DNA of 64,000 nt, taken from assembly GCA_965235115.1 (NCBI GenBank), contig OZ249436.1, positions 65,348,001-65,412,000 of the forward strand, given 5' to 3'. This document shows positions 1 to 64,000 of this stretch, piece after piece. A program made the position numbers and the translations under genes. The notes under the pieces were generated by a model. That model had not been told where the DNA came from, did not search any database, and was given only the letters and a program-made list of their open reading frames with translations. Each line of letters opens with the position of its first letter. The stretch's first letter is position 1. Source of the stretch: Laetmonice hystrix (Eukaryota).

Positions 1-1666
1 CGGAAGGGTAGCATGGTTGTAGGCTAGGGTTCTGAAATGTGTGTTTGCCTGCTATCATTTTAAAGTCGTTCTTTAAATCTGTATAGCACTATTATGCAAT
101 GAACATAACTTTAAGTCATGATGGAACTTAATGTCTTCACAGTTAGGAACAGGCAGTAAACTAAACATCAGTACGGTCCCATTGTATTAATTCAGTCCGT
201 AAAACACAAATCAGTAAAGTCCAGAAACCTGCCAAAATTGTTGTGGAGATATTGAGTGTTTTTCAACAGGATTTGCTGCATGATATGTTATAGGACATAA
301 ATATATGTTGTAGTAATATCAATGTTGCGGTTGTAAGCCTATGTTGAAGGTTACATTGCATGTTGATTCATCAGTAGAAAGTTGATGCATGTTGAGGTGA
401 TATTTCTGTATCCCCCGTCATCCCAGTACCATAATCCGTTGTTCACCATATACACGAGTCATTGAAGATGACAGGATTCGAATCTAAAGTCGTTGAAAAA
501 GCACCTTTATAAATTCTTGTTCCTAGCTGTCAGATAATTTAGATATTTAAGATATTGGATGAACAACTCATGCTGTACAGTCGGCTGCAACTAACCTCAA
601 GGATTGGACTTATACTTAAAATACATACTCCTTCTGTCGTAGCTGAAATCTTGCGGCCTGTGATTATTTATAGAAAACGGTCCGTTTTCCGGGATTAGCC
701 TTGGTTTACGTCAGTACCGAACAGACCATAGACGGTTTACTGGCTGAGGGTGGGTATGAACACCCCCTGGAGGTGTTAGTAACCCCTGGGGTATCATACC
801 TGGGGTGTGGGTGGGTGTTGATTGTCTGGTCACCTGGTTAACGTCAGACCATACCAGTCTGCCGTCTCAAGGCGTCCATGTATTGTGGTTTGTGTATTGT
901 GTAACTAGTCGATGTTAAGGCGTTGTGTCAGGTTATTAATACCAGCTATGTTGTGGTATAGCATGGCATGGTCTGTATACCAGTGTAAACGTGTCGGTAC
1001 TCTACAGACTCTACTATATATTGTTATCTCACATGGTTTTTTTTCTGCTTCACCATTACGCGTTCCACGGATGCACACACAATGGTACGCAATGATTATT
1101 TGGTCTACGATGTAATTTTAATATAATATTTTCGCCTTCGGCTTCATGACTTTTGTTTCTTTGCCGTGGCTTTGGATATAACCATCGTTAAGAATGGTTG
1201 AATGAGAAGTCTTTCTGGTCCCGATAGTTTGAAATTTTCGAGTTCTAGAGCGTGATATTAATTTATATTGTCATCTCTGATCCTAATATACGGTTAAATC
1301 TATGACTGATTTGACATGGCTATAAGATTGTTGAAAGTATCAGTCTCAAAGATTGTTTGAAATATTGAACAAAACGAGGATGTTTTTCGCCTTTACCCGT
1401 GCAGACCCAGACGTAAATTAGTGTTGACTGGTAGCATGCTCCATCTGGATGGAATAATATGACTCGGAACGTGCAAGCAGCAGCATTTATCAACGATGGC
1501 CATGCCTGGTTCTGTTCTGTGTTTGGTTTCCGGCAGTAACTTCCCGCAGTTTGCATGTTGTCTGTATCTTTGAGAATGAATAGGACCACATGTCATATTA
1601 CGTTATTGAAGGCACGCCTTAGTGCTTGCGTTTAACGCTAACATTGGGCTTGTTTACATCTTGCAG

Positions 1667-1729
1667 ATGTAAACACATACAAACCCACCTATGTGTTCCC
1701 AGATGATGACTCGGAACATGAAAAGGAAG
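1667..1729 (+). CDS. SORBS: SORBS/CAP exon (63 nt, phase 1-1): (D)VNTYKPTYVFPDDDSEHEKE
   Basis: Acceptor tttacatcttgcag, donor AAG|gtaagt, open frame. The YKPTYVFP motif resembles the NPYxPTYxFP motifs I recall just after the SoHo core of vertebrate SORBS1. Confidence 0.8.
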
Positions 1730-2683
1730 GTAAGTAAATGGTCTTGACGAGCATGTCGATAGATTTAGGCCGGTCTCAACTTGCAAGTCGTGTGTTATTT
1801 CATATAATGAACTTTTCTACTCGTTAAGGAGAGGTTGATATGGATAGGTTAAGTTTTTTTAAGAGAGTTCAGCTCAGAATCGGATGGGTGTAGTTAGTGC
1901 ATGGACCGCCAGGGGACAGCACTGCGGGGAGTTGGGACCCAGCGCTAAGATGGAGAGTGTGTAGGGGTGGGAGCAGTTTACACCTGTGTCATGCATGGCA
2001 CGACCGGCTATCTGTCAGCGGACAGACGTTGAAGGATGGAGGGTTGTAACCCCCGGCCACAGACCATCAGCCCTGAGAACCCTGCCTGCCACTCCCTAGA
2101 CACCCCCCTCCCTCCTTCCCGCACCCCCACAACCCCCACCCCTACTGTGTGTTCCCAACACCCAGCAGGCGTGGAGGAAAAACAGCCCGTGGAAACAGAT
2201 GTAGCCGGGAATGGGCGTGACGGGCCCGGCGGGGAGGGTATGAGAAGAGGGCCGGGAGGAGGGCCGGGGGGCAGGCGGGCCGGCAGGCAGTCGGCCGGAC
2301 AGCGGCGGAGGGAGCAACGGTTACCGGGACACGGCAACTGGTGACGGACCGGCGAGTCGTTCTCTAGGACTTGCTGGTCGGGGCTGCATGTCCACCCAGG
2401 AACAGAGAATACTTAGAGATAATGGAGATAACGGTATGACTGAAGGCCCACATAGGATAAGGCGGATAGATGGATATTTTACCTGGATTAGCGTGAGGGA
2501 AGTATGTGAATTGTGAGGTTGCAAAGAGAGAAGTTCTCTATATTACAGACATCTCGTTCAAGATTCAGAAGAGAGAAGCCGTATTTGAAAGATATGGGCT
2601 GCGCTGGGGAAAGATTGAACAGTTACTGTGATCGAAATCTACATGACGATCCTTGTATCCTGAGAGATAGTTTTATCCTCTCG

Positions 2684-2890
2684 GTGAGACACATTGTGTG
2701 AGGCACACTCTGTGAGACACACTCTGTGAGGCACACTCTGTGAGACACATTCTGTGAGACACACTCTGTGAGACACACTCTGTGAGACACACTCTGTGAG
2801 ACACACTCTGTGAGACACACTCTGTGAGACACACTCTGTGAGACACACTCTGTGAGACACACTCTGTGAGACACACTCTGTGAGACACAC
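2684..2890. repeat. 14-bp minisatellite (GAGACACACTCTGT)n, ~14-15 copies
   Basis: Direct reading; it explains the CVSQSVSHRVCLTE repeats in three minus-strand ORFs. Confidence 0.95.
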
Positions 2891-3173
2891 ATGGAGACGT
2901 TACACGGAGATTTATCCAGAATTACACCAAGGAACGTTTAAGGTAGTTACCCAGGGAGTTACGTTGATTTAATGACCCAGTCGGCCAGCTGTTAGCGGGG
3001 GTGTGGGCCAGCTTGGTGCCAACTCTCAGGGTGTGAAGCGGGGTTCTAGGCCTGTTTGGTGCCAAATCTCAGGGTGTTCTAGAACATTAACAAGGACGAC
3101 ACACCACCAGGCACGTGTCGGTGTGTGAGCCGTGAGGATGAGTGACTCCATCGTTTGGTTGTGTGGTCATCAG

Positions 3174-3374
3174 GACCTCGGAGAGAGCTGAAGGTTCCCA
3201 GACGGTGGAAGTTTTACAATCCGCTCGATCACGGCGGTGGGGTGAGGAGAAATGGACCGTGGAATTGGAAGTCGGACAGGATGGATATAATAATACAGGT
3301 GACGCCGCCTACACCTGAGGCGGTGGAGAGGTGCCGTGGGCCTGCCTTCGTCTTCCCTTGCTCTCTGCCACCAG
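3174..3374 (+). CDS. SORBS: Candidate cassette exon (201 nt, phase 1-1): GPRRELKVPRRWKFYNPLDH...GPAFVFPCSLPP
   Basis: Acceptor tttggttgtgtggtcatcag and donor CAG|gtacgg. It lies inside ORF 3155-3505 in the phase required by the flanking exons and contains a PAFVFP variant of the PxYxFP motif. The acceptor is only moderate. Confidence 0.4.
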
Positions 3375-4418
3375 GTACGGACCCCCGCCCCCTTCACATT
3401 CCCGCGCCCCTCTGGGTCCTAGCGATCCGCGGTCAGGAGGCAGCGGGGGTAATATCCATTACCCGTTCACCCCTAATGGGAGCCTTAAACCCCTTCAGCT
3501 ACTAACTTACCCCACCTCCCCCAACCCCTACCCGACCTGGAAACTACTGTACAGATATCTGACATACCTGTGGAATTAAGGAGATGGCAGTGGAGATCTC
3601 TGATGGCAGGCACTAAGGTGAGGTGATGAGGTCAAAGGTCAGACGTCAGAAGTCAAGCAGTCCAGGGGTCATGTCAGTGTAGGGTCCCTGCTGTGTTACA
3701 TAACATATGGTTTTCATTAGGACTTACAAACAGAACTCGGCGTAAAATGGAATACCTGACTCTATTTGCTGGAATGTAAGAGATGATATATGTGTATGCT
3801 GTGTGCTGTTATCAAGGCACGTATTGTCATAGTGTTTTTTGAAAAGGTACGTTACTGTTATGATGAGGTATGATTTAGAAAGCTGGTGACGTGGAGTTAG
3901 TACCCAGGTAGGCCCGTATAGCATGTGTTAACGGAGGGTTGATTTACTGACTCCCTACTGAACGTTAAGTTTTGGTACCGATGGCGGGGTAGAGGGTGAT
4001 CATGTCATGAGGTGGGAGATCTTACCCTCCTGCCCTCTGCACCCCCTCGACCGCCTGTGGCCAGTCAGCGAGTGTCGTAGGGTTCGGAGCCTTCTAGGAT
4101 TCCAGGAAAGTCGTGGATTTTTTTTTAAGACTGAAAAGATTCCCAGGCTGGGAAACTTTAGACATGTGGCATCGAAGTTCAAATCTTTTTAGACCAACGT
4201 TTTTGCTTAGAAAATATCACGTTTTATTGATGAAGGCACCCCTTTTGGTTGTTCATCCAAAGGGGGGGGTGGAGTTTTTGATTTTTTTGTATGGGGGGGG
4301 GGACTGGTGGTATCAGTGCTTGTATTCGAGGGCCTGATCCAGATGATTTGTTAACTTTGTGATTTCTGAATGATCAACTGCCCTCCAGTACTAACACTCA
4401 GGGTGTGGCGTGTTTCAG

Positions 4419-4478
4419 AATCCAACCCCTATAGACCCAGTTATGAGTTCCCTAACAAGCAAGTCAATGGAAGCACAG
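4419..4478 (+). CDS. SORBS: SORBS/CAP exon (60 nt, phase 1-1): (E)SNPYRPSYEFPNKQVNGST
   Basis: Acceptor gcgtgtttcag, donor CAG|gtacgt, NPYRPSYEFP motif, phase-compatible with neighbours. Confidence 0.8.
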
Positions 4479-6488
4479 GTACGTAACAGCTTTACTAATT
4501 ACTAATGGTCGCCAGTCTGCCTGGTCTATAGCCCTATTCCAGGGCGGGTCTTGGTTCTTAGTATATATTGAGTCAGTACATTGTAGCTAAATTCTCAATA
4601 TATGAAAGGCCCGTCTTAGAAGTTAGTACAGACGAGTGTTTATCTCTCTTATTTCAATCTCAGTTTTTGTTCTGTCATATTGCCAGAATCTCTGAGTGCT
4701 AAGTATTATGGTAGCCAAACAGTAGGTCTTTCTCAACGTTCTAGGTCATAGCACTTATACTTGTACATGTTTGTATAACTCATATTATCACATATCTGTC
4801 ATGGGGTTTTTGGGACCAGTCTCGGGAGTCCATGCTTTGTCATCGACATGTAGTTCTTTTTATTTTGAGAAGTGTAAAATGATAATATATCGGTAGTCAT
4901 GATATTCTATACCACCACTTCAATAAAAGAACACGACAAATTAATAACGTATAAGTCTTAAAAGGCACAGAAATAGCAACGGGGTGCAGAGATGAGACCC
5001 CAGGGATTATGTACACGGCCGTCAAGGTGGGTGTCATGCTGAACCTGCGGCAGGGAGGGGGTGGAGGATATAAACACGTATAGTCTTATCGTCAATATCC
5101 CTGGTTCTATGACGGCACGCCCCAATGGGTTCATAGTCCGTGTTCATATGTGTGAAACCGTTAAAAAATCAAACAACTGTTAGCAGCCTGACGTGGATTC
5201 ATCATAATGAGGTAATTGTTTTCTGGGTGGTTGGTGTGACATGGATTAGGGGTGGAGCGTTATGTTGTAATAATGGATTTAGAGAGCATTCAAGTTCGTC
5301 CAGTTGGGGTGAGTTGATGCCTGCAGGTTCAGTAACGGCAGCAGTACTAACAACAGTCGTGTGGTTTGTACTCGGTCGGTTCCAAGTGCTGGAGTGAGGG
5401 TGAGCTGTGAGAAATGTGTTTCCAAGTTACACCGACTGGGCTGTCACTTTGAGAGTTTGAGGTCACTAGTAGAAGTTAGACCCGTCTTTAACACCTGAGA
5501 GGTATGTAGAGGAGCAATACGGGTTTTTTATGTAGCGTCAAAACAGGTGAAAGTTTTCCTATATTTACATATTCCTACCGTAATTTGATGAATGAAGAAT
5601 TACACGATTACCAAAATGAAACGTTTATGGTCATGGGATTTTGAAGAGCACAACTCAGCTGACGGGTACCTGTAAACTAAGAACATGTTTTTTTCGTTAT
5701 TTCTATCACTCGTTATTAGTGCCGCTAGGTAATCCGGATCAAAGATTGACCCCGTGACGTCATTCCTAATTGGGCACGTTAAAACTGCGGACTTGGATCC
5801 GGTTGTGTTTGGGAGTTGAGGATATATCAGACGGAGTTGATGGGACGTCGGTGGGGCACGCACCTGTCGTGTTGTGTTAATGGACGCGTGTGTTTGTGTC
5901 GAACTGTCGGGTTGTGCTGACGTTAGAACGGGTCTGTGGTTACCTGGGGTGGGTGGGGGTGGGGCGGGGGTGCGGTGGGGCTGCCCTTTAGAAGTGACTG
6001 GAGGTAGTAACCCCACTCAGTTGTCCCTATGTTGGGGTCACTGAGAGACACACAGGTATGGGGTGATGGATTATGTGGAGGGTGGGCTGGGGTGGTACCC
6101 CTCTCCGAGAGGGTGATTGGGTTGTCTGACTGACACAGTAGGATATCTACAGATGGTGCCCAGATGACAAAAGACAAGCTAACAGACGGTAAATGACTAT
6201 AGTCTACATTACTCGCAGGTAGAACAGAGCAACGACTAAAACCCGACGAAATCCAGGGTTGTTAAGACTTTATACAAAGAATGGTCGGTCTAACGGTTAA
6301 TGTGTTACTTCAACAGCTGGGGTTAAAACACAATGCCACGGTGGGTGATTGTAGCGAACTTCTGAACCAACAGCCACGTTTCTTAATTAAGGAAGCACAG
6401 GTAGTTTCACAAAGTGGGAGACTTTATATTGTTTGTTCAAAAAACACCCCGGGGGGGGGGGGGGGGGGCTCCGGGATGTAAAAGATGG

Positions 6489-7654
6489 GACCACACACGT
6501 AGAACGGCTCCGTCATCTCATTATGAATTTACCTGCTAAATTATGCATGAATGGGACATCCTCATTGGTCACCTTGTCAATTGGCTATAAGGTTACTGTT
6601 TCGGTGTTTTAAATTCAGTGTTGCCTAACCTGACACTTGCCCAAAAGCAATCGACATCTTATGATTAATGGTTTTTTTTAAAGTTTTTAACTCATTCAGT
6701 AAATATGGCAGAAAATGTGACTTCGCTCCATTCGATTTTTACAGCACACCAATAACAGGTTATTCATTCATAAACTTAATTGGCAATAATATGAATTTGT
6801 GGAGAGAGGAGGCACAGTTGCGGGGCGGGGAACTCGGGTAAGCATATGAATCCCTCTAAAACACTCCGTTATACTGTACATGAATCAAGACGAACAAATC
6901 CCAAAGATTATGTCGAAGAAAAGTCGACGATTTTATATGCTACACGTGCGAGATGACATTGACACGACGTTTTCAAGGAGTGCCTGAATCAAGCCAGGTC
7001 TATTGATGTGTTTGTTCCCACTTGATGTGTTTGTGTGATGTACACATCGCGTCCCGCCGACCAGGGATGTGATGGTGGTGTGAGGGGGCCGTCATGATAC
7101 TTGGTCCCAGACAACTGACAACAAACCTACCACGGTGACTGGCGGATAGAACGGGCCAACCGCAATGTTTGTTTCACGTCTTTAAAATAGGCTCACCAAT
7201 AATGGCCTGTCAGGAGAGTTTTACAGGTCACATATATGATGTGTATGACAAGGAAACTTTCCAACCTGTCAAATCAGGTCTACTCGCCCCGGAACTAGAA
7301 GGAATCTATAGGGCAAAACTCGCGAACAGTATCAGTGCCGTATAACGTAGGGACGTCATCGGTTCCAATATTTGATAATTAAATGAAATAAGGTAATAAT
7401 AACTATGTGTATTGATAGGTGATCAGAAATATCAGAGACCGGAGATTAGGTGGCTGGTCTGGGTTGATGAGTAGAGACGTGAGTACATGTAAAACCGATG
7501 TTCGATTGGTGTGGCCTTGACGGGTGAGAACACACACAGAGGGCCAACTAACCACCCTGGTGTCAGGCCACGGACCACACACGTAGAATACCTCCTTCAC
7601 CTCATTATGATTTTACCTGCTAAATTATGCATGAGCTGGGGCTCGCCATTGGTC
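6489..7654 (+). repeat. Two diverged ~82-bp direct copies (6489-6570 and 7573-7654)
   Basis: Shared GACCACACACGTAGAA...CTCATTATGAwTTTACCTGCTAAATTATGCATGA...CATTGGTC, 1084 bp apart. Confidence 0.85.
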
Positions 7655-9259
7655 CGTCTCACACCCTCTCGGGGGGACGAGGGGGTTTACAGGACCGTGG
7701 TCGGGAGGGGGTACGTGTCCCTAAACCACATTTGCCCTTTGGGGTGTTCAAACACGAACTTTGTGTGTGGCTCGCGCGTGGGCTCCCTGTGAGAGGGAGG
7801 GGGTTGGCTGTGGGTGAGACCGGCGACACCGCCGGCCTGTCACCTCCCGCCGCCCGGCGAGCGACCCGCCCGCCCCGAGAATCGTCTTCTTGTCACGGCG
7901 GATCAACACCGCTGAATCCTCGTGAATGGGATGTCCTTGAAAGTGGAGAGGTCCTTACCGGCTTCAGGCACGGCTGTCCTTGGAGCAAGGGGACACTGTG
8001 GTGGGTAGTGAGGAGTAGAATGGTCGTACATCACAGTCTCACTTGACCTCGTAAAGGGACTGTCAATGAGGCAACAGTTCTCTTTGTCATTGCACTTCAA
8101 GAGGAAAAGTGGATGGGTGCATATATAATATACCAAGGGCGCTAATAAAAGATGTTAGCCTTCTCTTATATATCCTATTAATACTATAGGGTAAAATGAC
8201 CTTATGGATCCAATTATCTGACAATGAGAGGTGAAAGGTTTTCACATCACCAGGGGCCGAAATGTGGGTATCCGTATCAATCGGTGAAATGTGTCACCAA
8301 GTGGAACTATTCCCCTCTGCTGAGGAAAATAATGATGAACCTTGGGAGAAGGAAACAAAGGAAAGGAAACGACTGGTAAAAGTAAGGCCATAAAAGGATA
8401 GCGAACTCTAGGAAAGGTTAGAATTAACCTTTTCTCAGACTCCAAGTTCATAAGTTTACATACTGCTCAGAAAATTACCTTCATTTAGAAATACAGGAAG
8501 CCACTTCCACACATTGAAATTAAAGTAGAAACTCTACAATAACAGTAGTAACGGCTACCTTTCTATCCATGCACATTAATTCTGTACATGAACCACATGG
8601 TTTTGTCCCCAGAGCTCCTTCCCCACACATGCCATGTAGGCCCTACATGAATGCCGATAACTTTGTATAGATAGTACTCGCATAGAGATGTATAACTCAT
8701 CTATTTCATCCCTTCACTGCTGTGATCGAATCAATTTGTTGAGCGGTACTTGTATGAAAAAAGAGGAAAAGGCACCCTTCTTAATAACGGGAGTGAAGGA
8801 AAGATGGAAGAACAGCGGATGTTTTATAAGTTAGGGATGGGAAACCCACATTAGTCAGGAATAACGGGACGACAAAACGATTCAAGATGTTTCCGCTGGA
8901 AGATTGTTTACAGATGATATTTGTCTTAATATAATCACAATTATCTTACTTGTGTTAGTACCAGCATCCGTTCTGGGGGCTCAAGTGATCTTTTCATACA
9001 AATTACAAACTAATAAACTATGTTCAATGTTAGCTAAGAGTTTCACGCCCTATAATAACTCGGCTTTTCACACAAACACACACATGCCTAACATTGACAG
9101 GACATGAATCCATGATCTAATACCAATAACCACTGGAGAGCTCGGCATCAATCCACTGCCGTGCACCGAGTGGGTATCCACCCCATCCCGCCCTGATATT
9201 TCTGACACCACTACAATGTGTCCCGTTTCATCAGATGACTTTGTTCTTGTGTTTTGCAG

Positions 9260-9329
9260 AGGACAGTAAGACGACAAATTCCTTGGATCGTTACACGGTC
9301 AGTGGGAGTGGGCGCGCCGACTGGAAGGA
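9260..9329 (+). CDS. SORBS: SORBS/CAP exon (70 nt, phase 1-2): (E)DSKTTNSLDRYTVSGSGRADWK(D)
   Basis: Acceptor tttgttcttgtgttttgcag, donor GGA|gtgagt. Joins in frame to 16477. RADW aligns with RNDW recalled in vertebrate SORBS1. Confidence 0.75.
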
Positions 9330-10213
9330 GTGAGTAGACAGTCGCTTTGCTACATGATCTCAGTTTTTGTCTTGATTTATGTCAGTCGGCGATGTGGGTG
9401 TGGCGACATGTTATTCCGAATCGTCAAGTTTCGAATCTTTCTCAACGCGCTCAGGAATGTGATGACGGACACGCGCTCTATTTAAGTACCGTCGCAGCTA
9501 TCGGTCAGGCAAAAATAACGTTGTGTCAGGGAGTGATTCCCGCATCTCTCGTCAGACGGCGCAGTGGTCGCCGTGTTAGTGCCGTCCGTATGGATGGCGA
9601 GAGTCGTGTTTGTGGTGGGATGAGCATGTCTGGTTGCCATGACAGCAGATAGCTAGGATAATCGGCTCGCACAGCCAGCCGAGTGAAATTCTGCCAGATA
9701 GCCATAATTGCGAAAAAAAAGTAAATAAAATAGAAAATAACGTGGAAAATGGAGACTTTCGTTGATAGTGGGTCTCACCCAAATCGTCAAGATTGAAGTT
9801 TTGGAGACTGTTTTTGTACATGTAGACATAAAAAGCAAATTGGCATTCAAACGTCATCATGGCACGTGCTTGAGACTTAACATCTGATATGATTGCTAAA
9901 CGATGTGAGGAATTGTTCCTAATATCACTTGATATGAGAATGTCCAAGTCGGTGTAGTGTGTAAAATGCGTCGGTTATAGGCCATGATGTTTTTTTTTTC
10001 TTTTTAATTTTAATTTTTATCATGTCGATATTATCAGACTTAGATCGGTCTTAAAATTATCTGTTGTCGATAGAAGCCGAACCTATCGTAAAGCTTGTCG
10101 CCTACGAGAGGAGTTCTACAATGTTTGTACGGGCATTTTTGCCAAAAGGTATCTGTTTTCTAATACCCCCTCCTCCCCGGCCCGACTATTGTGGCTCCCT
10201 CTGTTAGTGTGTG

Positions 10214-10250
10214 GCGCCACCTGGTGGTGTGGTGGCGCTCCCCCTGGCGG
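10214..10250 (-). promoter_or_regulatory. Tandem pair of CTCF-like motifs
   Basis: Minus strand reads CCACCAGGTGGCGC (10214-10227) and CCGCCAGGGGGAGC (10237-10250), both matching the CTCF core consensus. Motif match only. Confidence 0.45.
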
Positions 10251-11290
10251 CCATCATCAGTATGTGATCCTGACATTGACGGGAATGACGAATTAGTGCA
10301 CGTTCATAATTAGTTGGTCTTGTGTTAGTGTGCCATGAAGGTTGTTCTGGTCGGACTTTTACCATTCCTACATTGTTGTGTTGTGAATCGTAGCTCGTGT
10401 CACGTCGGGTGGAGGAACTACATCGTTTCATATATTGAGTTTTTTTTACTCTCAGTACGAAAATAAGAATAGATGCATTTTTGTCCGTGTGTGTTTCTTC
10501 CCGAGAAGAAATTTCATATAAATAACTGTTGTGTTGAAAACGGATGAATGTTTATTGTTATGTTTTGAAACCATTCTTGAAACCTTTTTTTCGTAGAACA
10601 GTAGTATGTAGACTGATTGTGTGAATGTCTTGTTGAAATATCTTTGTCCTGGATGGTAGTATATTAGGGACGCCATTACTGAGATATATATGGGTAGTGA
10701 TACATTCGTTCTCTGAAGTCTCAGATGACTGTCACACGTGAGTATGTACACACGTGTGCACCAATACCATAGGCCAGCATGGGCCGCACCATATGTTATC
10801 AATTTACCACGAATTACACCTCGGATAATTGCTGCAGAAAGAAAATTTAGCCTCCGCTATGGTTATAGCTCTTTCAGGTTGCAGTGGAATAAGGCTTCTT
10901 CTTTGTTCCGTAAGACCACACAAGTCAAGATGATGACATAAACCAAATCTAAAACATTATTTTAGCTTATGAGTACAAATAAATATCTGATCCATTCTGT
11001 AGAAGATCATCTCTTGATTAACGTTGGTGTTAGTGAGTGTTTTTACACATCTGACTCCAGAGAGACCATCCTGCTATGTCCCGGCCACACATGTTTAAAG
11101 TAATAATGGCACAATGTGTTTGTTGGTACAAGGTGAGACAAAACCTTGGAGATGTAGAACAACATTCTTTACACAACCCCACACCTGATTACAGGGTTGA
11201 ACGCATACCACAGCAGGATTCTCACCACTCGTGATCATGTTTGGTTGTTTCCACCACACCGACATTTCACTCCGACTGGAGTGGTGTTAC

Positions 11291-12683
11291 TGTAAGGTAT
11301 TGATAGGTAGTGACTGAATCATCTCGTCTCGTGTAAGACATGTATTGATAGACAGGTAGTGACTGAATCATCTCGTCTCGTGTAAGACATGTATTGATAG
11401 ACAGGTAGTGACTGAATCATCTGAGGTTCCGTCTCGTGTAAGACAGGTATTGATAGACTAGTGACTGAATCATCTGAGGTTCCGTCTCGTGTAAGACAGG
11501 TATTGATAGACTAGTGACTGAATCATCTGAGGTTCCGTCTCGTGTAAGACAGGTATTGATAGACAGGTAGTGACTGAATCATCTGAGGTTCCGTCTCGTG
11601 TAAGACAGGTATTGATAGACAGGTAGTGACTGAATCATCTGAGGTTCCGTCTCGTGTAAGACAGGTATTGATAGACAGGTAGTGACTGAATCATCTGAGG
11701 TTCCGTCTCGTGTAAGACAGGTATTGATAGACAGGTAGTGACTGAATCATCTGAGGTTCCGTCTCGTGTAAGACAGGTATTGATAGACAGGTAGTGACTG
11801 AATCATCTGAGGTTCCGTCTCGTGTAAGACAGGTATTGATAGACAGGTAGTGACTGAATCATCTGAGGTTCCGTCTCGTGTAAGACAGGTATTGATAGAC
11901 AGGTAGTGACTGAATCATCTGAGGTTCCGTCTCGTGTAAGACAGGTATTGATAGACAGGTAGTGACTGAATCATCTGAGGTTCCGTCTCGTGTAAGACAG
12001 GTATTGATAGACAGGTAGTGACTGAATCATCTGAGGTTCCGTCTCGTGTAAGACAGGTATTGATAGACAGGTAGTGACTGAATCATCTGAGGTTCCGTCT
12101 CGTGTAAGACAGGTATTGATAGACAGGTAGTGACTGAATCATCTGAGGTTCCGTCTCGTGTAAGACAGGTATTGATAGACAGGTAGTGACTGAATCATCT
12201 GAGGTTCCGTCTCGTGTAAGACAGGTATTGATAGACAGGTAGTGACTGAATCATCTGAGGTTCCGTCTCGTGTAAGACAGGTATTGATAGACAGGTAGTG
12301 ACTGAATCATCTGAGGTTCCGTCTCGTGTAAGACAGGTATTGATAGACAGGTAGTGACTGAATCATCTGAGGTTCCGTCTCGTGTAAGACAGGTATTGAT
12401 AGACAGGTAGTGACTGAATCATCTGAGGTTCCGTCTCGTGTAAGACAGGTATTGATAGACAGGTAGTGACTGAATCATCTGAGGTTCCGTCTCGTGTAAG
12501 ACAGGTATTGATAGACAGGTAGTGACTGAATCATCTGAGGTTCCGTCTCGTGTAAGACAGGTATTGATAGACAGGTAGTGACTGAATCATCTGAGGTTCC
12601 GTCTCGTGTAAGACAGGTATTGGTAGACAGGTAGCGACTGAATCATCTGAGGTTCCGTCTCGTGTAAGACAGGTATTGGTAGA
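11291..12683. repeat. 56-bp satellite, ~25 near-identical copies
   Basis: Unit GACAGGTATTGATAGACAGGTAGTGACTGAATCATCTGAGGTTCCGTCTCGTGTAA. The 5' copies are shorter variants and there are no unique spacers. Confidence 0.97.
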
Positions 12684-12713
12684 ATTATCTGAGACTACAT
12701 CTTGTGTGGGACC

Positions 12714-12778
12714 TTGTCAGTCACTTACATGATGCAAGGTTGTTGGTTTCGTCGGATACTCCGGTTTCCTCCAACCGT
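12714..12778 (+). mobile_element. Degraded SINE fragment (V-SINE/Meta-type conserved core)
   Basis: gtcagtcactt...ggtttcgtcggatactccggtttcctcc resembles the GGTTTTCTCCGGGTACTCCGGTTTCCTCC core I recall from widespread invertebrate SINEs. Family assignment is not verified. Confidence 0.45.
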
Positions 12779-14160
12779 AACACGTACTTCCTTGCTAATC
12801 ACTCGGACTGTTATTGATTTGGTTTCTTCGCGATGTGGTTTCCACAGAACAAATACACATTAAGGAGGGGGCTGCCACGGAGCGCGTCCGCGGTATAACA
12901 TGGTGGCCGCCTGGTGGACAGGGCGGTAATTGGACGGCCGGGCGGGGGGGGGGGGGGGGAGGGAGAAGGTAACAGATTGTGTGGTCAGTGGACTGGTCAC
13001 CTGCCCTGCATTAGATGGGTGTCTGCACACCACACCCACCAGTAGAGTAGATGAGCTGGTTCTGGACACTGACTGACCAGTTCGCTATCTGTGTGTATGA
13101 CATTTAAAACACAAAGACACCGTTTGATCTACCGAGTTCTCATCACCAAGCCTGGGTTAGTTAGCAGTCTATGGGATGTGAGTGTGCTGAGCTATAACTA
13201 GAGTCAAGATCTGGAAGAACCGAGAGGGACATTTCCAGTCTCTCACTCTCCCTGAACCTGGACAGCTTCAGTACGTCACCTGTGTCTACCCCTGGTGTTT
13301 CCGGACGACTGAGAGCGGAGATGGTCCGTTTATGGCATAACCTTTTGAAGATTAGTGTTCAGAACCCGTCACGGTGCGACGTTTGACGTTGTGGTTATTA
13401 ACGGTCGTCGGGTCACGTGATTAACGCCGTCCAATGGGGTGAGAGAGGGCCAAGCAAGGACGCACCCAATCCGAGTGCGTGTCTCCTGTGAAAACATCGC
13501 GAGGACATGACGTAGCTCGATTGGGAATGTCGCAAGATTTTAAACTCAAGTACAATGCGGTTGTGGCCTCACTCCAGAAGTATTATGACTGTATCTATGG
13601 AAATGAAAAGGAAGGGTAGGTATCAATAGGGTTCCGGTCTTAAACTTAAAAGTTTGTGGGTGAAATTTGAAACGTGTCACTTGAAGAAGGGTTGAGGATC
13701 AAAAGGCAAACAGTTAGCCACGGCAGGATCCATGAAGTAACCAGAAGAACTTTTTTTCAGCTTTTGCAGAAGGCTGAAACAGTGGCTTTATTTTGGCGCC
13801 TGTAAAAGGAATATTAGTGAAGTATGGTCAGTGATGTTTGCCAAGGTTCAAAGCAGAGACCTACATGCTCTATCAAATCTTGTTTAAAATATGATATTGC
13901 GTTACACTGGATTCAGAAAAAAAGAAAATTTATAAAATATACTATAAATGACATTTTTTTCAATCGCCAATCACTTTTCTCGGAAGTTTTGTCATTTGAA
14001 TAAGATTCGACTGATTCGAAAATTATGTTTCTGTCAAGGTGTAGTCTCTTCAATCTCCTTTTGCTGGATGAATGAAGCGCCAACTTTTGCCTCACCCGGT
14101 CGTTTTGGGAGGAAGCTGTGGTACATTGTATCGGAATGGTCGATCTGAACCAAAATCATA

Positions 14161-14706
14161 CAGCTAGGGTACTGGTCATAGTCTGAATCAATGTCACGTA
14201 GGTCAGCTTGTGGGACTGGTTATAGTTTGAATCAAGGTCACGTTGGTCAGCTTGTGGGACTGGTCATAGTCTGAATCAAGGTCACGTTGGTCAGCTTGTG
14301 GGACTGGTCATAGTCTGAATCAAGGTCACGTAGGTCAGCTTGTGGGACTGGTCATAGTCTGAATCAAGGTCACGTTGGTCAGCTTGTGGGACTGGTTATA
14401 GTCTGAATGAGTCACATCGTTGATCAGCTTGTGGGACTGGTCATAGTCGGAATCAAGGTCACGTTGGTCAGCTTGTGGGACTGGTCATAGTCTGAATGAG
14501 TCACATCGTTGATCAGCTTGTGGGACTGGTCATAGTCGGAATCAAGGTCACGTTGGTCAGCTTGTGGGACTGGTTATTATCGGAATCAAGGTCACGTAGG
14601 TCAGCTTGTGGGACTGGCCACAGTCTGAATTAGTCACATCGTTGGTCAGCTTGTGGGACTGCATGGCCATCTGAATCAAATTCATATCGTTGGTCAGCTT
14701 CTGGGT
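14161..14706. repeat. ~44-bp minisatellite, ~12 copies
   Basis: Unit GGTCACGTTGGTCAGCTTGTGGGACTGGTCATAGTCTGAATCAA with variants. Confidence 0.93.
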
Positions 14707-14930
14707 CAGCCTGTTGGACATGGAGCCTGGCTGCTGTTGGTTAGAGCAATATCTATAATATTATTAGTGCCACCGCCGACCGCTCGATGGCCACCGTCAG
14801 GCTGACTGACCTTGGCGTGAGTGGGTGGTCATCAGCTAATTGTGGTAGAACTGTGGTGATTACCTGCCTAAACAGCCACTCACTCATCAGCCCATCCACG
14901 CGGACCTCCTTCCTTTTGGTCGACTTAAAC

Positions 14931-15638
14931 AGTACCATGTATTATTTTATGGCTGCCGCACTTTCCCTGTCCTGATTGGTCAGTTCCCTGTCACGTGATC
15001 ACAGATAAAAACTAATATTGCACGGAAAAAGTAATATTGACCAGTCAATATTACTTTTGCCATGCCGTCAAGTGTTTTCAGCCCCTCGTGCACGTAGGCT
15101 CCTAGGCATTCTTAACGGAAGTTTAATAGAACAGCCTGGGGGTGACAGCGTATGATAGCAAAGCTTAAACTACGCGAGGATGGGTTCAGAATCTTGTATA
15201 GCCTCTAGTCTAGGCTAGCTCTAGGCCTAGCTAGATAAAGCAGTCGTGAACACGATGGATCCCTGTAGCCTATCTAATTTCCCGACATGAGAAGTTTATG
15301 TGGTGACTGATTGTTAATTGGTCATGGTTTTGATCATGGTTTACTGGTAGAATTGTGAGTACTGACGCACTGAGGCTCAGCATACCGGTAGGCCTAGGTC
15401 TAGATGATGAGTCTTATGGAGTAAAGTTAAACTGACTGTGCAGTCGTCGATGGGTCCTGGCATAGACAGGAAAGGCGCGGCAGTCATAAAATAAAACAAA
15501 TATGGCACTTGGTATCGTGCAATATGAAAATTTATGGCACTCTGGAAACTGATATTGCACTCCGCTTCGCGTCGTGCAATATCAGTTGCCATCGTGCCAT
15601 AAATTTTCATATTGCACTCAACCAAGTGCCATATTTGT
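14931..15638. mobile_element. Palindromic non-autonomous element(s): inverted arms 14931-14971 / 15465-15509 and a 143-bp hairpin 15496-15638
   Basis: Arms ACAAATATGGCACTTGGT / ACCAAGTGCCATATTTGT, GTGCAATATGAAAATTTATGGCAC / its reverse complement, and ACTGATATTGCAC / GTGCAATATCAGT, around the loop TCCGCTTCGCGTC. Confidence 0.65.
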
Positions 15639-16476
15639 ATAATATTCGACCTTGTCTGGTTGACCTTGTGTTTGAAGGTAGCGTGTGGTGACAGACTGTG
15701 AGCTGGTGGTGTCACCTTGGGGGCAGGGCCAGGTCGTGGTGAAGTGGGTGCCGAGCGGCACGCCGACAATGTGCATGACCTGTGGCACCACATGGTTCCC
15801 GCCAGAGGTCACTGTACGCCTGCTGCTACAGTCGGGGACAGCCACGGCCGTTCAGTGTGTATACTGCTCGTTTATAGCCAACCATTGGACACAGACCCAA
15901 ATCAACCCGAGAAATCTGCATAAAGGAACAATTTATAAATCCAACAAAAGGGGAGAATTGCCGTTTCTGATGTTTCTGACTACGTATGTCTTCAGCTGTC
16001 GTTGACAGTAGAGAGGATATATATATTATTGGGTCCACTGATGGAATCTCACTATCGTTTCAATATACCAGTGTCGTCTTTGTATGTGTTTTTTGCTTGC
16101 TTCAAGCTACTAGGTTTAAAAAAAGCCTAATGTCTTATGTGAAAGACCTCTATACGATTCTATGTTTAGTTTGTTGACCCATACCTGCGCAAGACCTACA
16201 GGAGCAGTTAAAATATTGTTTTCAACAGATTTATGCAAATTTTCTCTTTAAAAAAATGCAGCAAACATCAGCTAGAATGTGGTTGTGGTATTATATGGTG
16301 CAACTTGAGGTCAAACATTCCTTTAACTTTGATTTCCAGTTTTGTGACCCTATCATTCCTTCAAACATAATTGGCGTTGTCCACGTCTTGATGGTTTAAA
16401 AAAGCTACATGATTGATCAAGTGTAACAGATTGAATATTGCTCAGTGTATAAAGAATGGTGTTGTCATGGTTACAG

Positions 16477-16591
16477 CACGTGGTCGCCAGCGCATGCGCG
16501 CTACCGTAACGAGGTGTACCGGAACCAACCACTGAGTATCACCGAGTACGAACCTGGCTACTCATCGATCGCCTTTCGGGAAAACAAAGTG
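16477..16591 (+). CDS. SORBS: SORBS/CAP exon (115 nt, phase 2-0): TWSPAHARYRNEVYRNQPLSITEYEPGYSSIAFRENKV
   Basis: Acceptor gttacag, donor GTG|gtgagt. YRNQP-x-SI-x-EYEPG-x-SS is a hallmark conserved motif of CAP/SORBS proteins. Confidence 0.92.
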
Positions 16592-18890
16592 GTGAGTAGA
16601 CAGACCTGCTTCTGGTTTTATTAAAACTCAGCACCGACAAGGGTGTCTTTGTTACTGGAGCATAATTTGATTAGCGTTGTGTTGTCTACCCTGTCCAAAG
16701 GCCTGATTTTTAGTTTGTGACCAAAAGTTTTTCCGAGATCCAAAAGGCAATGAAGAACGTACAAGAACGCATACGATTTGTTAAACGTTATAAGCTTATT
16801 AATAGAATATACTGTATTAAAACATATTCTTTAGGAAAGAAGAACTTTTTTTACGTATATTTGGAATATTAATTCCTATAATGCAGATGGCATGTACCGT
16901 ACATCCGATCTGTATTTGAAAAAATATAGTCCCGGAAATTGGGATTGGGCCATCATCTTTGCGTGACCAAGTTGACCAGACCGTTTGTACGTGTTGCCAA
17001 ACTGGCAACAAGCAGATTCCCACGTGACTACTGAGATTACACCAGAGGCTGTGAAGTGAAAAAATAACGTTGCCATCTGTTACCAATTGTCGTAGGAGAG
17101 AGTTGGCAACACAGCTGTCGCATAGCAACTAAAAGTGATTTTGACGTAGCTGGTTTTACGTGTTTGTGTTTACAGCGAGGAAGGAAGTGGCGTTACGTCA
17201 GTGTATTAACTGTATTTTGTACGATGGCGGATATCTACAGCAATCCGTATCTCTGACGCGCTGTCTGTTACTCTTTCAGAGTGCGCAGCTTCCCCTAAAA
17301 CAGAAAAGAAAAGAGCAGGCCATTGTTTTTTGTTTATCCCGACTTACCTATATTGTGACGTACTAGACAGCATGCTTCGTACTAGATTAAGAGGTGTATT
17401 TATACCTATAGCTTACTTAGGTGACCGAATTACCTTTGTTGCGCATTTGTGAACGAACTAGCATTCCCAAATCGCTAATTACTTTTGTGTGGATACGCAA
17501 TTAACGACATCGCAAGGAATGCTGATTACACTGGCCTGGGTGTTATTCGTGTATGATCCCAACCTAGGCTTCATTCCAGTTTTTAATGTACTCCGTTCGT
17601 AGGGGAGGGTCCACTGGTATGCCGCCAGAGAGCAGCACAGTCCTCCACCCCGCCAGGTTACGGGATGTTGAACCCACCCGAGATGTACATTTGTACATAG
17701 GATCAGTTATAGCTAAGAAAGAAAAAGACGTTTAGGCTGAGGATCCGCAAAGTAAGAAGCCCAGTATAGAAAACCGCTCTTTCTAAGTGATTTATTGAAT
17801 GAACGATTAGATACAGGTGGGAGTGGGCCCAGTGGGGTAGAGATAAGGTTTCTTGTAAGGAACAGATAGGACAAGAAGGTATTCTTTGATTGGATGAATG
17901 TGGATTAATCGTAGATTTGTGGGCGTTGTTAATGCAAGTTATTGACATTAAGATTTACCCTAAAAATCATTTAAGTCCTAATTGTACCTTGAGGAAAGTC
18001 ACTACCGGACTTTTCAATATTTGGCATTTACAAGTAACTTCATAATTTAACCTCGTGAGCATACTCGGTAATAAAATATATAGTTATTAACGAACAGCCT
18101 GCCATGTATTTCTACACAAATGTGGAGTATACTAAGACTGACCCACCGTAAAACTAGATGACGTAGTCGACATGACCCAGTAAAATGTATGTACACACTA
18201 CAATCGATATATACGGTCGATATATGTGGGCTGGAGAAGATGTGGTACGGAAACCGTTAACCCAATCAGACTCGGCGTCTAATCTCCGGCACAGATATTA
18301 TACAATATTAGAAACAAAATCCTGGAAACGAACTTTTTATAAAGTCATGATAGGAGATAGAGGTTGTTTTGTGTGTATTTTAGGACATATTATATATTGA
18401 GTGTGTGCCTGTGTGTGTGTCTTGTAATATCTCACTCATGTGATCTGGGTTTTATTTTTTACTTTTTCTCGAATTGACTTATTTTGACTGTTGTTGTGTG
18501 CATGTAATGATTACAACATATTTACGCATGGATTAATGCGTGCAATGCTGATGTTTGAGAACCCAGAATAGATATAACCCTGCAGGTTTTAAAACGCCCC
18601 ACATGAAACGTACCTGAGTAATGTTAATGTTTCCTTCTCTGCTATGTTTGAAGGAGACTGAATGAGAAGTTTGCTTACCAACTGATCACAGTTTAAACAA
18701 CCCTAACATTCATGGAGCATATAGTCTCAAAGGTTTCTCTTCGTGCTTCAGTACACTATACATGTACTTTGTATGTTGCATGATTTCCGTCAGCTCCTAC
18801 AAGGTTGACTTGGAATCTCCCAGCTACTAAAGTGTGCCATGTAGTCATTGCTCTTTTTGCCTGTTTCTTTGGCCTGTTGCCCTTTCTTAG

Positions 18891-18980
18891 TATGTAGATG
18901 TGGGCAGATCGTCAAGCCTAAAAAGTCCCAAGACGACATCCAAGAGATCTAGGAGTCATAGAGGTAGAAAGGAACCCAAG
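18891..18980 (+). CDS. SORBS: Candidate cassette exon (90 nt, phase 0-0): YVDVGRSSSLKSPKTTSKRSRSHRGRKEPK
   Basis: A ~40-nt polypyrimidine tract ending cctttcttag, donor AAG|gtgatc, 30 open codons. The phase matches flanking exons 16591 (phase 0) and 25579 (phase 0). Confidence 0.55.
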
Positions 18981-21687
18981 GTGATCGTATAGACCCGCTC
19001 TGTATAATATATATCATCTCTTGGTGTGCTGTCTGCTGCTAACAATACTTTATATGTACATACGTCTGTCTGTATGTGAAGTCGTAGACCGTGATGGTAC
19101 ACAACGCCTTTATGGCATCATTTTTATGACGTCACTGTTGTGTTGTCACCCAGTTGGCAGTCACTGAGCATGTTTCAATAGGAGATATCCCTCACTTTCA
19201 TTATGTTAGCTCAGAGAGGGGGGGGGGGGGTGAGGCTTCCCACAGCAGGGGGAGGGGAGAGCTTATGGTGGCAGAACAGGCGGGAATAAGGGTAGGCGCT
19301 TAGGCTTTGAAATTAACACTTTTAATGTCAGATTATACATCTTTTCCTTGAGACAATAGGGGAACAACTCTTTTTGTAATTACCCAGTAACCATGTGAAA
19401 TTTGGCAGGTGCGCTGGTTCTACACCTGAGAAACTGAAGCGTTAATTATTTACCTGAGCAGAAACAAGTCATTTTGACGTCATTTGGCCAAGGTGATAAA
19501 GCTCGGAGGTTAATCACTTGTTGAGTACCGGGGAAATACTTGTAGGCTTTTGTACGCATCGACCTAACCGACGTATCATATCATAATCAAAAATGGAGAA
19601 ATGCACCAAAAGTCTAAAATGCACCTTTCAGATCTAGTAATACTTGGTCGGTCTAAATCTAGACTTAGTGAATGAAATCAAAGACGGCCAGCTTAGTGAA
19701 CCAGGTACAGACTTCTCGCTTTGTTTACATTCAATAATCTGGTAGGGAATAAAAATGAATAGATTGTTCTCAAGTTTGCGGAGACGCGTCAACCAAATAC
19801 ATGTGCCAGTAAATTCAGAAACGTGAAGATACATTTTGGTGTAGTTTTGGATTCATTGACCGATATCGTTTGATCCGGCCTCTCCTGGTCCGTTGAGAGT
19901 ATTCAGTCATGAATTATTCGGTCTCATATTCAGACCAGTTAGTGAATAATTTCCACCTCCCAGTTAAACCAGTCAATATCAGCTTCACTAAGGTATCGGG
20001 GACGAAGCAGATACATTATAAATCCTTAGATATCGACCTCAGAATGAGTCGGCGTGCACACTGAGGATATTAGCATATCCAGTATAGAGTGTATTGTAAA
20101 ATGTTATGATACCAGTACCCTCCTAGTACGTGCTGTCGTACCTACAATAGTTGTCTTGTCTTGAAGATCGATAAGTATCGGTGATATGAATGACATGTAT
20201 ATCCAAATATGCGTTGTGTTAGTACCGGTACATCAGTTGGTTATTAGAAAATACGTGAATGAAAGCGAACAGTTCTCTACCCCTATCTTAATATTGACCT
20301 GTCCATGGTTATTGAGAAATGGTATTGACAGTTTCCATCGCTTCATATACTAAACCCTCAAACAAACCGAGTCGTCCAGGGAACCGAACTCAGGGTCCTG
20401 TCCTCATCAAAGGTTGTTTATACGGGTATATGGTGACGTAACTAGTTGAACTTGGACGTGTATTTGTGACCTCTCGATCAAGGTTGGCTGGTTTCAAGTT
20501 AATACTGCCCTCACACAAAGAGACAGCTACAGCTTCGGCTTGACCTTGACCTTTCACCTTCACCTTGCATTGTGAAATTAACAGTGCATCCACTAACATC
20601 TTAATCTTTTCACCGGTAAATGGGTGAAACAAATTCAAGTGTTTTCTTAAATAATTAACCACTGCCGATACATGTCATGTCTATTATTGATATTATTTTA
20701 CATAATTGAGTAATTGTTGGGGAAGTCAAACTTGTGAGTCATCTGTGAAAGGTGTGCTCCCACCCCACCCCTTTTATAGCATGAAGTACCATGTAATGTG
20801 TCGGTAACGTTGGAAACCTTGCTGATCAGCCCCGGGTAGTAAATGTTGTTTAGAAGGCCGTGTCAGCTGTTGACTACTCCTGAGTACTAAGTTAGACAAT
20901 GTATGGGGGTCTGTTGTCTGACCGAGAGCTAGCTTGGAGAACCGGAAGTAGGGAGGACCTGAGTGTTCCCCGACTCCGACCCCAGTTCTGGGTGGCCTTG
21001 ACTTGGTATAGCATGGGTCATGAGCGAGAGCCGGGCTGGCCTTGGGCCGACTCCTGGCTGGACCAGGCTGGACCAGGAAAGGCTCTGGACAGGTACTTTG
21101 GTATTTCCAGGCAAGCCCTCGGCTAGCTCCGGGTGAAGGTCATTTCAGGACCGGTTGAAAACTCAAGGAATCCGAGAAAGTAATTGTACTGCCTAAAACT
21201 GATCAGCAAAGTTGAGATTGTATCGTCCATGCACGTTTTATTCGGTGTATAATGTAAATGTTTCTACTGTAATGTAGTCTAATAATATATTTGATTGATT
21301 TTCCCTGACATTCTCCTTGTATAATGATTAAGAAGATAGTAGAAGCGTTGCTATAAATAAGTACTGCTCACCCAGACGGATGTAGGTGGCTGTCTGTTGA
21401 TGCCATCATGAAGTGCATTGATTGTTGCGGTCGTTATAAAACTATTGATTGATGCTCGATCACTCCTGTGTTTGCCTTGCCTCCTGTCACTGCCATATGG
21501 CCAAGTTGTTGATCCGAGTGTGTATTGTTCACTAACCTCGTCTTTTTATATCGTTTGTTCACTGCACGCCTTGCGCACGTACAGGATGAGACATACATTG
21601 AGGTACGACATCACATCATTTATATAATATCTCTCTCATACATACTTTATTGTACATTTGTGTTACTTTCAATGGTGTGTGCTATGG

Positions 21688-22584
21688 TAGGTATCAGGTT
21701 GTTTCGTACCACCGTCATTTCGTCCCAGGTTGTTTCGTACCACCTACCCAGGTTGTTTCGTACCACCTACCCAGGCTGTTTCGTACCATATTATATCCAG
21801 GCTGTTTCTACCATATTAGGCCTGTCCCTATTGCTTTTACGTTTCTAAAATATTGCGTTGTATTTGGGGGATATTCATACACAGCGTACAATAAGAAAGA
21901 ATATGATGAGCTTGTCGGGTGTGTGATCATGGGGCGGGCGGCGGGGAGGCGGCCGCAGCACTGGCGGTGGCCGGCCTGGGGCCGGAGCCGGAACCGGGGA
22001 GGCGGCCGCAGCGCTGACGGCGCTTGCGTGTATGGAGGCGGCCGCAGCACTGGCGGTAGCCGGACCTGGACCGGATATTTTGTTTCATTGTCATTGAGAA
22101 GTTCTATTTCTTAAACCTCAAATTATGCCCCCGCCCGGCCCTAGTACATGTAGTAGTAGGATCTAGTAGGCCTATAGGCAGGCAAGGCATCGGGCGTCGA
22201 TGTGCAGGCCTTCACTGGTGAGCCCATCGGTCCACCGCACGTACCGGGCCCGCTCCACTGCCACTGGGCCGTCCGGGGAGCGAATGCGGCCACCGTACCT
22301 CTAACGTTACCACCGCACGGTCACTTCGGCTTTGCCTGGCTCAGCGACATGACCCGACCTTGACAACTCGACTTTGTAGTTTAAAGTTTAAGTTAATCCC
22401 GTTCATCTGTTTCTAAACGTTCATTAGTATACTGTCACTGTGCAGGACACAGGACACAGCTAGTGGTACGAAGTGACTGGTACGAAATGACTTGGGTTGT
22501 AGTACGAAACAACTTGGCCACGTAACTATCTGGTACGAAACAACCTGGGACGAAATGCCGGTGGTACGAAACAACTAGAAACCC
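21688..22584. mobile_element. MITE-like element (~900 bp) with inverted ends made of GGTTGTTTCGTACC subterminal repeats and a GC-rich core
   Basis: Left GTTGTTTCGTACCACCGTCATTTCGTCCCAGGTTGTTTCGTACCA is the reverse complement (1 mismatch) of right TGGTACGAAACAACCTGGGACGAAATGCCGGTGGTACGAAACAAC. No TSD was confidently identified. Confidence 0.7.
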
Positions 22585-25578
22585 TATGGTATACCTTTCG
22601 GGTGACATGTTTCATTGTTGTGCGCTTCAGTCTCATAATTACAATTTCTATGTTGGTGTTCTATTTGGGATTTCACCTCACTGACTGCTGAGTTTTGTAA
22701 TTTTCATGGTTTCTTATCATATTTCAATAGTTCTTTATGAACACACCTGACAGCTACCTGGGGGTGGGTATGTGGAATGCATTATCATCCTTCGTCATGA
22801 TAAACCTTCATTAAGTAGATTAATTTCCAACATTACCCCAGGCACCGCTTAATTGGCTTATCGGGGAGTGGTTTCACATGAGACGGGTCAATTAAACTGA
22901 TCACGTATCATCACAGTTTAAGTGGTGACGTAATGGCGATCGTAGGGGCTGATGATGCCAGTGGTGTTGATGGCAGTGACGGTGAATTTCTGCCGATACT
23001 GTGGGCCGGTTAGCACCAGGCCGCCTGACGGACGCCAATGACGCACCCACTTTATATAGGTTAATGGCGTGGACATGCGCAGTGGTGGTTGGCATGGAGC
23101 GCGCTCAAAGCGAGGCTGCCGAGTCGGAGCGCTGAGCCAGCGGGAGCGGTTACCTGACGACAGTAGCATCCTCATTACTCAACGTACCTGGGGTACCTCA
23201 GGTGGGCTGGGGACACACCATCAGCCCTCATCGTGTCTCATGTTAAATCAACCGGATACATGTACATACTCACAGCACTGCAAGGACGTGCAAGGGTTGG
23301 CCGTCTGCCCTGGATTTACTTCTAGATTAAATAGTATGATGAGGGGCGGGACGACAGACAGGTGAGTTTGGTGGAGTTGTCCTGACAACCACATAATCCT
23401 TACCTGGCCAGGTACCTGTCATTCAGTTAGAGGTGTGGTGTTGGCCTGGTCCTGTTTTCAGGTATCATCCTCACCTCAGAATCTACTTTAAATACCGAGA
23501 TATGGTGCCACTAGATGTTATCTCTTGGCTTAAAGTCTCTACTCCCTGCCCTGCTGTCACTTATTACTGGAATATGTTTTGAGACGTTTCGTGGTAAGGT
23601 TGCCTAAACTAGGATAAGCGTAGCCGTCACACGACAAACAGACCAGACAGAACTTGTCAACACCAGGCAAGAATAACATGCATGACATGGTTTAATGTAA
23701 CGAATTTTTCAGTGTTATTTTAAACAATAATAAAGCTGATAATTTTCACCTCGGTAATTATGATTGATTGCACCCGCAGGTAATTACATCAGGGGTGAAT
23801 TTTAATTTAATTAGGTCGGGGCGCCACCCTTGTATCACAACATGAGAGCTAACTGAAAATATCGCGATCGATATATGATTGAAATATTGGAGGGTTATAC
23901 CCAGAACACAAGATTATTTCTGAGTACTGGGGTTAAACCTAGGACAAGTATGTCAAAATCTGCATCTGATCACTATCTCTGGAAAAGGTAACCGCAAAGT
24001 ATAAGATTATCTTATACAGGAGGGGTTGTGAGCTCTTGTATACGTTGTATTACAAGTGTTTGTATACTTCTCTACCAGTAGAGGTTCGCTGAGGTAGTGG
24101 CGAGTTGATATCCGCACTCGAGATCACGCAAGGCAATCATTACGACGGGTAGTAAATAACATGTCTAACCCTCCCTGATCGGATCCAGGAAGCCAGGGAG
24201 GCAGAGAGGTAGAGCTCTCCGATCTTAGGGCTGAAATCATGGGATATTATTAGCAGAGCTCTCTACCAGTGTAATGAAGCTTTCCGTCTGATATCATGTT
24301 ATTCATGGTCCGGAATGATTTATTCATGGTTTACACTGGTGATGCGAGTCGTGTAATTGTACCTAATGTGGCTGGTTTCAGGTGGGTATTGATTTCCATG
24401 GACAAACCAGTTGTGTATGGAATGCAGTGCCAGACTTAATCTCATGGCACTCAGGGAGCTGTATGGCTATAGCATATAGGGCACCCACAATTTATAATCC
24501 AATAACTCCGCACAAACCAGGTGTAATTGCCTAGTTCCTTACACTGGGAGACTCCCCATCCAGATACCAGATAACGGTACCAGATCACCAACAGTAAATG
24601 TTTCTTTGGGACACTAATAACACATGAAGTTCAAAGGACATTGACCAGTCATAAAGCATTTATACACCTTCAGTTTGAAACACGGCGGAGATCCAAGGGT
24701 GCAATCATGAAGTATGCATCAGGCAGTTCTCGGTTGGTTGATCCAGGCCTGGGGTGGAGCACATGACACGGTGGCCTTTGTCTGCGAGAGCTGGGGCGTG
24801 TTGACCCATCTCGGCTCACCTGGATGTACCTGGGTATCGATCTCAGGGGCACACTGTCTCCCTGAGGGTTGGGGTGCGTGTGGTTGGTCGAGGAGTCGGG
24901 AGGGCGCGCCCCAAATATCAAACACGGGGCAGATTGCGGGAGAGTGACCCGGGAGTCGACCATGTGATCTTGGACAACCCGCTCAGCCCCGTCCATCCGA
25001 TCCGAAGTGTCCTCGAACCACAAACCCACAACCTCGTTCCAACATTGACACAGCTGCGTGAAGTTCGGGGTTGTGTAGCCATTAGGCGTCCCATATCGTG
25101 GTTAGAAAAAAAACCCGATGCTGTTCTCAGATGAACCTCAGATGTGAGGAGCCGTTTCCGGAACCGATGTGGTGGCCACAGGTTTCAAGGATTGTCGCGA
25201 TATTTGATTTGGCGAAGCTGGCTTTGTTGGAGTTAACCTATCGGGAGTCAGCACGATCTGAAGTATCGTTAATGGGTATTAATAATGAATGACTCTTACC
25301 TTGGGATTTCACCTTTTCTTTGATATGGGAAATTCGGACTGGAAGGGTCAAATAAGGTTACACTTTGCATCCGACTTATACTTTTAGAGTATATGCATGC
25401 AGAACATTTTGTTCCATACAATGAACTGAAAGATAACGTATGGGGTTAAAAAAGCTCCTGACAAACATTACGTTATTGCCCGCCAGACGTCGGTAGGAGT
25501 TGCCCGCGGGGTGGGTGCCGCTGTCGGCTGTCACCTTGTCCCATGTTTTAACACCTTGCCATCTGTTTTACCTTTCAG

Positions 25579-25628
25579 AGCCAGCTGTACAACCCGCCTA
25601 TAGAGAAGCCTGGCCAGTTCAGTAAATA
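25579..25628 (+). CDS. SORBS: SORBS/CAP exon (50 nt, phase 0-2): SQLYNPPIEKPGQFSK(Y)
   Basis: Acceptor ctgttttacctttcag, donor ATA|gtgagt. It bridges the phase-0 end of 16591 and the phase-2 start of 26887. Confidence 0.8.
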
Positions 25629-26886
25629 GTGAGTACTTCCACGTTTATCCTGACCCACCCACCGCCATGTGTTGTCAGAGATACATGGCCAACATGGACC
25701 ATAAAAACTTCCAGAAATATCTGCCGTACGAAGAATGTAGTGTTCATATTGTAAAGGAAATGGTCAAGTTAGTCAGCTACCAAAATTTGAACTTGTAAAA
25801 CTTTTATTGTTGTTTGACATTGGATTTTAATGAAGCAATAGACTTGTCCTTATAGAAGAACCTGATCATAATGTTCGATATTGGAAATATTGAAATATAA
25901 AATATTGGAAATATTAAATTGATATTGCCATGTAAACACCGACAATAATCCTAAGTAAAGGAATATATCATTAACTGACCCGGTGGGAGGGGGTGTATGT
26001 AAAGAGTTGAGTATTGGTGGTCAGTCTGGTAGACTGAAGGTTATTGTCCTGACACAGTGACCATCCAGTGGTCCTGACCTGTATTGTGGTCAGTATAACC
26101 ATCTGTGACCAGTCCTGGATGATCACCTAATGGTCATCTTGATGCTCATCATGACCTATATAGCGAACAATATACATGTACTGAGTTTGCTCGTGTATCG
26201 GAGTTAAGTCCCTACCCTGGCGATCATTCCAATCATGTTTTCACGGGCAGAAAGCTAATTTAATTGTTTCAATACGCACAGTTTGTATGAAATGGGATGA
26301 AGTCTGGGTGAGATATATTGTAACAGATGAGATTATGCGCACACAGTATATCATATCTGACAGCTGTTGATTAGTTGATATGGTATCTGCTGTGTGTATT
26401 GTAGTGTGCGACATGGAATATATCATAGGTAAGGGCAGCCGAATCTTTACCGTGCTCTGCTCTCTTTATATATCAACTACGTCTATTTTACCGTAGTTAA
26501 GGTAGACCTATAAGGGGGGGGGCATGAGATTACATAAAGTCAAACTGCATGTATTATGTCAGTTTTATTTTGCAATGCAGTACAACCGAGTCACAAATGT
26601 GGACATAAGTTTTTAAGCATGGATATTGGTACATGTATTTTTGCCTGTTTTTATAATACAAAGACATATTGTAGTAGAGATATCTCACCATATTGAAGCA
26701 TGCGTGAAAGAAATATTGGCCGGACTCGGAGTGATACCGTGCTTACAGACAGGCTGGCTTTGGCGCCTGGTTGACCTCTGTAGAGAGTTTGGTGAGCGGG
26801 GATGGTCTTTATATTATAGAAAGGCCTGATTAGGCAGAGATGTGTCGAGGCCATGGGTAATTGGATTTTTGTGTCCTTTTTTGCAG

Positions 26887-27044
26887 CATTTTGAAGGAGC
26901 ACGCCTCTGAGCCGGACATCCGAAAGACTGACCGACCGCTGTCCCCGGGGTCGGGCAAGGAGGCCCGGGAGGCGTACAAACACATCCAGAAGGGGGGAGA
27001 GATCCCAATATCAGGTCTGCGACTGCCCTACCCAGAACGGAAAG
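26887..27044 (+). CDS. SORBS: SORBS/CAP exon (158 nt, phase 2-1): ILKEHASEPDIRKTDRPLSPGSGKEAREAYKHIQKGGEIPISGLRLPYPERK
   Basis: Acceptor gtcctttttgcag, donor AAG|gtgagt. YKxIQKGGEIPxxGLR is a motif typical of invertebrate CAP. Confidence 0.9.
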
Positions 27045-27900
27045 GTGAGTGGCTACAATAAACACAAGGGGTTGGGGTTCATCAAATGAAATTTATACAA
27101 AGTGATCAAATTTGAAAATGGTTAAAAAAAAGAACGAAAATCACAATCAGGTTGGAAGAATTATTTTCCTTTTGAATGTAGGGTGGTTTGGGTCTTAGTA
27201 ATTCGTGAATGGTTCTTGATGCTGGAAACAGGTTTCCGGGATCTAGAATTAGGTACACCAGGAAATAGAGAGAGAAAATGAGATGAAATTCAGTAACTAT
27301 TTCGTGATGGCATATGGTGCAGGATCGTACATTATATTACCGATATACCGTATTGCATAAAAAGCAATGCATAATATAGATTATGAATGGACTGCTAATT
27401 TACTGTTATCAATACTTATTCTATTCTGTAAAATAATTTTGGATACATATTTCTAGGTCATGAAAATACATGCAGAAAATTTAAAGGATACGCTTATGAA
27501 AAAAAGGATAAAAATAGCGTGCTACTTCTGAGCTGTGTAGGACATTACGGTTGGGTAAATAGTTTGATGCCATGAATCAGGTGTTGGTATATTTACAGAA
27601 ACAAGGTGTACAAACAATTGCTAGAGTCAATCGGCAATCAACATAAAGCCAATAAATGTGATACTATGCTGCACAAGAGAAGATCTAAAGTCAGAGTTTT
27701 TTAAGGTTGAGAAGTTTAGATTACGATATTATGGAATTATCAGTTTTTACGATAAGAGTGATCAATAATGTTGTGAATTACCTAAGTTGAATGATAGCGT
27801 TATTGTGCCTGTTTTGGCTGAAGCTTTGATGGTTTGCAGATGAATTCGGTGCTTTAGACTTTTCTTCCGTTTCTTTCTTTCTGTCTTTCTTTGTTTTTAG

Positions 27901-27933
27901 ACGGAATCTTTGGGGGAATTTCATTGTTTTCTG
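27901..27933 (+). CDS. Candidate micro-exon (33 nt, phase 1-1): (D)GIFGGISLFS
   Basis: A very strong ~42-nt pyrimidine tract ending tttttag at 27900, and a weak donor CTG|gtacct. Frame-preserving. No homology support. Confidence 0.3.
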
Positions 27934-28208
27934 GTACCTGGCTGACCTGTAACCCTTTGCACTCTCCGGGTTTCCACCTTTTAAAAACGTGTCCGGGTTT
28001 GTGACCTGCGGTTTGTACAGTGCTGTAACTGCAGCTGTTGGGTCTCCATCATGTAACAACGTCTCAGGTCTCTTTATGCATACCTTTCAACCCCTCTGAA
28101 AGGTTGCGGTCAGGGGCGAGGGTAAAGAAGGGGTTTTAGTGATGGAGAAAAGCCAGCCTTGGTCTGGTGATGAGCTGACTCGAGTCTAGTGAGATGTGTG
28201 GTTCACAG

Positions 28209-28243
28209 TTACTCCACCAGGTGGCTCTGACGTGGAGAGCCAG
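28209..28243 (+). CDS. Candidate micro-exon (35 nt, phase 1-0): (V)TPPGGSDVESQ
   Basis: Strong donor CAG|gtaagg and moderate acceptor ggttcacag. In frame only if spliced to a phase-0 acceptor (30350 or 42554). Confidence 0.25.
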
Positions 28244-29747
28244 GTAAGGTGCACTCGCTTCTATTCCATCTGCCGCTAGCCTCTTTAGGTCAATGAACTA
28301 AAAAGAAGAAGAATATTTTTCAAGTGAAAATATCAGAGGCAGCATGAAGGGTGCTTTCATTACTTTAGTAGTGTAGCAAAGGGAAATTTGTTGGCATGTG
28401 TCCATTTCGAGTTCAGTTTAATTGTGAAACTCGTGTAATTCCTGGCTAAGATGAATAATTTCAACTGTGAAGAAGCTGATATTTTTGCATGTGGAAGTGT
28501 TACCTCCGTACGTTATTATAGACACCTCCATACGGTATTATATACCACGATTCTTGTATCAATTGGGGATTTTCTACATTTTTTGAAATGATACTAGTTT
28601 TAGTATAGATGATTGAATTGTTGTGACCTTATCTGGCGTTGACTGCAGTAGTCTGTGGCGCAGGTTGTTTGCACCGTCTCACTTAGACAAGTGACATGCT
28701 CGTCTCTCCCCGTCCATGGACTACATGCCAACATTCACTTCCATCGACCAACTTATACCGACAAGTATATTTGTAAATATATTTGTATATGAACATAGCT
28801 TTATATAGCTCTATATGGTTTGAGTGGCAGGAAGGGGTTCCCTGCTGCCGTTTGACGCTGGAGTTGTTTTGTATCACTGTGCTCACCCTCACTGCTGGAC
28901 CTGAGGTTAGATTATAATCATCGATGTCTTGTGGCTGACAACAGAAGTCGAGGTAAACTACCCCATCCCCCCTCCCCCGACAACCCCTCATTGTCCCTCC
29001 ACCCCACCCCACCGCCCTACCCCACCCCGACGTCCGCAAAGTCCCTCATTCAGATCAAGTTCTAGTGTTTTCTATAATCATACCACATTTTGATTCCATG
29101 CCAAAACTAAACATTTTTAACTTTATATAGAACCTTTACTGCCTATGTGTGGTATGATTACACATACACATAAAACCTATCCTTGGTGGGGTTTGACTAG
29201 GTCCCCCGCTACTATCACCATACCCCTCCCACTGTGCACCTCCTGACTATGGTTATTTTATACACGTGGGCATTGCTGCATTCATAACCAACGCTTCAAG
29301 CCAAACCTTGCACAAAGTATACAAGATAAAGAAATTAATACTAACTAAGCAAACATGATATTTAGGAGCTAAATCCAGTATCACTAGATGCAAACTTGCG
29401 AACCGTTTATCCATGGAACTATAATTCTGTGGTTTATCCATAGGTTTCAATTAACACAGGATTTTGAAGACCATGACAGGCAAATTTAAATGTGAATGTC
29501 ATCCAGTTATGATCTTCTGGCCACCTAAAAATAGTGATACATTATGCAGTCAATACAGATCCGACAGAATCTACATTTATGAATTGTATCAGGTATAAAG
29601 AATTTTGGGGACTTTAAGGTGTGCCTTAATCAGTGCCATATCTCCCCGTGCACCACTAACTGAAATACTGATACCATAACCCGTTTGACCATGCTAATTG
29701 ACCCATTGACTGGTTACTAATTTGATACTAATTGCGTTTTGTTGCAG

Positions 29748-32700
29748 ACGAGTGGCTAGAAGGCCTTGACCTTGCTGCAGAATCACCCATACTGAAATAC
29801 ATCCTGCACAATGACGCACACCTCCTACACAAATACACCCAGCACCCAAAACACAACTTTGTAGAGTACTACCAGAGTAGAGCTGACGGACAAAATCGCA
29901 CAGATACCAAAATATATATTGATTCCGAACCACAAAATATACCGAAAAGTACAGTGAATCATAAAGAAATCAGTATTAAACATACGGGAAACCCTCACAG
30001 TATTGACGTTACTACCCCAAGTTCATGCCTTGTATCTAATTCCGTTTCCTATCCGTCCATCCAACCATATAACCAAAGTGACTCGTTAAATCCCACTAAG
30101 TACCAACAGTCCAAAAGTATTACACCCCCGACCTGTCCGCCAGATCCACAAACTGCTGATTCTCCCCGTCCTACTAGGGTTACCACCTCCCACCAGGGGG
30201 CGACACCTACAAACCGTCCATGTGATCCCCTCTACATATCAGGGTGCCTTGACAATGACAGAGTTCTTCCAGGAAATCAGGATCCTCTTTACACTAGCGA
30301 GCTCAGTCCTCACACTACCAAATATCTAGATTCTTCTTTTGATTTGAAGGACATGGCAACCAGAAAAGAAAACTCCCAAAGGTTCTCCTTTACCCGGGCA
30401 CAACTGGCTGAAGAGTCAGAGTTCCTCTCCAACCCAGGACTGCAGGATCAGTACCTGGCAGGGAAAGGGAATCCATTTTATGGGGAGCCTTACCCAGAAA
30501 ACTATCGGTCTGCCCAGGGGGAACCTGATAGAAACAGTCACACAAGTGGTAGTTTTAGTGAGCCTCTAGAGATTGGCTCTGGCCCCGAGCCCACGCCTCC
30601 TGGGCCGTTTGCTGTGGTACAAAACAACCCAGTGTCAGAGGAATCAGATGGGATTCACAACGGCAACAACCGTACACAGAGGTGGGTGAATGAAGATTGG
30701 TTAGAACAAGCAGATCTTGGGTCAAGGGATGTTTTTACCTATGGACGGTACGAACATCCACAAACTAATATTGATAATAGAATCAACCGTTATGAAGTTA
30801 CAGCAGAAATTACAAACAGCGAGCCTCGGCCAGGGAAAAGGGGATTAGAACACGAACTGCGAAGACCTGAAGTCTTGGAGCTCTTCAAGAAATATTATCC
30901 TGAGGGTTCAAGTTTTGCTGATGATATCGTGTCTACTGCCTCATCAGAAAATTTTGCTGATGACGAAGATGAACAAAAGAAGAGAGAAGCATACCGCCAG
31001 AAGGTTGAGAGTCATTACCGTCGGCTCGTTGAGGAAGGAATCATGTCACCAGATACAGAGTATTTGAATCAATCCTGGTCAAGTCAGGACTTCCCTCCAA
31101 GGAGCAGCAATCCAGAAAGTCCAAGCTATCAAACTGGTATCACTGAGTCAGACTGGAAGGCAATAGACCATCACAGGAGTCTGTCCCAGGAGAAGTCAGA
31201 CAAGACTTCCAGTGAGCAGAGTTCACCAGGCAGCCTCCCAAGTGCTATGAAGAACTCAAACACACGGGAAGCAGAAGTGCCTGAAAAAAAGAAAAAGAAG
31301 GTCCGTGTTCGGCGTCATGATTCCCTTATCAAATATGACTCCGAGCCTGATTTGGTGGGAAAGAAACGGTCTGAGCTGAAGATGTCTATTTCTACTCCCG
31401 AGGAAGACCTTTTTGAAAACATTCCCCCGGACGGTAGCCCTGCTCATACAAATGCTGATTCCTTGTATCAGTCTGAAGTGGATTTCTACAAAACATCCGC
31501 CCAGTCGAAGTTGTCTTCCCGTCCACCTTCTTCTGGTCCACTGAGCCGTCCTCGTTCAACCCCCAACCTGGTCTCATCGCCCAAGAGGCAACGACCTTCA
31601 TCAGGCTCCCCAAGGAGTCAAGGATCAGAAGGTTCCAGTCCGTCGTGGAGGATGTCTCCTAGACATTCGCCTAAAACATCTCCCAAAGGTTCTCCAAAAA
31701 GACACCCATCAAGGCCCCTATCTGTCGATGATTTTTCTGTAAATTTTCGGCATAGGGAGCCCTCAGAGAGCAGCGATAGGTCCTCGAGGATTGACCCACA
31801 GACGTACCAGTCATATGCAGCTGGAATTCTTCACTCCTCAAGAAAGTCTGAACAGTTCCTGCGACTTCAAAAACACTATGCCACCCTCGAGCGAATAAGT
31901 GACATTGAAGATAGAACCCTGATGGATAATTTAGAAAGAGGTCTGAAGAAATTTAATAATGTCAGTATACAATCAAGGTCCAAGTCTGCAGGAAATGCAG
32001 ACTCTGATATTGACGATATTCTGTTATCAAAGTACAAACTGGACAACCTTGAAGAACTTTATGAACTTTATGCTGACCTCTATGAAGCACAGAGAAGAGA
32101 GGAATTCTTTTACGACAGTGGAAACCTAGAAGGAATGCAATGGAATCCTTGGCGTGATCCAGGCCTTAAAAAGAAGTATCTCTATCTTGAAGACTTGTAT
32201 GATATTTATGAGAAAGGTCACGCTTCAAAGAACACATTCGTTCGGAAACGGAGGCAGAAACCAGATGAGTTTCGCCGTGAACTCTCTTTTAAGAAACTAT
32301 GTGATAAATACCAATATCTGGATGAAGCTTCAAGGAAGCAGAGGATACTTGAAGAGTGGTGGAGTGGGAGGTCTCACTCGAGGCGAGGGTCGGATGCTTC
32401 ATCAATCATGTCAGGAGCCAGCTCCTCAGTGACCACAGGTTCTTACATTCAGATCATGGAGAATGCAGCCAAGAAGGCCAAAGAGCGACCCATGTACGGC
32501 TACAACATTCATGAAGAACCAAACAGGTATGAAATCCGCATTGAGAAGATCAGAAAGATGTCGAAATCATGCCCTGATATTTCAGGTGCCTCACTGCACA
32601 TCAGATCAGAATCACAGCCACAGCTTGGCAACAGACGAAGTGTCCGGGAACGTCTTCCTCCGCGTTCGTCATCTTATAAACAGTCAAGTTTTGGCTCAGA

Positions 32701-35700
32701 TCAACAGGTGGACGAAAGCAGATTTTACAGAGTCAAACCGTCGCCAAGGTCAAGTGGACTTCAGTCTCAGGCTTGTAAACTCCCGTCCGGGCGTAGTTCA
32801 GAGTCAGGCTATGACAGCATTGAGAGTCGTTCACCAAACAGTGCAGCATTAGTGAGAGCTGCCCACAACAATCCATTCAGCAAGGCAGTGTTAGAAAACA
32901 GTCAGGAAAGGGCTCACATTCAGGAGAATCCAGGTGACCGGAGTAGTTACACTCAAAGAATCCGTCCAGGCACTTCAAGGTCAGTGAGTATGCCCGAAGG
33001 TGAAAAAGCCATTCCAGGCCGTGGTGTGAACAGGAAACGGAGAGCAGATAATCGTTCGGACGATCCCAACCAAAGGCTTGAAGCGGTTCCTAAACAGAAC
33101 CTTCGACATCCTCAGCGACCCCCAATGCCAAAGAGAGATTACTTAGATTACCGTCCAATGAAACGTGACCCAAAAATATCACGGATTAGAGATGAGAATT
33201 TCCGCGAGAGGCAGCGGTGGAGGAGAGATTCCAAGCCAGTTCCTGGGGCAGTGGCTTCTGCTCTGTCCATGTTTGAACCAAGTGAAGAACCCCCGCCCAG
33301 CGCCTTCCATCCAGTGCAGCCACGCCCTAAAGATCCGCCTTCATATGACAGCCTCCGGCAGGTAAAGGCTAATGCTCGCCATCATGAACACCTTAGACTA
33401 GATCAAGCTTCAGGTGCTGGAATTTACGAACAGGGGCAGCGGCAAAAGAAAATGTCACCTCCAGCGTATAATCAAGTCTGTAACCAGAGAAGAACAACCG
33501 CTGACACTGGTGGTTCTTCTCACAGAACAGACCAAGCCAAGAGACCCGGTAACACTGAAGTGTTTAACAGCACCAAAACTCTGTTTGAAGCGCCTTTACA
33601 ACCTGTTGTGCCGAAGACAGCCTTACAAAGACGGTCACTGAACACAGCCCTTGGTCGGTATGAGGCCAGAATACGGAGTAAAAGCGGTGAAGAGCCTCCA
33701 AAACGACCACGGTCTGCATTACTGGAGCACAGTCCGGGAGATGAAATTGATAATTCAAGTTTGAGGCGCAAGGACCTCTCCAAGAGCACACCCTCCTTGA
33801 ATGAACATTATAAACCTAAGGTGGGGATCAATGATAGGTCTTACTCTCGGAGAAGAAATGAAACAGAAACGACTGATTCCGAGCATGAAGCCTTTGACCA
33901 GGAGACAGGTCAGCGTGACAGAAACCCTAGGAATGTTGGACCTTCAAATAATGGTCAAAGAATATACAAGCCTCAGCCAAGCAGGTATGGTGAAAGGCCG
34001 CACGTGGAAGCTGAAAGAAAAAGCTTGACCAGGCAGTCGTCTATTGACAGCCGATTCCAGCAGATTGAAAGATTCAATTCTAAGATGATGAATGACGATG
34101 ACAAGCCTGTCTGTGCTGATGATGAAGATGATGACCCTGTATATGCATCTGTGCTAACGAAGAAGCAGCGTGGCAGAGAGGGACCTCCCCCAGTGCCCCC
34201 ATACCACGGACACTACCATGATGGTCACAGTTCTGATGGTATTTCAAGTGAGATACCCAAAGGTGAAGGGGCAACAGGGGGTACCTGTGGGGATATAGCC
34301 CACCGAGCTGCCATGCCCCAAACTGGCCGTCAGTATTTGCCCCAAGGGGCTGAGGGAGGGGTTTGGGCAAGGGGCACCAGTGGACAGGCTGTTGGTAGCC
34401 ACCCCAGGGACTGGTCCGATGGCCATCTGTCCTCGACTGATGAGGACACTGGAGAAAGGAAGCATGGTTCTGACTACAGGATGTGTTATCAGAAGGAGCA
34501 GGAGTCGGCGCCAGCCCTGGCCAGGGTGACCCCCATCAGACCATTGAGCAGTGAGTCACACGGACCGAACCACTCTGACCCGGACCGAGACAGTCTCGGG
34601 TCAGATCGGTTCCCGGACGGTCGGCCCTTCCTGCTGGCGGGCCACAGGACAGACTCTACAGAACCAAAGAACATCTATCCAAACATAGCCAACTTCAGAA
34701 AAGAAATTGAGGCAGAGTATAGGAAAATGTATGAGATCACAAAACAGGCTGCTACCTATGGAGATGTCCAAGGTAAGCCCGGAGATAACAACACGAGGTC
34801 TTCTTCAAACTCCGCATTGCTTGCAGAGAATGATCTTTACAATCCGTACTATGGAGAGCTCGGAAAGTGGTCAGGTTTGAATGTGACTGAGGGTTTAGAT
34901 CTTCGCGATGGTATAGACAGGGGGCCTTTACAGAAGTGGGGACCAACAGATTTGTCACCGACAAGGTCAAGTAGTGTGATGACTGGAAGCAACGATACCT
35001 TGATCATTAAGGATAGTGAGGCTGACCTTTCACCCTCTGGTAGGGTTTATAGTTCGGTCAGGCATATGAAAACCCCCCAAGGCACGTCCCATTTGGAAAA
35101 GACGCAGTCTGAACCAAATCTTGCTAAAGACGTGGAAAATGCCAGTGGCCCTCGAGGGGCAAAATCAGAGGAAAACATACAGTTTTCAGAGGTTGAGGTT
35201 TCACGGAGTCCAAATTTTAGTCAGATCCGGGCAAAGTATGAATCAGGTTATGTGTCTGATAATCGTGAAGATAATAATTCACGAGAGGGGATGCCCCGGA
35301 CACTGTCGGGTGATCTTGATGAGATCAGAAGACAGTTTGATCGGGGAGGGTTGCACAGACCCAATAACTCCAGCCTTGGGGGGTTTAGGCCAAATAACCT
35401 CCAAGAACCAAAAGGTATGCAGCATAGCAGAGGGAAGAATAACCAGGAGGGCAACAAGGTGAAGAAATCGGCAATCCATCCGTGGAATATTGTCCGACCG
35501 CCATCTCCCCCAAGGTATGATGAGATACCCAGGGAGTTGCTCGCCCACATTGAGACCCTTGGGCAGGAGTGGGAACGTGACAAGTTCAGACGTAGCTTCC
35601 GAAGCCGTGGAAACACGCCGGAGAGTGAGACCTTCAAGGATGAGCTCAGTTTAGACCAGAACCACCCCGGTTACAGCAGAGAACCTGTAAGCAGTCCAAT

Positions 35701-36068
35701 GTCGAGTACGACTAGCTCCGACCATTACAGTGGGGGGTTTTTACGTGAGGTTCAGCCCCAGGTCGAGGCCCAACCCCAGCCCCGCCCCCCTCACCCTCCC
35801 CCATACGTCCCTCCCCCAGACATCAAACCCAGTCAGAGGAGGAACTACACACAATTCAACTACAGCACCGCATCAGTACCCCGACCTCACTCGGACTTCT
35901 ACGTCAAAACAAACGTCAGCTCACAATCTAGTACCGGTGATTGGCAGCAGGGGTCGCCTCTCTCTGCACAGCGCCCAAACGGTGCGACTGGCGCAGTTTT
36001 CCAGTCACACCCATCAGCCTTTACGCCAACTCGCCGAGATACAACCTTTGAGCACTATACAGACCCAG
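29748..36068 (+). CDS. SORBS: Giant SORBS/CAP exon (6321 nt, 2107 codons, phase 1-1), mostly low-complexity S/P/R/E-rich sequence
   Basis: ORF 29732-36088 (2118 aa) without a stop. Acceptor ttgcgtttttgttgcag in the phase required by exon 27044, and donor CAG|gttaca just before the ORF stop. Joins in frame to 37656. Confidence 0.88.
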
Positions 36069-36746
36069 GTTACAGTCTTTGCTACTAACTTTTTCAGCCA
36101 CCTCTCAATGTTGTTGGAATCCTGGTGTTGCGCACAGCATGTAGAATGGGGCCAGTTGGGACATTCCTGTAATAGTCGATCAGGGCGACTGTATGTTTCG
36201 TTGAGTTCTGGTGCACATGTTGCCAAGTGCTGACGCTGAGAATCCAGGCTAACGGAAGGAGACAGAAATTGATATCAAAAATATTTCGTCCTTGTCGAAA
36301 GTATTTCCGCGTAGGGATTTTGCACCCTGCATGGTTATTGGTGAAATATAAGAAATTGCAACTTATCATTGATTTGATCATTATCTGATCATTAAATGAA
36401 AAGAAAAAGATATTGTCACGGCGTAAGCCTGGAGAATCTCTCAGCAAGGCGTTCCTCGGTGTTCCCACTCGGGTTGCTGGTCTGTGTCTGTTTGGGGATC
36501 ACGTTTTGTGGACACTGGTACCGGGGCTTACAGTGGTGGTGTCGTCTGCTGCGCCTGTCGCTGGGTTGCCATGGGAACCATTACCTAGCGTTCCGTCACA
36601 CACGTGTTCCTCTAGCTCTTGTGTTGACCAGTTCCACGTTTTTTCCATTCCAGCTGGATTTTCAGCTCTTTATTCACTTCTGTATGGGGGTATGTTTTCG
36701 TACTTTTTACCTTGGTTCCTTTTTACCTTCCTCCTTAGCATTGCAG

Positions 36747-36868
36747 AAATAGTGTATGATCGACCCAACAATCTAAAATTAGAGAAGAAAAAACAAGGTC
36801 TGAAATTCAGGAGAAAAATCAAAATAACTGAAGAAATTTTGACTGAAATATACAGGAAAAAGACCTGA
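36747..36868 (+). CDS. Candidate alternative terminal exon (phase 1): EIVYDRPNNLKLEKKKQGLKFRRKIKITEEILTEIYRKKT*; an upstream in-phase acceptor at 36653 would add a hydrophobic segment
   Basis: A long pyrimidine tract ending cattgcag at 36746, a purine-rich open frame, TGA at 36866-36868 and AATAAA at 36898-36903. Confidence 0.35.
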
Positions 36869-36897
36869 TACTTCAATATGTAGAAGGCATGCTTCTC

Positions 36898-36903
36898 AAT
36901 AAA
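36898..36903 (+). terminator. Candidate intronic polyadenylation signal AATAAA
   Basis: Lies 30 nt after the stop of the candidate terminal exon, with a modestly GT-rich stretch downstream. Confidence 0.3.
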
Positions 36904-37655
36904 TAGTGACAGTAACTCGGCATGAGTGCCAATTAGTGTGGACATCTAGAATCTAGATGTTAGATGTCATGTGATGTGAGCTGAGAAAATAGCCAGAATT
37001 GCCGAATACGGTGCCACCTGGTGGCAAACTCTACAGAACGCCCTGCCCTGATGATAGTGGTGTGTTATATAAGAGACTAATGTGAAGCATGGATACCAAC
37101 AAACCTGTAGTAGAAGGGAATACAACAAATAGTATAGCACGGATTAGATGTAAAAGCTGTTCAACACGGATGTTTAGGATGTATTAGTAGATAAGATACA
37201 GTGAAGGCATCTGCATGTTGAGTTGCCCGCGGTACGCCTGCCACGTTATAGTGATGGGAATGTCGACGTGATCATATAGGTTTGAATGAATAGACTTAAA
37301 AAGGTGACTCTCCGTAGCTTGGAAACCTTCAGGAAATGTTCTGTTTTACAGCTAGAACCTTTTGTCCCCTCTTACGATTGCAGCATGCTCACAAGCAACA
37401 GTTCATTTTTTGCACAGTGTTTTGTTGATGTTATGTTTATACATCGTTATTTCAACACACCATGTGTGTAATGTTTGAAGGGCCTGGTATCGCACACACC
37501 TAATGAACTATGAAGAATTACTCGGGATCATTATTTAGTTTAGGAGGTTCTCGGGCCCAAAGAAACTTTCCACGTAGCAGAGTACGCTTTGTTCGTGAGC
37601 ACTGTTTATTTATTTTAAATGCCTTTGTTTTTGTTGCGCCGTTCTCCGTTCCTAG

Positions 37656-37850
37656 AGCCGCCGTTAGAAACAGCAAGGCTTGCGGACAACACTCCACCGC
37701 CTCCCCCGGCCAAGTCAACGGCTCGCATCAACTTGAGCGCCAAGTCGACGGCCCAGATTAATCTGGCTAAAGGCCGCTCACAAAGCTTGTCCGGCTCGGA
37801 TAAGTCTGCTCCACGAAACCAAATCATAACGGGCTCAGCTAGTATCCGAG
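37656..37850 (+). CDS. SORBS: SORBS/CAP exon (195 nt, phase 1-1): (E)PPLETARLADNTPPPPPAKSTARINLSAKSTAQINLAKGRSQSLSGSDKSAPRNQIITGSASIR
   Basis: Acceptor ccgttctccgttcctag, donor GAG|gtagta, poly-proline motif, phase-compatible. Confidence 0.7.
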
Positions 37851-38894
37851 GTAGTACAGCAAGCGGAGCAATCAATCCCTTAGGCTTGCTGGGGGTTGCT
37901 TTGTGTTGTGCGGAGTGTTGTTTTAACATTTGGGTTGAAAACTAACGTGATATAACAACGTCGCGTGTGGCTTGTGATGAAACCTAACCTGTGGAAACTA
38001 ACAATGTACATGTACTTATAACGAAGGTGTGTCGTTAAGTACGGTATTTTTGTAACAGCTGTAAATTCACAGATGGACACTGGAACTAGCATGTACGGGA
38101 GAAAATGATCCACGTGCACTTTGTAATTGTGTGCCGTGACTGAGTGTGAATACTGCTAGGATCATTATACCAATCCCTCTTTCACCGAAAGACAAGTATA
38201 TTTCGTAGAAAGAATGTTCCCATAGAATCTCACAATGTGGGATGACATAGCCTCATACATGTACCTTGTTATTACTGACAAACTTTCTGAGGTTAATGAA
38301 TTAATGAATTAACCTTCTCCCTAATTGCTTCAGGTTTGGGAAGTATTTGCCAATGTCGCAAGTGTTCTGTGTATTATAGCTTGAGTGACATTGACGGTAT
38401 GTCCTAGAAACCTGAGATGACGTGGCCCAGACCTTGTGACATTTCGTTTGTCGCAAAAAGAAATCCCAGTGTTGCACCTCCGAGATGCCTTCTGTCATGA
38501 AGTGTTTGCGGTTTAAAATTTGCACTGCTTATTTTCTGCTTATTGTTATTTCTATCATTATCATTGAAACGTTATATTTGTTTGCGTTTAATACTTTATA
38601 CAGCTGCATAGTCTTGTACAAAGGGTAGGAAAGAAGGATAGTTTTTCAGCTATTTTACTGACCTTGCTCCAATCAAGCTGTATTGCACTGCCACGCCACC
38701 TAGTGAGTCACAAGTAAAACACAAGAAAATCTTGAGCATTCATTATTGTGAACATATACCATGAGGAAACTCAATCAGCCTGAACAGCACAAACTATTTT
38801 TGAGGTTACTCACTTTGGACATTTTGATACTGATTTGAACTCGCTGTGAGAAGCGGTTATTATTTGATGTTGTATTTTGGACGACGTTTTGCAG

Positions 38895-39049
38895 ACCGCC
38901 ATGGCTCAGGGTCTCCGTCACCATCGTCGTCGTCAGGTCGACCACACCACTACTCGACGTCCGACATCGCCAGCTATTCGAGTCCAGGGGGCGCCACCAT
39001 GGACCGCAAACGGCGTGATGAGGAGGCGGCCAGACGGCGGGCACAAATG
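38895..39049 (+). CDS. SORBS: SORBS/CAP exon (155 nt, phase 1-0): (D)RHGSGSPSPSSSSGRPHHYSTSDIASYSSPGGATMDRKRRDEEAARRRAQM
   Basis: Acceptor gacgttttgcag, donor ATG|gtgagc, GC-rich coding-like sequence, start of a charged helical segment. Confidence 0.85.
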
Positions 39050-41662
39050 GTGAGCTATCTCTACCTCCGATATTATCTCTGCAGCACTGGAGTATAATGG
39101 GGAACTAGCCGCCGTGTGTAACCTGTAACAGTAAAAAAACACTGTGTATCACTATCATATAGTGTAAAAGTAATCTGAAGAAGTTCCCAATATATATAAC
39201 AAATGTAACGTCAGGATATTGGTTTTCTCAACAGACATTGTGAATACCCAGGTCTGAGAATTTCCTCTGTTTTATGGTTTCATCCACGGTAACAGACAAA
39301 TGCCGTAAACAAGGAAATTAACCTACTTTACGTGAGTGGGATTGAAATTTTACTGCACCTTGTAATGGTAGAAACGAGGTGGTAGTCCCAGACATGCCAC
39401 CTGAATGTCTTGCACTCAGCAGCCCCACCCCTCCCCACTCGTTCCTGGCCGCTCCTGGACAGGTGGAGCCGAGGTGATAGCAGTTAACCGGAAAATGTGG
39501 CGGACAGATTTCGAGTCAGACGGTCGTTTAGGTTTGAAGTTGTAGATTTGGCGGACATTGTGTGTGTGTGAGAGAGGGAGAGAGTCGGTATCTCGATGGT
39601 AATATATCACAGTAAACAGACAGACCCAAGGCTGGCGGTCCGAGATGTAAGGGGGAGGGAGGGAGGGGGGGGGGCTGGCAGGGTGTAGCATGGTCAGACC
39701 ATGGCTTAGCCCCCGTTTATACTGGCACTGGGGTGAAGCCTGCCTTCCCGGCTGCCGTTCGCCCCCCAGTGGATGTCGTAAATCCCGCCAAGGACAAGTT
39801 CACTTGAAGGTCAGTTTCCCGTAATTGTCTAAAAGTTTCGATGGGTGCAAGGAAGAGGTTTCTCAATCCGTATGGACGTGGAGTGGGGTGGTGGTGTGGG
39901 GAGGGGGGTGATTGGTTGAAGTTGAGTATAATCTAATAGAAAGGCCACAATTGATCGGAATCTTGGCTAGGCTGGGTAAGGAATCGGGTACCGGGTGACT
40001 AGAATGGATAGCTGTACGGTGACATTGTGAGAGGCCGGAGTGGTAACATATTGGGAGTAGTTGGGGCTGTTCGGGGTGAGTGGTAGAAGCCAGTGTAAAG
40101 GATAGTTTACAAGTCCACCCTCCGCCCAACTATCCTACCGGAGACACAGGCCTCAAGGCACCAACATCAAACATTCATCGGCCCAGCTTGTCCTGCCATG
40201 TAAAATAGCTTTCCTCACTTTTTATTATCCGCCCCCAGCCAGAGGTCCCTAGCCCATGGCCAATAGCCTCTGAATATTTGATAACAATACGTCATGGGTA
40301 ATGTTTGGGCTTTGAAAGGGACAGGGGATAAAGTCCTTGGTCTTCCTGGTGTTAGTCTCAGTATCAGCAGTTTCAGACAGCAACAGATAAGGGCGGATGT
40401 TTCTTAAATTCTTGTCAGGAAATGATGGGATTTGGGTGAGACAGTTACGACGTGGGTTGGTAGTTTGAGCTCACTGAATGATTCTGTGTTGTCCTGCAGT
40501 GTGCTGGCAGTCCCCTGACCATGATGTAAATCTCAACCAGTGATTACATTAGCACCGATCCCGGGCCCATGTTAGGGGGCCGTAGACGGGTGAACTATAC
40601 GCCACTGTACAAACTGTTATGACATGGTGTGCGTGGTAGAGCATGGGAAACGGCTGGCTCAGCTGTAAACACCCGGGTCGTATATTACATATAACATGGT
40701 AAAGCGGGCCTCCAGCACGGCGCTAATGGATTACATGGCAGCCTCCAGTGGCCGTCTCTCCAGGGTCAGCACCAACCGGCCGCCGGGACCGTAAACTCTT
40801 CTACCGAGGGGGCGGTCAGTGTAATCTACCGCCCCCCCCCCCACCGGGTCAAAGGTCAGAGGTCAGCCTACCAGCAGTTGACCGTCAGATCTAGGTTAAA
40901 CACGTCCTGAGGTCAAATCATCCTGACCTCATCAGCTCTACACGACTTATTCGGACAGAAACAATGGATTACGTGTATCACAGGCTTTCCGTCATGAATT
41001 CTTGATTTCAGACAAGTTCAGCTATTTTTCCGTCTAGGAGAAACCTGGACTAATTGTGTTCTCATTTATTTGCTTGACGAGAGGACTCAAGAGATTCATG
41101 GAAATATTAGTTTCTCGGTTTTAGAGGATAAATTATCAGTGATTTGGTGTTATTTTTGAAATTCACTGACGCCTAGTTTAAACTGGAAAGCCGTTTTATC
41201 CACCAGTAACAACTCAAGATCATTCCGACTAAAGCTCCTAATTGTTTTGTAATTAACAAATGGATCCAATTCGTTGTTAATAGAAAGAAATCCATCACCT
41301 GAAACTTAATTATTCGTAAAACCTCAGACTTGAGCTACTTTGCAGTCAGCACATGTTTCGACTGGTGATGAGGTTTGCTGCCGAGTTGATCCTGCATGAC
41401 TAATACCAACACGTGTCACACGTGAGTCATTTCACGTGTCACTGCTCCGGGCAGTCACAGCCTTCGTTCTCCGGCAACAGCAGAATTATCAGCTTTAACT
41501 TTATATCAAAGCATTGAGATTGAGATTGGTGTGTCAAACGGGGAGTGAACCGGTGTGACTGAGGTTATGGCAGGAGTAGCAGGGTGCATACTGTTTACCT
41601 GTATTATACGGCCGAGTCTGTATAGTACTGAGGGTGGGTTGACGGAGCCAGGGGGTATAGAG

Positions 41663-42311
41663 CACCCCCGCTCCATGTACTACTTACTGACTGCGCTGGG
41701 CACCCCCGCTCCATGTACTATACTTACTGACAGCGCTCAGTACCCCCGCTCCATGTACTACTTACTGACTGCGCTCGGTAACCCCCGCTCTATGTACTAC
41801 TTACTGACTGCGCTAGGTAACCCCTGCTCCATGTACTATTTACTGACAGCGCTCGACACCCCCGCTCTATGTACTACTTACTGACAGCGCTCGGTAATCC
41901 CCGCTCCATGTACTACTTACTGACAGCGCTCGGTCACCCCCGCTCCATGTACTACTTACTGACTGCGCTCGGTACCCCCGCTCCATGTACTACTCACTGA
42001 CTGCGCTCGACACCCCCGCTGCATGTACTACTTATTGACTGCGCTCGGTAACCCCCGCTCCATGTACTATTTACTGACAGCGCTCGACACCCCCGCTCTA
42101 TGTACTACTTACTGACAGCGCTCGGTAATCCCCGCTCCATGTACTACTTACTGACAGCGCTCGACACCCCCGCTGCATGTACTACTTATTGACTGCGCTC
42201 GGTACCCCCGCTCCATGTACTACTTACTGACTGCGCTCGACACCCCCGCTGCATGTACTACTTACTGACAGCGCTCGGTAACCCCCACTCCATGTACTTC
42301 TTACTGACAGC
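41663..42311. repeat. 38-39-bp minisatellite, ~17 copies
   Basis: Unit CACCCCCGCTCCATGTACTACTTACTGACWGCGCTCGGTA and variants. Confidence 0.95.
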
Positions 42312-42553
42312 CATAGGGTCTGTGGTCGTAACGTAAGGCGTCCTCGCCACCAGTGAGAAGTGTTACACGGCAGCGTGTGGTACCAGCCCCCCCCCCCAAC
42401 CACCACCATCTCCGTGCACACACCCCACCCACTGACTCCCCCACTCGGCAGGCGGCGTGCGGCGGGGACAGACAGAGAAAGGAGAGCGCGGCGGACGCCG
42501 TGATGAGGTGAAATGTTCTCATGTTGTCCGTTTTCTGTCCCCCTCTCCTCCAG

Positions 42554-42639
42554 GACCGGATCTACATGGAGCAACGCCAGCGGCGGATGGAGGCGGAGCA
42601 GGCGGCTAACGACGCCCGGCGACACCAAGACTTCTACCT
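42554..42639 (+). CDS. SORBS: SORBS/CAP exon (86 nt, phase 0-2): DRIYMEQRQRRMEAEQAANDARRHQDFY(L)
   Basis: Strong acceptor ttttctgtcccctctcctccag, donor CCT|gtgagt. RRHxDF motif typical of CAP upstream of SH3 #1. Confidence 0.9.
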
Positions 42640-44021
42640 GTGAGTACTAACTGTAGGTGTGGAGGGTGAGGTACGGGGGGGCTGGGAGAGGAGTGTCCAC
42701 TTGTGGAGCCCTGACACCGCCGGTATGGGTCTGCACGCGGCACGTGCGGTACACGTAGATCAGATTGACCTCTCAGAGTGTCTCTCTCTCTCTCGTCAGG
42801 TGGATTGATTCACGTTTAGATTCAGCTTGCTCCGTCTTGATCGATCGCTTTGTGTTACACGGACAGGAAAACCTTACAGTGTTCTGACCTAGAACAGTGT
42901 GCGCCATGGCAAACAGTAGTAGTTGACAACACGTAGTGCTGCTTTATGTAGTTCTCTACCGTAGTGGATACTTTCTTATTGATATGAGTGGGATGGGTAT
43001 CTACAGGTACAGGGCTGTCGGGGTGGTTTGACTTTCTCTAGCGGTAGGAGAGGGGGTTTAACGCTCTACGTCGAGGCTTTCCTTGGACTAGCGATGGAGA
43101 TGGTGTTTCTGAAATCACATTGAAATGTGAGAAAATACTTTGATTCAGTTCAGGTAGACGTCTAATAATAGAACTCTGATCTTTTAATGAGTCGCTGTGA
43201 CTTTCAAGAGGGGATGGATTTAACGACAGAAGCGATATCTTAATATCCTGACACAAAGATTTCCTTTTTGTGAAAGACGATAGACTTGCTGACTTTTTCT
43301 ATAGGGTTGCTTAAAAACGCACGTTATGATGTTCCCAGTGTTAAATCCGTTGTCTGCAGTGTTTAAGCCATTGTCTGCAGTGTTTGAGGTGTAGTCTGCA
43401 GTGTTGAAACCATCACTTGCAATGTTTTAAACGTTACCTGCAATGATGAGTTTACCGTGTAGAAGATCCGACTCTGTTTCCACAGACAAGGCAGGAGTTA
43501 GCTTTTGTCGTCAGGGGTTTAGAGATAAAAATCTACAGATCGAGCACAACCGTTTACAGGAGGCCGTGACAAATACAGAGTGCACTGTACTCTGTACTAA
43601 TCGGAACAATAAAAACACTGGAAACAGAGATTGGTTTGATTGTTCTCTACATGACAATGTAACTGGAGAGGGAGGTTACAGGTAGGAGTTTTGTCAGTTA
43701 CAGATCTACCGGTAACATGTGAGGTGCACTGTGCGATAGAGAAACTCTACCTGGAATCGGAGACTGGCAGACTTTGTTATAAATGTGGGGAGGCTGTAAG
43801 TAAAGAAGCTCACTGTATTGTGTATTTACTGCTTTGTGGCACAAATAACATGCACCTGTGCCTGGTGGTAGTGGGTGGATGATACGTGATTAAAAGGTTC
43901 GGTATGATTTACCTGAGGAATTCAGGTTAGGGTGACAATGTACGGCGTGTGACAGATCCCGGTCAGATCCCGGTACGGGGCTGTCAATCATGGAGGTGAT
44001 GTATCATTACCTGCAGTGCCG

Positions 44022-44301
44022 TGTGGTAGAGCCACAGCCAGAGACGACACTGGCCTACCGATGTATATCAGCAGTGCTGGCAGCGATGGTTTGTACCAGT
44101 TCCAGTTGTACTGTCAGAACTAGCAGTGGTGTAGCAGTGTCAGCAGTGCTGTCAGTGATGACACTGATGTGGTAGAGCCACAGCCAGAGACGACACTGGC
44201 GTACTGGTGTATATCAGCAGTGCTGGCAGCGATGGCTTGTACCAGTTCTAGTTGTACTGTCAGAACTAGCAGTGGTGTAGCAGTGTCAGCAGTGCTGTCA
44301 G
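44022..44301. repeat. Tandem duplication of ~146 bp (2 copies)
   Basis: TGTGGTAGAGCCACAGCCAGAGACGACACTGGC... at 44022 and again at 44168. Confidence 0.9.
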
Positions 44302-46482
44302 ACTGTCAAGAGGTGACACTGATTTAACTGTGCCGGTGGTGCTGTCAGAGATGACGGATACCTTAGTACGTTCAGATACAAACAGAACTGACAGATATGA
44401 ACGGTTCTGACCGTTTTTTAACAGTGCTGACAGATGTACAGCTGTGTATTAGGGGTGGTGACGGACAAACTGCGAATCGAGATCATGTACTGAGAAAATA
44501 CTTCAGCACTAGTATTGGTGCACACCTGTAAGCGGCGGAGTGGGATGCGCAACAGCTGTATCGCTATATCCTCACCTAAACAAGCATTGCTGCTGAACCA
44601 CAGCTATATAATGTGAAAGCTTCTCACCCCACATTGTTAAGTTCACTGTAGTGCACCGACTGATCTGTTTAATAGCTGACTCGGTCTCAAATGACAGGCG
44701 AGGCCAGAGCCTATTGTCGGCAGCCAGGATGTAATAACCATTAGAACCATGTGTGGGTGAAATGTGGCCCTTTGAATTCCATTCACCAACTCCTTCTTTG
44801 AGGTAGAGATGTCGAGGATGGGAAGGAGTTCTTTGCCCCCCTTTCCCCCCGACCCTTTCAATCTATAGTAACATGAGGTTGTTGGCGATCTAAGATATTG
44901 TGTAGGAGAGGTGTCTGTTATGACTGCCAGGAAGGTCTCAATAACAGACGTTGGCTGTCCACCATTAGAGAGGGCCTTACCGTCGGCATTCGATCGAATT
45001 GTTACATTATCTGTATTGACGTTAGCGTGATGAGCTCAGTTAGTGGTAATCTGTGTGTGGTCGTATCACCCTGGTTTGGTACCACAGGGATGTCGGGTAC
45101 CGACCACGTGACCCTCACCTCTTCACCTCTCCGGCACATCCCGTCAAGTGCGCCAATAAGTGGATTGGGCCGACGGGTTGTCTGAGATGGTCACTAGGAT
45201 TAGGACGGTGTGAGGACGCTTTAACTCCCGCCAAGTCGGTGACGGCCACGGCATTGAAACACCAACTGTAAAGGGCACGACATCAGCCAAAGGCCAGCTA
45301 CACATGAAGGAATGTGACGTAAACTAAACTCTGGTTCAGATGGGAGAAAAGGGGAAACATTTATGTAAGAAATATATTCTGCAAATGTAATTTTTTTTTT
45401 GCGACGCGTGTTGAACTTACCCCACCAAAATTACATTCGGGATAAAGATTACCGACAAATGGAACGTTGACAGAGCTTGACGGGTTACAAGACGCGCCAT
45501 GTCCTCCAAGGTTTCTTGGTCGCCTTTCACCGTGACACCGGGAAGGTTCTCCACCAAACTGTTCCAAGTGCAGGTCAACCCACCATAATCTAATTTGCGC
45601 GGTTGGCTGTTCACTGATGGGTCTGATCTCTTTAGGACATTTATGAAGGAATTCAATTACGGCAGAAAAGCCTAGTCGAAACATTGACTTCAGACATGAT
45701 TATGAAAAAGGTGGTATGTTGACATATTGTATCAGTGCCTTTGTGAGTTTTTTTTTACCACTGGCGTGTAGTTGTTGAGTGAGTGCTCTTTGAATATGGG
45801 TCAAGATGGAAAGTTGAACCAATCATTTAAGCTAAGGAGATAAACGAAAATCGATTTCTGTTAGAATGCAGGAGAATGACACGTTAGTGTGATGGAATTA
45901 AAAGATGACCGACCATTTTATGGTTGCTGTCATTGAAGGAGGCCCCTATCAGAAAGTGTTTGCCTAAAGAATCTAAATATTGAATGCCTGGACTGGATTA
46001 AAGAATCTATTATTCAGGAAGGTAGTTTTTCCCATCCTCCCACAAGGATTCACACATGTATTGCCTTGTGTGTAAGACATGGATGAGGGGCCATCTCAAT
46101 AACGGCATTAATCATGGATATAGGACGGGTCAGGGTGCCCTCTACTGGAACCACGACGTATTCCTGCCGGTCACCCACACCCCCTACCCCACCCCCATCA
46201 GAGGGGTGCAATCAGTTACCCCCAAAACAATCTCTGCTGACAGCAGTGGCAATGGGCTGTCAGACACAGCCTGCCTGGGCAGACCTCGGACCCGACAAGT
46301 GATGTATCAAGCCATCACGCATGTAAACAGCCCATTAATTTGCAAATGAGATAACTGGTGAATTATGCCGTCATACAAGGAGGTAGGGGATATCACATTA
46401 TGGATACTGCAGTATCAACGTAAGATCACTCGGACCAGAAGCCAACCTCATGGAAGTAATGTGAAGAGTGTGAGAGAAAATG

Positions 46483-46682
46483 GTTTTGTGTGTGAAACAT
46501 GTTTATGGTGAACACATGGGGACGTCCTGCACTAGGATGACACGGCGGGCCAGTGATAAAACGTGATCCAAGATCGTCTTATCGTTTTGTGTGTGAAACA
46601 TGTTTATGGTGAACACATGGGGACGTCCTGCACTAGGATGACACGGCGGGCCGGTGATAAAACGTGATCCAAGATCGTCTTC
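46483..46682. repeat. Tandem duplication of ~101 bp (2 copies)
   Basis: GTTTTGTGTGTGAAACATGTTTATGGTGAACACATGGGGACG... at 46483 and 46584. Confidence 0.9.
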
Positions 46683-48050
46683 AAATTACCGAGATAAAAA
46701 CTCAACAGACATTTTCTATCAAAACTATGATCGCCTAATAAAACTCTACACTTATTAAACAGAGATGCATTTAATTTGCCTTCATTCTGAATCATTTATG
46801 TGTGTCTCGGTTCACTCTGCGAATTCGAAAACCCTCTCTTGAGGCACCAAACTCCTAGCAGTACAGCCCCACAGCGGTACTTGTCATATGGAGATTCTAC
46901 TTTGTATGCAGTGAAAGATTCTGAACTGGAGGGGGGCAAGTTCAGAGACAAAAGAGTGGGTGTGGGTGTGGGTGTGAGACTGGAGGCGGTTTGTACTAAA
47001 ATCTCCATACCTCAGTCAGACTGAGGGTTCACTATGTTATCGGTGGTCGGAGAAACCGAGAGTAGGTAGAGGTTTACAGGGGTCGGTACAGTGATATCCA
47101 GACATCATGGCCCTTTAACTTTAACCATCTCTCCAGTGGTTGCCAGCGGAGACTGAAGGCTTGGGGAAGCAACATCCCGCACTCGTTTCCCGGTACCGTA
47201 AGATAACATTAAAAATGGATGAAAGAGAGCAGAATAGAATGGCCGTCTGCTCGGGGCCAACTTTACTGTGCAGTGTAATAATGTGGGAATGGGTGGGGTT
47301 CAGTGGTGTACACACGCCAGCCACCGCCACACTCACGGTTTGGGGGTACTGTAGGGGTGGGATGTTGTTCACCCTACGGCTAGGGTTTAGTCAGCCTGTT
47401 CAATATTAAAGAAATGCTGAATAGCGTTAGGTGCTACCTTAGTCAGTGGCAGGTGTTATCCTTGCATTGGTCGGCATACACAGTGCTGTAACTAGACCAG
47501 GCAATCATATACCGATAGTATCCTATACTTAATGTTATTTATGAGTCCAAGTGTACGTCGTTCTGTGGCAGAAAGCCACCAGCTAGATTAATCTAGTAGA
47601 TATAAGCAAGATGATGGGTGTATTTGGTATGATATCGGGGTCAGACACACTTTTTGATCCTGTTATAGTTTGAATGTGATTTGGAAGGTCTAGTTCTACA
47701 TGTATGTGGATGTATATAATTGGTCTACCGTATTTGAGTTGCCCATTTTATTACAAAAAATTAAGGAAAGAAAAAAAAATTGCTGTCTTGATATTTTTAA
47801 TGATTCTCTTATTTGTTTGGCCATGATACAAATGTTCATTATACATATGTATGTGCCTTTTATAATTGCTCAGATATTTGGCGCCATCCTTCGTGTTATC
47901 TCCTCTTACTGTACCTATATTAAAATTTGTCTTCATTGTATATTGTTATAGTGGTAAACTGTCCCGAGGCAAGGCGTTAGATGAGGAGTATTTGACCTCA
48001 CTGTGAACTCTGACCTGTAGAGTTCAGCTGTACTCTGTTTCTGTCCCCAG

Positions 48051-48170
48051 AGAGGATGAAGAATACTGGCTCCGGTTTGCTGGTCTCCTTGAGGACGACG
48101 ACAAAGTCAAACCAAACAAACTCGACACGAGCCGTCTCAACATTAAGTTCCTCAACGTCAGCCAAGACAG
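48051..48170 (+). CDS. SORBS: Candidate cassette exon (120 nt, phase 2-2): EDEEYWLRFAGLLEDDDKVKPNKLDTSRLNIKFLNVSQD
   Basis: Acceptor tactctgtttctgtccccag, donor CAG|gtggac, 39 open codons in the phase demanded by both neighbours. Confidence 0.65.
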
Positions 48171-51100
48171 GTGGACTAGAACTCCCGAATAGGAGTTTTT
48201 AACCTTTGATTTTGACCCCCTTGTGCTACATTCAGATTTTGTTGTTTTTTTACGACTTGCATTCGTTCACCTTCAACCTGTTTGAGGTTGTTTTCAGTTC
48301 CCCGTTTCCCGAGTTGTATACGTTATCCTTTGCATTTTTGAGCGCTTTGTTCTGGCTTGTCCTGTGCCGTTTTCGTTGTTTGGACAGTGAGAGCAATTGC
48401 TGCTTGCATCAGAGATCAGCAGAGTAATCTGTTCCGTCTATAGACACGTCACTGCCATCGCCTCAGGCCGTTTACACGTCACAGATGGCAGTTGTGACGT
48501 CACGACGGTGTCCTTCCTCCCCCTGTGGACATTGATGTATCGTGGTTGTGTTGCCAGGATACCAATCAATGTATGTCCATGATGTACGTCCGTTCAGACG
48601 TCTGGTATGCCGGACTGACGTCAGTGTCCGTCTATACATCCAGACGTCCTGTCAAGCAGCACTGCACGACCCTCCTCCCTTCCTTGAATGATAGGTGGTT
48701 TCACCCTGTCAACATTATATTATTATTAATTGGCCGTCTTTGACGCTAGAAACATGTAGTAGCACTCTGGTTTTTCCTACAAAGTGCGTGAGACGCAAGG
48801 TAAACTGCATTCGAAACGTTCATATTTGCCCCATGTCCAGAATATTAGCAGGAAGATGATTTCCTCATGTCTTTCGTTGGTCTACATGAAGGTCGTAATT
48901 TGGAGTCTTACCGTGGACCTTTAAACGTATCCAGGTCGAATGGCCGACAATCGAGGTGAGAAACATGAGAGGATGACCTGGCGATTGCTTACCTCGGCCT
49001 CCATACTGCCCACTCGCCCTCCCTTCATCTCCTACCAGTGTCATCTTTGATATCAGATTGTCAGTTCGCTCGATCCACTTTGTGAGACACAGATTTCATT
49101 ATTCCCATCGTCATCAGCCTCCGGTCAGACTGAACCGGTTGATACAGCCTTTCATTCACCACCAACCTTGTCATTTGTATAGCTGCGGGCAGTCGTATCG
49201 TTTCCAATCTGTGTATGGGGAGGGGGAAGTGAACTTGGCTGTTGTCTGCGCCGAATGGCTTCTGGTAGCACAGAGGTAAAATACGTTCTCAGTTCTGGCA
49301 TACTCATCAAAGATATTATCTTTTGAAGTACACCTTTTTCATCAGAACTACTTTACCGGACTGCGCAGGTTTCTCGAATAGTTGAGTTTTATGAGAACCA
49401 TGAGATTCAGCCGTGGCGTTTTGATCACGAGTGATCAGTTCGAACACGATCAATTCTTGCAATGTAAAATCTTCCCTCACCGTGGTATGGTAGGAGTTTG
49501 TTACACCAATATTCGCACGTACCATGACAGAGTAAAGACGAGACGATGTTTTCCTTTACTTGGAGGCGTAAGATTGAAGTTATTGTGTCATGGACGCATG
49601 AGGGCAGTCATGGGTGCGTTAATGATTCATGAGGATGGTGTGAGGTGGATCACCCCGTTGGGAGGTGGGCCAATATGGCCGTCCCTCCTGTATATTTATA
49701 ACCGGTTCCTCTCCGTAATCATGACGTGAGAAGGAAGGAAGGAGTAAGTCCTCAGGCCCCATACCTCCTCTTACTGTCCACCCAGTAAACACTGAGGGCG
49801 TAAGTCGTGCCTAGTGTAATGGTTCCGTCCTTACGGGATCGGACAGGCAGTCAGTCACTTTGAGCTTCTCTCGGTCAAAATGGCATCATCTCTACTTTGT
49901 GACTAACCTGGTAAAAATCAAGAAAGCTCCACATGGGTTTAAAAAGGAGGGGTATGAGTTTACGCTGACTTAGATTTTGAGACTTTCTAAACTATTAACA
50001 TTGCATTAATGTTCCCAGTGCGGTAAAATTCGATACTGGTATCGTCCTCAGTACTGACACCTATTGTAGTATCTGCCCTTGAGCATGTGTTGTTTGTGTA
50101 CCACTTGACTTACGGTCCAGGCACTTCGCCCAAACCTGACCTAACCTTTCTGTGACCTTGGCTATGAACTTTGCTCAAAAACAACTAACCCTGAAAGATA
50201 TAAGAGATAATTGTTAAAAACGTTTACTAATACATTGTACTTTAGAAATGCCTCTTAGTAACTGTTTAGTGCCACGGACGGAAAAGGATTATAGCGTTTG
50301 CATTTAACTCTAATTTTCACTATAAATGGTATACTGTTGTATACTGTTGATGTACTGATTCCTCCAAGTTTCCTGTTTGTAGAATAGCATGGCACGGGAC
50401 AGGTCCTCGCTGTATTATAATAATATATTATATCATACATTAAAATCTTAGTCTGACAGAATAATGGCTTGAGCGATGTAAAAGTGGGCTGTACAATTAT
50501 ACTGGGATGACCCCGTACTTTACCAAGGCAAGGTCCGGGTCGTGGGCAGGCATCCTGATACATACAGGGCGTACCAGAAATATGGATACAGAAAAGTACA
50601 GGATGAATTTTATTTGATATAAAAAGACCGGGCAGTTGAGGAATGTGCACATTGATTTACAGCTGGAAAAAAATGCTGTATATCTCGTTTTAGAGTTGGC
50701 CGATAGCCATGGAGGCTCTGTGTTTAATTGTAAACTGTAAAATGATTTATGGTATAACCATATGTCGAGCAAAGCTTTTGGAATGATATGTAATTGGGAT
50801 TCAGTGCACCTCCAAATCTTCGTGATCAGCAATCTTACCAACTTGGATAAAGTACATTTCGGCATAACCCTGCTTTGTGAAGCTAAAGCACAGCCCTCCA
50901 TCATTTCAAGCCAGCCCTGCCTTTTCTATACTGCTTAAATGGAATCAGGTATTCTGGACATTGGAAAATTTACGTTTCTATTATTATTGAACACCGTGTA
51001 TATCCAGGATTGTCGCTGACTCCCGGTTGCCCGTATATGTGTTTGTGGTTAATGATCCGTGACTTCCCGTCCAGAACTTTAAACACCATAAGAAACTCTG

Positions 51101-51389
51101 TCTAGAACTCCCCGTTGTTTTATTCGTTGATTCTGAGGCGCTCTACGACTTCTGTTCTTCCTGTACCCTTTGGAAAACAGCACCGGCTATTCAAAATATA
51201 GTTCTAATCGGTTGGAACGTTGGAGTACCTCTTTACTGGTGAAGTCGGACTAGGAGTTAGTTGGGAAAGGAGAAAGACAGATAGAGTCGGACTAAGTTCA
51301 GGTTGTAAAGGCTTTGCAGACGTACACCAGTGAGAGACTTGACACATTAGAGCGCGTCAAGTATAAACCGGGGAGTGTCGCTGAGGCTT

Positions 51390-52497
51390 GGAGGTGGAGT
51401 ATTGGCTGGCGGTAAGTGTGGCAGCGGTGGCCGTGATGTACTGATGGGCACTCAGGCAGCCGTGGTGTCGGCTAGGGGAGTGGTAGGGACACCATCTACA
51501 GTAACGAGCCTGGGTGTGTGTGTCTGTCTGGGTGGCGGTAAGTGTGGCAGTGGTAGCCGTGATGTACTGATGGGGACTCAGCCAGCCGTGGTGATGGGGA
51601 CTCAGCCAGCCGTGGTGTCGGCTAGGGGAGTGGTAGGGACACCATCTACAGTAACGAGCCTGGGTGTGTGTGTCTGTCTGTCTGGCGGTAACTGTGGCAG
51701 CGGTAGCCGTGATGTAGTGATGGGCACTCAGCCAGCCGTGGTGATGGGGAATCAGCCAGCCGTGGTGATGGGCACTCAGCCAGCCGTGGTGATGGGGACT
51801 CAGCCAGCCGTGGTGTCGGCTAGGGGAGTGGTAGGGACACCATCTACAGTAACGAGCCTGGGTGTGTGTGTCTGTCTGGGTGGCGGTAAGTGTGGCAGTG
51901 GTAGCCGTGATGTACTGATGGGGACTCAGCCAGCCGTGGTGATGGGGACTCAGCCAGCCGTGGTGTCGGCTAGGGGAGTGGTAGGGATACCATCTACAGG
52001 AAGGAGCCTGGGTGTGTGTGTCTGTCTGTCTGGCGGTAACTGTGGCAGCGGTAGCCGTGATGTAGTGATGGGCACTCAGCCAGCCGTGGTGATGGGGAAT
52101 CAGCCAGCCGTGGTGATGGGCACTCAGCCAGCCGTGGTGATGGGCACTCAGCCAGCCGTGGTGTCGGCTAGGGGAGTGGCAGTGATACCATCTACAGGAA
52201 GGAGCCTGGGTGTGTGTGTCTGTCTGTCTGGCAGTAAGTGTGGCAGTGGTAGCCGTGATGTACTGATGGGGACTCAGCCAGCCGTGGTGATGGGGACTCA
52301 GCCAGCCGTTGTGTCGGCTAGGGGAGTGGCAGTGATACCATCTACAGGAACGAGCCGGGCTGTGTGTGTGTCTGTCGTGGAGGTGGAGTATAACCGTGAT
52401 GTACTGATGGGGACTCAGCCAGCCGTGGTGATGGGGACTCAGCCAGCCGTGGGGTCGGCTAGGGGAGTGATACCATCTACAGGAAGGAGCCGGGCTA
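51390..52497. repeat. Nested higher-order minisatellite: 126-bp block plus variable 24-bp subunits (alternating 150/198-bp, 348-bp HOR)
   Basis: GCTAGGGG anchors spaced 150, 198, 150, 198, 150 bp; 24-bp subunit CAGCCAGCCGTGGTGATGGGGACT. Confidence 0.9.
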
Positions 52498-52686
52498 TGT
52501 ATTGTACCTACCCTAGCGGTACACGTACCAGACACGGTAAGGTGGGATCACGGCCAAACACGGCCCACTGACTGCCTGAATGTGATCCCGGGTTTACCGG
52601 GACAAGGTATGTGTTACCCTAGTGTTAACGTTATTAGCAGACACAGAAATCAGGACGTTGGCATTATTCCATGTCGACATGTTCAA

Positions 52687-52769
52687 TCTCCGTCTCACCC
52701 GTAAGATTCGAGACGGAGAAGTCTCACCCGTAAGATTCGAGACGGAGAAGTCTCAGCCGTATAGATTCG
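52687..52769. repeat. 29-bp tandem repeat (~2.7 copies) with an internal TCTCCGTCTC/GAGACGGAGA inverted pair
   Basis: Direct reading. Confidence 0.8.
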
Positions 52770-54544
52770 ATCTGGCTGCCAGCCATATTTAGAATCTGTT
52801 CACGGCGGATACAGCGATAATTTATTCCATGCCTGTGTTGTCCATTCATCATGTTTACTGCTCACAGTCATTAACTACTGAAAAAAGAACAAAGCAGGCA
52901 GATTCTCTCCTTTGTTATCACGAGCGTCGATCCATTTGTCTTCATAACAAGCTGTGGATCCGACGCTGTTAGTCTCTCTCCCCCTGGTGGTGGGGAGGGC
53001 CAACAAGAGAGGCGGCAACCCAGCTCTCTCTCTGTCTCTCTCTATCTCCCTCTATATGTGTATCTGTATCCTTCTATTTCTCTGTCTTTAGTAGCCGGCC
53101 AAGAGATTCCGCCCTCCTTGAACATCTTATGCGAGAAAAACTTTGATCGGGAGGCGTACGTCTGGAGATACAGGAAGTCTGTCGCTGGAGCTTCCGCTAA
53201 TGGTGTGACCGTATCCGGTATATGTCTGCTCCCTGTTGTAATCATCCCCACCCATCCTCGCCTCCCCGTGACATGATGGGCATCACATCATTGGCATTAT
53301 TAAAAAACAGCGGAACTTGTGGGGTAACAAATTACCGAGTTCACAGCTATAACATCTGCTCCATCACGCCACCATCTGCTCCAGACCGTCACCATCTGCT
53401 CCCGGCCGGAGAACCTTTCCTGGTCGCGGTCCCAGGGCGTGATGGCAGAAACATGAGACCCACTAGCTTCGTCAGTAGAAACGTAGCTGGCCACAATCTG
53501 CTGTAAACATCTTGTTGACATTGCAGCATTACGCCATGAAAAACAGGACTGGAATTGTGGTGGATAGAAAGAATTAAATTTATACAAAGGATCCTGGAAG
53601 ATCATAAAGAAGTTGGAAGGATAATTTTCTTCATCTCTCTGTTATATTTAGCGTAGTGTACCTCCCCCCTCCCAGGTTGGTTATGAATTAACTTCTCTTG
53701 TTTCTGTCGTTCACATTTCGTCACCTACCGGCGTGACTACAGGAGTAGTTTATTGGTTGATAGGCGATGAGTGCCTGCCGAGTAGAAGACTGTACGGGAG
53801 GTAGAGTGGGTGGGGTTGGGGTAGGATGAAAACCCCCTCCCCAGGGTGGTAGCAACAGGCAGGGTATTGATCAGACGTCTACCAGACACCATTATCACCT
53901 GTGGTGATCTGTAATTGGATTCTGTCGGTCGCACATCGCCGGGTTCAGGAGGCCACAGCCGACCAGCCTCTTGTTGGCACCGACAAGTCGGAGTCCACGG
54001 AACAATGCCCTCCTCACAACTGGTTTCTCTCGATCTGATCGCTCGCAGATTGTAACGCCTAGAGGAGGCCATGCAGTGATATTTTCTCGGGCGGGGAGGA
54101 GGCGGAGGAAGGGGGGTGGGGCTGGGGGGTTGGTTTTGTTTCCTTCCGTTTGGTTCATTCCACCGAGATCTGTTGCCATTTATTGATCGCGTAGTGATTC
54201 AGGCCACCTGGATGTGGCTGATAAATGATGCACAGTGGCTCCCTCTGGTGGGCACAGCTCCAAGCGCCTCCTCCAAGCGGCACCGAGTATCGCCATGGTG
54301 ACGGACGGCCGGAGTGCGCGGGGGGGGGAGGCTGACCTTTCGTTTGGTTCCTCCCGGCCGCTGTGGGTTCCAGGCTCCGTCAGCACCCCACGGTGGCCAC
54401 CATACACTACCCCGGACCTTTACCACCCACTACCAGCAGGCTGGCACACTCCACCCCCGATAACCCTGATCACCGCCACCACCAGCCGGCCAACCATTGA
54501 TCTCACCGACCCGTCTTAAAGACAACCTCTCCTTGTGCTTGCAG

Positions 54545-54691
54545 ACCCCAGCAGAAGTCGCCCATCCCGCCGGCCGCCGACCGCTTCGAAGAGGTCGACT
54601 CCATGTCTCTGCAGCGCCCCAAAAAGAAAGTCGGATACCAGGTGAAGGGAAAGGCGCAGGCCTTGTATAACTTCGCCGCTCAGAACCCCAA
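54545..54691 (+). CDS. SORBS: SORBS/CAP exon (147 nt, phase 2-2): PQQKSPIPPAADRFEEVDSMSLQRPKKKVGYQVKGKAQALYNFAAQNP(K), start of SH3 #1
   Basis: Acceptor ccttgtgcttgcag, donor CAA|gtgagt. PxQKSPIP motif plus ALYNF (SH3 ALYDY-type motif). Confidence 0.93.
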
Positions 54692-55485
54692 GTGAGTAGT
54701 TCCTGTTTGAGTTTACAGTTCTATTGAAGCTAGGTCTTTGTTGTCGTGTCAATTCTAACCATTGATGGATGGTGTGCCAGTGGTCTATTCCTTCCGGCGG
54801 GCAGGATACAAAGTGAATGCTGTACGGGAACCACGTCCGGAGGGCCAACAGGACGGATAAATTAATTAATTATTTCTCATTAGTATCATGAAATCATGCG
54901 GTTCAAGACAGGAGAATCTTTATTTATTTTTCCACCATGTTTCCATGATCTTGTTTGCGCCGTTCCCACGTGGTTTTCTGTAGATTGAATGTTGAACCGT
55001 TGTTGTGTAGGGAGTGTTCCCAGTCAGAAAACTCGGCCCAGCTGGGCCGCGTGTTGGTTCGATTGATTCCCCTAGCTACTCATCAGTTTGATTATAGGAT
55101 GGTGCCTGACATGTCATGACCTGACAGGTTCCCTGTGCGGAATAATAAACACACAAGGCATGAGGCGGCCGCTGTTAACTGTGTGCGGGCGCTTTAAAAC
55201 ATCCAAAGTCGTTGTTCTATAGTGAATCCATGAACGTTTCTGGAAATAGGGAAAGAGTTTAAGTTAAAGAACAATAGGACTTTCAAGGCAGGGACCCACG
55301 CCATTTTTATTTAGAAGGGAGCCTTGTAAAAGTTGCTTTGGTGGTGCCCTGAGAAGAAAGGAAGAGTAAAGAGTACTTTAACTGAATGTTTTGCTGATAT
55401 GCGATCCTGAGCTTTGATAATGAGATGGTGGTCGGCGAGAACAAGGAGGGATTGAGGTCTCTTTAGTTAGTTGACATCCTCCTTT

Positions 55486-56878
55486 AACAGTTATTGCCAT
55501 GACACATGCGTTAACCGTGGCGCTCTCTGCCAACCCCACCTTGCTGTAGGGAGCTGTCGTTAACCGTTATTGTCATGACACATGCGTTAACCGTGGCGCT
55601 CTGTGCCAACCCCACCTTGCTGTAGGGAGCTGTCGTTAGCCGTTATTGTCATGACACATGCGTTAACCGTGGCGCTCTGTGCCAACCCCACCTTGCTGTA
55701 GGGAGCTGTCGTTAACCGTTATTGTCATGACACATGCGTTAACCGTGGCGCTCTCTGCCAACCCCACCTTGCTGTAGGGAGCTGTCGTTAACATGCGTTA
55801 ACCGTGGCGCTCTGTGCCAACCCCACCTTGCTGTAGGGAGCTGTCGTTAACCGTTATTGTCATGACACATGCGTTAACCGTGGCGCTCTGTGCCAACCCC
55901 ACCTTGCTGTAGGGAGCTGTCGTTAACCGTTATTGTCATGACACATGCGTTAACCGTGGCGCGCTGTGCCAACACCACCTTGCTGTAGGGAGCTGTCGTT
56001 AGCCGTTATTGTCATGACACATGCGTTAACCGTGGCGCTCTGTGCCAACCCCACCTTGCTGTAGGGAGCTGTCGTTAGCCGTTATTGTCATGACACATGC
56101 GTTAACCGTGGCGCTCTGTGCCAACCCCACCTTGCTGTAGGGAGCTGTCGTTAACCGTTATTGTCATGACACATGCGTTAACCGTGGCGCTCTCTGCCAA
56201 CCCCACCTTGCTGTAGGGAGCTGTCGTTAACATGCGTTAACCGTGGCGCTCTGTGCCAACCCCACCTTGCTGTAGGGAGCTGTCGTTAACCGTTATTGTC
56301 ATGACACATGCGTTAACCGTGGCGCTCTGTGCCAACCCCACCTTGCTGTAGGGAGCTGTCGTTAACCGTTATTGTCATGACACATGCGTTAACCGTGGCG
56401 CGCTGTGCCAACACCACCTTGCTGTAGGGAGCTGTCGTTAGCCGTTATTGTCATGACACATGCGTTAACCGTGGCGCTCTGTGCCAACCCCACCTTGCTG
56501 TAGGGAGCTGTCGTTAGCCGTTATTGTCATGACACATGCGTTAACCGTGGCGCTCTGTGCCAACCCCACCTTGCTGTAGGGAGCTGTCGTTAACCGTTAT
56601 TGTCATGACACATGCGTTAACCGTGGCGCTCTCTGCCAACCCCACCTTGCTGTAGGGAGCTGTCGTTAACATGCGTTAACCGTGGCGCTCTGTGCCAACC
56701 CCACCTTGCTGTAGGGAGCTGTCGTTAACCGTTATTGTCATGACACATGCGTTAACCGTGGCGCTCTGTGCCAACCCCACCTTGCTGTAGGGAGCTGTCG
56801 TTAACCGTTATTGTCATGACACATGCGTTAACCGTGGCGCTCTGTGCCAACCCCACCTTGCTGTAGGGAGCTGTCGTT
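55486..56878 (+). repeat. 76-bp (and 59-bp variant) tandem array, 19 units, spanning the 3' splice site of the SH3 #1 exon; 439-bp higher-order period
   Basis: Acceptor G positions 55549, 55625, 55701, 55777, 55836, 55912, 55988, 56064, 56140, 56216, 56275, 56351, 56427, 56503, 56579, 56655, 56714, 56790, 56866. The last is followed by the real exon. Confidence 0.97.
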
Positions 56879-56981
56879 CAAGAAGGGAGACACGCTATAC
56901 CTGCTGCGTAAGATCGATAACAACTGGTACGAGGGAGAACACCATGGCAGGGTGGGCATCTTCCCCGCTAACTACGTCAAG
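56867..56981 (+). CDS. SORBS: SORBS/CAP exon (115 nt, phase 2-0): [38 protein letters not shown], rest of SH3 #1
   Basis: Canonical SH3 motifs ([20 protein letters not shown]). Acceptor ccccaccttgctgtag, donor AAG|gtcagt. Confidence 0.96.
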
Positions 56982-57258
56982 GTCAGTACTAGACGCTCTT
57001 GTTTTTTTTTTTTTTTAAATGGGAACGATCCAGATTTAATATTTTGAAAGCAGTAGTTGTTTCCTATACATGTACTTGGAAGCTTCTGAATGTTTCCTGT
57101 GGCCAGAGGTTTCTATTGTCGACGTCTGTGAAGGCGGGGAAGGAGCTGTAATTTACTAAAATCCTTTCCACAGTCAGGTCATTGTCCACCGCGGTACATG
57201 TGATTGGTAGAAGTGATTGGTAGAAATGTTTTGTAGCCATATTTTCGTGTTGCTCCAG

Positions 57259-57369
57259 GTGTTGACGACCCTGGAGGAGGCCCATGCCGCGGCTTTCAGT
57301 CGGGAAGGGGCCGCCACGGCCAAGTACAACTTTACGGCCCAGACGTCTGTGGAACTACCCCTCCGAAAG
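57259..57369 (+). CDS. SORBS: SORBS/CAP exon (111 nt, phase 0-0): VLTTLEEAHAAAFSREGAATAKYNFTAQTSVELPLRK, start of SH3 #2
   Basis: Acceptor ttttcgtgttgctccag, donor AAG|gtaacg. AKYNF..QT.VEL motif of CAP SH3 #2. Confidence 0.95.
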
Positions 57370-57884
57370 GTAACGGAAACTTCCTCGAGCCGTACGGAGA
57401 GAAGTTTGAGATACCATCAGTCGGAGTACAATGTTAGGCACTCTGTCGGCTTTAAAACGATTCGTGTTATTCTGTTTGGATCTGGGTGGATTTGTATATT
57501 TATAACCCAGATTCTGCGAAATAAACTCTGGACAGGCCAAATTTTGCGTACCATTACATTTTGCGATTTGGGAAAGTTGACGATATCTAAAGACACGAAG
57601 CGGAATGGCCGAAATGATGGGGCTCTCCCCTGGAAGTCGCTAAACGTAAGCGGCCACACTCGACATCAGAAAGTGTATCAAAGTAAAAGGTTTTCACAAT
57701 TTCTGCGGGTTGTGTGAAGGAGTCAGCTGTTAACTGATGGTATTCAGGCCTTGACTGGTCCCTGATCAGTGTTACGGACGGATGCCCTCCGTCCCTCCCT
57801 CCCTCCGTCCGTGCCTCCCTCCGTCCGTCCCTCCAACCCTCCGACCTCTGCTGACTGACGTCTGGTGTTGTTTGTTACCACCAG

Positions 57885-58047
57885 GGGGAGCGGGTACAGT
57901 TGATCCGGCGGGTAGACGACAACTGGTACGAAGGTCGTGTCGGTAACCGACAAGGTATCTTCCCGGTGGCCTACGTGGACGCCATGCAGGAGCCGGAAAC
58001 ACCTTACGTCACCCCCGGGTCGTCAGCCGTACACACGCCGGTCACAG
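57885..58047 (+). CDS. SORBS: SORBS/CAP exon (163 nt, phase 0-1): GERVQLIRRVDDNWYEGRVGNRQGIFPVAYVDAMQEPETPYVTPGSSAVHTPVT, rest of SH3 #2
   Basis: SH3 motifs DDNWYEG and GIFPVAYV. Acceptor tttgttaccaccag, donor CAG|gtaaac. Confidence 0.95.
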
Positions 58048-59411
58048 GTAAACACCGCCACGCTCTAACTACTGCTTCTACTGATAACGGAGCCTGGCCA
58101 GGGGCAGGTAACCTCTAGGCTGGCACGTTTATGAGGGGAAACAGTTCTTTGACCAAAGTCGGTTTCCAAATTAATTAATAGATTAAGGCTGTGATTTGGA
58201 TAAAGATTTCCAACTTTTTAAATTGTGATTTTGTCCCCGTTGTTTGAAAGTGAAGCCAGTGAGGGAAACACTAAAGTAGGTGGGAGATCTAGAGGTTACT
58301 AGGCCCGTGCTAGGTTTGGACATAACCTCTCGGGATCACAAGATTTCAGCTCAAACACCAAAGTCAGGACAACAACTGACAGTTCCTGGGCGATGGGGGT
58401 TTTCTTGGCTCCATCTATTCTTTCATCTTTCCATGTTTTTCTCTCCATCCTCCATCTTTTTCTATCCTGGTTATGAAATGTAATTAAATTCAAACGTGAA
58501 GTTTTGTGTCTTGAGGTGATGAATATGTTCTGAGTAACAACTGACCAGTTTCTGTCTGAAAGAATATTTTTTGTTTCAGCTTTGTAGGCAGCTAACGGAT
58601 CTTACATAACCCGCGCTGATCATACTGACATCAGTTCAGATACCAACCGCAAGAACAAATGTATAGATATAAGTAGTTGTAGTATGTGTCGCTTTGTAGA
58701 GCAGTGCGCCTTGCTCGTGGCAGCTATAAATAATTATAACATTTTATTTTATAATGCTAATGTCTTTTTTTCAGTGTTTTAATAATATCTGTAATTACAA
58801 ACCCCAGCCACATTAAATATCCCAAGCCACTCACCAATTCGAAACAGTGTAAGAAAGACGGGTGTTCCTGTTTTATTTACGCGAAAAGCTCCGAAATATA
58901 AGGGATTTGCCTTGTTGAAACATTTCCCGCTAAAAACAAGCTTTTGCGCGTCCCAAGGACACGGACGCACACAAGAACATTATTACGCGACATTTAAATA
59001 ATGTCGTATTGGCTCTTGCTACTATTTAATAGAGCCCACATTTGTTTGTCTATGGCCAGCTGCTGACCCATTGCTTGTATTTAAGAGCAAAAGTAGCAGC
59101 CAGAATATGGGTGTAACCAGGTATGGTGAAGACCTCAGTTCTCGCTAAAAATGGTTTCACCTGCAGGTCATGTTCGTGCTGTGTCGGATTTAGCAGACGT
59201 TTAGAGAAAATACGCCAGACTGTATTTGTCGCTTCGAGAGCACAATATCGTTTTACAGACGAAATGGGAGAACGATTAACAGGTAAAACCGCCTGCTGAG
59301 TCAGCCAATTGCCATTTGATTTCTCTGGTCAATTTCCTGTGGAAACGACACCTGAGCATCTGGCTAGTTTTTCCCCGGATGCTTCGAAGTCGTGGCTGTG
59401 ACTACAGTTTG

Positions 59412-59930
59412 ATCTCAGGCCGTCACTGCAGACTGTGTCGCCCTATCTCAGGTCCTCACTGCAGACTGTGTCGCCCCATCTCAGGCCCTCACTGCAGACT
59501 GTGTCGCCCAATCTCAGGCCGTCACTGCAGACTGTGTCGCCCTATCTCAGGTCCTCACTGCAGACTGTGTCGCCCCATCTCAGGCCCTCACTGCAGACCG
59601 AGGCGCCCCATCTCAGGTCCTCACTGCAGACTGTGTCGTCCAATCTCAGGCCGTCACTGCAGACTGTGTCGCCCTATCTCAGGTCCTCACTGCAGACTGT
59701 GTCGCCCCATCTCAGGTCCTCACTGCAGACTGTGTCGTCCAATCTCAGGCCGTCACTGCAGACTGTGTCGTCCAATCTCAGGCCGTCACTGCAGACTGTG
59801 TTGCCCCATCTCAGGTCCTCACTTCAGACTGTGTCGCCCCATCTCAGGTCCTCACTGCAGACCGAGGCGCCTCATCTCAGGCCGTCACTGCAGACTGTGT
59901 CGCCCCATCTCAGGCCCTCACTGTGGACTT
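59412..59930. repeat. 33-bp minisatellite, ~15-16 copies
   Basis: Unit ATCTCAGGTCCTCACTGCAGACTGTGTCGCCCC; explains the 11-aa repeats in ORFs 59316-60002 and 59435-59932. Confidence 0.95.
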
Positions 59931-60102
59931 AGGCGCCCCTCATGCTATGGTCTGATGTGCCAGTCTAACATACGTAAAACTAACATGTATAACCCAACGT
60001 GACGTGTATTTGCCGTCTTCTGACGAGGCTGACCTGCATTCTAACCGTTTTGTGGCCTGTATGTGGAGTGACATGGACACGAAGGCCGTCACTGGTAGAA
60101 CA

Positions 60103-60260
60103 CAGACTTAGGGAAACTTCACAAGGATTCAACGATTGCAGATGATGGAGAAGGCAGACTTAGGACAACTTTACAAGGATTCAACGATTGCAGATGATGG
60201 AGAAGGCAGACTTAGGAAAACTTCACAACGATTCAATGATTGCAGATGATGGGGAAGGCA
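60103..60260. repeat. 52-bp tandem repeat, 3 copies
   Basis: CAGACTTAGG starts at 60103, 60155 and 60207. Confidence 0.9.
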
Positions 60261-60815
60261 ACCCGTACCGAATAACCCGCATTTAGAGAATCCGACCGTA
60301 CCACAACCTAACCCGCCTCTGGCTGATATCTGGCCATGTGGAAACGTCAAGACTTCAAAAATCATTCCAGGATATAAGTACTCAGACCACGCTGAGTCGA
60401 TGGAGGGTAAGGCGTGAGAGTTGATAGGGGGAGGTCGAGGGGGTGTTTCGGTCCGGGAGGGGGTATAGGGGCGACTGGTCGGTGACCTTTGGGAAGCCTA
60501 CCCACCCTCCACCCTCTTTGTCAGTCGTGCCAGTGTCGATCAGCTGGCCGATGGTGGCAGTCGGCGGGGATAGGGAGCGATGGGGGTGGGTGGTAGGAGT
60601 ACATGAGTACTGAACCTGGACAGGATCACCTGGCTGGCTTCAGAACCAATTCACATGTCAAACCGGGCGTCAGTTTCTGACATTGGGCAGAGGGCGGCCT
60701 CTGTCACTAACTGTGAGAAACTCCGAACAGAGATCGTTCTACAACTGGCTGGCTTTAAAATGGGAGGCGGTCTGCAGGGGTGATTATTTATATAGGAACC
60801 TTCCCGGGAATTGTC

Positions 60816-60947
60816 GCCACGGTGTGGAACCACCAACACCCAATGTTTGCCACGGTGTGGAACCACCAACACCCAATGTTTGCCACGGTGTGGAACCACC
60901 AACACCCAATGTTTGCCACGGTGTGGAACCACCAACACCCAATGTTT
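60816..60947. repeat. 33-bp tandem repeat, 4 copies (GCCACGGTGTGGAACCACCAACACCCAATGTTT)
   Basis: Direct reading. Confidence 0.93.
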
Positions 60948-61183
60948 TAGTGTGGTCTCTCATTGTGTGACTTTGTGTGCTGGTACCATGAGTGTAATAG
61001 TTTCATCAGGTTGGACCTGAGGGCGAGGGGTTCATGATCCCTAGGGTCTTGTGTGTGTGTGGAGTTGAGGAAACTGGTGACCCTGTAACCACCCACACTG
61101 CAACACCTGGTACTGTCCTTACGCTATCCTCAACTTAACTATCCTGGGCCCGGGGCTCGTGAGATTACTTGTCCTCACTACAG

Positions 61184-61261
61184 GGCCAGCCACACCCGTG
61201 TCGACTTCTTGGATCTCGCCTAGGCTATCCATGTTCCAGGGCCACCTCCAGGGTCGCGATG
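61184..61261 (+). CDS. Weak candidate next exon (78 nt, phase 1-1): GPATPVSTSWISPRLSMFQGHLQGRD
   Basis: Acceptor cttgtcctcactacag and donor ATG|gtagtt. The phase fits 58047 and the S/T/P content fits a linker, but there is no recognisable conserved motif. Confidence 0.2.
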
Positions 61262-61897
61262 GTAGTTAGGTAGAATACCACCTTCCACCCCTGTCCCACA
61301 GTGGGTGCGGTCCGACGACGGAGTTGTTGGGGAGGTGGGTAGTCTGTGCCGTGAGTGGGCCGACTAACCCGGCCGTGGGGCGGGGTGTGGGGGTGGGGGT
61401 AGATGGGTACAGGTAGGCGGTGAGTCGATGAGGTCCACCGCTCTGATCCACGAGAGGGGACGGTAGCTGCTGACACAGCAGGTGGGCATGCAGGTCACTG
61501 GGTGCTGACCTTGGAGTGGGTTATTATATGTCACCGCCAACTGGGACGGAGTCTTACTGGTCGTAGGGTCTGGGGAGTCGGACCCCCGCCCCCCTTTCAA
61601 AATACATATTAAAAGTAAATTTAATTTAAAAACAAAACAAAAATCAAAATCACTATAATGCATCTAAAAGACCGGGCAGAAAAGGTAATTTTTACTGTAG
61701 AAAGGGAAGTCCTGGAAAATACTCAGATAAAATCGCTGGAAATGTTTTCAATCAGAAATCTCGATGGAAGGAGGCCGACCGAGCACCCAGGCCGATGACA
61801 CTAACCTAAATCAGATGGCTCGTATTAATAGAGTGGTATAAAAACGTTTGGAGAACAGAACCGTTTCCTCCCAGGGTAAGGGGGCACATAGTTCTTT

Positions 61898-62250
61898 ATT
61901 TAAAAATTAAACGAATATATGAAGTTTAATTATAATCATACTAGTGCTACTTTAGGTCACGAAGTAGTGTGGCTTAAGGCTTGTGGCTTGAGCGTAGATT
62001 CCTCAGTTTTCAACAGCGCCGGAAGGTTAATCTTTCCATCCCAAAGGGGGGGAATAAATGTGGTCATTAGGCCTAATATTACAATCCATCGTCTTTATGT
62101 AGGCATATGACACATTGCAGTTGGTACGAGTGCCCCCATGGCTGCGTGCCCTGATGGCACCGAACCAAGGGTGGGCCACACTACTTCGTGACCTAAAGTA
62201 GCACTAGTATGATTATAATTAAACTTCATATATTCGTTTAATTTTTAAAT
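61898..62250. repeat. Perfect 76-bp inverted repeat (61898-61973 / 62175-62250) with a 201-bp spacer; probable MITE/foldback
   Basis: The right arm is the exact reverse complement of the left arm. Confidence 0.9.
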
Positions 62251-64000
62251 CATACCACGTGACTACTTGAAGTAGGTCACGAACGTGTGGCTTCTTCATT
62301 TCGTGCGAAAGATTAACTGACGCTGGCTTAATTCATGAATACGGATACATGCTCCCAAGAGACCTTCGAAAATAAGAGGGGGAGTCAATATTGATCCGTA
62401 ATAACTTAATATATTCTCCATCTAACACCTAACCTCATGCTGTGTTATAGATGTGAGGTTATTGTGCCCCCCCCCCCTTGTTGCCCCAAGTATGGCAGCA
62501 GGGTGGGATGGGGGGAATATTGTGCAAGATCAATGCTCCAATGGGAGGAGCCGACAACTATAGTGTGTCGAATCACAGTTTGATTGGTTTCTGGTGCGTG
62601 CCTATGAGAGCACAGCAGCAAGACTACAGAACTAAACGTAATCAGATATAGAGATGGTCCCTATTAACGTTTCCCACACTTCCGGTTGTAAGTTTGGGAT
62701 AAAGTTTGTGACAGTGGGGAAATGCAACGGTCGTTCATAAACCCGTGCGGGCGTGGAGGGCGCACTCCACCCCGCAGCATCCAAGATTAAGTGTACTGTC
62801 AGGACACATTATACGTCTTGCGTACCGCATTCGTGCATGTGTACGCTGAGTGCCCACACCCCTGCCCCGTGTTTGTTTAGGAACACCATGTCCACTGACG
62901 GCTGGGCGTGAGGCGGTGTGATGGTGCCTGTAATATACTGTCACGCAGCCTGCATGAGGTCAATGTCACAATGACACAGACAGTAAAGGCTGAGTTCGTC
63001 CACCTCGTATTTTACAAATGCAGGGATAAGGATTTTCTTAGGGGTTTATTTGTTTAATTTTTAATTTATTGTAATTTGGACGAATAAATTAACGATAGCG
63101 CAGAATCAGCGCCCAAGTAATTTCCCGAGCCTACCGTCGTCACACCGGGGAGGAGGCCTACGTATGCCTACGAAGACAGAGTCGCAGCCTAGACGGTAGA
63201 CCATGTATATATTATGTAAAGAGGTTTTTCCGTAGTGCCGTCGGGCAGGAAGGGGAGAAACAATTGGATAAATTGTCCCACATCGTCGGTTTCTCGATCC
63301 GTACGGTCAGCGCAATTTTGGGATTGTTCTGTATGTGTGATAGGAGCACAATAAACGTACTTGCCCAATGTTGGGCGCTATGTAGACTCCTGTCAACGTT
63401 AGGCAGTGCAAGCGATCACACTTCCAGATCTGAATCATCAAACGAGTGTCAAGTCAGGTCGGCTGAGCGAAGTCATGAAACTAGTGCACAGTCAGGTCGG
63501 CAAGGAAGAGGGGAATCCTGACTTTCTTGCGGAGGTTTGTTCGATGTCGGAGTCCACCGTCTGAGGTAAAGTTTGATTCGGAGGCTAATGTTCCAGTAGG
63601 TCGCCATAGTCTGCCGAGGTTGGTCAAAGTTATAGGCGTTGGTATTGTTTGTCCCTAAATGGCTGGGAGAGCGATTTAGTCAACCCACTGGTTAACTGTG
63701 AGGTCTTGTAGCATGTCATGGGATGCTCGGTTTCAAAGCCGATTAAAACGACCTGTCCCTGTTACAGTGCACAGTTTTCACTAAAGCTTGATTCATTTTG
63801 GAAGGGACCCCTACGGTATAGGTTATTACCGAAGGGCGAATTTCCAACTTCGCGTAACCCTTCAACAGGTGTTGCAGGAAGTAGGGCCTAGTCATGTATT
63901 CGTAGAAATCTCTCTACGAACCGTCCATCGACCCAATAATGACAGTGCATTGTGGGGAGCCATTGGCTAGCGGATATGTATACCGTCACGTGCTCCAAAG

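What the first reader, a model, noticed from the sequence alone, without database searches (positions are those of the whole stretch)
55486..56878. Satellite built from a real 3' splice site: 18 decoy acceptors, each leading to a premature stop, in front of the SH3 #1 exon
Seen: each unit contains a branch-point-like TTAAC, the pyrimidine tract CCCCACCTTGCTGTAG and the first 12 nt of the exon (GGAGCTGTCGTT). The 19th copy continues as CAAGAAGGGAGAC, the true ELSFKKGD exon. Because 76 = 1 + 75, splicing to a 76-bp unit reads ELSL(T/A)[11 protein letters not shown](L/R)(C/S)AN(P/T)TLL and stops at the TAG of the next acceptor. Splicing to a 59-bp unit stops at a TAA in the following unit. So every decoy truncates the protein inside SH3 #1 and removes all SH3 function. 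Spacings (76x3, 59, 76x5, 59, 76x5, 59, 76x2) and recurring variants give a 439-bp higher-order repeat, implying very recent amplification. Inference: the spliceosome must reject 18 locally near-identical acceptors and pick the most distal one, probably by exon definition from the 56981 donor. Otherwise copy number would act as a VNTR rheostat that diverts transcripts to NMD or to an SH3-less isoform.
Basis: partly seen in the sequence, partly recalled or inferred. Interest (0 to 1): 0.85.

Follow-up and report, generated by a model that had tools for sequence, protein, structure and literature searches.

The report
Minisatellite that copies a splice acceptor
A 1.4-kb tandem repeat in an intron of a CAP/sorbin-type adaptor gene has copied the intron's 3' splice site 18 extra times in front of the real exon; it is a clean new example of a known oddity ("mirage" minisatellites), and is more likely tolerated than functional.

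Summary
Window 55486-56878 holds 19 head-to-tail units (16 of 76 bp, 3 of 59 bp). Each unit carries the last 64 (or 47) nt of the intron plus the first 12 nt of the exon for the second half of SH3 domain 1. Only the 19th copy runs on into the exon (56867-56981). All 18 upstream acceptors would give a stop 76-79 nt after the junction. A 439-bp higher-order repeat is present, and its two full copies are identical.

The gene is a CAP/SORBS-type adaptor of a lophotrochozoan, probably an annelid. Six relatives have the same intron, in the same phase, with a single acceptor and no array, so the array is a young, lineage-specific copy of a real splice site.

The kind is already described. Amphioxus "mirage" minisatellites duplicate intron/exon boundaries, including 3' ones, without disturbing splicing. 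The human F7 intron-7 VNTR is the 5' mirror image.

The decoys lack the purine-rich run that follows the copied 12 nt, and they lie further from the donor. Any leakage would be an NMD substrate. The "rheostat" idea is untested, and no RNA data or close relative was reachable.

The parts
54545..54691 (+). Exon for the first half of SH3 domain 1 (ends ...ALYNFAAQNP + AA, phase 2); the donor GT is at 54692-54693
   Evidence: Sequence read; translation; tblastn to Lamellibrachia, Paralvinella, Elysia and Lineus orthologues
54692..56866 (+). Intron of 2175 nt; its last 1381 nt are the array. The orthologous intron is 115-1090 nt in six relatives
55486..56878 (+). Minisatellite of 19 units (16 x 76 bp, 3 x 59 bp). 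Each unit is the intron's last 64 (or 47) nt plus the first 12 nt of the exon
55486..55561 (+). First (edge) unit. It carries two private differences (columns 4 and 12) and joins unique intron sequence on its left. A TT is shared by the left and right break points
55778..56655 (+). Two complete 439-bp higher-order repeats (one 59-bp and five 76-bp units each), identical to each other
56803..56878 (+). Last unit: it holds the acceptor actually needed (AG at 56865-56866), TTAAC at about -36 and a C-rich polypyrimidine tract. It is identical to units 2, 6, 12 and 18
56867..56981 (+). True exon (115 nt) for the second half of SH3 domain 1 (ELSFKKGD...FPANYVK); the donor GT is at 56982-56983
56879..56896 (+). 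Purine-rich run (72% purine, encodes KKGD) that begins immediately after the repeated 12 nt and is absent from every decoy; a putative exonic enhancer (inferred)
   Evidence: the orthologues are also purine-rich here
57259..57369 (+). Exon for the first half of SH3 domain 2
57885..58047 (+). Exon for the second half of SH3 domain 2 and the linker
29732..36088 (+). Giant open exon (2118 codons) of the same CAP/SORBS-type gene, upstream of the SH3 exons

Best explanation
This is a "mirage"-type minisatellite.

Origin
- A 76-bp tandem duplication spanned the intron/exon boundary of the exon for the second half of SH3 domain 1, in a CAP/SORBS-type adaptor gene. Its break points share a TT.
- The duplicate was then amplified by slippage or unequal exchange.
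- One unit lost 17 bp, and a six-unit block of 439 bp was amplified again very recently.
- The genome is rich in minisatellites, so the array is most likely a by-product of that mutational habit and not a device.

How the gene still works (inferred, not shown)
- The commitment step at the branch point and polypyrimidine tract favours the last copy. Only that copy is directly followed by the exon's purine-rich run and lies within 115 nt of the downstream donor. The shared C-rich, U-poor tract is weak and so depends on such help.
- The units contain no usable donor, so a decoy would have to define an exon of 191-1432 nt.
- Whatever leaks to a decoy meets a stop 76-79 nt later, at least 112 nt before the next junction. 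That makes it a predicted substrate for nonsense-mediated decay and not a stable truncated protein.
For: Structure
- The gene is identified by its best annotated hits, named sorbin and SH3 domain-containing protein 1, cbl-associated protein or CAP, and by the full SH3_1 match of the spliced product.

Ancestral state
- The ancestral state is a single acceptor, with the same intron position and phase, in Lamellibrachia satsuma, Elysia marginata, Paralvinella palmiformis and three unannotated ENA assemblies. None has a tandem repeat in that intron.

Minisatellite-rich background
- Eleven arrays cover 6396 bp, or 10% of the window. One is 56 bp x 23.5 copies at 99% match.

What separates the true site from the decoys
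- Purine content at +13..+30 is 0.72 for the true exon and 0.44 for the decoys.
- The polypyrimidine tract has 20% T, against 45-50% T at the two SH3 domain 2 acceptors, read at or within one base of the junction.
- No GT inside a unit matches more than 5 of 9 donor consensus positions.

Precedent
- Amphioxus mirages include the 3' end of an intron plus the 5' part of the exon (globin BflGb6, 3 and 6 copies in two haplotypes). They are reported not to disturb splicing and to be unstable in length (PMC3087553; PMC3902484).
- The human F7 intron-7 VNTR has identical, functional but silent pseudo-sites (PMC1557585).
Against: - No transcript data for this species could be reached, so use of the 19th acceptor is inferred from the reading frame and from homology only.
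- Four decoys are identical to the true site from -64 to +12. The nearest would make ordinary-sized exons of 191 and 267 nt, so some use of them is quite possible.
- The enhancer role of the purine-rich run rests on general knowledge of GAR-type enhancers, not on a test.
- Copy number rests on one assembly. The amphioxus globin paper notes that one such array was mis-assembled in a draft genome.
Confidence: 0.7

Rival explanations
1. Copy-number rheostat. A substantial, copy-number-dependent fraction of transcripts splices to decoys and is destroyed by nonsense-mediated decay, or makes an SH3-less protein. The variable array would then tune the dosage of the adaptor.
For: - The decoys are identical or nearly identical to the true site, and four are identical from -64 to +12.
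- All decoys give early stops well upstream of the next junction.
- The higher-order structure implies ongoing unequal exchange and so probably length polymorphism.
- A length-variable repeat at a 3' splice site does grade splice-site choice in dog PMEL (merle; PMC7349775).
Against: - The array is absent from all six relatives examined, so it has no conserved role.
- The same kind of array in amphioxus Adh3, troponin C, globin and PGBD5 is reported not to yield aberrant mRNAs.
- The window carries ten other young minisatellites with no link to exons, which favours a mutational by-product.
Confidence: 0.15
2. Assembly artefact. The true locus has one or a few units, and the assembler inflated or mis-ordered a short repeat.
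For: - The higher-order copies are perfectly identical.
- A mirage array was reported as wrongly assembled in an amphioxus draft genome (PMC3087553).
Against: - The array has ordered internal variants (a 59-bp unit and four substitution types) in a regular six-unit pattern, with diverged edge units. This is what real tandem-repeat turnover gives.
- Other arrays in the window are equally clean.
- 1.4 kb is short compared with modern long reads (general knowledge; the sequencing method of this window is unknown to me).
Confidence: 0.07
3. Damaged allele. The expansion is a recent, mildly or strongly deleterious variant on the sequenced haplotype that cripples splicing of SH3 domain 1, balanced by a normal allele.
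For: - The array is very young.
- Junction duplications can abolish normal splicing, as in FGG (PMC9052919).
- SH3 domain 1 is strongly conserved, at 73-82% amino-acid identity in this exon across all six relatives, so its loss would matter.
Against: - The rest of the gene in the window is intact and open.
- The described mirages are compatible with normal mRNA.
- Nothing in the sequence removes the true acceptor.
Confidence: 0.06
4. RNA structure hides the decoys and exposes only the last acceptor.
For: The units contain short palindromes (GTTAAC, GTCATGAC) that could pair between units.
Against: - In partition-function folding of 55300-57150, with a 120- or 300-nt span limit, the polypyrimidine tract of the true site is not more open than those of the decoys. 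At span 120 it is 0.13, against about 0.6 for most decoys. At span 300 it is 0.50, against 0.26-0.62.
- The last two units plus the exon fold no better than shuffles, with a z-score of -0.57.
Confidence: 0.02

Closest known systems
"Mirage" minisatellites of amphioxus (Adh3, troponin C, globins BflGb6 and BflGb9, PGBD5)
   Same: - They are tandem, minisatellite-sized duplications that span an intron/exon boundary, so the splice signal and a piece of exon are repeated inside the intron.
- BflGb6 repeats the 3' end of an intron plus the 5' part of the exon, the same topology as here.
- They show length instability and concerted evolution, with edge units left out of homogenisation.
- Sources: PMC3087553, PMC3902484.
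   Different: - This one is in a lophotrochozoan, not a cephalochordate.
- It has more copies: 18 decoys against 3-6 in BflGb6.
- It has shorter units (76/59 bp against 150-160 bp in BflGb6; Adh3 units are 10-72 bp).
- It has a perfect higher-order repeat.
- Normal splicing has been shown for the amphioxus cases and not here.
Human F7 intron-7 37-bp VNTR with 5' pseudo-sites
   Same: - The minisatellite's terminal unit spans the exon/intron boundary, giving 5-9 splice sites of identical sequence.
- Only the copy next to the exon is used, although the others are functional when tested.
- It has served as a natural model of splice-site choice (PMC1557585).
   Different: - The F7 array duplicates the donor, downstream of the exon. 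The array here duplicates the acceptor with its branch-point and pyrimidine-tract region, upstream of the exon.
- The proposed F7 mechanism, 5'-to-3' scanning that picks the first site, would here favour a decoy. It cannot be carried over as it stands.
Canine merle allele (SINE poly(A) tract at the PMEL intron 10/exon 11 boundary)
   Same: A length-variable repeat sits at a 3' splice site, and its length decides between the normal and a cryptic acceptor. This is the known precedent for a rheostat (PMC7349775).
   Different: It is a mononucleotide tract in an inserted retroelement, not copies of the acceptor itself. Its graded effect has been shown, whereas here it is only conjectured.
[quoted passage not shown]
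   Same: It is a tandem duplication of a splice junction that leads to transcripts with premature stops (PMC9052919).
   Different: It is a single 403-bp duplication of a donor, with a proven loss of function. It is not a minisatellite.

Membership tests
Mirage minisatellite (tandem duplication of an intron/exon boundary) | Head-to-tail array of minisatellite-sized units | tested here: met
   There are 19 units of 76 or 59 bp, at 97-100% match.
Mirage minisatellite (tandem duplication of an intron/exon boundary) | Each unit contains the splice signal and part of the adjoining exon of a real, ancestral boundary | tested here: met
   Every unit contains the acceptor AG plus 12 exon nt. The boundary is conserved in position and phase in six relatives.
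Mirage minisatellite (tandem duplication of an intron/exon boundary) | Normal mRNA is still made; the duplicated sites are not used, or hardly used | not testable with these tools
   No transcript data were available. The species and its close relatives are absent from the protein collection, where the best identities are 56-70%.
Mirage minisatellite (tandem duplication of an intron/exon boundary) | Length instability or polymorphism between haplotypes | not testable with these tools
   Only one haplotype is in hand. The identical 439-bp higher-order copies and the diverged edge units fit recent unequal exchange.
F7-type VNTR pseudo-splice sites | The repeated site is the 5' splice site, downstream of the exon | tested here: not met
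   The site repeated here is the 3' splice site, upstream of the exon.
Recursive splice site / ratchet point | Acceptor AG immediately followed by a donor GT, so that a 5' splice site is regenerated | tested here: not met
   The junction reads TAG|GGAGCT. No GT in a unit matches more than 5 of 9 donor positions.
Conserved poison exon / regulated unproductive splicing | The stop-bearing alternative splice site is conserved among related species | tested here: not met
   The array is absent from all six relatives.
NAGNAG / tandem acceptors | Alternative AGs a few nucleotides apart that share one branch point and pyrimidine tract | tested here: not met
   The acceptors are 59 or 76 nt apart, each with its own TTAAC and tract.
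SH3 domain (Pfam PF00018) | The spliced product of 54691 joined to 56867 matches the full profile above the curated cut-off | tested here: met
   It scores 59.9 bits against a cut-off of 22.9, over profile positions 1-48 of 48. The decoy product scores 16.2 bits over positions 1-17.
CAP / SORBS (sorbin and SH3 domain-containing) adaptor family | Sorbin-homology region followed by three C-terminal SH3 domains | tested here: inconclusive
   - Two SH3 domains are present.
- Exons at about 16.45 and 26.9 kb align to the region upstream of the giant exon in the Lamellibrachia and Lineus orthologues. Taken singly, they do not reach Pfam Sorb.
- The third SH3 domain is not in the window.
- The named homologues are SORBS1 or cbl-associated protein.

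The most novel reading that the evidence does not exclude
The array is a polymorphic dosage dial. Each added unit diverts a further share of CAP/SORBS pre-mRNA to a decoy acceptor and on to nonsense-mediated decay. Copy number, which mutates quickly by unequal exchange, would then set the level of an adhesion and cytoskeleton adaptor and be visible to selection. It would also be the first mirage-type array described outside cephalochordates, and a ready-made 19-way competition assay for 3' splice-site choice.
Probability: 0.12. Interest if true: 0.65.

Novelty: new member of a known kind. Interest (0 to 1): 0.4.

Why it matters
- If the assembly is right, a conserved and presumably needed exon lies behind 18 acceptors, four of them identical to the real one for 76 nt. 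This gives a natural experiment on what, beyond the local signals, commits the spliceosome to a 3' splice site.
- It extends mirage minisatellites from amphioxus to a lophotrochozoan. That suggests they arise wherever genomes are rich in minisatellites.
- It is also a practical warning. Gene predictors and short-read aligners can place the junction on any of 19 equivalent sites.
- A regulatory role is possible but has no support yet.

Tried and rejected
- **Structure masking.** Local partition-function folding and a shuffle test gave no sign that the decoys are hidden or that the true site is exposed.
- **Recursive splicing, or decoys as short cassette exons.** There is no GT after the AG and no credible donor inside the units.
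- **A known RNA family.** There were no Rfam matches in 54000-58200 at E up to 1.
- **A dispersed repeat or transposon as the source of the unit.** Neither the acceptor half nor the intronic half occurs elsewhere in the window. The rest of the genome could not be searched.
- **Looking for the same species or a sister species.**
  - The three protein searches gave at best 56% identity (giant exon) and 66-70% (SH3 domain 2 exon).
  - The P0020-region search turned up Paralvinella, which is about 64% identical to the window's SH3 region.
  - The closest contig, carrying P0001, had no DNA available, and P0066 was not on record.
- **The representative search with the 38-residue exon.** It was swamped by multi-SH3 proteins, and I had to re-rank it locally.
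- **The original mirage paper.** PMC117041 is not held, so what I say about Adh3 comes from the two papers that cite it.
- I did not search with a spliced peptide that spans the exon junction to look for cDNA-derived fragments. Such a sequence has no reference form, and I did not want to type a long string into a database call.

Full report
**What is there**

Window 55486-56878 is a tandem array. A 32-nt motif made of the end of the polypyrimidine tract, the acceptor AG and 12 nt of exon occurs 19 times, all on the + strand. None was expected in shuffles, and there is no copy elsewhere in the 64 kb. The intronic half of the unit is likewise confined to the array.

The spacings are 76x3, 59, 76x5, 59, 76x5, 59, 76x2. 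Tandem Repeats Finder reports periods of 76, 59 and 439 bp; the 439-bp period has 3.2 copies at 99% match.

Cut in register, the array is 19 units, 16 of 76 bp and 3 of 59 bp. Each 76-bp unit is the last 64 nt of the intron plus the first 12 nt of the exon. The 59-bp units lack 17 nt. Only six columns vary, and units 2, 6, 12, 18 and 19 are identical. The two complete 439-bp blocks (55778-56216 and 56217-56655) differ at no position. The first unit has two private differences and abuts unique intron sequence. The left and right break points share a TT.

**The gene**

- The exon 54545-54691 ends ...ALYNFAAQNP plus AA. The exon 56867-56981 begins G GAG CTG TCG TTC and reads ELSFKKGD...FPANYVK.
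- Joined, the two exons match the whole Pfam SH3_1 profile, at 59.9 bits against a cut-off of 22.9.
- A second SH3 domain follows at 57259-57369 and 57885-58047.
- A 2118-codon open exon lies upstream at 29732-36088.
- The annotated homologues are called sorbin and SH3 domain-containing protein 1, cbl-associated protein or CAP.
- The nearest annotated relatives are the annelids Lamellibrachia satsuma and Paralvinella palmiformis, followed by molluscs, at about 62-64% identity over the two SH3 domains. The source is therefore a lophotrochozoan, probably an annelid. Neither it nor a close relative is in the collections I could search.

Spliced from 54691, each of the 18 upstream acceptors reads ELSL... 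and stops. The 76-bp units stop at the TAG of the next acceptor, because 76 = 1 + 75. The 59-bp units stop at a TAA. The stop falls 76-79 nt into an exon that would be 191 to 1432 nt long, at least 112 nt before the donor. The decoy product keeps only 17 of the 48 SH3 profile positions.

**Which came first**

The splice site is ancestral and the satellite is derived from it. In six other genomes the intron sits at the same codon position and phase, has one acceptor and carries no tandem repeat:

- Lamellibrachia, 409 nt, with the exon starting GGAGCTGTC as it does here.
- Elysia marginata, about 396 nt.
- Paralvinella, about 279 nt.
- Three unannotated ENA assemblies, about 115, 330 and 1090 nt.

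The array is thus lineage-specific. Given the identical higher-order copies, its last round of amplification is very recent.

**Context**

The window is full of young minisatellites. Eleven arrays cover 6396 bp, or 10% of the sequence, and one is 56 bp x 23.5 copies at 99% match. The Lamellibrachia orthologue also has several intronic arrays. In such a genome a seed duplication will now and then fall across an exon boundary.

**How the right site could be chosen (inference)**

The local signals cannot decide, since four decoys equal the true site from -64 to +12. Three things differ.

- The copied exon piece stops just before the run CAAGAAGGGAGAC. Positions +13 to +30 are 72% purine in the true exon and 44% in the decoys. 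Purine-rich GAR runs are classical exonic enhancers, and their effect falls with distance from the acceptor (general knowledge, not tested here).
- The shared pyrimidine tract is C-rich, with only 20% T against 45-50% at the two SH3 domain 2 acceptors read at or within one base of the junction. That is the kind of site that depends on enhancers.
- Only the last copy is 115 nt from the donor, and no unit offers a usable donor of its own. Exon definition alone, however, would still allow the nearest decoys, which give exons of 191 and 267 nt.

Predicted RNA structure does not help. The true tract is not more accessible than the decoy tracts, and the fold is no better than shuffles. Any leakage carries an early stop and should be removed by nonsense-mediated decay. 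That would make the array cheap to carry and hard to see in ordinary RNA data.

**What is known**

The kind has a name. [quoted passage not shown] They were then found in troponin C, in the globin genes and in PGBD5. BflGb6 repeats the 3' end of an intron with the 5' part of exon 2, with 6 and 3 copies in two haplotypes. The authors report regular splicing, length instability, and homogenisation that spares the edge units (PMC3087553; PMC3902484).

The human F7 gene has the mirror image at a donor, where 5-9 identical sites occur and only the one at the exon is used although the others are functional (PMC1557585).

Two cautions point the other way. A duplicated FGG junction is pathogenic (PMC9052919). 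A length-variable tract at the PMEL acceptor does grade splice-site choice in merle dogs (PMC7349775).

**Verdict**

The origin, the premature stops and the recency are right. The splice-choice puzzle is real but already known. The rheostat idea has no evidence.
- I file the array as a new member of a known kind: a mirage-type array, large and unusually clean, in a new phylum. Interest is moderate.
- Open points are the copy number in real DNA and the actual junction usage. Neither can be tested with the tools here.

Noticed in passing
window 29732-36088 (+): A single open reading frame of 2118 codons, rich in serine, proline and arginine, is apparently one giant exon of the same CAP/SORBS-type gene. 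It is 56% identical over its full length to an unannotated ORF in an ENA assembly, and partly conserved in Lamellibrachia and Lineus.
   Followed up: partly
window 2680-2890, 11374-12683, 14171-14661, 41663-42311, 44022-44301, 46483-46681, 51442-52500, 59412-59923, 60103-60260, 60816-60947: There are ten further minisatellite arrays. Together with the splice-site array they make up 10% of the window. Several are 99-100% homogeneous or have higher-order periods. None overlaps an exon that I could map.
   Followed up: partly
window 51357-52571 and 59316-60002: The long ORFs on both strands here (up to 398 codons) are by-products of tandem repeats, not genes.
   Followed up: no
L004 5687-5911, L005 5219-5443, L006 4927-5151: In three unannotated relatives the second half of SH3 domain 1 and the first half of SH3 domain 2 are contiguous. 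The intron that the window has at 56982-57258 (and Lamellibrachia at the same place) is absent there, which means intron loss or gain within the group.
   Followed up: no
L001 70513-70594: In Lamellibrachia a perfect 13-bp x 6.3 array starts about 27 nt downstream of the donor of the orthologous SH3 domain 1 exon. It is close to the boundary but does not span it.
   Followed up: no
window 55566-55575 (and each 76-bp unit) versus L001 about 70343-70352: A 10-nt string, TATTGTCATG, lies upstream of the acceptor both in the array units and in the single-copy Lamellibrachia intron. This may be chance or a small conserved intronic element.
   Followed up: no
window 55144-55149: An AATAAA hexamer sits in the unique part of the intron, about 340 nt upstream of the array. 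I did not look into whether it serves as an intronic polyadenylation signal.
   Followed up: no
window 58048-64000: The third SH3 domain expected in CAP/SORBS proteins was not found downstream, so the gene probably runs off the end of the window.
   Followed up: partly
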